Positions 1 through 34,038 of a stretch of DNA of 34,038 nucleotides are shown here, one piece after another (positions within the stretch are counted from its first letter, which is position 1; each line of letters opens with the position of its first letter). Source of the DNA: Thermoplasmata archaeon. Its GTDB lineage: Archaea > Thermoplasmatota > E2 > UBA202 > JdFR-43. Made by a program: the position numbers and the translations under genes. The stretch lies in contig VBQI01000001.1 of the NCBI GenBank assembly GCA_008297865.1, forward strand, positions 1 to 34,038. Reading direction: 5' to 3'. Under the pieces are notes generated by a model that did no database searches, was not told the DNA's origin, and worked only from the letters and a program-made list of their open reading frames with translations.

Positions 1-276
1 AAATTTCTTAGGGAGAAAAGGAAGAAATTATAAATTTCTTGGAAGAACGAACAAAAGTCTCGGAGGGAATGTATAAAGGTTTACTAACTTAATATTATCA
101 GGTATTTTCTATTGTGATTGATTTAGTTCTTATTCTTTGGCAATTTAAATATTTCGCGGTAGCCGCTTTAGAAAAATTTTCCTCTAATTTTACAGATATA
201 AATCACTCATCCTTTGGCAAATTTTTACATTCGAATCTACTGGCTGACCAGTATATATTGTTTTACACCTCTCATT

Positions 277-1581
277 TTATTTTCCTACAGCAACGATAAA
301 CAATGGATCAAAGTCATCTCCATTTAATCCAAGCACCGAAAGAACAGTTCCTTTGTCTACTATGGGAAAAACATTTGCAGAAAGCCCCCATGCTGTTGAT
401 TCTAAAAGAGCGTTGTAGGCAGAGGCTCCTGCTTCATAATACCAAAGCCATCGAAACTCTTCTCCAGAAAAATCATCAAATCCTTTTGGTCTAGTTCTTT
501 CTATATCTAAAACAGAAACAATAATAAGGGGGGCAGTAGCGATAGATGGTGACGAAGCTTGCGCAATTTCATCTCGATAATCTCCACTTTTTATTTTCAT
601 CATAAAAGTTACAACTGGAATTGGAAACCATGAAAATGGTAGTAAATATATGCCGTAAATGGGATCATAAATGTTGGGTATATATCTATAAATTCCAGAT
701 TCCTTCACTACATAAATTCGTAATGGATAATAACCATGTGCGCTTGGAACAGTTCTATGCCGGTTGATGTGATAATAAAACTCATCTTTTGTTTTGTCTA
801 ATAGGTAAGAATACCCGTATGTCGACCATATTACTTGGAATTCTTCCTGCTTTGTAAGCTCACCTCCAAAAAATTCTGCTTCTCTTCTTTCTTCAATAGC
901 GTCTGTTAACGACATGTTGGAATACTGAATACGGGGAAGTAAAGAAAATACCAAAGGACAATAAACAAAATTATAAGGATATTTAGGATGACCGATGGGC
1001 ATAATAATTTTTGGCACATCGCTGGGTGGCAAGCCAATCTGTGACAATGTAAATCCTACTGTAGTAACGGTCCCTAAATCAAGTGCATTAGCCATGAAAT
1101 AGATATTTTGTCCAATTTCTCCAATTTCAGCACTTGCATAATTTTCATTGCTACTCTTTGTTGTATCCCACACAATCCCAAGCTGAATGGGGGCATCATA
1201 TTGTGCAACAAGTTTTCTGTAATCTCCTTCCTTATAGAAGATAAGTGAATGATTTAGTGGGTTATATGTATATACAGCATCTTCTTTCAATACATAGATT
1301 TTTGCTGTATATAAGCCATTAATTCCATGAACTGTTCTCTTTTCTTCATCTATATAGCCATAAGCAGCCCACAGTATTGTAGACAGCTCTTCCTCGCTTA
1401 CAGGTTCGTCGCTAAAAATTCGTATTGAACACCTCCTGAAAATAGATTCTTCGAGTGTCATGTTAACAGCAATTGGTGGAGGGAGCAACTCTTGCGAAGG
1501 CAATGTTGATACCTTAAATGTGTTCATGTGTGGTATAAAAAACATTATGATTAATCCCACAATTAGATACAATTTTTTCAT
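277..1581 (-). CDS. Signal-peptide/TM-anchored protein with two tandem nitroreductase-fold (SagB-like) domains
   Basis: ORF 277..1602. I prefer the internal ATG at 1581, which follows GGAGGCGTGAA (SD). It gives a hydrophobic N-terminus, MKKLYLIVGLIIMFFIP. Two repeats of a nitroreductase-like pattern are present: 'RRCSIRIFSDEPVSEEELSTILWAAYGY' and 'LTKQEEFQVIWSTYGYSY...TVPSAHGYYPLRIYV'. Confidence 0.6.
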   Translation of the reverse strand: MKKLYLIVGLIIMFFIPHMNTFKVSTLPSQELLPPPIAVNMTLEESIFRRCSIRIFSDEPVSEEELSTILWAAYGYIDEEKRTVHGINGLYTAKIYVLKEDAVYTYNPLNHSLIFYKEGDYRKLVAQYDAPIQLGIVWDTTKSSNENYASAEIGEIGQNIYFMANALDLGTVTTVGFTLSQIGLPPSDVPKIIMPIGHPKYPYNFVYCPLVFSLLPRIQYSNMSLTDAIEERREAEFFGGELTKQEEFQVIWSTYGYSYLLDKTKDEFYYHINRHRTVPSAHGYYPLRIYVVKESGIYRYIPNIYDPIYGIYLLPFSWFPIPVVTFMMKIKSGDYRDEIAQASSPSIATAPLIIVSVLDIERTRPKGFDDFSGEEFRWLWYYEAGASAYNALLESTAWGLSANVFPIVDKGTVLSVLGLNGDDFDPLFIVAVGK

Positions 1582-1631
1582 TTCACGCCTCCAAATATTC
1601 AATTAGTAATCATTTATAAAATTATCCCGCA

Positions 1632-2117
1632 TTAGAAATTGAAAATCCATAAGTCCATATTTGCAATAGCTTCATTTCTCTCAAAATCGCGCGCTACTAT
1701 GTTGATTGCGTGTTTAAATAAAAGCGGTTCATCCAAAATCCATTCAAATTGCATATCAGTTGTATTTTTTAGTATGCCATCAATAATGAAATCTACTTCA
1801 TATATTCCTGACTCATTGCTTACTGCCAATGACTCCCCATCAAAAGCTTCTGCCACAACTGTTATTGGGCCAATGACAATGGTGAGATTTTGAATGCCCA
1901 ACAACGCAACCTCTCTACCAAGAATATAGAGAAATCCTTCTTGAGGTATAATGATGTTAACAGTTGGTGGATTCAAATCTGCTTCAACATATCTAAAATT
2001 GCTATGGGTTTCTCTTTCATTATTTGACAAAACCGGTGGTAACTTATCTGGATGATCAGGTGGAGTGCATTTGTGCACTACTTTATCTTTTTTTCCATCG
2101 GAAGTATGATACACCAC
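1632..2117 (-). CDS. C-terminal fragment of a secreted protein (Ig-like beta-sandwich domain); probably fused to 2078..2623 by a frameshift
   Basis: The ORF starts at GTG. The same frame stays open upstream to 2246 and reads protein-like sequence (GWKKSWGTWWKHWESDDPSDKGEWDPEVWDDWVYYYSFKKDCLV...). The C-terminal ~105 aa resemble the C-terminal domains of the 829-aa and 775-aa secreted proteins. Confidence 0.5.
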   Translation of the reverse strand: MVYHTSDGKKDKVVHKCTPPDHPDKLPPVLSNNERETHSNFRYVEADLNPPTVNIIIPQEGFLYILGREVALLGIQNLTIVIGPITVVAEAFDGESLAVSNESGIYEVDFIIDGILKNTTDMQFEWILDEPLLFKHAINIVARDFERNEAIANMDLWIFNF

Positions 2118-2623
2118 AAGACAATCCTTTTTGAAAGAATAGTAGTATACCCAGTCATCCCATACTTCGGGATCCCATTCGCCCTTATCACTTGGGTCAT
2201 CACTTTCCCAGTGTTTCCACCAAGTGCCCCAGCTTTTTTTCCACCCCTATTTTCTCCACCGTCAGATGGACATTTCCCTACTGGTTTTCCATCGCAAATC
2301 CAAACCAAATATTCATCGCCACCAGCCACAATATTTCCTTGTTTATCAGTGTCTTTAATTCTATCCAGACACCACAATTCTATCTTGTGGGTTTTTCCAT
2401 CATCGCCCTTTATTTGTTGAGTATGGCAGCGCCAGCCATTAAGACCAAATCTTTTCCCATCATAATTTGGCTGTCTCGTCCCCACAGGTCCTGGATTTGG
2501 TGGGCAGGCTCCGCCTGCGATGCATGGTTTGCAAATGTAATCATTTTCAACTTTACCCAATGCTAATAAAATTCCACTTATCAACAGGCTTATCCCAACT
2601 ATAACAAAAAATGCTTTTCTCAA
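2078..2623 (-). CDS. N-terminal fragment of a secreted Cys/Gly-rich protein (TM/signal anchor)
   Basis: N-terminal hydrophobic segment MRKAFFVIVGISLLISGILLALG, then a Cys-rich region. It overlaps the next ORF by 40 nt. The tail after the A7 run (2234-2240) looks non-protein-like, which fits a frameshift. Confidence 0.5.
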   Translation of the reverse strand: MRKAFFVIVGISLLISGILLALGKVENDYICKPCIAGGACPPNPGPVGTRQPNYDGKRFGLNGWRCHTQQIKGDDGKTHKIELWCLDRIKDTDKQGNIVAGGDEYLVWICDGKPVGKCPSDGGENRGGKKAGALGGNTGKVMTQVIRANGIPKYGMTGYTTILSKRIVLWCIILPMEKKIK

Positions 2624-2821
2624 TATCTCGCCTCGAATCTTTAACGAAATATAGTTTATAAATGTATCTGATGAAAGGAATGAACGAAATGTTTGCTTGG
2701 CAAAGTAGGATTTCTCGATAAAATTTCTCAGTGGAGAAACAATGTCAGAAGGTATAGCACGAAAATGTAAACAGCTTTTTGAAGAAGACAGTGATATGCA
2801 AAGATAAAAAATTTGATTAGA

Positions 2822-3610
2822 TTAATCTTTTTTAATCTCTATTTTATCTTCAAGGTAAATTCGCATACCATCTATGGCAGCTATAGTTGGAATACCAGTT
2901 TTCTCACTTATCCAATTTGCCTGTTTCGTCGCCTGTTGAATTACTTTCAATCCCATGTGAGTTAGGATGGCAAGCTCGGGCTTAACCCCTCCTATTAATT
3001 CTGCAGCATCCTCAGTTGACATATGAAATGGTATTTTCCCATTTAGAGGGCGAGTTAAACATACTATGAGCAAGCGTGCCCCTTTGTGAGCTTCAATAAG
3101 TCCATCAAAAAGTTGCGTATCGCTTGTATAAGAAACTGCTCCGCTTTCGAGAACAAGTTTGAATCCAATTGTTGCAAGGTCAGAATGGAGTGCAGGCGTA
3201 ATATTCAATTCATACCAATCCTTCAACATTATTTTATCCCCAGGTTTTGCTACTTTTACCTCCTTAACAATTTTCTTATGATAAAAAGATATAGGACGAT
3301 AGTCATTTATGCCATTTATTACACTTTCGCTTCCTATAAGCATACCTCGCCTATTTTTCCCACCGAGTGTCATTGCTTCTATAAGTATTTCTGCATCCGT
3401 ATAGTGATCAGGATGAGCGTGAGAAACAAAAATAACATCCGTCTGTGTCGGATCGAGACCATGTTCATACATTTTTACTAAAGCACCAGGTCCAGGGTCG
3501 ACATGCATCAAAAGACCTTTCTCTGCAATATATATGCCTCCTGTGGCTCTTTTCTGAAATATTGTTGCAAATCTCCCGCCGCCAGTGCCAATGAATGTAA
3601 TCTTTGCCAT
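2822..3610 (-). CDS. Metallo-beta-lactamase-fold hydrolase
   Basis: HxHxDH motif 'VSHAHPDHY'. N-terminus MAKITFIGTGGG. The track start at 3625 is a TTG; the ATG at 3610 sits about 25-30 nt downstream of a TATA-like 'TTATAGATAAAA' on the coding strand. Confidence 0.75.
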   Translation of the reverse strand: MAKITFIGTGGGRFATIFQKRATGGIYIAEKGLLMHVDPGPGALVKMYEHGLDPTQTDVIFVSHAHPDHYTDAEILIEAMTLGGKNRRGMLIGSESVINGINDYRPISFYHKKIVKEVKVAKPGDKIMLKDWYELNITPALHSDLATIGFKLVLESGAVSYTSDTQLFDGLIEAHKGARLLIVCLTRPLNGKIPFHMSTEDAAELIGGVKPELAILTHMGLKVIQQATKQANWISEKTGIPTIAAIDGMRIYLEDKIEIKKD

Positions 3611-3722
3611 TAGAATGTAATGCAATTTTATCTATAATATTTTGGGGAGAATTTAGAAAGTTTGGAGCAAACTTAGAAAGCAAAAATAATAAAGCTTAAT
3701 AATAAACAATTGATTTGGAAAT

Positions 3723-4349
3723 ATGGCAATGGACATTATAGCATTTGTTGCTGGATTAATTGTGGGAATAGTTGCAGTTTCTGTAGCAGTTGAGTTTGCA
3801 TGGAGGAAGAGCGCTCCAGAAAAAACTTGCAAACTTTTGAAAAAATGGAGCCTGCACGAAATCAAAAATCCAATGATTGTTGCAGAACGTCTCCATGTCG
3901 AGCCCCCTGCCGACGCAAAAATTGTTGTTGCCAATCCTTCTTCTCATGCTAAGAATGCAAGAGAGAATCCAGATGTAATGGGAAACTTTGCGGTTGGACT
4001 AAATAAGGCATATATTTTCGCTGGAGAAATAAAAGAGGGACAGATTGCAATGGTGACTTCAGATGAAGATATTTTAAAGGAATTGAGGAGCATGTTTTAT
4101 GAATTTTACAGAAAAAAGGAAAAAGTTGTTTCATATGTTCCAAAAAAGGGGAGAGTGAGGATTCGTGGCATAGTGAGAGCGGTCTTTCCATATAGAGATG
4201 GCTATCTCATGCGTTTGTCATATGAAGGTGGCGTAGTGGGAGTCATTTTAAAAGAGAGGATGGATGTCGAAGGAAGGAGAGTAGAAGTTGAAGGAGAGGT
4301 CTTAGAGCACCCATTTATAAAGCCATCAAACATTACAATCCTTGATTAA
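3723..4349 (+). CDS. Hypothetical membrane-anchored protein
   Basis: 208-aa ORF with an N-terminal TM helix (IIAFVAGLIVGIVAVSVAV). Its stop directly abuts the next ATG (TAAATG at 4347-4352). I recognise no family. Confidence 0.5.
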   Translation: MAMDIIAFVAGLIVGIVAVSVAVEFAWRKSAPEKTCKLLKKWSLHEIKNPMIVAERLHVEPPADAKIVVANPSSHAKNARENPDVMGNFAVGLNKAYIFAGEIKEGQIAMVTSDEDILKELRSMFYEFYRKKEKVVSYVPKKGRVRIRGIVRAVFPYRDGYLMRLSYEGGVVGVILKERMDVEGRRVEVEGEVLEHPFIKPSNITILD

Positions 4350-5621
4350 ATGAGCATTCTTGTAAAAGATTCTATTATTGTAACTCAAAATGCAGATAGG
4401 AAGATAATAGAGGGAGATGTATATATTGAAGATGACAAAATAGTTGAAGTGGGAAGTGTAAGTGTTGAAGCAGATTTTGTTTTAAAAAATAAAATTGTTT
4501 TGCCTGGTTTAATCAACATGCATACTCATCTGCCAATGACTTTACTGCGCGGCTATGGCGATGATTTGCCACTAGAAGAATGGCTTACTACGAGAATATG
4601 GCCAGTAGAAGCTAAGCTGAGGGAAAAGCACATCGCAATAGGAACAAAACTTGCTTTTATGGAAATGGTTTCAACAGGCACAACCTGTTGCAATGACATG
4701 TATTTTTTTGAGGATATAATTGCAAAGGAGGCAAAAAGTTTTGGAATGCGTTGCTATGCAGGCTTCAGCATTATTGATTTTGATACACCTGAAATGAAAG
4801 CAGAGCATCTGCTGCCAGAATGTGAGAAGTTCGTTAAAAAATGGAAAGATGATGAAATTGTAAAGCCAGTTGTTGCTCCTCATTCAACATATACATGCTC
4901 TCCAGAAACCTTGGAAAAGGCAAATGAGATTGCGGGAAAATATGATACATTTATCCATATCCACTGTTCAGAAACAAGGAAAGAAGTTTATGATGTTTTG
5001 AACAGATATGGCTCTCGTCCTTTAGAACAGATAAAAAAGTATGGATTGCTTACCGGCAAAACAATGCTCGCTCATTGCGGATGGATAACTAAGGGAGAAG
5101 TGAAAGAGATAGCTAAAGCAAAAGCATGCGTTATTCACAATCCAGTGAGCAATATGAAACTTGCTACAGGTGGCTACACACCATTGCCAGAATTGATGAG
5201 CGAGAAAGCATGCATTGCCTTAGGAACAGATGGGGCAGCGAGCAACAATAAGCTTGATATGTTTGAAACAATGAAGTTTACTGCACTCATTCACAAGCAC
5301 CATAGATGGGATGCAAGCATTGTAAAGGCTCAGGAAGTGCTGGATATGGCTACAATAAATGCAGCAGAGTTTTTAGGCTTAAATGCAGGAAGCATTGAAG
5401 AAGGCAAGTTTGCAGATATAATTTGCTTAGACAAGATATCTCCAAATTTGATTCCTCGTCATAATATCATTAGCCATTTGGTATACGCTGCAAGTGGCTT
5501 CAATGTCAGTGATGTAGTTATAAACGGAAAAGCAATAATGCTTGACAAAAAGTTTATGAACATTAACGAAGAGAAAGTTTATGAAGAGGCAGAGGAGGCG
5601 AAGGAGGAGTTAATTGAATGA
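4350..5621 (+). CDS. mtaD: Amidohydrolase, 5-methylthioadenosine/S-adenosylhomocysteine (5'-deoxyadenosine) deaminase-like
   Basis: Typical MtaD/DadD N-terminus 'LPGLINMHTHLPMTLLRGYGDDLPLEEWL' with an HxH metal motif, 'HCSET', and 'GTDGAASNN'. Length 423 aa. Confidence 0.8.
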   Translation: MSILVKDSIIVTQNADRKIIEGDVYIEDDKIVEVGSVSVEADFVLKNKIVLPGLINMHTHLPMTLLRGYGDDLPLEEWLTTRIWPVEAKLREKHIAIGTKLAFMEMVSTGTTCCNDMYFFEDIIAKEAKSFGMRCYAGFSIIDFDTPEMKAEHLLPECEKFVKKWKDDEIVKPVVAPHSTYTCSPETLEKANEIAGKYDTFIHIHCSETRKEVYDVLNRYGSRPLEQIKKYGLLTGKTMLAHCGWITKGEVKEIAKAKACVIHNPVSNMKLATGGYTPLPELMSEKACIALGTDGAASNNKLDMFETMKFTALIHKHHRWDASIVKAQEVLDMATINAAEFLGLNAGSIEEGKFADIICLDKISPNLIPRHNIISHLVYAASGFNVSDVVINGKAIMLDKKFMNINEEKVYEEAEEAKEELIE

Positions 5622-5624
5622 AAT

Positions 5625-6200
5625 TTATAGGGAATTAATTGAATGAAGTTTCTTTCCTCTCATTCCTATTGCCAAAGCCTCACCATATTCAATGATTTCC
5701 TCTTTCTCAACTGAAAATCTCTTTCTTATGTATTCCTCAATTTTATTTACATCAAGATGTTTTATATTCCTCTTTATATACCCACCCCTTTCATATCTTT
5801 CTTTGAAATATGAAGAAGAGGTGTTTAAAAGAATGGCAACAATTTTTCCTTCTTTTTTCAGAATTCTGTATGCTTCATCAATTGTCTTTCTGTAATCTTC
5901 TATAAATTCTAAGGATGTGATAAAAATTGCATTATCAAATGATGCATTTTTAAAAGGCAGAGCTGTTGCATCTGCTTTAATAACTTCTATTCTTTTACTT
6001 GCCATCTTTATCATCTCATCATCCAACTCCACTCCCACTATTTCCACTTTCTTTATCTCCATTATTCTTCTTTCAATTATTCCTGTTCCACATCCTATGC
6101 TTACTGCTATCTCTCCTTCTAAATTTTTTGCAACATATCTTGCTTCTTCTTCCAGAATTTTTTTACCTAAAGGCGTAGAAAAAAATTCATCATAATTCAT
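5625..6200 (-). CDS. Class I SAM-dependent methyltransferase
   Basis: Motif I 'VSIGCGTGI' and an acidic motif-II-like 'GVELDDEM'. 191 aa. ATGA overlap with the upstream gene at 6197-6200. Confidence 0.75.
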   Translation of the reverse strand: MNYDEFFSTPLGKKILEEEARYVAKNLEGEIAVSIGCGTGIIERRIMEIKKVEIVGVELDDEMIKMASKRIEVIKADATALPFKNASFDNAIFITSLEFIEDYRKTIDEAYRILKKEGKIVAILLNTSSSYFKERYERGGYIKRNIKHLDVNKIEEYIRKRFSVEKEEIIEYGEALAIGMRGKKLHSINSL

Positions 6201-6799
6201 ATCTCCACCACTTTACCAGCGAGGCATTCTATTGTGTTAGGAAAAGCTTCTATCTGCCTTTTAAGCTTAGTGCAGTGGCAGGGCATTACCAGCGGATATT
6301 TTCTCAGTAATTCTATCTCCTTAAAACCATGAAATCCTCCTATAATAGCATATATCTTGCCATATTTTTCTGCTATTTTTATCACATTTTTAAGTCCATT
6401 ATGACTGCATCCAGTGAAAATTACTATCTTGTCATCATCTTTAACAATTAAAGATTGTTCCCCATTTATTTCTCCAGTTGAAATAAAATTTGGAAGAAAT
6501 TCCTCATTACCTACTTTCATTCCTTTTAAATTAGAAGAAGGTGGAACATAAATTTTTCCTTCATATTTTAGTTTTAATTTTTTCAGCCCACCTGCATGAT
6601 CCCAATGGCTATGAGATATAAAAATGGCGTCTATATCATTTAAGCTAATCCCGAGCTTTTTCATATTATGTTTTAGCACACCGTATCTTCCTCCAGTATC
6701 GAAAAGCAAATTTATACTATGCTCTATGAAACATGAAAAACCCCAGCTTGCTTTAAAGCCCTGCAAAGCCTTATTGTCATAAACAATTTTAACAATCAT
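6197..6799 (-). CDS. MBL-fold metallo-hydrolase (COG1237-like)
   Basis: 'WGFSCFIE...LLFDTGG' and 'ISHSHWDHAGGL' (HxHxDH). ATGA overlaps at both ends. Confidence 0.75.
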   Translation of the reverse strand: MIVKIVYDNKALQGFKASWGFSCFIEHSINLLFDTGGRYGVLKHNMKKLGISLNDIDAIFISHSHWDHAGGLKKLKLKYEGKIYVPPSSNLKGMKVGNEEFLPNFISTGEINGEQSLIVKDDDKIVIFTGCSHNGLKNVIKIAEKYGKIYAIIGGFHGFKEIELLRKYPLVMPCHCTKLKRQIEAFPNTIECLAGKVVEI

Positions 6800-7431
6800 T
6801 CTTTCACCTTTGTAGGCTTTTTCAATTGCTTTAACTTTTCCTTAATGAATTTGTCAATACATTCATCTATGCCCTCCATTGCCATATATATTTCCACACC
6901 TTCATCTCCAAGCATATGAAAGGCAATTTCTCCAATTTCCTTTGTTATTAATGCATCTATGCCTTCTGAAATCAAAAATTTTGCGCATGAAAGTCCAGCT
7001 CTCATCTTTTTCTCCTTATATGGATTTTTAATCTCCCTTTTTTCAACAATCTTTCCTTCCTCTCTGTCCACTTTGAAAACTAAAAATTTTTCTGCCCTTC
7101 CAAAATGCTCAGAAACTTTATTGTCATCGATGGGAATTGCCGCTTTTGCATATCTTTCCTTATACGGCTCAATATGAATGGTGAAGAAATCCACTTCTTT
7201 CACTTCTTCTTTTATTTTTTCCTCTATCTTTCCTGCTATTTCATGAGCTTTACTCACATCTATACCTTTTTTAACAAAAATCTTTACCTCTCCAAATAAA
7301 AATGGGCCAGATTTCCTGAGCCTCAAATCATCAAATCCTCCTATATTTTCCATCTCATTTAGTGTATCTGTTATTTTCTCCTTTGCATATTTTGGAGAGA
7401 AATCCATGAGGGCGTAAATTGCGTCCTTCAT
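6796..7431 (-). CDS. Cation diffusion facilitator C-terminal cytoplasmic domain fused to a NifX-like (COG1433-type) domain
   Basis: The N-terminal half resembles a CDF C-terminal domain (DAIYALMDFSP...HEIAGKIEEKIKEEV...FTIHIEP). The C-terminal half carries the NifX-like signature 'SEHFGRAEKFLVFKV...GIDALITKEIGEIAF'. Confidence 0.65.
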   Translation of the reverse strand: MKDAIYALMDFSPKYAKEKITDTLNEMENIGGFDDLRLRKSGPFLFGEVKIFVKKGIDVSKAHEIAGKIEEKIKEEVKEVDFFTIHIEPYKERYAKAAIPIDDNKVSEHFGRAEKFLVFKVDREEGKIVEKREIKNPYKEKKMRAGLSCAKFLISEGIDALITKEIGEIAFHMLGDEGVEIYMAMEGIDECIDKFIKEKLKQLKKPTKVKE

Positions 7432-7436
7432 GCTTT

Positions 7437-8024
7437 CTATGCCAACTCTAAAATTAAAATTGATATTCCGATGCTGAAAATTCCTTCAACATATCGAACA
7501 TTGTAAAAATCCAGCGTGATACCCATCAGAACAAATATGGAAGAAATAGCATCTACTTTCCTTTCATGTCCTACAGCTATCAACGACTGCATTCCCTGCC
7601 TTTTCCCTACTTTGCATATATGAATGGCAATTACATAGGAAACTGCAATAGATATGATTGCTGTTAAAATGGCTATATATGGTATTTTTAGGGATGGAAT
7701 AGCATACAACTTTTTATAGCCCTCCATGGCTATTTCATATCCTGCAAAAAATATCAAAAAAGAAATGAACAAAGTTGCCAAATTCTCAGCTTTGTAGTAA
7801 CCATATGGAAATCTCTCATCTGGAGCTTTTGAGGCAATTTTTATTCCGATTGCAGCTGTAAAAATGACAAGCAAATCAGAGGCAGAATGCATTGCATCAG
7901 AGATAAGCAATAAGGAACCAGAAAAATAGCCAACTAAAGCCTTAAGCAAAGCAAGGAACAAGGTTGCTAGTCCTGCAAGCAAAGAAATTCTGTAACCCTC
8001 CTTAAACACATTTTGCTTTTTCAT
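7437..8024 (-). CDS. Cation diffusion facilitator (CDF) transmembrane domain; separated from its C-terminal domain by a frame change
   Basis: 'LKALVGYFSGSLLLISDAMHSASDLL' is a typical CDF TM1-2 metal-site motif. Multiple TM helices. It ends at TAG 7437-7439, and the continuation is in another frame. Confidence 0.7.
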   Translation of the reverse strand: MKKQNVFKEGYRISLLAGLATLFLALLKALVGYFSGSLLLISDAMHSASDLLVIFTAAIGIKIASKAPDERFPYGYYKAENLATLFISFLIFFAGYEIAMEGYKKLYAIPSLKIPYIAILTAIISIAVSYVIAIHICKVGKRQGMQSLIAVGHERKVDAISSIFVLMGITLDFYNVRYVEGIFSIGISILILELA

Positions 8025-8872
8025 TTTAACTTATTTTCAATTTTATTCCATATTTTACGCATTGATTCTGCAATATTTTCGTCATACTCAACAATATTCA
8101 ATCCCTTTACCATTGCTTCAGTAAATTTTTTATTGAAAGGTATTTTGCCAACAATATCAATACCCTTCTCTTTACAAAACCTCTCAATTTTTTCAGTCAT
8201 CCCCTCATTTATATCATATTTATTCACCACAACAACGGCTCTGATTTTAAAATGCTCCGCCACGCTAAGTATCCTTTCCATATCATGAATGGCTGCCATT
8301 GTGGGTTCCGCAACTATGATAACCAAGTCTGTATTCCCAATGGAAGCTATAACTGGACAGCCAATGCCGGCAGGAGAATCAATTATAATCAAATCTATTC
8401 CCTTCTTTTCAGCAACTTCCCTTGCTTTTTGTCTTACCTGAGCAACTAATTTGCCCGATGCCTCCTCTCCTGCTTCCAGAAGTCCGTAAACGAAGTTCCC
8501 AAATCTTGTGTTTGCAGTGTATATGTGCCCTGTTACTCTTTCATACATACTTATGGCATTTACTGGACAAACAAGCGTGCATACCTTGCAACCCTCGCAT
8601 TTCTCTTCCATTACCTTAAAATTTTCTATTGCGTTGAATCTGCAAGCTCTCTGACAAGCTCCACATTCAGTACATTTCTCCTCATCTATTCTTGCCACCT
8701 TCATTCCTTTATATGGTATCCTTTCCATTATCTCGGGCTTAAGAATGAGATGAAGATTGGGAGCATCAACATCGCAGTCAGCAAAAACTGCTTCAGTTAA
8801 TGAAGCAAAAGATGCAACTATGCTTGTTTTACCAGTTCCTCCTTTTCCACTTGCCACAGCAATTTGCCTCAT
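8021..8872 (-). CDS. MinD/ParA-superfamily P-loop ATPase with inserted 2x[4Fe-4S] ferredoxin motifs (COG1149-like)
   Basis: Deviant Walker A 'ASGKGGTGKTS'. 'CTECGACQRACRFNAI' and 'CEGCKVCTLVCPVNAI'. Confidence 0.85.
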   Translation of the reverse strand: MRQIAVASGKGGTGKTSIVASFASLTEAVFADCDVDAPNLHLILKPEIMERIPYKGMKVARIDEEKCTECGACQRACRFNAIENFKVMEEKCEGCKVCTLVCPVNAISMYERVTGHIYTANTRFGNFVYGLLEAGEEASGKLVAQVRQKAREVAEKKGIDLIIIDSPAGIGCPVIASIGNTDLVIIVAEPTMAAIHDMERILSVAEHFKIRAVVVVNKYDINEGMTEKIERFCKEKGIDIVGKIPFNKKFTEAMVKGLNIVEYDENIAESMRKIWNKIENKLK

Positions 8873-9615
8873 TCTGGTCTCCTCCTTTTCATTTCTTCAT
8901 AATCAATTGGTTTAACTTTTGGTGGATAAGAGGAATAAACATTTATTGTATTTAGCCCGTGAAAATGTTCCTCTACATCAAAAATTTCCCCCTTGCTTAA
9001 AGGCGGAACAGGTGATTTCCTTAGAGGTGTATTAATCTGCACATCATCTGGCTTAATTTCTCTTGCCAAATCAGCCATTTCTTCTGCATATTTTTTATTT
9101 TCTTTAACAAACATCATTTGGAGGGAAAATTTCTTTGCCTTTTTCCTCACCTCCTTGATACCTTCAATCATTTCATCAAATTTTATTTTTTCATGCGGTC
9201 TGTTAATTTTCTCAAAAATTTTTTTGTCTGGAGCATCAAGCTTCGCAACAATCCAGTCAATTTTTAATAAATCTTCCATAACATCTTCCCTGCTAAAAAG
9301 AGATGAATTTGTTAAAATAGCAATAGGCAATCCAAATTTTCTTGCATAGTCTGCAGAAAATCCCAAATTTCTTGCCAGGGTTGGCTCTCCTAAGCCAGAA
9401 AAGGTAATAACATCTGCTTCTATTTCATGAATGTTATCTAACTCTTTTTTTACTTGACTATTCTCAACAAATATTTTTCTTTCAATCGTCTTATGTTCTG
9501 TTCTGCCAAGCTGGCAGTAAATGCAATCAAATGAGCAGAATTTATCCACGCTTATTAAATCGATGCCAAGCGATTTACCTAGACGCCAAGAAGCAACAGG
9601 GCCATAAACAATCAT
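8869..9615 (-). CDS. Radical SAM protein (short, no SPASM-type extra Cys cluster)
   Basis: 'YGPVASWRLGKSLGIDLISVDKFCSFDCIYCQ' contains the CxxxCxxC motif. 248 aa. ATGA overlaps with both flanking MinD-like genes. Confidence 0.8.
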   Translation of the reverse strand: MIVYGPVASWRLGKSLGIDLISVDKFCSFDCIYCQLGRTEHKTIERKIFVENSQVKKELDNIHEIEADVITFSGLGEPTLARNLGFSADYARKFGLPIAILTNSSLFSREDVMEDLLKIDWIVAKLDAPDKKIFEKINRPHEKIKFDEMIEGIKEVRKKAKKFSLQMMFVKENKKYAEEMADLAREIKPDDVQINTPLRKSPVPPLSKGEIFDVEEHFHGLNTINVYSSYPPKVKPIDYEEMKRRRPE

Positions 9616-10427
9616 TTTATTGCCTCATACATTTCAATGAAATTCCTCTTCCATTCTTTCATTTCTTTTACAAATGGAATGCCAGCTGAATACAACTCTG
9701 CAATTTTTCTGCTGTAGGGAATTTTCATTAAAATTTCTATACCATCTTCCTTGCAGTATTTTTCAACGCCCTCATCTCCTATACCATATCTATTTATGAT
9801 CACACCAAATGGAATTTCAAGCTTTCTCACTATATTTATAGCTATTTTCAAATCATGTAGTCCAAAGGGTGTTGGCTCAGTAACTAATATAACGAAATCT
9901 GCTCCATGCATTGCTTCTATTGCAGGACATCCATTGCCAGGAGGTGCATCTAAAATTGATGTGTTTTGCTTATTCACATAACTCTTAAGTTTGGTTATGA
10001 TAGGCACCGCTCTGGCTTCTCCAATGTTTAGAATGCCTTGGTATATTTCCACTTCATTTTTTCCGTGATATATCTCTCCTATTTTCTTTTTTCCTTCTGT
10101 TATTGCATCATGCTCGCAAACTATTTTGCACCCTCCACATCCTGAGCATAATTCAGGAAAGAAAAGAATGTCAGAAGGAAGAACAGCTATCGCGTTATAT
10201 GCACAAAATTCAGCACATTTCTTGCAAAAAGTACACTTATTTAAGTCAAAAGAAGGATTCATTAAAAAAACGTCTTCTATTTTCTGCAGATTTGCCTTTA
10301 TAAAAATATTTGCATTCGGCTCTTCAACATCGCAATCATAAAGTTTGGCATCAGTGGCTAAAGCTAAATTTACCGCAACCGTTGTCTTGCCCGTGCCTCC
10401 CTTTCCAGATGCAACCGTAATTATCAT
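9612..10427 (-). CDS. MinD/ParA-superfamily P-loop ATPase with inserted 2x[4Fe-4S] ferredoxin motifs (COG1149-like), paralog 2
   Basis: 'ASGKGGTGKTT'. 'CTFCKKCAEFCAYNAI' and 'CSGCGGCKIVCEHDAI'. Confidence 0.85.
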   Translation of the reverse strand: MIITVASGKGGTGKTTVAVNLALATDAKLYDCDVEEPNANIFIKANLQKIEDVFLMNPSFDLNKCTFCKKCAEFCAYNAIAVLPSDILFFPELCSGCGGCKIVCEHDAITEGKKKIGEIYHGKNEVEIYQGILNIGEARAVPIITKLKSYVNKQNTSILDAPPGNGCPAIEAMHGADFVILVTEPTPFGLHDLKIAINIVRKLEIPFGVIINRYGIGDEGVEKYCKEDGIEILMKIPYSRKIAELYSAGIPFVKEMKEWKRNFIEMYEAIK

Positions 10428-11302
10428 GTATTCACCTTCAAAACAAGTTTACCTACCTCAGCATTTATATCCCGTGCAACCAAAGGACATTTAACCACAA
10501 GCAAGAAAAATACCTCTCTCTCACTATCACTCAGGGCTTCATAATTTCCCTGCCCCTTCGCAATAACCATATCTGCTGATCTAAAACACTCTAAAAACTC
10601 CTTAGATGCAAATTTCAGCAGTATACCAGGTGCAGAAATATCTTGACCAGCATCTCCAGCTATAACTTCTGCAATTTTGTCAATACCAGCCATTTTAGCA
10701 TCGTGAACAGTTGCATCATTAATTATTGGGTTTGCTCTGACAACGTAGATTATCTGTTTTTTTCGGCTTACAAGTTCTTCCAGCAATACCTTATCAAAAA
10801 ATATCTCTCCCGCATTATCTGCAAGATAGAGAATGGTTTTGGATTTATCTAAAACTTCTTTAAATTGTGGATATGCATCAGCAATGAAATCTGTTTCTAT
10901 TGCTTTGTCGATCATATCGTTAACATTGAAGCGGTTAGCAGCCCCAAAATCGATGACATTTCCTATTATAGCAAGCTTAATGGCTATGAGTAAAGAATCA
11001 TCTGCATTCTTAACAAGTTCTTTAAGACGGGGATACAGTTTCTCTGCCATTGCATTTGATTGCTCTTTAACCTTTTTGTAAGGATCTTTACACTTGGTTA
11101 TTCTCCTAATGTGCTCATGCACCTCTCGTGATATTTCTGGAGGCGGATTCTCAAAGGATATATTCTGGAGATATTTCATAACTTCTTTGACAACCTGTGC
11201 ATGAATGGCTTGATCATCAGTTGTCATACGGGCAGCTTCCAGTGATTGTTTAAGAAAACAAGGTATACAATCCAGATAGGTCTTCATGGCGTCACCATTC
11301 AA
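10424..11302 (-). CDS. DUF89 (ARMT1-like damage-control phosphatase) family protein
   Basis: N-terminal 'YLDCIPCFLKQSLEAARM', plus 'LADNAGEIFFDKVLLEEL' and 'VIAKGQGNYEAL', all typical of DUF89. Confidence 0.75.
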   Translation of the reverse strand: MNGDAMKTYLDCIPCFLKQSLEAARMTTDDQAIHAQVVKEVMKYLQNISFENPPPEISREVHEHIRRITKCKDPYKKVKEQSNAMAEKLYPRLKELVKNADDSLLIAIKLAIIGNVIDFGAANRFNVNDMIDKAIETDFIADAYPQFKEVLDKSKTILYLADNAGEIFFDKVLLEELVSRKKQIIYVVRANPIINDATVHDAKMAGIDKIAEVIAGDAGQDISAPGILLKFASKEFLECFRSADMVIAKGQGNYEALSDSEREVFFLLVVKCPLVARDINAEVGKLVLKVNT

Positions 11303-11683
11303 TTAAATATGATGATGTCTGTCCCTAAACGCATGCTCTCCACAAGCATCACTTATGGAAGCATTCTTTAATTCTCCTCTCATGAAAGCATCTAGTGCAT
11401 CTCTAACAGTGCCAGTTGCGCCAATGTATACTTCTATACCAAAATCTTGGAACATGTTTATTGCTCTTCTTCCAAGACCCCTGCATATCATCACCTTTAC
11501 ACCTTCTCTTGCAAGTAATTCAGGCGGATATCCCTGCCCACCCATGTGGTGGCTTGTATTGGGCACAACTCTCAACTCTTTTGTTTCAAGGTCAATGATG
11601 GTGTATGTTGGCACTCTCCCAAAATGCTCCCCAATTTGTTCATCCAAGCCTTTATTACCAAGGGTGGGAAAGGCTATCTTCAT
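11303..11683 (-). CDS. NifX/NifB-like iron-molybdenum-cofactor-binding domain protein (COG1433-like)
   Basis: 'MKIAFPT...[15 protein letters not shown]...[15 protein letters not shown]'. The ATG at 11683 makes an ATGA overlap with the upstream stop; the track start at 11707 overlaps the upstream ORF. Confidence 0.8.
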
Positions 11684-11865
11684 GCCCTCACCATGGGCAT
11701 ACCACACCTAGGACATCTCATCTGGCGGCAAGGTATGCCAGGAGTATGGGGCATTCTGTAGCCGCAGCTGGGGCATACACATTCTCCTACAGGACCTGCT
11801 CCTGCTCTGCCTCCTGCCCCTCTGCCTTTTCCCATGCCTGCTCCTCTTCCTGCTCCCATTCCCAT
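11680..11865 (-). CDS. Mini-protein: Gly/Arg/Met-rich N-terminus plus CxCxxC...CxxC zinc-ribbon
   Basis: 61 aa: [61 protein letters not shown]. The ATG directly follows the upstream TAA, and there is an ATGA overlap downstream. Confidence 0.6.
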
Positions 11866-12111
11866 TTAATCACCTTCCATTCTTTCAATCCATTCTTTCG
11901 TGCCTAGTAGCATGCTTTCCATCATTTTCAGTTGATCCATAATCATCATTAGCTCCACTTCTTCTGGTATTGGCTGAAATGGTTGCATTTGCATTGGCGG
12001 AGAAAGCTTTTTACTTTCTTTTCCTCCAACCAATTCAATAGCTCCTTGTGGGCATACATTAATGCATAATCCACAGCCAATACATCTTTCTTCTATAATT
12101 CTCGCCTTCAT
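11866..12111 (-). CDS. Single-motif [4Fe-4S] 'half-ferredoxin' with Pro/Met-rich linker and amphipathic helical tail
   Basis: 'CIGCGLCINVCPQGAI' is followed by 'SPPMQMQPFQPIPEEVELMMIMDQLKMMESML'. ATGA overlap with the upstream gene. Confidence 0.7.
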   Translation of the reverse strand: MKARIIEERCIGCGLCINVCPQGAIELVGGKESKKLSPPMQMQPFQPIPEEVELMMIMDQLKMMESMLLGTKEWIERMEGD

Positions 12112-12701
12112 TCTTTTAGCTCCTCCAACCTCTTTTTGATGGCAGATAGTAAGTCTTCGATGCGCTTTATCTCCTCTTCAATCATCTTTAGCTCTTCTTC
12201 TTTGCTCATTTGCATCGGCATTGGCGGAGAAGGCCATGAGGGATAGTATGGCGGATAAGATGGCGGAGGGTATGACGGCGATGGTGTTGTTGGATATGGA
12301 GGTTGTGGGTAGGGTTGCGTTGGTTGAGGAGGAGCAGAAGCAATGCTACCTCTTAACTCTCCTTTTAAGTATTTTTCTACAGCATCTTTTACCTTTCCTT
12401 GAGCTACCACCATTTCTACGCCAGCTTGCTGAAGAATTGCTGTAACATTAGGCCCAAAATTTCCTGCTATAACTGCTTTTGCTCTCTGGCTAACGATCCA
12501 TTGCCCCGTCTGTATGCCAGCCCCATGAACTGCAGAGGTAAATTGATTGGGCGTAACTTCGACATTTTTTATTTCATTTCCTTCTACTTCCACTATTGTA
12601 AATGTTTGACATCTTCCAAACACTGGAGAGACATCATCTTCCAAACCACCTTTATTAGTTGCTACTATTATTTTCATTTTATCTCCTCCTATTATTTTCA
12701 T
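12108..12701 (-). CDS. NifX-like (COG1433-type) domain + Pro/Tyr-rich linker + coiled-coil (DUF5320-like) tail
   Basis: 'MKIIVATNKGGLEDDVSPVFGRCQTFTIVEV...AVIAGNFGPNV', then 'PPQPTQPYPQPPYPTTPSPSYPPPSYPPYYPSWPSPPMPMQM', then 'EEELKMIEEEIKRIEDLLSAIKKRLEELKE'. Two in-frame ATGs (12701 and 12677) were created by a 24-bp tandem duplication; 12677 is probably the ancestral start. Confidence 0.75.
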   Translation of the reverse strand: MKIIGGDKMKIIVATNKGGLEDDVSPVFGRCQTFTIVEVEGNEIKNVEVTPNQFTSAVHGAGIQTGQWIVSQRAKAVIAGNFGPNVTAILQQAGVEMVVAQGKVKDAVEKYLKGELRGSIASAPPQPTQPYPQPPYPTTPSPSYPPPSYPPYYPSWPSPPMPMQMSKEEELKMIEEEIKRIEDLLSAIKKRLEELKE

Positions 12702-12714
12702 TTTATCTCCTCCT
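12667..12714. repeat. Perfect 24-bp tandem duplication covering SD + start codon of the NifX-like gene
   Basis: 'attattttcattttatctcctcct' at 12667-12690 and 12691-12714. On the minus strand this reads AGGAGGAGATAAAATGAAAATAAT twice. Confidence 0.9.
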
Positions 12715-12855
12715 TAACTGCTCAAGCCTTTTATTTATTTCTGCCAGCCTTGCCTCCAGCATCGCCTTCTCTTGTTCAAGCATCGCCATTTCTAACTCTG
12801 GCGGCATGAAAGGCGGCATGTATGGCATCCAAGGCATGAAATATGGCCAGTACAT
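12703..12855 (-). CDS. 50-aa mini-protein: aromatic/Pro/Met-rich N-terminus + coiled-coil (DUF5320-like) tail
   Basis: Hand-translated; too short for the ORF track. Sequence: MYWPYFMPWMPYMPPFMPPELEMAMLEQEKAMLEARLAEINKRLEQLRRR*. GGGTGA SD-like motif 6 nt upstream of the ATG. Same strand as the operon. Confidence 0.55.
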   Translation of the reverse strand: MYWPYFMPWMPYMPPFMPPELEMAMLEQEKAMLEARLAEINKRLEQLRRR

Positions 12856-12907
12856 TTTTTCACCCTAATAAATTTTAAGGAAAGAGGGAAGCTTGCTTGT
12901 TATACGG

Positions 12908-13117
12908 TTACCACCATGGATAGTAGTATGGGTACCAGTAATAGCTGTAATATGGGTACATCCAGGGCATATAACTATAGTATTGATAGTAGTATGGGTA
13001 CCAGTAATAGCTGTAATATGGGTACATCCAGGGCATATAACTATAGTATTGATAGTAAAGCCATGGCATTATGTATGGCATCATCAGCCATCCATATGGT
13101 CCCATGCCAAACGGCAT
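12908..13117 (-). CDS. 69-aa Tyr/Trp/Pro/Met-rich mini-protein with no charged residues
   Basis: MPFGMGPYGWLMMPYIMPWL(YYQYYSYMPWMYPYYSYYWYPY)x2 YYPWW. By my count 28 Tyr, 11 Pro, 9 Met, 8 Trp, and no D/E/K/R/H. GGAGGTGG SD upstream of the ATG. Operon strand. Confidence 0.55.
   Translation of the reverse strand: MPFGMGPYGWLMMPYIMPWLYYQYYSYMPWMYPYYSYYWYPYYYQYYSYMPWMYPYYSYYWYPYYYPWW
12919..13050. repeat. Perfect 66-bp tandem direct repeat (2 copies plus a 7-nt start of a third) inside the Tyr-rich mini-ORF
   Basis: 'gatagtagtatgggtaccagtaatagctgtaatatgggtacatccagggcatataactatagtatt' starts at 12919 and again at 12985. 'gatagta' recurs at 13051. Confidence 0.9.
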
Positions 13118-13120
13118 TTA

Positions 13121-13333
13121 TTACCACCTCCATGGCATGTAATATGGATAGCTATACATTGGCCAATATGGCATGCGCCACCATCCTCTTGGTAGCCATG
13201 GAAATCGCCTGCAGAATGGATATGGGTTTCCTCTGCCCCATCCTGGCCACCCTGACCATGCTGACCATCCGTAACCAGGCCATCCATAACCATACCATCC
13301 AGCACGCCATCCAAATCCTCTTCCCCAAGGCAT
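13121..13333 (-). CDS. 70-aa Trp/Gly/Arg/Pro/Tyr-rich basic mini-protein (N-terminus reminiscent of DUF5320)
   Basis: MPWGRGFGWRAGWYGYGWPGYGWSAWSGWPGWGRGNPYPFCRRFPWLPRGWWRMPYWPMYSYPYYMPWRW. By my count 14 Trp, 13 Gly, 8 Arg, and no acidic residue. GGTGAT SD 4 nt upstream. It ends in a double stop (TAATAA) immediately before the next ATG. Confidence 0.55.
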   Translation of the reverse strand: MPWGRGFGWRAGWYGYGWPGYGWSAWSGWPGWGRGNPYPFCRRFPWLPRGWWRMPYWPMYSYPYYMPWRW

Positions 13334-13414
13334 TTTATCACCTGATGGAATATATAGTAAGAAATATATAAAAATTTCGCCAAACTTTTATATAATTTTT
13401 TCTATATAAGCATA
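13334..13414. promoter_or_regulatory. Divergent promoter region between the mini-protein operon and the DUF134 gene
   Basis: 81-bp AT-rich spacer with several TATA-like boxes: TATATAG 13351-13357, ATATATAAAAATTT ~13365-13378, TTTTATATAA ~13386-13395 and CTATATAAG 13401-13409. The last two lie about 6-29 nt upstream of the + strand ATG. The reverse complement AAATTTTTATATAT faces the minus-strand operon. Confidence 0.4.
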
Positions 13415-13705
13415 ATGCCAGGGAGGAGAAGATGCAGAAGATGGGTTGAAATGCTACCTTCTGCAAGCGTTTTCATTCCCAATATTCCATATAATGGCGT
13501 AGTTTTTTTGCGTATAGAAGAATTTGAAGCTTTTCGCCTTGTGGATTATCTTGGTTTAACTCAGCATGAAGCAGCAGCACAAATGGGTATATCTCAGAAA
13601 GCATTATGGAATGATTTAAAAAATGCGCATTTTAAAATTGCGGATGCCATCATAAATGGAAAGGCAATAAGAATAGAAGGAGGAAATTATGCACTTATAA
13701 GATAA
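13415..13705 (+). CDS. DUF134 (UPF0251) family HTH protein, putative transcriptional regulator
   Basis: 'MPGRRRCRRW...' and 'LRIEEFEAFRLVDYLGLTQHEAAAQMGISQKALWNDLKNAHFKIADAIINGKAIRIEGG' match my recollection of the DUF134 consensus (sigma-70 region 4-like HTH). Confidence 0.8.
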   Translation: MPGRRRCRRWVEMLPSASVFIPNIPYNGVVFLRIEEFEAFRLVDYLGLTQHEAAAQMGISQKALWNDLKNAHFKIADAIINGKAIRIEGGNYALIR

Positions 13706-13724
13706 TGAAAAGAATAACGATGCG

Positions 13725-14258
13725 TCATCCCTCATCAATTTCTATCTCAGTATATTCTTCTAAAAGGCTTATGGCTTCTGCTGTCAACTCCTTTATTTTT
13801 TCTGCTGCTTCCTTGATGGAGTCACGGTCATTAATATCCATTGCTCTGATGTGCAGGAATATGCCAAGCTCCCAGCAATAGAAAATCATTTCAGCTTGGC
13901 TTGCATCTGAATTCACATCTTGGATTTTCTTTATCGGATTGAGGAGCATGAGCGAGATGAAACTTGTGGCGCTAGCTCCGCCAAAACCAAGTCCTTCAAC
14001 TATCTTTAGCCAGTCATTGTTTGCAGGAAGAGCAGTCAGCAATGCAATCGTGAGAAAGAATAACCCGACTGCAAAAATTGCAATTGAAAAAATATAAATG
14101 ATGTATTTCGCTTTTCTTAGCTCTCTACAGAATTTTCTAATTTTCTCTTTCAAAATAGGCATTTCCTCCATCAATATTTTCATGATAATGCTATTAAGCT
14201 GTAAATTAGCTCTATCTCTATCAAATTTTTCTATCATCCTGTCTAATTTTTTTATCAT
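13725..14258 (-). CDS. Hypothetical membrane protein with helical/coiled flanks
   Basis: 177-aa ORF. Central TM segments (YIIYIFSIAIFAVGLFFLTIALLTAL; GLGFGGASATSFISLMLL). No recognised family. Confidence 0.5.
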   Translation of the reverse strand: MIKKLDRMIEKFDRDRANLQLNSIIMKILMEEMPILKEKIRKFCRELRKAKYIIYIFSIAIFAVGLFFLTIALLTALPANNDWLKIVEGLGFGGASATSFISLMLLNPIKKIQDVNSDASQAEMIFYCWELGIFLHIRAMDINDRDSIKEAAEKIKELTAEAISLLEEYTEIEIDEG

Positions 14259-14384
14259 ATTTTTTATTTTCCATTTTCAAAAGAATAATGGAATCTCTCT
14301 CCATGCGTTTTGCATTTATAAACCAATTTCGCCATGAGAAATAAATTCAGTAATTTTTTTATTTTTGATGTGCTTCACTAGGAT

Positions 14385-15146
14385 ATGTCCAAGCGATTGT
14401 ATCTTATAATAGCGGTTTTGATTATATTAATTTCAGTTTCTTTACTTTATGTTATATGGAAAGAAAAGCAAGAAGAGAAAGAAATAATTAGAGTAAAGAA
14501 ATTTCAACCCCGCTTGTTAAAGCAAGGAGCACTTCTATTGAAAAAAGAGGATTTTGAACAACTTTCTCCGTGGCAAAAATATGTTACTCCAAATGATTCA
14601 GAAGTAAGGAAGCTTGCTAATAGAATGAAAAATGTAAAGGAAGCATACAGAGAAGCTGTTCGGTGGACATGGGTATCAGATTCAACACTCCATGGAGTAG
14701 ATGAGAAATGGATTATGCCTCATGAATTTCTGGCAGACACGCCAAATTATGCTACAAATCCTGTTAAAGGTAGAATTGTAAGTGATTGCGAAGAACAGGC
14801 ATACACATTAGTCTCTCTTTTGAGAGCCATGGGCATAAAAGCAGAAAATGTTCGTGTTGTCGTGGGTGAGGTAAATTTCAGTGGACAAACAGGAGGGCAT
14901 GCATGGGTTGAAATTTATGAGGATGGAAAATGGCACGCATTAGATGCAACAAGCGGTCCATACTGGGATGATGAAGAAGCAAAATTGTACAAAAGGAGAG
15001 GCTATCCCTATAACTATTTCAAGAGATATTCCTATCCTTCAATTGAAATATGGGGATATTTTAATGACATATATTATTACAACCCTATAACAAAAGAGGG
15101 AAATGCTCCCCCCAACTGGGCATATTATCCTGTCTACCCACCATAA
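14385..15146 (+). CDS. Transglutaminase-like cysteine protease-fold protein, N-terminal TM anchor
   Basis: TM 'LYLIIAVLIILISVSLLYVIW'. Candidate Cys-His-Asp triad: 'SDCEEQAYTLVSLLRAMGI', 'GGHAWVEIY', 'WHALDAT'. Confidence 0.7.
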   Translation: MSKRLYLIIAVLIILISVSLLYVIWKEKQEEKEIIRVKKFQPRLLKQGALLLKKEDFEQLSPWQKYVTPNDSEVRKLANRMKNVKEAYREAVRWTWVSDSTLHGVDEKWIMPHEFLADTPNYATNPVKGRIVSDCEEQAYTLVSLLRAMGIKAENVRVVVGEVNFSGQTGGHAWVEIYEDGKWHALDATSGPYWDDEEAKLYKRRGYPYNYFKRYSYPSIEIWGYFNDIYYYNPITKEGNAPPNWAYYPVYPP

Positions 15147-15183
15147 ACCCACTACCTTTTTATTTTATTTTTCATTTCCTTTC

Positions 15184-16476
15184 ATGGAATGGCTTAAAGA
15201 AGCTCTATTTGTAAGAGAAAAAGCAAAGGAAAGCAACGCAATGTTCGGCGACTGCCTTCCAATGATTGCCTCAGAAAATATTTTGTCGCCATTATGTCAA
15301 GAAATGCTTATAACTGATTTTCATGGAAGATATGCTGAAGGCACACCAGGTAACAGATATTATCAGGGATGTAAATATTTTGATGAAGTAGAGAGCAAAG
15401 CAATTGAACTTGCAAAAAAGCTATTTAATTGCAAATATGCTGATGTTCGTCCCACCTCTGGCACTGTAGCCAATATGGCGGTGTTTAAAGCATTTGCGGA
15501 GCCAGGAGATGCCGTTACCGTTCTTGATACTGCAGATGGGGCACACATTTCCTTCGGGAAATGGGGTGCTGCTGGATTGCGTGGTTTGCAACTTCATTTT
15601 TACCCATTTGATGAGGAAATTATGAATATTGATGTTGATGGGGCAATTAAAGTTATAAGAGAAGTGAAGCCGAAGCTTGCTCTATTTGGACAAAGTGTCT
15701 TTCTTTTTCCCACGCCTTTGAAAGAGCTTGCCGAAGTTGCTCATGAAGTTGGGGCTAAGGTAATATACGATGCTGCCCATGTTCTCGGCTTAATAGCGGG
15801 AGGTAAATTTCAACAGCCATTGAAAGAGGGAGCAGATGTCATGACTGGTTCGACCCATAAAACATTGCCTGGGCCACAGGGGGGAGTTATCCTCACAGAT
15901 AAAACTAAAGAGGAGGATAAGAAAATGAAATATCTTGATTGGGCGGTTTTTCCAGGCGTTACATCATCATATCATTTACATCATGTAGCAGCTAAGGCTA
16001 TATCGTTTGCTGAACATCTACAATTTGGAAAAGAATATGCTGAGCAGATTGTGAAAAATGCCAAGAGACTTGCAGAAGCTTTATATAATCTTGGCTTCGA
16101 CGTCCTTGGCAAAGATTATGGATTTACAGAATCACATCAAGTATTGTTCAGAGTTGGAAAGGAAAAGGGAAGGGAAGCTGCTGAATTGCTTGAAGAAGGA
16201 GGTATAATAGCCAACATGAATATGGTGCCAGGAGATGAGCATCCTTTACGTCCTTCTGGCATAAGACTGGGTGTGCAGGAACTTACAAGGCTTGGGATGA
16301 AAGAAGATGAGATGGAAGAAGTGGCAAAATTCTTCAAAAGACTCCTTATAGACAAGGAGGAGGCAACTAAAGTTAGGAAAGATGTTATAGAATTCAAAAG
16401 GAATTATAGGGAAATACATTATTGCTTTTATGAGGGAAGGGATGCATATGAATTCATAGAGCTGATTAAGACATGA
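15184..16476 (+). CDS. glyA: Serine hydroxymethyltransferase (archaeal type)
   Basis: 'MIASENILSPL', 'HGRYAEGTPGNRYYQGC', 'VRPTSGTVANMAV', and 'GSTHKTLPGPQGG' (PLP lysine motif). The track start at 15103 overlaps the upstream gene, so I prefer the ATG at 15184. Confidence 0.9.
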   Translation: MEWLKEALFVREKAKESNAMFGDCLPMIASENILSPLCQEMLITDFHGRYAEGTPGNRYYQGCKYFDEVESKAIELAKKLFNCKYADVRPTSGTVANMAVFKAFAEPGDAVTVLDTADGAHISFGKWGAAGLRGLQLHFYPFDEEIMNIDVDGAIKVIREVKPKLALFGQSVFLFPTPLKELAEVAHEVGAKVIYDAAHVLGLIAGGKFQQPLKEGADVMTGSTHKTLPGPQGGVILTDKTKEEDKKMKYLDWAVFPGVTSSYHLHHVAAKAISFAEHLQFGKEYAEQIVKNAKRLAEALYNLGFDVLGKDYGFTESHQVLFRVGKEKGREAAELLEEGGIIANMNMVPGDEHPLRPSGIRLGVQELTRLGMKEDEMEEVAKFFKRLLIDKEEATKVRKDVIEFKRNYREIHYCFYEGRDAYEFIELIKT

Positions 16477-16985
16477 AAATAGCTCTGACTGGAACACCAG
16501 GTGTTGGAAAATCAAAAGTTGCTGATTTGCTTGAAAAAATGGGTTATAAAGTGCTTAGATTGGAGAAAATTACAGACAATTTTGTTATAGGATATGATAA
16601 GAGGAGGCAAAGTAAAATAGTAGATGAAGAATTGATGGATGAATATATTAAAAGAATAAGGGAGAAGGGATTGCTAATAATAGAAGGACATTTAAGTCAT
16701 TTATTAAGTGTTGATGGAGTTATTTTACTCAGATGCCATCCTAATGAGCTGAAAAAGAGGCTTAGGAAAAAGAGATGGAACGAAAAGAAAATTAAGGAGA
16801 ATCTGGAAGCGGAGGCATTGGACATTATACTTGAAAGGGCTTTAGAAAGGCATGAAAAAATATGGGAAATAGATACAACAGGAAAAAGCGTTGAAGAAGT
16901 AGTAAGTGAAATAGAGAAAATCTTAAAGGAAATGCCTCCTCCATACTATGGAAAAATTGATTACAGCAATTGGCTCATGCGTTAA
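16473..16985 (+). CDS. Fap7/AK6-type putative adenylate (nucleoside) kinase
   Basis: 'MKIALTGTPGVGKSKVADLL' P-loop, ~170 aa, 'GHLSHLL', 'LRCHP..L..RL'. ATGA overlap with glyA. Confidence 0.75.
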   Translation: MKIALTGTPGVGKSKVADLLEKMGYKVLRLEKITDNFVIGYDKRRQSKIVDEELMDEYIKRIREKGLLIIEGHLSHLLSVDGVILLRCHPNELKKRLRKKRWNEKKIKENLEAEALDIILERALERHEKIWEIDTTGKSVEEVVSEIEKILKEMPPPYYGKIDYSNWLMR

Positions 16986-17023
16986 CGAGAAAATCAAAAA
17001 TGCGTTAACGAGAAAATCAAAAA
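16977..17023. repeat. 23-bp-period tandem duplication spanning the stop codon of the Fap7-like gene
   Basis: 'tgcgttaacgagaaaatcaaaaa' at 16978-17000 and 17001-17023. Confidence 0.85.
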
Positions 17024-17069
17024 CGAAGAAAACCAAAAGCATAAATAACTTTCTTTTTTAACCTAATCC

Positions 17070-17933
17070 ATGGAAAATAAGTGGTGGCTTATTGAAGATG
17101 AAGAAACTTTACATAAAGCCCGAATTTCCAACAATTATAAAAAGAAGGTCCTTCTACAAAAAAAATTGTATATATTTGACCAGGATGGCACTACATATCT
17201 TGATTTTAAGCCCCTGCCTGGAGCGAGAGAAATTGTCGCATATTTAATGAAAAAAAGTAAAAGTTATGTTGTATTCATATCTAACAATTCATCTAAAAGC
17301 ACCTATACCTATCAAAAAAAACTGAGCAGCATCCTCGACATCAGTATATCCGAAAACCAGATATACACTTCTACTTTAGCTACAATTCAATATCTTAAAT
17401 TAAATGGTATAAATAGCGTTTATGCTGTAGGAACTCCCGATTTTGAGAAAGAATTAATGAATCATGGCATCGAGTTAACTGAAGAAAATCCGGAGTTAGT
17501 AATTGTAGCTTTTGATACCACTCTAACATATGAAAAGTTGAAGAAAGCTTGCTTATTCATTCGTAATGGAATAGAATATGTTGCAACTCATCCAGATAAA
17601 GTATGTCCTACTCAAGAAGGATATATTCCTGATACTGGCTCATTTATTGCATTGATTGAGACTGCCACAGATGTAAAGCCAAAAAAAATATTGGGCAAGC
17701 CGAACCCAGATTTAATAAATTTTTTGCTTGATAAATTTAATCTTTCGCCTTCAGACGCTATTATTTTTGGAGATCGCTTATATACTGATATCCTCATGGG
17801 GAAAAATAGCAATATTACTACAGCATTAATGCTTACCGGGGAATCGAAAATTAAAGATATTGAAAGATATGGAATTATTCCAGATTTTGTTTTCATAAAT
17901 TTTGAAGAGGTCCTGCAACTCCTGCGAAGTTAA
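17070..17933 (+). CDS. HAD-superfamily hydrolase, subfamily IIA (NagD/PNPase-like phosphatase)
   Basis: 'IFDQDGTTYL' (DxDGT motif I), 'FISNNSS' (motif II), 'GKPNP' and 'FGDRLYTDI' (motifs III/IV). Confidence 0.75.
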   Translation: MENKWWLIEDEETLHKARISNNYKKKVLLQKKLYIFDQDGTTYLDFKPLPGAREIVAYLMKKSKSYVVFISNNSSKSTYTYQKKLSSILDISISENQIYTSTLATIQYLKLNGINSVYAVGTPDFEKELMNHGIELTEENPELVIVAFDTTLTYEKLKKACLFIRNGIEYVATHPDKVCPTQEGYIPDTGSFIALIETATDVKPKKILGKPNPDLINFLLDKFNLSPSDAIIFGDRLYTDILMGKNSNITTALMLTGESKIKDIERYGIIPDFVFINFEEVLQLLRS

Positions 17934-18446
17934 TCATTCCTTGAAAAGGTGCCTTCCTTTCCAGATATAATGTGCTCCAGATACTATTGTAAGTATGACT
18001 GCAATAAACATAAGCCACCAGTAAAATGGCCATTCTTGCATGGCAAAAATGACTGCAACTATCTGGGAGTTTGTTTTTAACTTGCCGAGTTTACTTGCAG
18101 CAATTACTATGCCATGAGATGCAGATAGTATGCGAAGGCCAGAAACCATAAATTCTCTAGCAACTATAATGATAACCATCCAATCTGGTATAATCTGCTT
18201 ATAAACTAAATATATCAAAATGCTTACAACCAAAACTTTATCTACCAAAGGATCAAGAAATTTTCCAAGATTGGTTATAATATTTCTACTCCTGGCAATA
18301 TAACCATCTATGAGGTCTGTTACAGAAGCTAAGATAAAAATAGCTGTGGCAATGTCAACGTTATAGGAAATGTTGGAATACAATATTAATAAAATAATGG
18401 GCACCAATAACAATCTAAAGAGGCTCAGCTTATTGGGCAAATTCAT
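17934..18446 (-). CDS. CDP-alcohol phosphatidyltransferase family protein (PgsA-like)
   Basis: Signature 'DLIDGYIARSRNIITNLGKFLDPLVDK' (D-G-x2-A-R-x8-G-x3-D-x3-D). Multiple TM helices. Confidence 0.8.
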   Translation of the reverse strand: MNLPNKLSLFRLLLVPIILLILYSNISYNVDIATAIFILASVTDLIDGYIARSRNIITNLGKFLDPLVDKVLVVSILIYLVYKQIIPDWMVIIIVAREFMVSGLRILSASHGIVIAASKLGKLKTNSQIVAVIFAMQEWPFYWWLMFIAVILTIVSGAHYIWKGRHLFKE

Positions 18447-18493
18447 ATGGATAAATTGATTTCAGAATTTAAACATATAGATATGTTATAGAC

Positions 18494-19303
18494 TCACTTC
18501 CTTAATCTTCCGAAGAAATGGGCATAGACTGCTGATATAATTAATATGAAGGTTGCCATTAAAACAATGCATGCTCCAGTTGGTAAATCTAAAAGAAGAC
18601 TTAAAAATATACCTCCTACTGCAGAAAAACTGCCTAAAATAGCTGAAAAACACAAAATAAGTTTTATATTTTCAGAAAGCAGGAAAGCAGATGCTGCAGG
18701 AATGAAAAGCAATGAAAAAACAAGGAAACCACCAACCAATTTTAATATTAATGAGACTGTAACTCCTGATAAAAACATTAAGGAGTATTTGTATGCCTTA
18801 ACATTTATTCCTTCCGCCTCCGCCAGCTTGCTGTCAAACAATAGGGATTTTAGTTGAGGGAAGAAGGCAATGATGTAAATTAAAACAAGGAAAAAGAGGA
18901 TGGAAAGGAAAACTGTATAGCCAGAAGTAACTGTCAAAATGCTACCCCATAATATGCTTGATACTGCTTGAGCAGATATGACACCTCCAGGAGAAATTGA
19001 GATGAAAATGAATGCGAAAGCTGTATAGATAGAAAAGAGAGACATCGAAAATAAATCGAACGGAATATGAAACAAATCAGCCAATGGGCCAAGGAATAAA
19101 GCCGTTAAAATAGCCAGAATCAGGCCAATTGTAGAAGGTTCCATACCCAAAAACATGGCAAGGGCAGCCCCAGCCAAAGCAGCATGAGCAGTAGAGAATG
19201 CTACTGTATTTAAATTGAGCCTTGTTATATGAACACCCATTAACCCACATAAAAAGCCAGCAAAAATTGCTGCAATAAATGCTCTGATTAAAATAGTTAA
19301 CAA
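18494..19303 (-). CDS. Metal (Zn/Mn/Fe-type, ABC-3 family) ABC transporter permease
   Basis: 269 aa and highly hydrophobic with ~8 TM segments, ZnuB/TroC-like. Overlaps the ATPase gene by 7 nt. Confidence 0.8.
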   Translation of the reverse strand: MLTILIRAFIAAIFAGFLCGLMGVHITRLNLNTVAFSTAHAALAGAALAMFLGMEPSTIGLILAILTALFLGPLADLFHIPFDLFSMSLFSIYTAFAFIFISISPGGVISAQAVSSILWGSILTVTSGYTVFLSILFFLVLIYIIAFFPQLKSLLFDSKLAEAEGINVKAYKYSLMFLSGVTVSLILKLVGGFLVFSLLFIPAASAFLLSENIKLILCFSAILGSFSAVGGIFLSLLLDLPTGACIVLMATFILIISAVYAHFFGRLRK

Positions 19304-19983
19304 CTAATCACCATGCCATTTTTCATTTTTATTATCCTATCAAATTCTATCTTTGGTGTTATATGTGATACTATAAGAATAGTTACATTCTCGTTTCTGT
19401 TCAAATTTTCGAGTATATCACATATTTCATGTCTGGCTTCTTTGTCAACAGAGCTAAAAGGCTCATCAAGAAAAAGTATTTTTGGCTGTCTAGCTAAGGC
19501 TCTTGCCATCAGCACTTTTTGCTGTTGTCCTGCACTTAATCTTCCAATTGGTTTGTTTAAAAGCTCGACAGCTTTTACTTTTTTTAATGCTTCTAAAATG
19601 TTACCATTATTTGCATTTTTTCCAATGCTTGCGAAGCCCATTGCCACAACATCTTTTACTATAAAAGGTTCTCCGGCTGGCTTTATAAAATCTTGCGGAA
19701 GATATCCACAGTATTTTCTAGCTTTTATTGCATCCTTTGGCATTTCATATCCCAGCAATTTTATTTTTCCTTCGTAAGGCTTTAACAAGCCTAATATTGT
19801 TTCGAGAAGCGTTGTCTTGCCTGCTCCATTTGGGCCAGTAATTAAGACAATTTCTCCTTTTCTTATTTCAAGGCTAATATTCTTTATTGCTGGCTTAAGC
19901 TCTCCTGCATATGAAGTTGATACATTTTCTAATTCAATTACTCTATTTCGTAAATTTCCTCTACTTGCAAACTGCGCAACCAT
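19297..19983 (-). CDS. Metal ABC transporter ATP-binding protein (ZnuC-like)
   Basis: Walker A 'GPNGAGKTT', signature 'LSAGQQQ', Walker B 'ILFLDEP', H-loop 'VSH'. Confidence 0.85.
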   Translation of the reverse strand: MVAQFASRGNLRNRVIELENVSTSYAGELKPAIKNISLEIRKGEIVLITGPNGAGKTTLLETILGLLKPYEGKIKLLGYEMPKDAIKARKYCGYLPQDFIKPAGEPFIVKDVVAMGFASIGKNANNGNILEALKKVKAVELLNKPIGRLSAGQQQKVLMARALARQPKILFLDEPFSSVDKEARHEICDILENLNRNENVTILIVSHITPKIEFDRIIKMKNGMVISC

Positions 19984-20321
19984 TTTATGCCTTCCTGCAT
20001 GTCCAGCTCCTCCAATTTTTTGAGCACTTCCTTTCTTACTTTAAAAAATATTCTTTTATCTCCACTTCCTACTTCGACTTCGATATCGTTTCCATCCTCT
20101 ACCTTTATATTTCCTTTACCAAAAGTGCACGAACTGCTGCACTGTAAGCCATCTATGGCACATGAAAAAGGTGTTTTCAGAGGGCATTTTATCATTGCTT
20201 TTAACTCAAATTCATTTTTTGGCTTAAGTTTATCAACGGCATATTTTCCAGCAATATAGCCAAGTAATAAATATGGACCTAAATGCCCATGAAATTTCTT
20301 TGCTTCCTCCTCACTTAACAT
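19938..20321 (-). CDS. FmdE/FwdE-domain protein
   Basis: 'FHGHLGPYLLLGY' is typical of the FmdE family, plus 'CAIDGLQCSSSCTFGKGN'. I prefer the ATG at 20321, which follows GGAGGAAAA (SD). Confidence 0.65.
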   Translation of the reverse strand: MLSEEEAKKFHGHLGPYLLLGYIAGKYAVDKLKPKNEFELKAMIKCPLKTPFSCAIDGLQCSSSCTFGKGNIKVEDGNDIEVEVGSGDKRIFFKVRKEVLKKLEELDMQEGIKWLRSLQVEEIYEIE

Positions 20322-21237
20322 TTTTCCTCCATATAATGATTGCTTCAACAATTGCTACGGCAATTAAACCAAAAGTGGCATATTCATAAACTTGTAATTT
20401 TGATTTTATTAATGAAAGCTCACTCCTAATCCCTAAATTTTCTACTGCTGAGGCAAGTTTTTTGGCATTGTACATCATAACTGCAGACATATTATGTAGC
20501 TCCGTGCCAGTTCCTGGAAAGTTTGTTAAAACTACATGCACCAATCCCATGCCTTCCAATGCTTCACCCAAACTTGTTCCACTTTGTAAATTACTTATCA
20601 CAAGCTTAATATTCTCTTCCCTTATTTTTTCTTCAATTTCAGCAATATCTTGGCTTGTTAGTGTTTCTGGTGAAGGATAGCTTATTGTAACATTAAAGCC
20701 GAGGTAGGAGACAAAAGCTTTTTGAAATTCTTGACAGCATACTTTTATATCACCAAATCCATTTTCTTCAGCAATTTTTTTGAGCTCACTATCAGTTTTA
20801 TTTATATACTCCAAGCAACTCTGTAATCTGTCTCCCAAATCAATTTTTTCTTCTAATATAGAAGCAATTTGCCGATAATATTTCCTCAAATTTTCTGGGG
20901 TATTCCATGGTCCACTAACTTTTTCTATAACAACGTCTTCTTTAAGTTCTTCCTCGATCTGTTCAACCCATGGCTCAAATCCTTGGTAAATCAATATATC
21001 TGCTTTTGTAGCAATTTCTATATCACTTGGTTTGAGATCATAGTGAGCAGGGCATAATGATGGATTAGCAATTGTATATACTTCTACTTTATCTCCTGCT
21101 AAATCCTCAACAATGCTTCCTGTTATGCTTGTAGTAGTTACAACCCTTATCTTTTCATTCTCTGCATTGTTTAGTGGTAGAAATAGCAGGCAAACAATAA
21201 GAAATATGTAATACCTTTTCATAAAAACGTAATACAT
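20311..21237 (-). CDS. Metal ABC transporter substrate-binding protein (ZnuA/TroA-like) with C-terminal TM anchor
   Basis: N-terminal signal segment. 'IRVVTTTSITGSIVEDLAGDKVEV...CPAHYDLKPSD...ADILIYQGFEPWV'. C-terminal 'ATFGLIAVAIVEAIIIW' anchor. Confidence 0.75.
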   Translation of the reverse strand: MYYVFMKRYYIFLIVCLLFLPLNNAENEKIRVVTTTSITGSIVEDLAGDKVEVYTIANPSLCPAHYDLKPSDIEIATKADILIYQGFEPWVEQIEEELKEDVVIEKVSGPWNTPENLRKYYRQIASILEEKIDLGDRLQSCLEYINKTDSELKKIAEENGFGDIKVCCQEFQKAFVSYLGFNVTISYPSPETLTSQDIAEIEEKIREENIKLVISNLQSGTSLGEALEGMGLVHVVLTNFPGTGTELHNMSAVMMYNAKKLASAVENLGIRSELSLIKSKLQVYEYATFGLIAVAIVEAIIIWRKNVK

Positions 21238-21299
21238 TTATTTTATAAATTTTTTTGCCTTATAAAATGAAAAGACAATGGAAATAAATCAACTGAAAG

Positions 21300-22040
21300 T
21301 CATTCACTCCATTTTCTCATTATCAGATGAGCTGCTACGCCAGCTCCAAATCCATTATCTATGTTCACCACAACTATGCCTGGTGAGCAACTGTTGAGCA
21401 TTGCCATTAAAGCCGCTAAGCCATTCATTCCAGTGCCATATCCAATGCTTGTTGGAACAGCTATGACAGGAGCGGATGTGAAGTTGGATATGAGTGTTGG
21501 CAGTATTCCATCCATGCCTGCAACAGCTATGACAACGCTTGCCTTACTTATTTCATCCGCATGCGCAACCAAACGATGAACGCCGGCAACCCCTATATCA
21601 TATATCCTCTTAACTTCATTTCCCAGTTCTTCAGCTGTTACAGCAGCCTCCTCTGCTATTGAAATATCGCCACTTCCTGCGGATGCTACCAAAATGTAGC
21701 CATTGCCACTTTTCTTTTCGCGCTTTCCAATTACTATCATTTTGCATTTTTCGTAATATCTACAATTTTTATAACCTCGAACCCCTTCATAAATTTCTTT
21801 CCCTGCCTTTGTGATAAAAATTTTTTCTTTTCCCACCATTTCTTCAACAATTTTCTTTATCTGTTCCTTTGTTTTATTAGGCGCATATATTGCTTCTGGT
21901 ACACCGCGCCTTAGGCGACGATGAAAATCAATTTTTGCAAATTTTATATCCTTAAAGGGGAGATTTTTTAAAATTTCTATTGCTTCATTTATACTCATCT
22001 CTCCTTTTTTCACCTTCTTCAGTATTTCTTTAACATCCAT
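21300..22040 (-). CDS. larB: LarB-like (PurE-fold) nickel-pincer cofactor biosynthesis protein / CpmA-like
   Basis: ~246 aa. The C-terminal PurE-like region reads 'ILVASAGSGDISIAEEAAVTAEELG...DIGVAGVHRL...IAVAGMDGILPTLI...PVIAVPTSIGYG'. Confidence 0.7.
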   Translation of the reverse strand: MDVKEILKKVKKGEMSINEAIEILKNLPFKDIKFAKIDFHRRLRRGVPEAIYAPNKTKEQIKKIVEEMVGKEKIFITKAGKEIYEGVRGYKNCRYYEKCKMIVIGKREKKSGNGYILVASAGSGDISIAEEAAVTAEELGNEVKRIYDIGVAGVHRLVAHADEISKASVVIAVAGMDGILPTLISNFTSAPVIAVPTSIGYGTGMNGLAALMAMLNSCSPGIVVVNIDNGFGAGVAAHLIMRKWSE

Positions 22041-22091
22041 TTTATGTCAATAAAATTGCAACATTTAAATGTTTTATAATATTGCCTTTTA

Positions 22092-23180
22092 ATGAAATGG
22101 AGATACGTTGGAATGATGATAGCGATTGCTTTTGTTATTGCCCTAATTTTATTTCCTCATGAAGTATATGACAAATTTATATGGAAGTATTTCATTGGTC
22201 CCATAGTAGCAGATGCAGAGGGGCATGCAGTAAGCTATCATGGTGTGTGGGCATATGAAGGTTATTCTTTAGCATCTGAAATAGCATATGGTCTTTTCAT
22301 AGTATTTTTCATTTATCTCTTCTATCTTTTTTTTGAAAAATATAATGTTAAAGTTAATCTGAGATTTATTATTGCATCTCTTCCCTTCATTTTATATGGT
22401 TCCGTAGCGAGGGTTTTGGAAGATGCCGGAGTATTCGTTAAGCCCCTCTCCTACCTTTTCATTTCCCCCATAATATATGTTCAGATAGGTATTCTCTTCT
22501 TTATTTCGCTAATATATGGTATTCGATTTCATGATGGAAAAACATTTGCATACAGCTTAATTTTAAAGAATATTGCATATGTTCTTGTATATATTTTTGT
22601 TTTTATAAAATATTGCCGATATAATTTGCATCCTGTAATATTTGCTTTCTTTTCCATCCTATCCTTCCTTATATACCATAAATTTAGGAATAAAGATTAT
22701 AATGCCTCCATTTTCTCATTTGGTATCCTTTTCTTGCTTACTTCCGCTTCAATGCTGGCATACTATTCCATAGGAAAAAATATGGATTTAAGAATTACAA
22801 TAGCTCCTGCGTTAGCTGCGATTATAACACTGGCTATATATTTTTTATCAAGACGTTTTAACCTTAAATTGCTTGGCAACAAACTAAATAATATGCTCAT
22901 ATTTGGACACATGCTAGATGGTTTGACAACATATTTTGCAGTTGTTGATCCCTTACATTTCGGAATTGGCTATGGAGAAAAACATCCATTGCCAGATTTT
23001 CTCATGAAAAAATTTTATGGAATTGGTTATCCTCTCTTGAAATTTTTTGTTATAATCGGCATAATATATGTTATAGATGATTTGAAAACAAATTTAAAAA
23101 ATACTATAAAGTTCTTCATTCTATTTCTTGGTTTATCTCCAGGCTTAAGAGATTTACTTCGCATTATTGTAGGAGCCTAA
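22092..23180 (+). CDS. Polytopic membrane protein, DUF63-like
   Basis: 362 aa with ~9 TM helices. 'FGHMLDGLTTYFAVVDP...GYGEKHPLPDFLM' resembles my recollection of the archaeal DUF63 signature. Confidence 0.55.
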   Translation: MKWRYVGMMIAIAFVIALILFPHEVYDKFIWKYFIGPIVADAEGHAVSYHGVWAYEGYSLASEIAYGLFIVFFIYLFYLFFEKYNVKVNLRFIIASLPFILYGSVARVLEDAGVFVKPLSYLFISPIIYVQIGILFFISLIYGIRFHDGKTFAYSLILKNIAYVLVYIFVFIKYCRYNLHPVIFAFFSILSFLIYHKFRNKDYNASIFSFGILFLLTSASMLAYYSIGKNMDLRITIAPALAAIITLAIYFLSRRFNLKLLGNKLNNMLIFGHMLDGLTTYFAVVDPLHFGIGYGEKHPLPDFLMKKFYGIGYPLLKFFVIIGIIYVIDDLKTNLKNTIKFFILFLGLSPGLRDLLRIIVGA

Positions 23181-23184
23181 TAAT

Positions 23185-25674
23185 TCACACATCAAATATC
23201 CACGCCTCTATTTCATCATCCGCTATTTTTCCGTTTTTATATGCCACAACTTTTATTTCATGCCATCCGATGGCAAATTCATTCCATTGCCATTCATATG
23301 GTGGAGTTTCATCTGTAAATTTTAGTTCATTGTCTACATAAAATTCCACTTTATTTGCCTGTGGATAAACTGCAGTTTCTACTGTTATTTTTCCTATAAC
23401 TAGAGGAATATCAAAATCCATTATGTATCTGTCCATAACATAGATGCCATTTCTTGGCTTTGTTATCTCAACATATAAACTCTCATTTCCTTTCATAAAT
23501 TCATCCGCCAGTTGCCTTACAACTTCCCATCTATCATTTCCTTCTTCATCATACCTATCTTTGCTGAGCCATTCTGTATAGCCAGCTGGATTATCCCATG
23601 GATACCAGAAAATGCCATCAAGCTTATTTTTCTCAAAAACTTTTCTGCCAAATTCAAGCATTTCCATAGCAGAAGGCATTCTATATGCTGTGCCTTCTAT
23701 TCCAAATGATTGAATCGCAAAGAAAAGTTTCATACGCAACCCCTTTTTTCTTATAAGCTCATAATCAGCATCTATTCTTTTTAAAGCATCTTCTTCACTA
23801 CCCTCAGCTCCTCCAAAACAATGAAGCCATATTCCAGCAATATCTGCAATCCCATCTTCTATTCTTGTATCTGGATTGTTATCAAAACATGAAAGACAAC
23901 CAAAAGCAACGAATAAATTAACATGAGGGGCAACGCTCTTAAGCTTTGAATAAAGCATTTTCATTTGCTCTGTAGTGAATGGATTTCCATTATTCCAAAA
24001 TGGCTCATGAGACATAAGAACAGCTAGTAAAGCTTCCTTGCCATTACTAACATATTCTTCCGCAAACTGCAAAACTTCTATGCCTTCAGAAACATCCCAA
24101 TCTGAGCCGTTCCATTTCCATGGTGTGTATTGATGACCATGACCAAGAGGCCATATTATAATTTTTATTCCATTTTTCTCTGCTTCTTCCAAAGCTTCTT
24201 GCCATTTTTGCACATTGCATTCTAAAGCAAGGGTAGCAAAATTTCCTCCTAAATAATTTTTAAGGAAGGAAAAATCGCTTGGCTTCATGGTATCTACTCC
24301 ATAATAAATTGTGCGAGGAAATTCAAATGCTCCTATGTCATATTCTTTGCCTCTGGGACGCCAGTTTCCATCAAAGTCATATGAAGGAGCATCCATGGAA
24401 GAGCCATTGTCTATAGCTGGCGAACCAACTTGCAAATGAAAATCTCCATTGGAAGCATTGATAAATTTTGGCTCTCCTACAACATAATCTTCGCCATAAT
24501 AATCGCTATAACCATAAATCAAGTTATGGTCTAAAACAAAATTTTTCAGATTGCCTTCAATTTCAATTTGGCTTCCACTATTTCCGCTACATATATTATT
24601 CCTTATGACGACATTTTCTGCATCTGGATTTTCATGATATATGCCAACTCCCCATTCTCCTCCATTGTAGCAAAAATTATTGTTTATTATCGTTATATTC
24701 CTCATTGGATGCTTATATCCATAATCCCATCCTCCAATTTCCATTCCCGCCCATTCATTATGATATGCAATATTGTTGTATAGCCTGACATTTTCCAGCA
24801 GTCCCCCTCTTTCAGAAGCAACTACAAAGCCAGCTGAGCAATTATATACGATGTTTCCAAAAACTTCTATATTATAGGTATGCTTATCCCATGCATCAAC
24901 ATAAATGCCAAGCCTGTTCAAATCATGAACAACATTTCCAAAAACTTTTCCATTTGATGAACCATCTTTGACATCGATGCCTTCCCCGCCTAAGGAGCCA
25001 GGTCCGCCATGATGAACATGATTGTATTTTACCTCGAAGCCATCTGTTGTAGCTATTGTTATGCATTCCTGCTCGCCATCATTGCATGCTAGCTCAACCT
25101 CATTATTACTTATGATTATATGGCTACTCTCCCATACTCCTATGCCAGAAGAAGTTGTATTGTAAATAGAGTTGTTCTCAATGATGATATGGCTGGCGTT
25201 GTAAATCAATATGCCAGCATTATTGATATGAAAACCAGCATTTCTTATTTTAAAGCCACAGATGCAAATATAACTTTTGTTTGATATATGGATTAAGCCA
25301 ACCAAGTCATCTGGCAGTGTAATATTACTTCCATCTATTATTACTTCATCGCCAGCATAGGCAATATATGAAATGTAAGCTCCGTTCCTTCCAGAATTTT
25401 TTGGAATAACCTTTTCCTTATAAACTCCTTCCTTAACATAAACAGTATCTCCTGCTTGAAGCGTGCTAGCTGCTTTGCTTATTGTTTTCCAGGGCAAATC
25501 TTCTGTTCCAGGATTGCTATCATTTGCTAATAGGTGGCTTTGATCAACGTAATAAACATTTCCTCCATATGATGAGGTTGATGAATTTGCTTTTAGATGA
25601 ATTGGCGAAATTAAAGAAAAGACAACAAACATTATAACAAATAAATTTTTCATTAAGAAAAATGAGCGAGTCAT
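23185..25674 (-). CDS. Secreted multi-domain protein: right-handed parallel beta-helix (pectate-lyase fold) + TIM-barrel glycosidase-like region + C-terminal Ig-like domain
   Basis: Signal segment. 'YYVDQS...GTEDLPWKTISKAASTLQAGDTVYVKEGVY' followed by repeated 'I.I.NN.I.N' PbH1-like turns. 'GSPAIDNG...DFDGNWRPRG..YDIGAFEF' closes the helix. The C-terminal 97 aa are shared with two other proteins in the window. Confidence 0.7.
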   Translation of the reverse strand: MTRSFFLMKNLFVIMFVVFSLISPIHLKANSSTSSYGGNVYYVDQSHLLANDSNPGTEDLPWKTISKAASTLQAGDTVYVKEGVYKEKVIPKNSGRNGAYISYIAYAGDEVIIDGSNITLPDDLVGLIHISNKSYICICGFKIRNAGFHINNAGILIYNASHIIIENNSIYNTTSSGIGVWESSHIIISNNEVELACNDGEQECITIATTDGFEVKYNHVHHGGPGSLGGEGIDVKDGSSNGKVFGNVVHDLNRLGIYVDAWDKHTYNIEVFGNIVYNCSAGFVVASERGGLLENVRLYNNIAYHNEWAGMEIGGWDYGYKHPMRNITIINNNFCYNGGEWGVGIYHENPDAENVVIRNNICSGNSGSQIEIEGNLKNFVLDHNLIYGYSDYYGEDYVVGEPKFINASNGDFHLQVGSPAIDNGSSMDAPSYDFDGNWRPRGKEYDIGAFEFPRTIYYGVDTMKPSDFSFLKNYLGGNFATLALECNVQKWQEALEEAEKNGIKIIIWPLGHGHQYTPWKWNGSDWDVSEGIEVLQFAEEYVSNGKEALLAVLMSHEPFWNNGNPFTTEQMKMLYSKLKSVAPHVNLFVAFGCLSCFDNNPDTRIEDGIADIAGIWLHCFGGAEGSEEDALKRIDADYELIRKKGLRMKLFFAIQSFGIEGTAYRMPSAMEMLEFGRKVFEKNKLDGIFWYPWDNPAGYTEWLSKDRYDEEGNDRWEVVRQLADEFMKGNESLYVEITKPRNGIYVMDRYIMDFDIPLVIGKITVETAVYPQANKVEFYVDNELKFTDETPPYEWQWNEFAIGWHEIKVVAYKNGKIADDEIEAWIFDV

Positions 25675-25804
25675 ATTTTACTTTTACTAAATGAAAGAAA
25701 TTTAATGAAATTTGCATGAAAGAGATCACAATAGTATAATTCATCAAAGATTGAGTATCCAGATCTCTTGTTCATCACTTACCATGTTATCATGCATAGT
25801 CATG

Positions 25805-26896
25805 TTATTCTATTGGTGGAAGCTCTTTTTCATTAATTCCAGCAACCCATGCTACACATCTCCTAACAATCCACCAATTGTAGCTTGATGGTAAAAACTT
25901 TCTATCTCTCCACCTAAATAAGCCAAGGCCAAATAAATGATTAAATTTATTATCTACTTCATAAATTTCTCCCCCCTTCCATACAGGATGCTCTGGATGA
26001 TGCCCAAAAATTATTACCCTTCCTTTTCCATATTTACATGCCATCCCCGCTGGTTTTCCTGCTAAATGGGTTTCTATAAGCCTATTTTCCATATCCCAAA
26101 AATCAAAAGGCTCTTTTGGATGGAGAGAAAATCTCCAAGCATGAATGGATGTACTTTTATTTCCATTTTTACCAGATATATTTTCATCTGGAAACCATGC
26201 CAAAATGCTTACGTTACCAACTGGAATCAATGCGGGACCAGCAACCCATCTCATCAGCCTTTTATTATTTTCATATCCCTTAAAAATTGGATGGCTATTG
26301 TTTATTTTACAATACTGACAAATTCCAGTTCCATTTATGGATAAATTATACCAAACATAAGCAGAGAAGCCTACCCTAAACGGATTTTTCCATATTATGC
26401 AGGAAGCAAAAGGATCCGCCATGTCTTGATAGGAATATACAGGAACAATGCCAATGGCTGCTTCATTCATAAACCATTCCCACATTGTCCAATGCTTCCA
26501 TCCTCTTTGGCTGGGCGGAAGCAAACCTAAAGATGCAATATTTGCTCCACCGCATACTCCAAAATATCCACCTCCATTAGCAACAAAACTGCGCAATTCC
26601 TTTTTCCATAATGACAAATTTTTGTTTATTCTCCAAAATTCTTTTCCTATTCCAGGAATAACTACAACATCATATTTCTTAAGTTTTCCAGCAATAATTT
26701 CAAAATCTGTAATCCAATCTGCCTCAAATCTATATGTTTTGTTACAATGCCATTTATAGCCATCTAAAATTTCCATCATCTCTGGGGGAGAAGTAAATGA
26801 TGGAATTGCTGAATCAAGAATAGCAATTTTTATGACAACTTCCTGAGAAGGAAAACAAGTTGATATTGCTACAATTAGAAATAACATCCATTTCAT
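25805..26896 (-). CDS. Secreted/anchored protein with class I glutamine-amidotransferase-like (BPL_N-like) fold
   Basis: 'KIAILDS...KKYDVVVIPGIG...FVANGGGYFGVCGGANIAS' resembles a GATase1-like nucleophile-elbow region. I prefer the start at ATG 26896 (MKWMLFLIVAISTCF signal). Confidence 0.5.
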   Translation of the reverse strand: MKWMLFLIVAISTCFPSQEVVIKIAILDSAIPSFTSPPEMMEILDGYKWHCNKTYRFEADWITDFEIIAGKLKKYDVVVIPGIGKEFWRINKNLSLWKKELRSFVANGGGYFGVCGGANIASLGLLPPSQRGWKHWTMWEWFMNEAAIGIVPVYSYQDMADPFASCIIWKNPFRVGFSAYVWYNLSINGTGICQYCKINNSHPIFKGYENNKRLMRWVAGPALIPVGNVSILAWFPDENISGKNGNKSTSIHAWRFSLHPKEPFDFWDMENRLIETHLAGKPAGMACKYGKGRVIIFGHHPEHPVWKGGEIYEVDNKFNHLFGLGLFRWRDRKFLPSSYNWWIVRRCVAWVAGINEKELPPIE

Positions 26897-26996
26897 GAAT
26901 GTAAATTCATAAGCATTAAAAATATTTTGGGAAAACTTTATAAATAACATTCATATTATTAACGTCCATTATTTGAACGTTCATAGGGAGGATGTT

Positions 26997-27623
26997 ATGA
27001 AAATACTACTTGTAATGCCAGCTATAAAGCCCAATGCATCTCTTTATGAAAAATTATTGCTAAAGCTTACAATGTGGTCTTCTATTACTTTACAACAATT
27101 ATATGCACTAACAGATGATGAGCATGAAGTAAAAATTATAGATGAAAATTATGAAAAGATAAGATATGATGGAAACTATGATTTGGTAGCTATTTCCACC
27201 TTCACTTCTACAGCTTTTCGTGCATATGAAATTGCAGATAGATTTAGGGGAAAGGGCATAAAGGTAGTACTCGGGGGATACCATCCAACAGCTTTGCCGG
27301 AGGAAGCGAAGCAGCATGCAGACGCTGTTGTCATAGGAGAAGCAGAAGGAGTTTGGCAGACTTTATTGGAGGATGCTGAAAAAGATGATTTAAAGCCATT
27401 TTATATAAGCAATCCAGTTAGTGGCGAGGAAATTATATCGCCTGTAGAAAACAAATATTTCTCTATTGTTAAAGGAGTGGAGGCTACAAGAGGATGTATA
27501 AACAGGTGTAATTTTTGCGCAATTTCAAATTCTTTAATAGGTTGTAAGTTTAGGAAAAAACCAATTGAAAGAGTAATAAAGGAGATAGAAAATTTGAAAT
27601 GCAAGAGCTTTGTTTTTTTATGA
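26997..27623 (+). CDS. B12-binding-domain radical SAM protein, N-terminal part (frameshifted)
   Basis: GGGAGGATGTT SD before the ATG at 26997. B12-binding-like 'YDLVAISTFTSTA...KVVLGGYHPT'. Radical SAM 'ATRGCINRCNFCAI' (CxxxCxxC). The ORF ends right after a T7 run. Confidence 0.7.
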   Translation: MKILLVMPAIKPNASLYEKLLLKLTMWSSITLQQLYALTDDEHEVKIIDENYEKIRYDGNYDLVAISTFTSTAFRAYEIADRFRGKGIKVVLGGYHPTALPEEAKQHADAVVIGEAEGVWQTLLEDAEKDDLKPFYISNPVSGEEIISPVENKYFSIVKGVEATRGCINRCNFCAISNSLIGCKFRKKPIERVIKEIENLKCKSFVFL

Positions 27624-28335
27624 TTCTTCATTGACTATTGATGCAAAATATACTAAAGAACTGTTTAAGAGATTAAAAGAACTCAATAAAAATTTTGCAT
27701 GTTTTGGAAATGCAAATGTTTTGGCGAGAGATGAAGAATTGTTGAAATTAGCTTATGATGCAGGTTGTGTTGCTTGGGCTGTGGGATTTGAAAGCGTTTT
27801 GCAAAGCACATTAAGTAGCATAGGAAAAAGAAATAGAGTAGATGACTATGAAAAGGTAGTTAAAAAAGTAAATGAGTATGGAATGGCATTAATTGCTTCT
27901 TTTGTTTTTGGTTTTGATAACGATACAGAAAATGTATTTAATGAAACTCTTAACGCCCTTTATAAATGGAATGTAGATTCAATAGGTGTCAATATACTTA
28001 CTCCCTTTCCAGGAACACCGTTATTTAGACAACTTGATAATGAGGGCAGAATTTTAACAAAAAACTGGAGTAAATATGATTTATATCATGTTGTTCATTT
28101 GCCAAAAAGAATGACACCAGAAAAGCTATACAATGGAGTAAAAATGTTGGCTGAAAATTTCTTTTCATTTTCGAACATACTTAAAAAAATCTTTGGGAAG
28201 AAATTTGATTTTATAACTAGAGCATCTCTGTCATATCATTTATTTACTTCCAGGGCCGTATACAAAGCAGTTTTTAAAGAAAAAGAAGAAATTGTGAGTA
28301 AAGAAAATCTCTGTAAAGCCATCATAAGAATTTAA
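27610..28335 (+). CDS. B12-binding-domain radical SAM protein, C-terminal part (frameshifted)
   Basis: It continues the radical SAM barrel in the +1 frame: 'FFYDSSLTIDAKYTKELFKRL...GFESV...NILTPFPGTPLF'. It has only a TTG 'start' that lies inside the T-run region. Confidence 0.65.
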   Translation: MFFYDSSLTIDAKYTKELFKRLKELNKNFACFGNANVLARDEELLKLAYDAGCVAWAVGFESVLQSTLSSIGKRNRVDDYEKVVKKVNEYGMALIASFVFGFDNDTENVFNETLNALYKWNVDSIGVNILTPFPGTPLFRQLDNEGRILTKNWSKYDLYHVVHLPKRMTPEKLYNGVKMLAENFFSFSNILKKIFGKKFDFITRASLSYHLFTSRAVYKAVFKEKEEIVSKENLCKAIIRI

Positions 28336-28456
28336 GGAAAAAAGTAAAGAAAGAAATGGTTGTCATTGGTTTATTGCGTGAGGAATTGCCATAGCAACGA
28401 ATCCCCTTTCATTATTTTTTATCAAATTGTTGATGATTTTGCATTCACCGTCCTTT

Positions 28457-30775
28457 CTATAAAATTTTAATCACTACCGTCTCATCACTTGCCTTATCTC
28501 CCTTACTATATGTAATAACCTTTATCTCTCGTTGCCCTAAAGAAAATTCATCCCATGTCCATTGATAAGGTGAGGCATCATCCTCATATTTAAGCTCATC
28601 ATTTATATAAAACTCCACTTTGTTTCCATTTGTTTCTGCCTCAATTGTTATCCTTCCTATTATAACAGCTTTATCAGATGCAATGGGCATTATTTCTCTA
28701 TCCATAAAATAAAGCATTCCTTCTCTTGGTTTTGTTATGGCTACATATAACTTACTTTCATTTAATGAATAAAGTAAAGTTGCCTGAGTATAAAGTGTGA
28801 AACTTATTATGCTCTCATCTTTTTCCTTTTTTACATCCACGTTCCTCCATCCTCCCATAAAATCGAGCAGTTTTGCTTCCGTTACATTTCCTCTTATTCT
28901 AATTTCTATATCTTGCGGAGAAGGAACGGCATTTTTCCATCTTATCCCATTGAAATTTAAAATGCGAATCATCTTTTGGCTACCTTTTTCATATGGAATT
29001 GCAATAACATTTCCTGTAATGCTGAAAGGCAATGAAATATTTGCTTTTTCGAACAATTTTAAAAATTCATCCCTTATTTCTTCTGCCTCTTTTTCATAAC
29101 TAAAATTACTCCATGGTTGCGCCGCCCAGTAATAGTATCTGCCTAAAGGAGTTATTGTAAAAATTGCTTTTCCCTTGCCATATTCATTTTCATAAATTTG
29201 CCAATCTTTTGCTTCATTATAGCTTATGCCAAAAACATCGCTTAAGAGAAAATCATCCCGCTTTGCCCCATATTTTGTGTATAGCGATGTTTCATTTATT
29301 ACAACAATTTTTCCTCCATTTGCAACGTATTGCCTTATTTTTTCTGCTTCGCTTTCATCCATGCATGCATAATCTGGCAATATAACCAAATCGTATTTGG
29401 AAAGATTGTCTAAATCTCTTTCCGTTATCACTTCAAAAGGTATATTTGATTCAATGAGTATCATTAAAATTCCCTTGATGCCATCATGATATGCATATCC
29501 TTCCCAACTTCCTCTATCCAAATAATCTAAAGTATAACGTGAAAATACGACGGCTACATTTGCATCATAGTTCCATCCATAGAAATATTCGTCATGACCG
29601 CCAAGCCATTCAAAGAAATCATGCATAAATTGTTCATCAACTATGCCTGCCATTCCTATGTCGCCAGATGTATAATAATTGAAACCCATTGTTATAACTA
29701 AGGAGGCATGAAATCTTGCCACATCAACTTTGCCATGCTTAACATAAGAAAGAAGCCATACTGCATCTTTGCCAGCTTTTAAATCAAAATCATGCCATAG
29801 CTTAAGTGTAGCAAGCATATGAAGCCATCTGTAATACTGGCATTCATGGTATGGACCAGTATATTCATGGGCTATTGCATCGCAAACATATGGCATTCTT
29901 GTGATATCGCTCGCAATCTGAGTTGTATGAACACTCCCATCTGAAGAAGTTTCAATAATAAGCTTGCAATCTGGATTTACTTCCTTTATTGCATTGTAAA
30001 AGTCCCTTACAAAATCCAAAATTTGTTTATAGCGCCATTCAACAAATTTGAGCCATACTTCATCATTCCAATCTGGCTGAATTGGAGGAGTTGGTAGCAA
30101 TAAGCCAGTATCATTGTAAAAATCTCTCCCACTATATTCATCAACTGTACTCCATTGATTTTGCCAGTCATCGCCAAATTCAAAGCAGAGATGAGGAACA
30201 TCAAACCATATAGCATCTATGCCCGTAGAGGCAACTTCCTTTGCAATATTCATTATGATTTTGCGATACTCTTTATTGCTTGGGCTAAGCCAAACATCCT
30301 CACTTGTTTCATCAACCCAGAAAGGCATTCCTGGCATACTGCCATAAAAAACCGCTTTTCTGCCGTCGATGCCAACTTGAAGCCATTCGGGGTGATCAGT
30401 ATAGGTGCTATTTTTTCCATCATCATCCTTTCCATCTTTATTCAAATCGGCATCGGGCGTTTGCATTTCTAGTGGCCCGATATAAACCATGTATTTTATT
30501 TCAGGATAATGAGAATGAACATATTCGACTCGTTGCCTAAATTCATTTAAACTTTCATTGAAATGGAGTATTCTTCCTTGATAAGTATCGCTAAAATCAG
30601 CCCAATCTAAAATTACATTTGCTCCATTGCTGACAGCCCTGTCCAAGCCTTCTTCCCATGACAAGTTATAACCGTATGGTGTAGTTATTCTGGCGTGGGT
30701 AAGCCAATCATCTGTAGTAATGAAGAAAGGTTGGAAAATCATTGCGAATACTAATAAAGTAATTATGCCCTTCAT
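28457..30775 (-). CDS. Secreted glycoside-hydrolase-like protein (TIM-barrel GHL-type + GH42-trimerisation/GATase-like module) with C-terminal Ig-like domain
   Basis: Signal 'MKGIITLLVFAMIF'. 'VAVVFSRYT...IPFEVITERDL..LSKYDLVILPDYACMDESEAEKIRQYVANGGKIVV' resembles the beta-galactosidase trimerisation domain. The C-terminal 97 aa are homologous to the 829-aa protein's C-terminus. ATG 30775 lies ~25-30 nt downstream of AATTTTTATAGG. Confidence 0.6.
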   Translation of the reverse strand: MKGIITLLVFAMIFQPFFITTDDWLTHARITTPYGYNLSWEEGLDRAVSNGANVILDWADFSDTYQGRILHFNESLNEFRQRVEYVHSHYPEIKYMVYIGPLEMQTPDADLNKDGKDDDGKNSTYTDHPEWLQVGIDGRKAVFYGSMPGMPFWVDETSEDVWLSPSNKEYRKIIMNIAKEVASTGIDAIWFDVPHLCFEFGDDWQNQWSTVDEYSGRDFYNDTGLLLPTPPIQPDWNDEVWLKFVEWRYKQILDFVRDFYNAIKEVNPDCKLIIETSSDGSVHTTQIASDITRMPYVCDAIAHEYTGPYHECQYYRWLHMLATLKLWHDFDLKAGKDAVWLLSYVKHGKVDVARFHASLVITMGFNYYTSGDIGMAGIVDEQFMHDFFEWLGGHDEYFYGWNYDANVAVVFSRYTLDYLDRGSWEGYAYHDGIKGILMILIESNIPFEVITERDLDNLSKYDLVILPDYACMDESEAEKIRQYVANGGKIVVINETSLYTKYGAKRDDFLLSDVFGISYNEAKDWQIYENEYGKGKAIFTITPLGRYYYWAAQPWSNFSYEKEAEEIRDEFLKLFEKANISLPFSITGNVIAIPYEKGSQKMIRILNFNGIRWKNAVPSPQDIEIRIRGNVTEAKLLDFMGGWRNVDVKKEKDESIISFTLYTQATLLYSLNESKLYVAITKPREGMLYFMDREIMPIASDKAVIIGRITIEAETNGNKVEFYINDELKYEDDASPYQWTWDEFSLGQREIKVITYSKGDKASDETVVIKIL

Positions 30776-31026
30776 ATTGACCAACCTATTTTGCCTATAA
30801 AAATTTACTGTTATTGCTGTGTTCCTGATATCATGGCTCTCCTATTATTATTTCAAATGGTTTTGCTGGCATTTGTTTGATAATCTTTTATTTTTAGATG
30901 ATATCATTTTATAAATTTGATACAGATGAGGAGGATATTTGCAATATTTATTGTCTAGTAAGCTTTGATAAGCAAAATCGAGTCAAAAAATCGAAATAAA
31001 TATATAGGATTTTTTACTATAAACTC

Positions 31027-31096
31027 GGAAGGATAGGCTGGTAGCGAAAGGCATCCCATCCCCTCCCATTTGGTGCTTTTTTGTGCCTATCCTTCC
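31027..31096. other. 12-bp perfect inverted repeat with 46-nt spacer (possible structured RNA or element remnant)
   Basis: 'ggaaggataggc' (31027-31038) pairs with 'gcctatccttcc' (31085-31096). The spacer is C-rich (catcccatcccctccca) and ends in T6. Confidence 0.3.
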
Positions 31097-31138
31097 AACA
31101 ATTCCATACATTTTTTAATTAGAATTATATATCCCTCC

Positions 31139-31999
31139 ATGAAAGAAAAGATTGCTAATGAAATTGCAAATTTGCTTTCAAAAGCTGTTATAGACTTGCC
31201 AAGAGATGTTGAAGAAGCATTAAAAAAAGCAATGGAAAATGAGGAAGGAGTCGCAAAAGCACAGCTTATGGCTATTCTAAAGAATGTTGAGCTGGCAAGA
31301 AAACAGAAAAAACCAATGTGCCAAGATACAGGAACACTGACTTTTTTCGTTAAACTTGGTGTAAATTTTCCATATAGGGATATCATTAAGGACGCAATAA
31401 TTGAAGGGGTTAGAAAAGCAACTTTACAAGTGCCTCTTCGTCCAAATGCCGTTGATGTTCTCACTAGAAAAAATAGCGGTGATAATACAGGAAGATTTGT
31501 CCCTCCAATACATTGGGAATTGACAGACGGAGATGACTGCATTATAACAGCTATGCCAAAAGGAGGAGGCTCAGAAAATATGTCGACGCTACGCATGCTG
31601 AAGCCAGGTGTTGGCTTAAAAGGCGTTAAAAAATTTGTTTTAGAATGGATGGTCGAAGCAGCGGGCAATCCATGCCCACCTACAGTAGTAGGCGTTGGCA
31701 TTGGCGGGGGGGCAGATGTGTCAATGGAATTGGCAAAAAAGGCTTTACTTCGTAAAGTTGGGCAGAGACATGAAAACAAGGAGATAGCAAAAATGGAGGG
31801 GGAATTGCTTGAAGCAATAAATTCAACAGGCATAGGGGCAATGGGATTAGGTGGTAGAATAACTGTTTTAGATGTTCATGTTGAGGTAGCTCATCGGCAT
31901 CCTGCTTCATTGCCTGTTGCCATCGCTGTCCAGTGTTGGGCGGATAGAAGGAAAAGTATAAGAATTGATAAGGAGGGAAAAATATGGAATATAGATTAA
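31139..31999 (+). CDS. Class I (Fe-S) fumarate hydratase / L(+)-tartrate dehydratase, alpha subunit
   Basis: 'KPMCQDTGT' signature, 'MPKGGGSEN', 'PCPPTVVGVGIGG'. The track start at 31070 is a non-ATG extension, so I prefer ATG 31139 (MKEKIANEI). Confidence 0.85.
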   Translation: MKEKIANEIANLLSKAVIDLPRDVEEALKKAMENEEGVAKAQLMAILKNVELARKQKKPMCQDTGTLTFFVKLGVNFPYRDIIKDAIIEGVRKATLQVPLRPNAVDVLTRKNSGDNTGRFVPPIHWELTDGDDCIITAMPKGGGSENMSTLRMLKPGVGLKGVKKFVLEWMVEAAGNPCPPTVVGVGIGGGADVSMELAKKALLRKVGQRHENKEIAKMEGELLEAINSTGIGAMGLGGRITVLDVHVEVAHRHPASLPVAIAVQCWADRRKSIRIDKEGKIWNID

Positions 32000-32571
32000 G
32001 CTTGCCTATTGGCGAGGAGGAGATAATGAAAATAAATGCGGGGGATGTTCTCTATATCAATGGCACCATAGTCACTGCAAGAGATGAAGCACATAAGAAG
32101 GCAATAGAAATGTATGATGCAGGAAAAACTTTGCCAGTTGATTTTTCGAAAGTGGCAGTTTTTCATTGTGGACCAATAATAAAAAGAGAGGGCGATGAAT
32201 GGCAAGTTGTTGCAGCTGGACCTACGACGAGTAGTAGAATGGAGATTTTTGAATATGATTTTATTAAAAGATTCCACACATGCATCATCATCGGTAAGGG
32301 AGGAATGGGAGAGAAAACTGCTAAGGCATGCAAGGAATTTAAAGCAATCTATGCTGCCTTTACTGGAGGAGCAGCAGTTCTGGCGGCGAATGCAATAAAG
32401 AAAGTTAAAGATGTTTTCTGGCTCGATGAGCTTGGAATGCCTGAAGCTTTATGGGTTTTGGAAGTTGAGAATTTTGGTCCACTTACTGTGACGATAGATG
32501 CTCATGGGAGAAATTTGACGGAGGAAGTGAAGCAGAAGGCGAGGGAAATAGCTGCTAAAATAGAATTTTGA
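31984..32571 (+). CDS. Class I fumarate hydratase, beta subunit
   Basis: 'INAGDVLYINGTIVTARDEAHKK', 'GPTTSSRME', 'IGKGGMG'. 16-nt overlap with the alpha subunit. Confidence 0.85.
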   Translation: MEYRLSLPIGEEEIMKINAGDVLYINGTIVTARDEAHKKAIEMYDAGKTLPVDFSKVAVFHCGPIIKREGDEWQVVAAGPTTSSRMEIFEYDFIKRFHTCIIIGKGGMGEKTAKACKEFKAIYAAFTGGAAVLAANAIKKVKDVFWLDELGMPEALWVLEVENFGPLTVTIDAHGRNLTEEVKQKAREIAAKIEF

Positions 32572-32640
32572 TCCCCCAATCATTTGTAAACTAAAGACAG
32601 AGATAGCTACTAAATTTTAAAGCATTATTTCATTATTCAC

Positions 32641-33609
32641 ATGCACTTAGCAATGCTTTGCTCCGCCAACCAATGCAACCTATGCTACAGAAAATGCAAA
32701 ATAGAAATTGGCGAAAGAGGATACTGCAAAACAAGAATCAATAAAGATGGCAAAATATACACTCTTACATATGGAAACATAAGCGCCATTGAACTCCGCC
32801 CTATAGAAATCAAGCCCTTTTTTCATTTTTATCCGGGAAGTTATGCCCTAACTTTCTCCACCTACTCATGCAATTTTCCGTGCTTATGGTGCCAAAACTG
32901 GCATTTATCAAAAACTGAGCCACCAGAGAGATATGAATTCATCTCCCCCGAAAAAATGGCAAAGATGGCGGGAGAGCATGGTTTATGTGCAAGTTTTAAT
33001 GAACCAACTTTACTTTTTGAGTATTGCATTGATTTATTCAAGCTAGTTTCACAGCCCAAAAGTATCGTCTCCAATGGCTACATGACGAAAGAAGCTTTGA
33101 AAATGCTTAAAAAAGTTGGACTTGATGCAATGAATATTGACATAAAAGGGGGGAAAGAAGTTTATGAAAAATATTTGAATGCAAAAGAGAAATACATATG
33201 GGAAAATGCAAATTTTGCTAAAAAGCTTGGGATACATGTTGAAATAGTAAATTTAGTTATACCTGGAGTAAATGATGGACAAATTGAAGAAATCATTGAA
33301 AAGCATTTAAAATATGCCGGCCCTTCCACACCAATTCATTTTACTAGATATTTCCCAGCATATAAATTCACTACGCCTTCGACGCCAATTGAAAGACTTG
33401 AATATGCTTATGAAAAAGCAAAAAAGGAGGGAATTTTATATCCATATATAGGTAATGTTGCTGGGCATAAGTATGAAAATACATACTGCCATAATTGTGA
33501 CAAATTGCTCATAAAAAGATTTGGTAGTAAAATAGTAAAAAATTATCTAAAGGATGCAAAATGTCCATTTTGCGGTGAGGAATTGCCTTTTATAATAAAA
33601 AATAAGTAG
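32641..33609 (+). CDS. Radical SAM enzyme, AmmeMemoRadiSam-system / PflA-like activase family
   Basis: N-terminal Cys motif 'CNLCYRKCKIEIGERGYCKTR', 'IEIKPFFHFYPGS', 'CNFPCLWCQNWHLS' (CxxxCxxC), and a C-terminal 'CHNCDKL...CPFCG' Cys pair. Confidence 0.75.
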   Translation: MHLAMLCSANQCNLCYRKCKIEIGERGYCKTRINKDGKIYTLTYGNISAIELRPIEIKPFFHFYPGSYALTFSTYSCNFPCLWCQNWHLSKTEPPERYEFISPEKMAKMAGEHGLCASFNEPTLLFEYCIDLFKLVSQPKSIVSNGYMTKEALKMLKKVGLDAMNIDIKGGKEVYEKYLNAKEKYIWENANFAKKLGIHVEIVNLVIPGVNDGQIEEIIEKHLKYAGPSTPIHFTRYFPAYKFTTPSTPIERLEYAYEKAKKEGILYPYIGNVAGHKYENTYCHNCDKLLIKRFGSKIVKNYLKDAKCPFCGEELPFIIKNK

Positions 33610-33832
33610 TTTTTTGTATTATCTTTATCGGTACTTCGGAAAGTAGGTTATAACAAATGAATTTGTTCGATAGATTTTGGAAACATTGAGTAAACTTATA
33701 ATGTCATTTTTGTGCTGAAAATAAGGGGAGTGGAAAAATAGAGTAAGAATTCTCAAAATTTCAACAAAATGAACTTACTCAATCCTATTGCAATTACCGA
33801 AGACAAACACGATTCTTTTTTCATTTATTATT

Positions 33833-34038
33833 TTACCTATAAGGAGAATTGAAGAAGATAATTTTTCTTATCAAATGCACTAATCTATCCACTTTGATTG
33901 GAATTTTGCCCGGATCCAATCCATCTTTTCCCCTTTCAATGATATTAAGCAAAATCCAGAGATTGTAGATACAAATAGCAAGCAAGAAAAAGAAATATCT
34001 TACAGAATATTCTTTTGAGCAGGTTCTTCCAAGAAATT
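33833..34038 (-). mobile_element. 3' (C-terminal) fragment of a DDE transposase gene (IS4/ISH3-like), truncated by the window edge
   Basis: Hand translation of the minus strand from the edge gives FLGRTCSKEYSVRYFFFLLAICIYNLWILLNIIERGKDGLDPGKIPIKVDRLVHLIRKIIFFNSPYR*. '..TCSK.YS.RYFFF....IYNLW.LLN' resembles the conserved C-terminal region of IS4-superfamily transposases as I recall it. Confidence 0.4.

Follow-up and report, generated by a model that had tools for sequence, protein, structure and literature searches.

The window, the whole 34,038-nt stretch of Thermoplasmata archaeon DNA that was analysed, carries a compact run of minus-strand genes at 5625–13333 facing a divergent DUF134 gene. 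A sequence-only reading had described the run as a 15-ORF operon. All 15 minus-strand ORFs (15/15) were present at the coordinates claimed, and ATGA was read on the minus strand at 8/8 junctions named as start/stop overlaps. The remaining intergenic junctions measured 3, 52, 1, 0, 15 and 5 nt, and a GGAGG/GGTGA-like motif lay 4–9 nt 5' of 12–13 of the 15 starts. The compact unit stands but the gene number does not: ORFs 7437–8024 and 6796–7431 form one broken, frameshifted gene, so there are 14 genes. Judging only from gene spacing, we infer one transcript for the whole operon. Pfam and NCBIfam searches bore out the family assignments: three PF02579 (NifX-like) domains, two MinD/CbiA proteins with two Fer4 motifs each, Radical_SAM, ARMT1/DUF89, one Fer4 motif, Lactamase_B, Methyltransf_11, Cation_efflux with ZT_dimer, and a divergent DUF134. 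No nifHDK genes were found within the window, as had been noted.

The DUF134 gene (13415–13705, plus strand) encodes a putative DNA-binding regulator of 96 aa (PF02001, E=1.1e-24) with weak Sigma70_r4 matches as well. It is the short form and lacks the Cys-rich C-terminal module found in many relatives; in 18 related loci DUF134 continues into a G/R linker and a CxCPxCG..H..PC..CPxCG module. The 81 nt between this gene and the operon (13334–13414) are AT-rich and form the divergent promoter/operator; two TATA-like boxes lie in it, and a TTTTGGCGAAA element occupies its centre. Its mean column identity to loci L001 and L003, where the DUF134 gene is also divergent from the operon, is 90%; L003 coding DNA, by contrast, is only ≈ 72–78% identical to the window. 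That the genes form one compact and conserved unit, which DUF134 faces across a promoter region that is itself highly conserved, is supported.

The gene order is repeated in relatives of 83%, 75% and 67% identity. Beyond these, we collected 80 loci, spread over many phyla of both archaea and bacteria, in which a tandem of ferredoxin-containing MinD-type ATPases lies beside one to three NifX-like genes. The tandem ATPase pair was present in 65 of the 80 by strict criteria, the rest being mostly contig-end or ORF-calling cases, and a NifX-like gene was present in 73, and in 34 of the 35 'well-flanked' loci (4 kb or more of flanking DNA at both ends). Loci seeded with CDF-NifX independently recovered DUF134, NifX, the ATPase pair and FeoB. 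Since the order is kept in relatives and the core recurs in both sets, the adjacency of the operon genes is not due to chance; synteny is conserved well past that level. Further links come from fusions: DUF134 to the Cys module or to NifX, NifX to the helix, motif to helix, ferredoxin to motif, and CDF to NifX. Around the core lies a shell of genes that recur without being obligatory: DUF134, the DUF5320-type peptides, the Cys-rich peptide, DUF89, MBL, radical SAM, methyltransferase and CDF-NifX. The operon had also been proposed to be a distinct variant. This does not apply to CDF-NifX, MBL, methyltransferase, DUF89, radical SAM or the small peptides, which are optional modules of many phyla; it does apply to the full set, as the complete combination was found only in close Thermoplasmata relatives (L001, L003, L086 and L088).

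The genes that recur around these loci are iron genes. Unbiased clustering of unlabelled neighbours returned NifU_N (26 loci), Fur (9), DtxR (5) and FeoB (4), and no molybdenum or tungsten genes were seen among the recurrent neighbour clusters, of which the ten largest were checked against Pfam. In the 83% relative (L001), FeoA-FeoA-FeoB and a DtxR-type repressor lie directly 3' of the operon. The genomic context thus points to iron and iron-sulfide handling more specifically than to cofactor assembly.

The operon begins with mini-proteins. The first (13121–13333, minus strand) is a 70-aa W/G/R/Y/P-rich cationic protein without a Pfam match, belonging to an unannotated family with a conserved core (GRGNPYPFCRRFPWLPRGWW). 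The family motif, GRGNPYPFCRxFPWLPRGWW, is invariant in 14 word-index homologues, and a profile search of 1.84e9 proteins returned only 77 representatives. Codon changes between the window and L001 were four synonymous and one nonsynonymous. The peptide is predicted to be disordered (AF2 mean pLDDT of 48). Its make-up (13 G, 8 R, 11 P, 1 C; pI 10.3) is near that of the 70-residue thioferrate-binding tail of IssA (15 G, 7 cationic, 11 P, 1 C; pI 10.7; PMC5524996), whereas its 26 aromatic residues exceed the 14 of that tail; the similarity is compositional only. The second mini-protein (12908–13117, minus strand; 69 aa) is Tyr/Trp/Pro/Met-rich, 54% aromatic and likewise without a Pfam match. It contains a 21-aa tandem duplication, and its L001 counterpart of 48 aa lacks one repeat; identity is 94% over 49 aligned codons including the stop. 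The third protein (12703–12855, minus strand; 50 aa, 94% identical to the L001 version) joins an aromatic/Pro/Met-rich head to a DUF5320-type C-terminal helix. It matched PF17253 positions 63–99 below the 27-bit cut-off (24.1 bits, E=8.4e-05), and a helix HMM built from other loci with E=1e-14.

The next gene (12108–12701, minus strand) encodes a NifX-like domain (PF02579, E=9e-20), a linker with 19 Pro in 40 residues and a tail that matched the same HMM (E=2.8e-11); this protein and the aromatic peptide clearly share the DUF5320-type helix. AF2 placed no secondary structure at 105–158 and a helix at 159–188 (pLDDT 85–93). The true start is probably 12677; a 24-nt segment with the ribosome-binding site and start has been duplicated, which gives rise to the extra upstream ATG at 12701. 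An 81-aa half-ferredoxin follows (11866–12111, minus strand; PF00037, E=3.5e-10), conserved in L001, whose single CxxCxxCxxxCP motif is joined by a Pro/Met/Gln linker to a helical tail that matched the helix HMM weakly (9.9 bits, E=2.7e-4 with Z=8). The adjoining 61-aa G/R-rich peptide (11680–11865, minus strand) ends in CxCPxCG..H..PC..CPxCG and is the free-standing version of the module that long DUF134 regulators carry as a fusion. It is 100% identical to its L001 counterpart and has ≈ 35 homologues in the loci, several with a DUF5320 N-terminal match. It had been called a Zn-ribbon peptide; its only Pfam matches were weak ones to Zn-ribbons, and with six Cys and one His the peptide may bind Fe-S instead of Zn. 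It is possibly the equivalent of Orp5.

The second free NifX-like protein (11303–11683, minus strand; PF02579, E=1.7e-20) is a single domain of 126 aa with a His-rich C-terminus. It matches the C-terminal domain of MrpORP and is an Orp8-like carrier. Three loci (L048, L055 and L082) have Mrp+NifX ORFs adjoining the ATPase pair that scored 501–518 bits against the NCBIfam MrpORP equivalog cut-off of 450. Because Desulfobacterales examples also carry bona fide MrpORP, the cluster belongs to the Orp cluster family, and the ATPase pair and NifX-like protein here have Orp3, Orp4 and Orp8 as their Desulfovibrio vulgaris counterparts. The view that no member has an experimentally defined role is not supported: these counterparts co-purify and receive Fe-S from MrpORP (PMC6345978), which matures them, and they are switched off by oxidation (PMC6345978, PMC8359166).

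It counts against iron-sulfide handling that the orange protein (ORP) carries a Mo-Cu sulfide cluster in place of Fe-S; Orp8 homologues bind S2MoS2CuS2MoS2 (PMC6345978). Like the Desulfovibrio orange protein, the operon might handle Mo or W, as thiomolybdate, thiotungstate or Mo-Cu sulfide clusters, for storage or detoxification. Both free NifX-like proteins matched the orange protein structure 2WFB (E=3.7e-08 for the tailed protein, 6e-06 for the 126-aa protein), but other NifX-like structures scored better: MTH1175 (1EO1, E=1.2e-14), an IssA-type protein (PMC5524996), was the best PDB relative of the former, and the latter matched 1T3V and 1O13 (≈ E=5e-18). Moreover, the NifX-like domain of MrpORP binds Fe-S (PMC6345978), the recurrent neighbours are NifU_N, Fur, DtxR and FeoB without Mo/W transport or cofactor genes, and in L001 the operon borders directly on FeoAB and DtxR. 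We regard Mo/W handling as improbable, even with the radical SAM matches described below.

The two paralogous MinD/ParA-type ATPases, Orp3/Orp4-like with 2x[4Fe-4S] inserts, fall into A-type (9612–10427, minus strand) and B-type (8021–8872, minus strand) orthologous groups with nine conserved Cys in each subunit. Among 104 A-type orthologues in the loci, Cys167 (D-x6-C after switch II) has a conservation of 0.88; among 93 B-type orthologues, conservation is 0.99–1.0 for all eight ferredoxin Cys and 1.0 for Cys172. The nearest solved structures to the ATPase core are archaeal MinD, the Walker A motif is deviant, and the C-termini give an amphipathic-helix signal (hydrophobic moment 0.64–0.70). 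In Desulfovibrio, MrpORP is polar and cells without orp expression show morphological defects (PMC8359166, PMC6345978), a phenotype that also counts against the iron-sulfide reading. The pair could mainly be a spatial organiser of cell division or of the placement of some cellular structure, its metal centres serving only as redox sensors. This is distinctly improbable: MinD systems show neither the nine conserved Cys of each subunit nor an obligate partnership with NifX-like carriers, MinC/MinE-like genes are absent from the recurrent neighbours, and those neighbours are iron and Fe-S genes.

The frameshifted gene (6796–8024, minus strand; PF01545, PF16916, PF02579) encodes a CDF metal transporter that carries a NifX-like domain as a fusion. 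A 1-nt deletion splits it: a T5 run is shortened to T4 at 7450–7453 in the window, whereas the metagenome contig L088, at 98.6% identity, keeps the fifth T and an unbroken ORF of 409 aa. Intact versions of 405–409 aa occur in L003, L004 and L088, and inspection of the sequence upstream of the downstream piece (6796–7431) revealed no Shine-Dalgarno motif. The count of three NifX-like domains is right, but the third is part of the transporter and not a gene of its own, since both ORFs make up one CDF-ZT_dimer-NifX gene.

Four enzyme genes, all on the minus strand, are translationally coupled to the core here, in L001 and in L003. The DUF89/ARMT1-like protein of metal-dependent phosphatase fold (10424–11287; PF01937, E=1.5e-72) matched an NCBIfam damage-control phosphatase below cut-off. 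The radical SAM enzyme (8869–9615; 248 aa; PF04055, E=7.5e-19), whose subfamily has no name, is encoded between the ATPase genes, a position kept in L001, L003 and L089 and, with slightly longer proteins (260–293 aa), in L086, L111 and L148. It had no NCBIfam equivalog, PDB sequence match or match to NifB or named families, and only weak, sub-threshold matches to tungsten-cofactor maturase and MoaA. The short COG1237-like MBL-fold protein (6197–6799; PF00753, E=1e-11) matched 7DCK (2.8e-27) and TM1679 (1.3e-20). The last gene, for a class I SAM-dependent methyltransferase (5625–6200; PF08241, E=2e-18), is present in L001, L003 and L004 and ends 3 nt from a convergent amidohydrolase gene. Storage and trafficking alone leave these four genes unexplained.

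The earlier proposal was a metallocluster or cofactor assembly and trafficking machine. The metallocluster-handling parts hold, and cofactor assembly may be their role, but context favours iron and iron-sulfide handling. In a reading close to that proposal, the operon would work as an assembly line on nitrogenase logic, its product a distinct, as yet undescribed organometallic cofactor or complex cluster: radical SAM enzyme and methyltransferase would modify a cluster on NifX-like carriers, DUF89 and MBL-fold proteins would process a phospho- or ester-linked ligand, and NifH-like ATPases would insert the product. In NifH, the switch II Asp is Asp125 and the Cys is Cys132; the conserved Cys of our ATPases likewise lies seven residues past the switch II Asp. 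NifB combines a radical SAM domain with a NifX-like domain (PMC8351635), and the four enzymes, besides their coupling to the core, each recur in other phyla. Yet they are optional (in the 35 well-flanked loci: radical SAM 13, MBL 10, DUF89 8, methyltransferase 4; MBL also in 10 of 19 CDF-seeded loci), and L004 has no radical SAM, DUF89 or MBL gene. Furthermore, the radical SAM enzyme is neither NifB nor of a named family, a candidate client enzyme is not co-located, and the genes around the loci are iron and Fe-S genes of a generic kind. We consider such an assembly line unlikely.

The reading we prefer, to which we give about an even chance on sequence evidence, is a DUF134-controlled archaeal Orp cluster that would bind, store and mobilise iron-sulfide species in a strict anaerobe, driven by ATP and redox state. 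Through the helices, the NifX domain would join the ferredoxin and disordered aromatic or cationic peptides in a scaffold, which could hold anionic Fe-S polymers or clusters in an IssA-like arrangement made from separate pieces. Against this, the tailed NifX protein does not, in cis, have a tail of the IssA-clade type: the pI of its tail is 4.9, and its final 40 residues contain no Gly. An A/B ATPase heterodimer would use ATP and electrons to load material onto NifX carriers or release it, and then onto client proteins, a role likened to that of NifH in cofactor maturation. The CDF-NifX transporter would couple the Fe-S pool to metal efflux, and DUF134 with the Cys-rich peptide would sense this pool and control transcription. 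The radical SAM, methyltransferase, DUF89 and MBL genes would be lineage-specific accessories.

Expression in relatives fits the preferred reading. Growth of Methanococcus voltae on pyrite raises IssA homologues, FeoB and DtxR together (PMC8516115), and in Palaeococcus SipA is among the top sulfur-induced genes, as are another NifX-like gene and two 'CobQ + Fe-S domain' genes (PMC6981617). Against it, Pyrococcus without IssA still forms thioferrate-like iron (PMC8219758). The operon is an elaborate archaeal form of the Orp and IssA-type clusters and not a new kind of machine. These clusters are little understood, and anaerobes seem to hold, move or store iron-sulfur material with them.

As the sequence-only reading had it, 15 consecutive ORFs run from 13333 down to 5625 on the minus strand, and the ORF listing places a divergent DUF134 gene (96 aa, 13415–13705) upstream of them. 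The minus strand reads ATGA at all eight of the start/stop overlaps that had been named (12108–12111, 11680–11683, 10424–10427, 9612–9615, 8869–8872, 8021–8024, 6796–6799 and 6197–6200), and the other junctions measure 3, 52, 1, 0, 15 and 5 nt. Most starts in the operon are preceded by a GGAGG/GGTGA-like motif. Every family that had been proposed was upheld by Pfam and NCBIfam searches, which found three PF02579 (NifX-like) domains, two CbiA/ParA ATPases with two CxxCxxCxxxC ferredoxin motifs apiece, Radical_SAM, ARMT1/DUF89, a single Fer4 motif, Lactamase_B and a class I methyltransferase, with DUF134 in the divergent gene. Neither nifHDK, whose absence had been read correctly, nor nifEN gave a Pfam match among the annotated ORFs of the window. 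A protein with 100% identity assigns the window to Thermoplasmatales archaeon ex4484_30, while an exact look-up with its ATPase gave no record. Scans for tRNAs and Rfam families had no hits in the window. A search for sigma-70 promoters and terminators produced fewer sites than shuffled controls; since the host is an archaeon, this bacterial model is not applicable. DUF134 and the operon are separated by 81 nt, and this stretch has 90% conservation with the relatives' loci L001 and L003, which is above the conservation of coding DNA. Just past DUF134 lies a 177-aa ORF (13725–14258, minus strand) with no Pfam match; it is apparently outside the unit, since L001 and L003 carry an acetyltransferase in its place. 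A ZnuABC-type metal uptake system (ABC-3 permease, ABC ATPase and ZnuA-like binding protein; 18494–21237, minus strand) is located about 5 kb from the operon.

Cation_efflux and ZT_dimer were both detected in the operon by the same searches, but a 1-nt deletion separates their frames. ORF 7437–8024 encodes the membrane domain of a CDF transporter, and ORF 6796–7431 its cytoplasmic domain followed by a NifX-like domain. Judged by sequence comparison, the two ORFs are one gene. In relatives, CDF–NifX is a single protein of 405 to 409 aa, and the downstream piece in the window has no ribosome-binding motif. DNA alignment located the break at a single base absent after ATTTTAATTTT, where the window has T4 (7450–7453) and the metagenome contig L088 has T5. 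L088 is 98.6% identical to the window across 2805 nt; the break is the sole gap in this alignment, and the ORF is intact in L088. Because the two pieces form one frameshifted gene, the count of 15 holds for ORFs and becomes 14 for genes. An in-frame TAG (pyrrolysine or readthrough) was rejected as the cause of the split, as the pieces are in different frames.

The frameshift arose either in the assembly or by a very recent mutation. Another seemingly split gene was seen on the plus strand at 26973–28335. Here, an ORF with a B12-binding domain (26973–27623) overlaps a Radical_SAM ORF (27610–28335) by 14 nt at a T7 run, and the Pfam match of the latter begins at profile position 62. The two are probably one B12-dependent radical SAM gene split by a homopolymer frameshift. 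This second case makes an assembly error at the CDF gene plausible, and splits at homopolymers suggest indel errors in the assembly.

A gene-neighbourhood analysis, as had been proposed, found conserved synteny in 80 loci seeded with the ATPases and again in loci seeded with CDF–NifX, which rules out chance adjacency of the operon genes. Gene order is kept in three close relatives. L001 (ATPase identity 83%) has all operon genes but CDF–NifX, which is missing from its lineage, and carries FeoA-FeoA-FeoB and a DtxR-type repressor after the operon. In L003 (75%) CDF–NifX is intact, and DUF89 and the half-ferredoxin are absent; L004 (67%) retains the peptides, the NifX-like protein with a C-terminal tail (NifX+tail, 12108–12701), both ATPases, CDF–NifX and the methyltransferase. 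The wider scan used one genome per species and an alignment of both ATPase paralogues as query. It retrieved the 80 loci at 46–57% identity, from archaea (Altiarchaeota, Thermoplasmatota, several methanogen orders, ANME-1, Bathyarchaeia and Thorarchaeota) and from bacteria (Chloroflexota, Desulfobacterota, Omnitrophota, Ignavibacteria, Bipolaricaulota and Planctomycetota), among other groups. Their ORFs were labelled with profiles made from the window proteins. A tandem ATPase pair was present by strict criteria in 65 of the 80, the remainder being mostly contig-end or ORF-calling cases, and a NifX-like gene in 73. Where both flanks extended for 4 kb or more (35 loci), the counts were NifX-like 34, DUF5320-type 20, DUF134 16, Cys-rich peptide 15, radical SAM 13, MBL 10, DUF89 8, methyltransferase 4 and CDF–NifX 2. 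The unit thus has a core that hardly varies and a shell of optional genes.

An independent metagenome scan was seeded with CDF–NifX (two-sequence alignment A8; alignment A4 was too divergent to serve as seed) and yielded 46 fusion loci. Of the 19 of these with good flanks, 16 had cluster genes, with counts of 14 each for DUF134 and the Cys-rich peptide, 13 for NifX, 12 for the ATPase pair, 10 for MBL and 5 for FeoB. A homologue search with the piece containing the cytoplasmic and NifX-like domains returned at least four proteins, a number that is no measure of prevalence. The nearest CDFs without the fusion (≈ 25% identity) are tandem pairs in the metagenome loci L157, L160 and L163; these pairs adjoin FeoB and a DtxR-type repressor, a hint that iron is the metal handled by this CDF clade.

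When window 10400–13400 is compared with L001 7100–10000, identity to the sister lineage proves mosaic. The 5′ module, from the 70-aa peptide to DUF89, is mostly 92–100% identical in DNA, three repeat-type indels set aside, whereas the figures are about 80% for DUF134 and mostly 70–87% for the run of ATPase, radical SAM and ATPase genes. Part of the high-identity tract (≈ 11000–13400) has a GC content of 0.41–0.44 against about 0.35. The tract resembles the product of a recent recombination whose breakpoints were close to the promoter and at the DUF89/ATPase junction.

The two ATPases (9612–10427, A-type; 8021–8872, B-type) connect the operon to a system with biochemistry. In three Desulfobacterales loci (L048, L055 and L082), the ORF adjoining the ATPase pair scored 501–518 bits for MrpORP, above the NCBIfam equivalog cut-off of 450. 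These are therefore true orp clusters, retrieved with the window ATPases, which identifies the latter as Orp3/Orp4-type. The window proteins gave partial matches of 45–50 bits to MrpORP (NF041136), below this cut-off. The Orp complex comprises Orp3, Orp4, Orp5, Orp8 and Orp9; Orp3 and Orp4 have two [4Fe-4S] motifs apiece, Orp8 is a homologue of orange protein, and Orp3, Orp4 and Orp8 co-purify and are supplied with Fe-S by MrpORP (PMC6345978). The orp operons are shut off under oxidising conditions (PMC8359166). The view that no member of these families has an experimentally defined role is therefore outdated, since Orp3, Orp4 and Orp8 have been studied in Desulfovibrio (PMC6345978, PMC8359166). 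Functional studies were not found in the literature under the names DUF134, DUF5320, COG1149 and COG1433.

The window shares with the Orp cluster of D. vulgaris Hildenborough the paralogous pair of MinD-type ATPases with two [4Fe-4S] motifs each, the adjoining single-domain NifX-like ('Di-Nase') proteins and, as a possible counterpart of Orp5, a small Cys-rich protein upstream of the pair; both types are specific to anaerobes. PF02579 occurs in the 126-aa (11303–11683) and 197-aa (NifX+tail) proteins, and both match the ORP structure 2WFB. Unlike the Desulfovibrio cluster, that of the window is archaeal, forms one operon rather than two divergent ones and has no Mrp/NBP35-type Orp9. A DUF134 regulator takes the place of the sigma-54 activator OrpR; the archaeal window lacks the sigma-54 promoter and the enhancer-binding protein OrpR, and sigma-54 activators were confined to bacterial loci (13). 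Additional to the Orp set are the DUF5320-type peptides, half-ferredoxin, DUF89, radical SAM, CDF–NifX, MBL-fold and methyltransferase genes. The Orp system is further marked by a physical complex of its proteins and a Mo–Cu sulfide cluster on ORP.

The most likely function, which we give about even chances, is that the operon products bind, store and release iron-sulfide species in a manner driven by ATP and redox chemistry. The NifX-like carriers would be held within a peptide scaffold, a metal exporter (CDF) would be linked via its own NifX domain, and DUF134 and the Cys-rich peptide would act as a regulatory pair.

The ATPases themselves raise an alternative, namely a MinD-like role in spatial organization. 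By sequence, their core is nearest to archaeal MinD structures in the PDB, and McdA (6NOO) is among the weak matches; no solved structure of the ferredoxin-containing family was among the PDB sequence matches. What we take to be a parallel is carboxysome positioning by McdA/McdB, in which a MinD/ParA-family ATPase is encoded with small disordered proteins ending in a coiled-coil helix. McdA, however, lacks both the ferredoxin inserts and the conserved Cys, and McdA/McdB positions the carboxysome, whereas a cargo compartment for the window cluster is not known. MinC and MinE are absent from the recurrent neighbours of the loci. The approximately 200 ATPase ORFs of the loci split into A-type (104) and B-type (93) orthologous groups, and they carry nine conserved Cys, the eight of the ferredoxin motifs and one after switch II; the MinD system has no metal centres. 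The Cys seven residues past the switch II Asp has a conservation of 0.88 in the A-type and 1.00 in the B-type, and the Cys of the DCD motif 0.81 and 0.69, respectively. We regard a MinD-like spatial role as very unlikely. The D-x6-C spacing is the same as that of Asp125 and Cys132 in NifH, which may be relevant to the window ATPases.

Nitrogenase maturation (NifB, NifX, NafY and NifH) has further features in common with the operon: NifX-like carrier domains, a radical SAM enzyme and, in NifH, an Fe-S-containing dimeric ATPase of the deviant-Walker-A type in which a Cys follows the switch II Asp by seven residues. These likenesses bear on the possibility that the operon is a dedicated cofactor assembly line, as had been proposed. 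Such a reading would accommodate the accessory enzymes, including the radical SAM enzyme, which storage and trafficking leave unexplained. The window is without nifHDK and nifEN, and its ATPases are MinD-like by sequence with ferredoxin inserts, unlike NifH. Its radical SAM enzyme does not match NifB (no hit to TIGR01290) and fits no named family, with neither a PDB sequence match nor an NCBIfam equivalog. We judge an assembly line unlikely.

The metal was approached through the neighbours of the loci. Unlabelled neighbouring ORFs were clustered without prior assumptions, and Pfam was run on the ten largest recurrent clusters. These contained NifU_N (26 loci), sigma-54 activators (13), AsnC-type regulators (9), Fur (9), DUF1847 (7), DUF364/DUF4213 (6), disulfide oxidoreductases (6), DtxR (5), FeoB (4) and DUF169 (4). 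Handling of Mo/W–Cu sulfide, for which the cluster on ORP is the precedent, is quite improbable: no molybdenum or tungsten genes were among the recurrent clusters checked, and these clusters, the Feo and DtxR genes of L001 and FeoB in the CDF-seeded loci together favour iron or iron-sulfide. Published expression data point the same way. When Methanococcus voltae grows on pyrite, homologues of IssA, the iron-sulfur storage protein of Pyrococcus furiosus, increase along with FeoB and DtxR (PMC8516115). The ten genes most induced by sulfur in Palaeococcus include SipA, a second NifX-like gene and two for 'CobQ with Fe-S domain' (PMC6981617); going by this annotation, we infer that the latter two belong to the present ATPase family.

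IssA (SipA, PF2025; Pyrococcus furiosus) resembles NifX+tail in its N-terminal IPR003731/PF02579 domain followed by a Pro-rich stretch, and both systems have an iron/sulfide context. In NifX+tail (197 aa), a NifX-like domain (PF02579, residues 21–113, E = 9e-20) is followed by a linker in which 19 of 40 residues are Pro, and the protein ends in a helix. In the PDB search, MTH1175, an IssA-type model protein (PMC5524996), came out best among solved relatives of the domain. By the published definition (PMC5524996, supplement), an IssA tail requires a pI of 9 or more for the whole protein, fewer than 5 Cys and a Gly content of at least 20% over the final 40 residues. NifX+tail falls outside this definition, with a whole pI of 5.6, a tail pI of 4.9 and no Gly in its last 40 residues; in contrast to IssA, it has an acidic tail that finishes in a helix of coiled-coil type. 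The IssA tail composition was found solely in the separate, cationic and W/G/R/P-rich 70-aa mini-protein (13121–13333), so that the cationic aromatic segment is its own gene here. In composition alone, which says nothing of homology, the mini-protein and the 70-residue IssA tail (PMC5524996) contain 13 and 15 Gly, 8 Arg and 7 cationic residues, 11 Pro each, 1 Cys each and 26 and 14 aromatic residues, with pI values of 10.3 and 10.7; the mini-protein has no acidic residue. As NifX+tail lacks such a tail, any IssA-like arrangement would have to come from separate chains. IssA forms Fe-S nanoparticles, is induced by iron and sulfide and has no known need for MinD-type ATPases, whereas the window cluster includes them.

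No Pfam family covers the 70-aa mini-protein. A profile search found 77 members among 1.84 billion representatives, and the homologues have an invariant core, GRGNPYPFCRxFPWLPRGWW, that goes beyond mere low complexity. This motif is found by itself, in fusion with a DUF5320 helix, or behind a 2x[4Fe-4S] ferredoxin. The window and L001 differ mostly at third codon positions, which supports translation of the frame. AF2 predicted no stable fold (mean pLDDT 48). Relative to L001, a tandem duplication of 63 nt (21 aa) lengthens the neighbouring Tyr-rich mini-protein (12908–13117) from 48 to 69 aa. In seven loci (L009, L038, L043, L047, L051, L054 and L061), small ORFs upstream of NifX genes carry a further DUF5320-superfamily head, NMYYxTGLPGWMRFGYSPGW, then the same coiled-coil helix; this variant is absent from the window.

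The helix recurs within the operon. An HMM built from the C-termini of DUF5320 proteins in other loci matched the 50-aa DUF5320-type protein (12703–12855; E = 1e-14) and NifX+tail (E = 3e-11); its match to the half-ferredoxin tail (11866–12111) was weak. Against DUF5320 itself (PF17253), window proteins scored 24.1 and 17.5 bits in matches limited to the C-terminal helix and below the gathering threshold of 27, whereas true DUF5320 proteins in the same position in relatives scored 35–104 bits. A second tandem duplication relative to L001, a 24-nt repeat of ribosome-binding site and start codon (12654–12701), gives two possible starts for NifX+tail.

The 61-aa Cys-rich peptide (11680–11865), described as a Zn-ribbon, has a Gly/Arg-rich head, which in homologues is related to the DUF5320 N-terminus, and a CxCPxCG..H..PC..CPxCG module. 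In 18 related loci, linker and Cys module form the C-terminus of a longer DUF134 protein, and the window DUF134 stops where these fusions begin. This pattern suggests that the peptide is a partner of the DUF134 regulator, and probably its sensor. Single fusions of DUF134 to a NifX-like domain (L079, 665–1459) and of a NifX-like domain to the Cys-rich module (L067, 342–908) tie regulator and peptide to the carrier domain. The peptide may also be the counterpart of Orp5, as the two are similar in size and homologues of the peptide are encoded directly upstream of the ATPase pair in the orp-type loci L048 and L055. A homologue of Orp5 binds [2Fe-2S] (PMC6345978).

A more far-reaching reading, which we consider distinctly unlikely, is that the DUF5320-superfamily peptides are a sticky, disordered scaffold for an iron-sulfide body handled by the MinD/ParA pair. 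These small proteins, among which is the newly delineated GRGNPYPFCRxFPWLPRGWW family, would join NifX-like domains and ferredoxins by way of the shared coiled-coil helix. The protein-templated body might be an IssA-like thioferrate particle or a condensate, which the ferredoxin-containing ATPases would assemble, position or redox-dissolve. If true, this would be a storage organelle with a ParA-like motor, widespread in anaerobic archaea and bacteria. To our knowledge, IssA is the sole iron-sulfide storage protein described.

The cluster is of an already known kind, the Orp cluster, with IssA-type carriers. New in the window variant are its archaeal host, the predicted control by DUF134, the split regulator, the CDF–NifX fusion and the DUF5320-superfamily peptides, including an undescribed motif family. 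One predicted transcription unit combines an Orp-type core, IssA-like parts, a carrier-fused exporter and a candidate sensor–regulator pair. It thereby links Orp and IssA, which the literature has kept apart, and the presence of both sets of parts in one unit suggests that they are one system. The operon also offers parts that can be tested: a putative assembly helix common to several proteins, a conserved peptide motif that is new, the split regulator and, in both ATPase paralogues, a conserved Cys after switch II. Since members of the cluster family are found in numerous uncultured phyla of both archaea and bacteria (among them methanogens, ANME, Bathyarchaeia, Asgard archaea, Chloroflexota and Desulfobacterota), a function assigned here would annotate thousands of genomes.

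Follow-up and report, generated by a model that had tools for sequence, protein, structure and literature searches.

Substitution patterns among relatives indicate that three consecutive tiny ORFs (ORF1–3) at the head of an operon in a 34,038-nucleotide stretch of Thermoplasmata archaeon DNA (the whole stretch analysed, hereafter the window) are genuine minus-frame coding genes under purifying selection. Judged by a shared core motif, ORF1 is a member of an unannotated small-protein family lying outside the Pfam and NCBIfam copies searched, and comparison with unsplit homologues indicates that a single ancestral DUF5320 gene was split into two halves, ORF2 and ORF3. As to their role, we tentatively favour a reading in which all three are translated and may serve as intrinsically disordered accessory subunits of a metal-sulfide (Fe-S) handling assembly peculiar to anaerobes. 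This assembly would consist of NifX-like cluster-binding proteins and MinD-type ATPases with a ferredoxin insert, and would be kin to the orange-protein (ORP) complex of Desulfovibrio and to IssA, a thioferrate store of Pyrococcus.

Three coding genes at the head of the operon

ORF1 (13121..13333, minus strand; 70 aa) is a basic protein rich in Trp (14 residues), Gly (13), Pro (11), Tyr (9) and Arg (8), with a single Cys and neither Asp nor Glu. ORF2 (12908..13117, minus strand; 69 aa) carries no charged residue at all and is 41% Tyr (28 residues, together with 11 Pro, 9 Met and 8 Trp). ORF3 (12703..12855, minus strand; 50 aa) joins a head rich in Met, Pro, Tyr and Phe to a tail of charged heptads, a C-terminal coiled coil of the DUF5320 type. 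The other long ORFs of the window contain 1.4% Trp and 4.4% Tyr. An earlier interpretation made from the letters of this DNA (the sequence-only reading) had listed minus-strand ORFs of 70, 69 and 50 aa between 12703 and 13333, and a recount reproduced its composition figures for all three, including the head and coiled-coil tail of ORF3. The SD-like motifs that it reported ahead of the three ATGs (GGTGAT, GGAGGTGG and GGGTGA for ORF1, ORF2 and ORF3 respectively) are also seen in the sequence, as is the join of ORF1 and ORF2 in one frame through TAATAA (TGG-TAA-TAA-ATG). The spacer between ORF2 and ORF3 (12856..12907, minus strand), which is the site of the gene fission described below, contains a conserved TTAGG(G)TGA SD, and ORF3 has its own SD and its own ATG, both conserved. 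The frames of ORF2 and ORF3 differ between relatives, and the two are therefore taken to be translated separately.

All three ORFs remain open in six more divergent Thermoplasmatota relatives, many in-frame indels notwithstanding, and the frameshifts or stops that the sequence-only reading had named as grounds for doubt were not encountered in these homologous loci. As in the window, ORF1 and ORF2 stand in one frame in every one of the six. Variable sites fall mostly at third codon positions (10/6/25 at positions 1/2/3 of ORF1, 7/3/17 in ORF2 and 7/5/24 in ORF3), and pN/pS in the minus frame lies between 0.05 and 0.37 across the three genes (0.10–0.32 in ORF3), which bears out the minus frame as the conserved one. 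The opposite view, that the minus strand is non-coding here, with the true genes on the plus strand (ORFs 12893..13195 and 12916..13371, of 100 and 151 aa) or with no gene at all in a repeat-rich stretch, could appeal to the tandem repeats in the region and to automatic gene callers, which on related contigs skipped ORF2 or annotated antisense ORFs (79 and 100 aa). We regard it as scarcely credible and reject it on the codon-position and pN/pS pattern and on the interruption of the antisense ORFs in two relatives (L010 and L015); in addition, homologues from distant phyla occur only in the minus-frame sense, and no Rfam family matches. The long antisense ORFs are by-products of composition.

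A protein identical to ORF1 is encoded on three other contigs. The exact sequence of ORF2 has no database record, and a search for its homologues returned a single match because gene callers miss it; its relatives were recovered from the DNA of related loci, not from protein records. An Rfam scan of positions 11500–14500 (E ≤ 1) found no family, the one snoRNA match being at chance level and outside the mini-ORF region, and a tRNA search of the whole window found none. Bacterial promoter and terminator models say little about an archaeal host and gave fewer matches here than in shuffled sequence. No relative was found in the viral contigs searched. Upstream of ORF1 lies a divergent promoter region with a conserved TATA-like element (TTTATATATTTCTTACTATATATTCC), followed by a DUF134 gene (region 13334..13705, plus strand); this gene itself (13415..13705, plus strand) encodes a putative regulator of the DUF134 (UPF0251) type.

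The ORF1 family and its genomic setting

ORF1 gave zero matches against Pfam and NCBIfam, and none of the 21 family members scanned matched anything in Pfam. A PDB profile search with the family returned no match at E ≤ 10, and a full-text literature search for the motif strings found none either. The core motif of ORF1, GNPYPFCRRFPWLPRGWW (13178..13231, minus strand; residues 35–52), includes the single conserved Cys and corresponds to the near-invariant family core GNPYPFCRxFPWLPRxWW, which is preceded by a variable Gly/Arg/Trp N-terminus and followed by an aromatic tail. At 15 of its 18 positions the core is identical in 72–76 of 76 unique sequences, an invariance that is inflated for the 79 loci concerned because they were retrieved with the motif as search pattern; variants of the core were present in a pattern-free profile search. 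ORF1 itself combines the core motif and one Cys with a length below ~130 aa and a position beside a NifX-like gene, the features by which membership was judged.

The family is widespread. Besides 20 database homologues, a tblastn search confirmed relatives in species-representative genomes of anaerobes from both archaea and bacteria (153 stretches), including Thermoplasmatota, ANME-1, Bathyarchaeia, Asgard archaea, Atribacterota, Dehalococcoidia, Bipolaricaulota, Thermotogae and others, and a search of 1.84 billion proteins resolved the family into 81 clusters at 50% identity. AF2, run on a 21-sequence alignment, predicted ORF1 to be disordered (mean pLDDT 48), with values of only 54–61 over the core. 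A coiled coil occurs in only five of the 76 complete family members, and not in ORF1. In at least five clusters the core is fused to a 2x[4Fe-4S] ferredoxin domain, and no fusion to a NifX domain was seen among the profile matches that were inspected. The family brings to light a new 18-residue motif of very strong conservation in tiny, predictedly disordered proteins of anaerobic archaea and bacteria.

Downstream of ORF3 the minus strand encodes a NifX-like protein (IPR003731 / PF02579; 12108..12701), the true start of which is probably the second ATG, at 12677, and which combines a linker rich in Pro (20 among 44 aa) with a DUF5320-like coiled-coil tail. It is followed by a half-ferredoxin of 81 aa (11866..12111, minus strand) with one CxxCxxCxxxCP motif, a P/Q/M linker and a coiled-coil tail, by a basic protein of 61 aa (11680..11865, minus strand), whose N-terminus is rich in Gly and Arg and whose Cys-rich C-terminus resembles a zinc ribbon, and by a second NifX-like protein (11303..11707, minus strand). 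In one relative (L014) the homologue of the 61-aa protein is fused to a NifX domain. Further along, two MinD/ParA-type ATPases resembling Orp3 and Orp4 (9612..10427 and 8021..8872, minus strand; CbiA/ParA + Fer4), each with an inserted 2x[4Fe-4S] ferredoxin domain, enclose the gene for a 248-aa radical SAM protein (8869..9615, minus strand; PF04055).

Much of this setting recurs in the synteny set of 79 loci, 29 of which have full flanks. NifX-like genes lie near the ORF1 family at 76 of the 79 loci and at all 29 full loci, MinD-ferredoxin genes at 64/79 and 26/29, and a DUF134 gene at 50/79 and 20/29. Radical SAM genes, counted within −3 to +7 kb, were present at 15 of the 29 full loci, MBL genes at 10 and methyltransferase genes at five. 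The cluster also occurs on the complete chromosome CP184673.1 of an Atrimonadaceae strain (L012).

A split DUF5320 gene and the tails of its neighbours

Six more distant genomes (L047, L013, L024, L028, L042 and L053) carry an unsplit homologue of ORF2 plus ORF3 in the same place, upstream of the NifX-like gene. The N-terminus of ORF2 (MPFGMGPYGWLMMPYIMPW...) corresponds to the N-terminal half of this unsplit gene. In L047, L024, L028, L042 and L053 a single polypeptide contains both the start MPFGMGP.GW..MPY and the tail PPE.E..MLE.EK..LE.RL.EI..RL.EL; in L013, where the MPFGMG start is absent, the PPYIMPWIYY motif of ORF2 and the tail likewise share one polypeptide. When scanned with PF17253 (DUF5320), the unsplit homologues of L047, L024 and L042 scored 31.0–32.6 bits and the ORF1 relatives that bear a coiled coil 28.1–35.6 bits, all above the cut-off of 27. 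Residues 11–47 of ORF3 aligned to positions 63–99 of the model with E=8.4e-5 and 24.1 bits, below that gathering cut-off, and neither ORF1 nor ORF2 gave a match at E ≤ 1. The likeness to DUF5320 proteins pointed out in the sequence-only reading is genuine as a matter of the wider family, in which unsplit homologues and some ORF1 relatives pass the cut-off; ORF3 itself matches the C-terminal coiled coil.

The likeness concerns a low-complexity Gly/aromatic N-terminus, a linker of Pro and aromatic residues and, at the C-terminus, a heptad coiled coil (...EQE..ML......LE..L..I.KRL.EL), of which the last is present in ORF3 and absent from ORF1 and ORF2. DUF5320 proteins also share their neighbourhood with the mini-ORFs (NifX-like, MinD-ferredoxin and DUF134 genes). 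The differences are that the GNPYPFCRxFPWLPRxWW module of ORF1 lies outside the Pfam model, that the gene is here split in two, and that its Tyr-rich spacer has grown to 41% Tyr. No canonical TGLPGW-type DUF5320 gene is found within the window. The proposal that the ORF1 core is a diverged TGLPGW-type module of neighbouring DUF5320-like genes was rejected, the profile–profile probability being 0.6%, and the two are distinct modules. In a full-text literature search DUF5320 turned up in two unrelated papers only; these small, uncharacterised proteins, known from anaerobes, are now tied to the NifX-like and MinD-ferredoxin clusters of which the ORP complex and IssA are examples.

Within ORF2, a unit of 66 nt (22 codons) is perfectly duplicated in tandem (12919..13057, minus strand; TRF, 2.1 copies, 100% match). 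A contig that is 99.7% identical (L001) has one copy of the repeat and L003 has two, and such differences indicate that the Tyr-rich middle of ORF2 changes length via in-frame tandem repeats; among relatives this segment is free to vary in both sequence and length. ORF2 and ORF3 offer those concerned with small-protein annotation a useful case of a small gene evolving through fission and in-frame repeat expansion under purifying selection.

ORF3, the NifX-like neighbour and the half-ferredoxin have a common layout in which a heptad coiled coil comes after a Pro/aromatic linker. The similarity between the tail of ORF3 and those of its neighbours is modest (E=0.002 and 0.018, each from a single comparison). 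Other genomes carry these modules in direct fusion to NifX, ferredoxin or zinc-ribbon domains; the combinations seen include NifX with GRG repeats and a coiled coil, and NifX with a zinc ribbon. Tails of at least 30 aa were found on 70 of 131 neighbouring NifX-like ORFs and are mostly Gly/Arg-rich, often ending in a coiled coil. The sequence-only reading had mentioned neither the ORF1 core motif nor the ORF2/ORF3 fission, nor two further small genes downstream.

Candidate roles in Fe-S handling

Among known systems, the operon resembles the ORP complex of Desulfovibrio vulgaris (Orp3, Orp4, Orp5, Orp8 and MrpORP) in having paired paralogous MinD-like ATPases with two [4Fe-4S] motifs alongside a NifX-like ORP protein. 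NifX-like single-domain proteins, a small Cys-rich protein and the anaerobe-specific nature of the cluster are further points in common. Orp3, Orp4 and Orp8 are recovered together as a complex on purification (PMC6345978). The operon differs from the ORP system in having DUF134 instead of a sigma-54/OrpR regulator, and the MrpORP equivalog is absent from it (partial matches to NF041136 of 45–50 bits vs a cut-off of 450). Trp/Tyr-rich mini-proteins do not feature in the ORP study considered here (PMC6345978), and the best 80 ORF1-family loci include none from Desulfovibrio.

In IssA, which stores thioferrate in Pyrococcus furiosus, the C-terminal 70-residue tail contains 11 Pro, 7 cationic, 14 aromatic and 15 Gly residues, and it has been proposed to bind anionic thioferrate or iron sulfide, driving nanoparticle assembly, with Trp highlighted (PMC5524996). 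ORF1, at 70 aa with 11 Pro, 8 Arg, 26 aromatic and 13 Gly residues, is like this tail in composition only. In both cases a disordered Pro/Gly/Arg/aromatic segment of ~70 residues is associated with an IPR003731 NifX-like domain, which is absent from ORF1–3 and is carried by the next gene (12108..12701). The product of that gene has a Pro-rich region, as IssA does, and the PDB entry it matches best is MTH1175, from which IssA was modelled (ORP 2WFB also matches, E=6e-8). Whereas the IssA tail is covalently attached, the modules here are separate polypeptides, and the NifX-like neighbour is acidic and ends in a coiled coil. The IssA clade is defined by pI ≥ 9, <5 Cys and ≥20% Gly in the last 40 residues (supplement, PMC5524996); the neighbour, with pI 5.4, 1 Cys and 0% Gly over that stretch, falls outside it, and ORF1 taken alone has pI 10.3 and 1 Cys but 10% Gly.

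In the assembly that we favour, ORF3, the NifX-like protein and the half-ferredoxin would form a hetero-oligomer bundled by their coiled-coil tails. The invariant motif of the basic ORF1 might dock onto a conserved partner or cluster site, with its Cys as a possible ligand; since ORF1 lacks a coiled coil, any route for its recruitment is pure conjecture. Together, ORF1 and the Tyr-rich ORF2 could provide in trans the cationic, aromatic and Gly-containing 'tail' that IssA carries in cis, and such a tail may wrap anionic iron-sulfide species and drive higher-order assembly. The suggestion of the sequence-only reading that these are self-assembling aromatic scaffolds is in keeping with the IssA precedent and with the shuffling of modules observed here. 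An IssA-like arrangement in trans, if real, would broaden the known repertoire of iron sulfide storage and trafficking in anaerobes, and the system offers handles for experiments in the form of synthetic peptides, one mutable Cys and coiled-coil tails to pair.

A more specific version, which we consider unlikely, treats the Arg/Trp/Gly-rich ORF1 and the uncharged, Tyr/Pro/Met/Trp-rich ORF2 as a two-component 'sticker' system forming a condensate or nanoparticle matrix that stores iron sulfide or delivers clusters. The two would co-assemble by cation–pi and pi–pi contacts, and the matrix would be tethered to NifX-like and ferredoxin-like proteins via coiled coils of the ORF3 type. It could then template and store iron sulfide in polymeric form, or pass on clusters already formed, while the single-Cys invariant motif would anchor the inorganic chain. 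Were this the case, anaerobes would possess a widespread Fe-S storage or delivery route dependent on intrinsically disordered mini-proteins, with an IssA-like mineral store made of separate modular disordered peptides.

The ATPases, rather than the cluster-binding proteins, might be the target. ORF1 would then be a partner or activator peptide of the MinD/ParA-type ATPases, comparable to MinE or to the ParB N-terminal peptides; its invariant motif, which contains Arg, would dock on the ATPase dimer and control ATP hydrolysis or localisation, with ORF2 and ORF3 as adaptors. The frequency of MinD-ferredoxin genes at the loci (64/79 and 26/29) is consistent with this, as are the short, basic, disordered and extremely conserved nature of the ORF1 motif, which recalls a linear docking motif, and the link of ORP proteins to polar localisation and cell division (PMC6345978). 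The association with NifX-like genes is nevertheless at least as tight (29/29), the fusions found are to ferredoxin domains and not to ATPases, and no similarity to the MinE or ParB peptides was found, nor any Pfam or PDB match. Such a role seems improbable to us.

The sequence-only reading had also proposed precursor peptides. ORF1–3 would in that case give rise to a RiPP or a peptide-derived redox cofactor in the manner of PqqA or MftA, the operon's radical SAM enzyme cross-linking or excising Tyr, Trp or Cys and an MBL protein and a methyltransferase completing the product. Like PqqA and MftA, they are short Tyr-containing peptides (here also rich in Trp and with a conserved Cys in ORF1) that head an operon with a radical SAM enzyme, and the operon has an MBL-fold protein, as in PQQ synthesis; MBL and methyltransferase genes recur at full loci (10/29 and 5/29). 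The radical SAM gene is, however, missing from about half of the full loci, so that the obligate co-occurrence expected of a peptide maturase is not observed (15/29), whereas NifX-like (29/29) and MinD-ferredoxin genes are near-universal. The enzyme itself matches only PF04055; its NCBIfam similarities to PqqE and to peptide maturases are weak and all far below cut-off (PqqE, 23.7 vs 381). The operon yielded no SPASM/twitch or RRE/PqqD domain, and the E-x3-Y motif of PqqA and the C-terminal Val-Tyr of MftA are absent from all three peptides. Fusion to ferredoxin domains and coiled coils would be unusual for consumable precursors, and the free variation of the Tyr-rich segment of ORF2 is unlike a defined core peptide. 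The claim of a PQQ- or mycofactocin-type precursor is thus not upheld, and we give the precursor reading as a whole little credence; as the radical SAM gene is present at roughly half of the full loci, a role in modification is still conceivable.

Finally, it is very improbable that ORF1–3 are regulatory leader peptides with functionless products, in which runs of Trp and Tyr codons sense charged tRNA or the supply of aromatic amino acids, even though they open the operon at its 5' end, contain many rare amino acids and include the tightly spaced ORF1–ORF2 pair: nothing connects the operon with aromatic amino-acid metabolism, non-aromatic positions of the proteins are under purifying selection as well, the 18-residue motif is kept across two domains of life, and family members are fused to functional domains.

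Three selected small proteins at the operon head

The sequence-only reading had proposed three minus-strand mini-protein genes here, and all were found with the positions, lengths and residue counts it described: ORF1 (13333..13121, 70 amino acids), ORF2 (13117..12908, 69 amino acids) and ORF3 (12855..12703, 50 amino acids), each with an SD-like motif upstream, and the first two sharing one frame across TAATAA-ATG. Against a background of 1.4% Trp and 4.4% Tyr in long ORFs elsewhere in the window, ORF1 (pI 10.3; 26 aromatic residues) contains 14 Trp, 13 Gly, 11 Pro, 9 Tyr, 8 Arg and no acidic residue, ORF2 contains 28 Tyr, 11 Pro, 9 Met, 8 Trp and no charged residue, and ORF3 joins an M/P/Y/F-rich head to a charged heptad tail.

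These ORFs are real genes encoding selected small proteins. An identical ORF1 protein, in the same neighbourhood, occurs on three other public contigs, where ORF2 is 47, 48 or 69 amino acids long, in frame each time, and all three ORFs are kept in six Thermoplasmatota genomes of greater divergence (L005, L007, L008, L009, L010 and L015). Across the window and these six relatives, ORF2 conserves its start (MPFGMGPYGWLMMPYIMPW) and its end (YYYPW(W)) around a hypervariable, Tyr-rich middle with many in-frame indels (total length 44–69 amino acids). Relative to the window, pN/pS (Nei-Gojobori) was 0.06–0.37 for ORF1, 0.05–0.25 for ORF2 and 0.10–0.32 for ORF3, with variable sites distributed over codon positions 1/2/3 as 10/6/25, 7/3/17 and 7/5/24 respectively; the comparison of synonymous substitutions suggested as a check thus identifies the minus frame as the conserved one.

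That the region is non-coding, or that the long antisense ORFs chosen by the gene callers on two related contigs are the actual genes, is hardly credible: these ORFs stay open only while composition allows and are interrupted in L010 and L015, and the third-position variation and low pN/pS refute this reading. An Rfam scan returned no family matching the region.

ORF2 carries a perfect 66-nt (22-codon) tandem duplication (window 12919-13057), and its repeat number varies between contigs that are 99.7% identical. The Tyr-rich repeat region seems hard to assemble; in L008 an N-run gap lies exactly within it, about 160–260 nt beyond the stop of ORF1 (locus position 7711), and a copy of the repeat end flanks the gap on each side. 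Identity of L002/L004 to the window is 99.0% upstream of the repeat and only 88.0% downstream, the breakpoint lying inside it (window 12982-12991; L002 1655-1733), which reflects either strain recombination or an assembly chimera. One MAG holds a second DUF134 + ORF1 copy, 87% identical (L006, JAPDJQ010000133.1, vs L004, JAPDJQ010000044.1), at a contig end, the other 5.3 kb of that contig having no match to the window; it is either a second locus or a sign of mixed strains in the bin.

The ORF1/ORF2 junction (window 13115-13123) always preserves the frame, also in the six divergent relatives, with a spacer of stop codon(s) and no more than a single sense codon (TAATAAATG, TGAAAGATG, TAAAAGATG, TAAATG) that changes in length by multiples of 3. 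Termination-reinitiation coupling or low-level readthrough could occur there. The 81-nt divergent region common to ORF1 and the divergently transcribed DUF134 regulator gene (window 13334-13414) contains TTTATATATTTCTTACTATATATTCC, which resembles an archaeal TATA box and is highly conserved in relatives; L010 and L015 lack the GGTGAT SD, suggesting a very short leader or none.

The ORF1 motif family and its neighbours

ORF1 represents a new motif family that resides in NifX/MinD-ferredoxin clusters. Among 5.8 billion proteins searched there were 20 homologues, all containing GNPYPFCRxFPWLPRGWW (the core, ORF1 residues 35-52) between an N-terminus of variable Gly/Arg/Trp sequence and a C-terminus rich in Tyr, Pro and Gly. 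Profile searching against 1.84 billion cluster representatives yielded 81 clusters, and scanning one genome for each GTDB species confirmed relatives in 153 stretches. The best 80 loci include archaea (Thermoplasmatota, Methanophagales (ANME-1), Methanosarcinales, Bathyarchaeia, Hadarchaeota and Asgard archaea) as well as Atribacterota, Dehalococcoidia, Bipolaricaulota/Acetothermia, Thermotogae, WOR-3, Planctomycetia and Omnitrophota; no viral relatives were found. Fifteen of the 18 core positions, including the single Cys, are identical in 72–76 of 76 unique sequences, an invariance to be read with the caveat that these loci were fetched with the motif itself as search pattern; pattern-free profile matches include a few core variants, e.g. 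PNLSPYCRRFPGMPRGWW.

No Pfam match was obtained for any of the 21 family members lacking a coiled coil, nor an NCBIfam match for ORF1 or a PDB match for the family profile, and the core motif was printed in none of the papers covered by a full-text literature search. AlphaFold2 predicts ORF1 to be disordered (mean pLDDT 48; core 54–61). Members in other phyla bear an aromatic tail of their own (median 31 amino acids, 29% aromatic), and in one natural variant (P0002, 79 amino acids) the core is fused in frame to an ORF2-type tail.

Neighbours were counted within 5 kb either side of 79 loci and, separately, at 29 loci with full flanks. NifX-like proteins were encoded near 76/79 (29/29 with full flanks), MinD-ferredoxins near 64/79 (26/29), small ferredoxin-type proteins, a count that may include MinD ferredoxin inserts, near 59/79 (24/29), DUF134 near 50/79 (20/29), zinc-ribbon proteins near 47/79 (16/29) and ORF3/DUF5320-type coiled-coil proteins near 39/79 (17/29). 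Radical SAM (22/79; 15/29), MBL (14/79; 10/29), ARMT1-like (12/79; 6/29) and methyltransferase genes (8/79; 5/29) followed.

Fission of a DUF5320 gene and shared tails

ORF2 and ORF3 are one fissioned DUF5320 gene. More distant genomes have a single gene at this position, upstream of the NifX-like gene, that starts MPFGMGP.GW..MPY and ends in an ORF3-type coiled coil (L047, 58 amino acids; L028, 75; L053, 72; L024, 90; L042, 95); the three scanned (L047, L024 and L042) score 31.0–32.6 bits against PF17253 (DUF5320), above the gathering threshold of 27. The 60-amino-acid L013 protein, whose start differs, likewise unites the PPYIMPWIYY motif of ORF2 with the coiled coil. In the window's clade, ORF2 comprises the N-terminus plus an expanded aromatic spacer and ORF3 (38–66 amino acids in split orthologues) the coiled coil, with its own conserved SD and ATG. 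Relatives differ in the frame of ORF3 relative to that of ORF2, which implies separate translation of the two. The DUF5320 resemblance once noted for the N-termini of the first two proteins was borne out at the level of the wider family: ORF3 matches PF17253 positions 63-99 just below cut-off (24.1 bits), and ORF1 and ORF2 fail the cut-off outright. Two ORF3 orthologues (P0100 and P0101) carry PF27405.1 in the database's precomputed Pfam column, an accession absent from the Pfam copy searched; ORF3-like proteins may have a recent Pfam entry of their own. In L017, a Thermoplasmata MAG, the MPFGMG-type gene is broken by an in-frame TGA or frameshift just before the coiled coil (…LYSLS*PELPKEQEIAMLEDEK…), about 420–600 nt past the stop codon of the ORF1-family gene (locus position 5322); either an independent split or a sequencing error could account for this.

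Linker and coiled-coil tails are common to ORF3 and neighbouring proteins, and modules are shuffled within the cluster. Tails of at least 30 amino acids occur on 70/131 neighbouring NifX-like ORFs, most GRG/GMG-rich and many with this coiled coil at their end. At least five clusters contain fusion proteins in which the ORF1 core follows a 2x[4Fe-4S] ferredoxin domain, and in L014 a zinc-ribbon module is fused to a NifX domain. Five of 76 ORF1-family members have a coiled coil, and four of these pass the DUF5320 cut-off (the L014 member has no match), as does another L038 protein, whose core is degenerate. Profile comparison found no similarity between the ORF1 motif and the TGLPGW-type module that adjacent DUF5320-like genes carry. 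Our literature search showed DUF5320 to be essentially unstudied.

Operon context and possible function

We hold these anatomical statements (real small proteins, the ORF1 motif family, the DUF5320 fission and the shared tails) with high confidence. They bring together, within one gene cluster, a mini-protein motif that is unannotated and very strongly conserved and an unusual Tyr-repeat gene fission. ORF3 is followed by an acidic NifX-like protein (pI 5.4) with a Pro-rich linker (20 Pro in 44 amino acids) and a DUF5320-like coiled-coil tail, whose best PDB matches are MTH1175, several further NifX-like proteins that are likewise uncharacterised, and 2WFB, the Desulfovibrio orange protein. Two genes below the 90-amino-acid ORF listing length, and outside the earlier finding, encode an acidic half-ferredoxin (11866-12111, minus strand; 81 amino acids, pI 4.8) with a single CxxCxxCxxxCP motif, a P/Q/M linker and a coiled coil, and a basic zinc-ribbon-like protein (11680-11865, minus strand; 61 amino acids) with a Gly/Arg-rich start and Cys-rich end. 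Also downstream are genes for a second NifX-like protein and an ARMT1-like phosphatase.

Orp3 and Orp4, MinD-like Fe-S proteins of D. vulgaris, co-purify with NifX-like Orp8, the anaerobe-specific ORP complex being completed by the small Fe-S protein Orp5 and MrpORP (PMC6345978). The window's cluster shares the Orp3/Orp4/Orp8 features but lacks MrpORP and OrpR; the 61-amino-acid protein may be the counterpart of the [2Fe-2S] protein Orp5. Pyrococcus furiosus IssA combines a NifX-like domain with a 70-residue tail that is Pro-rich at first and after that rich in cationic, aromatic and Gly residues (11 Pro, 7 cationic, 14 aromatic, 15 Gly; Trp, Gly and Arg repeating) and is proposed to wrap anionic thioferrate, driving nanoparticle formation (PMC5524996). 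In ORF1, likewise 70 residues long, the counts are 11 Pro, 8 Arg, 26 aromatic and 13 Gly. The neighbouring NifX-like protein fails the published IssA criteria. Given these failed criteria, the sub-threshold or absent DUF5320 scores (although ORF3 works like DUF5320) and the partial ORP match, we do not file the system as an IssA or RiPP member.

Tentatively, and at somewhat less than even probability for the mechanism as a whole, ORF3, the NifX-like protein and the half-ferredoxin would be held in a bundle by their coiled coils, ORF1 would dock via its invariant motif, with Cys41 possibly a ligand, and ORF1 with ORF2 would supply an IssA-like cationic/aromatic matrix in trans for anionic metal-sulfide species. 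Two MinD-type ATPase genes with 2x[4Fe-4S] inserts lie either side of a 248-amino-acid radical SAM gene downstream, and a partner peptide for the MinD-ATPase is an unlikely reading. The sequence-only reading, sound in its observations and supported in part in its interpretation, listed RiPP or cofactor precursors among its speculative roles, the operon also encoding an MBL-fold protein and a methyltransferase; this is improbable, weakened by the patchy occurrence of radical SAM across loci and the absence of SPASM and RRE domains. That genes at the operon head encode leader peptides is very improbable.

Further downstream, a cation-diffusion-facilitator (CDF) transporter (6796-8024, minus strand) is split into separate ORFs 5 nt apart, a membrane domain (8024..7437) and a cytoplasmic ZT_dimer domain (7431..6796) fused to the operon's third NifX-like domain; the unit is wholly absent from L002 and rare elsewhere (2/79 loci). 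At the start of the first NifX-like gene, a perfect 24-nt tandem duplication (window 12665-12714; MKIIGGDKMKIIVATNK) repeats the SD, ATG and first four codons, so that translation could begin in frame at either 12701 or 12677; the window and L001 have the duplication, L002 and L003 do not.
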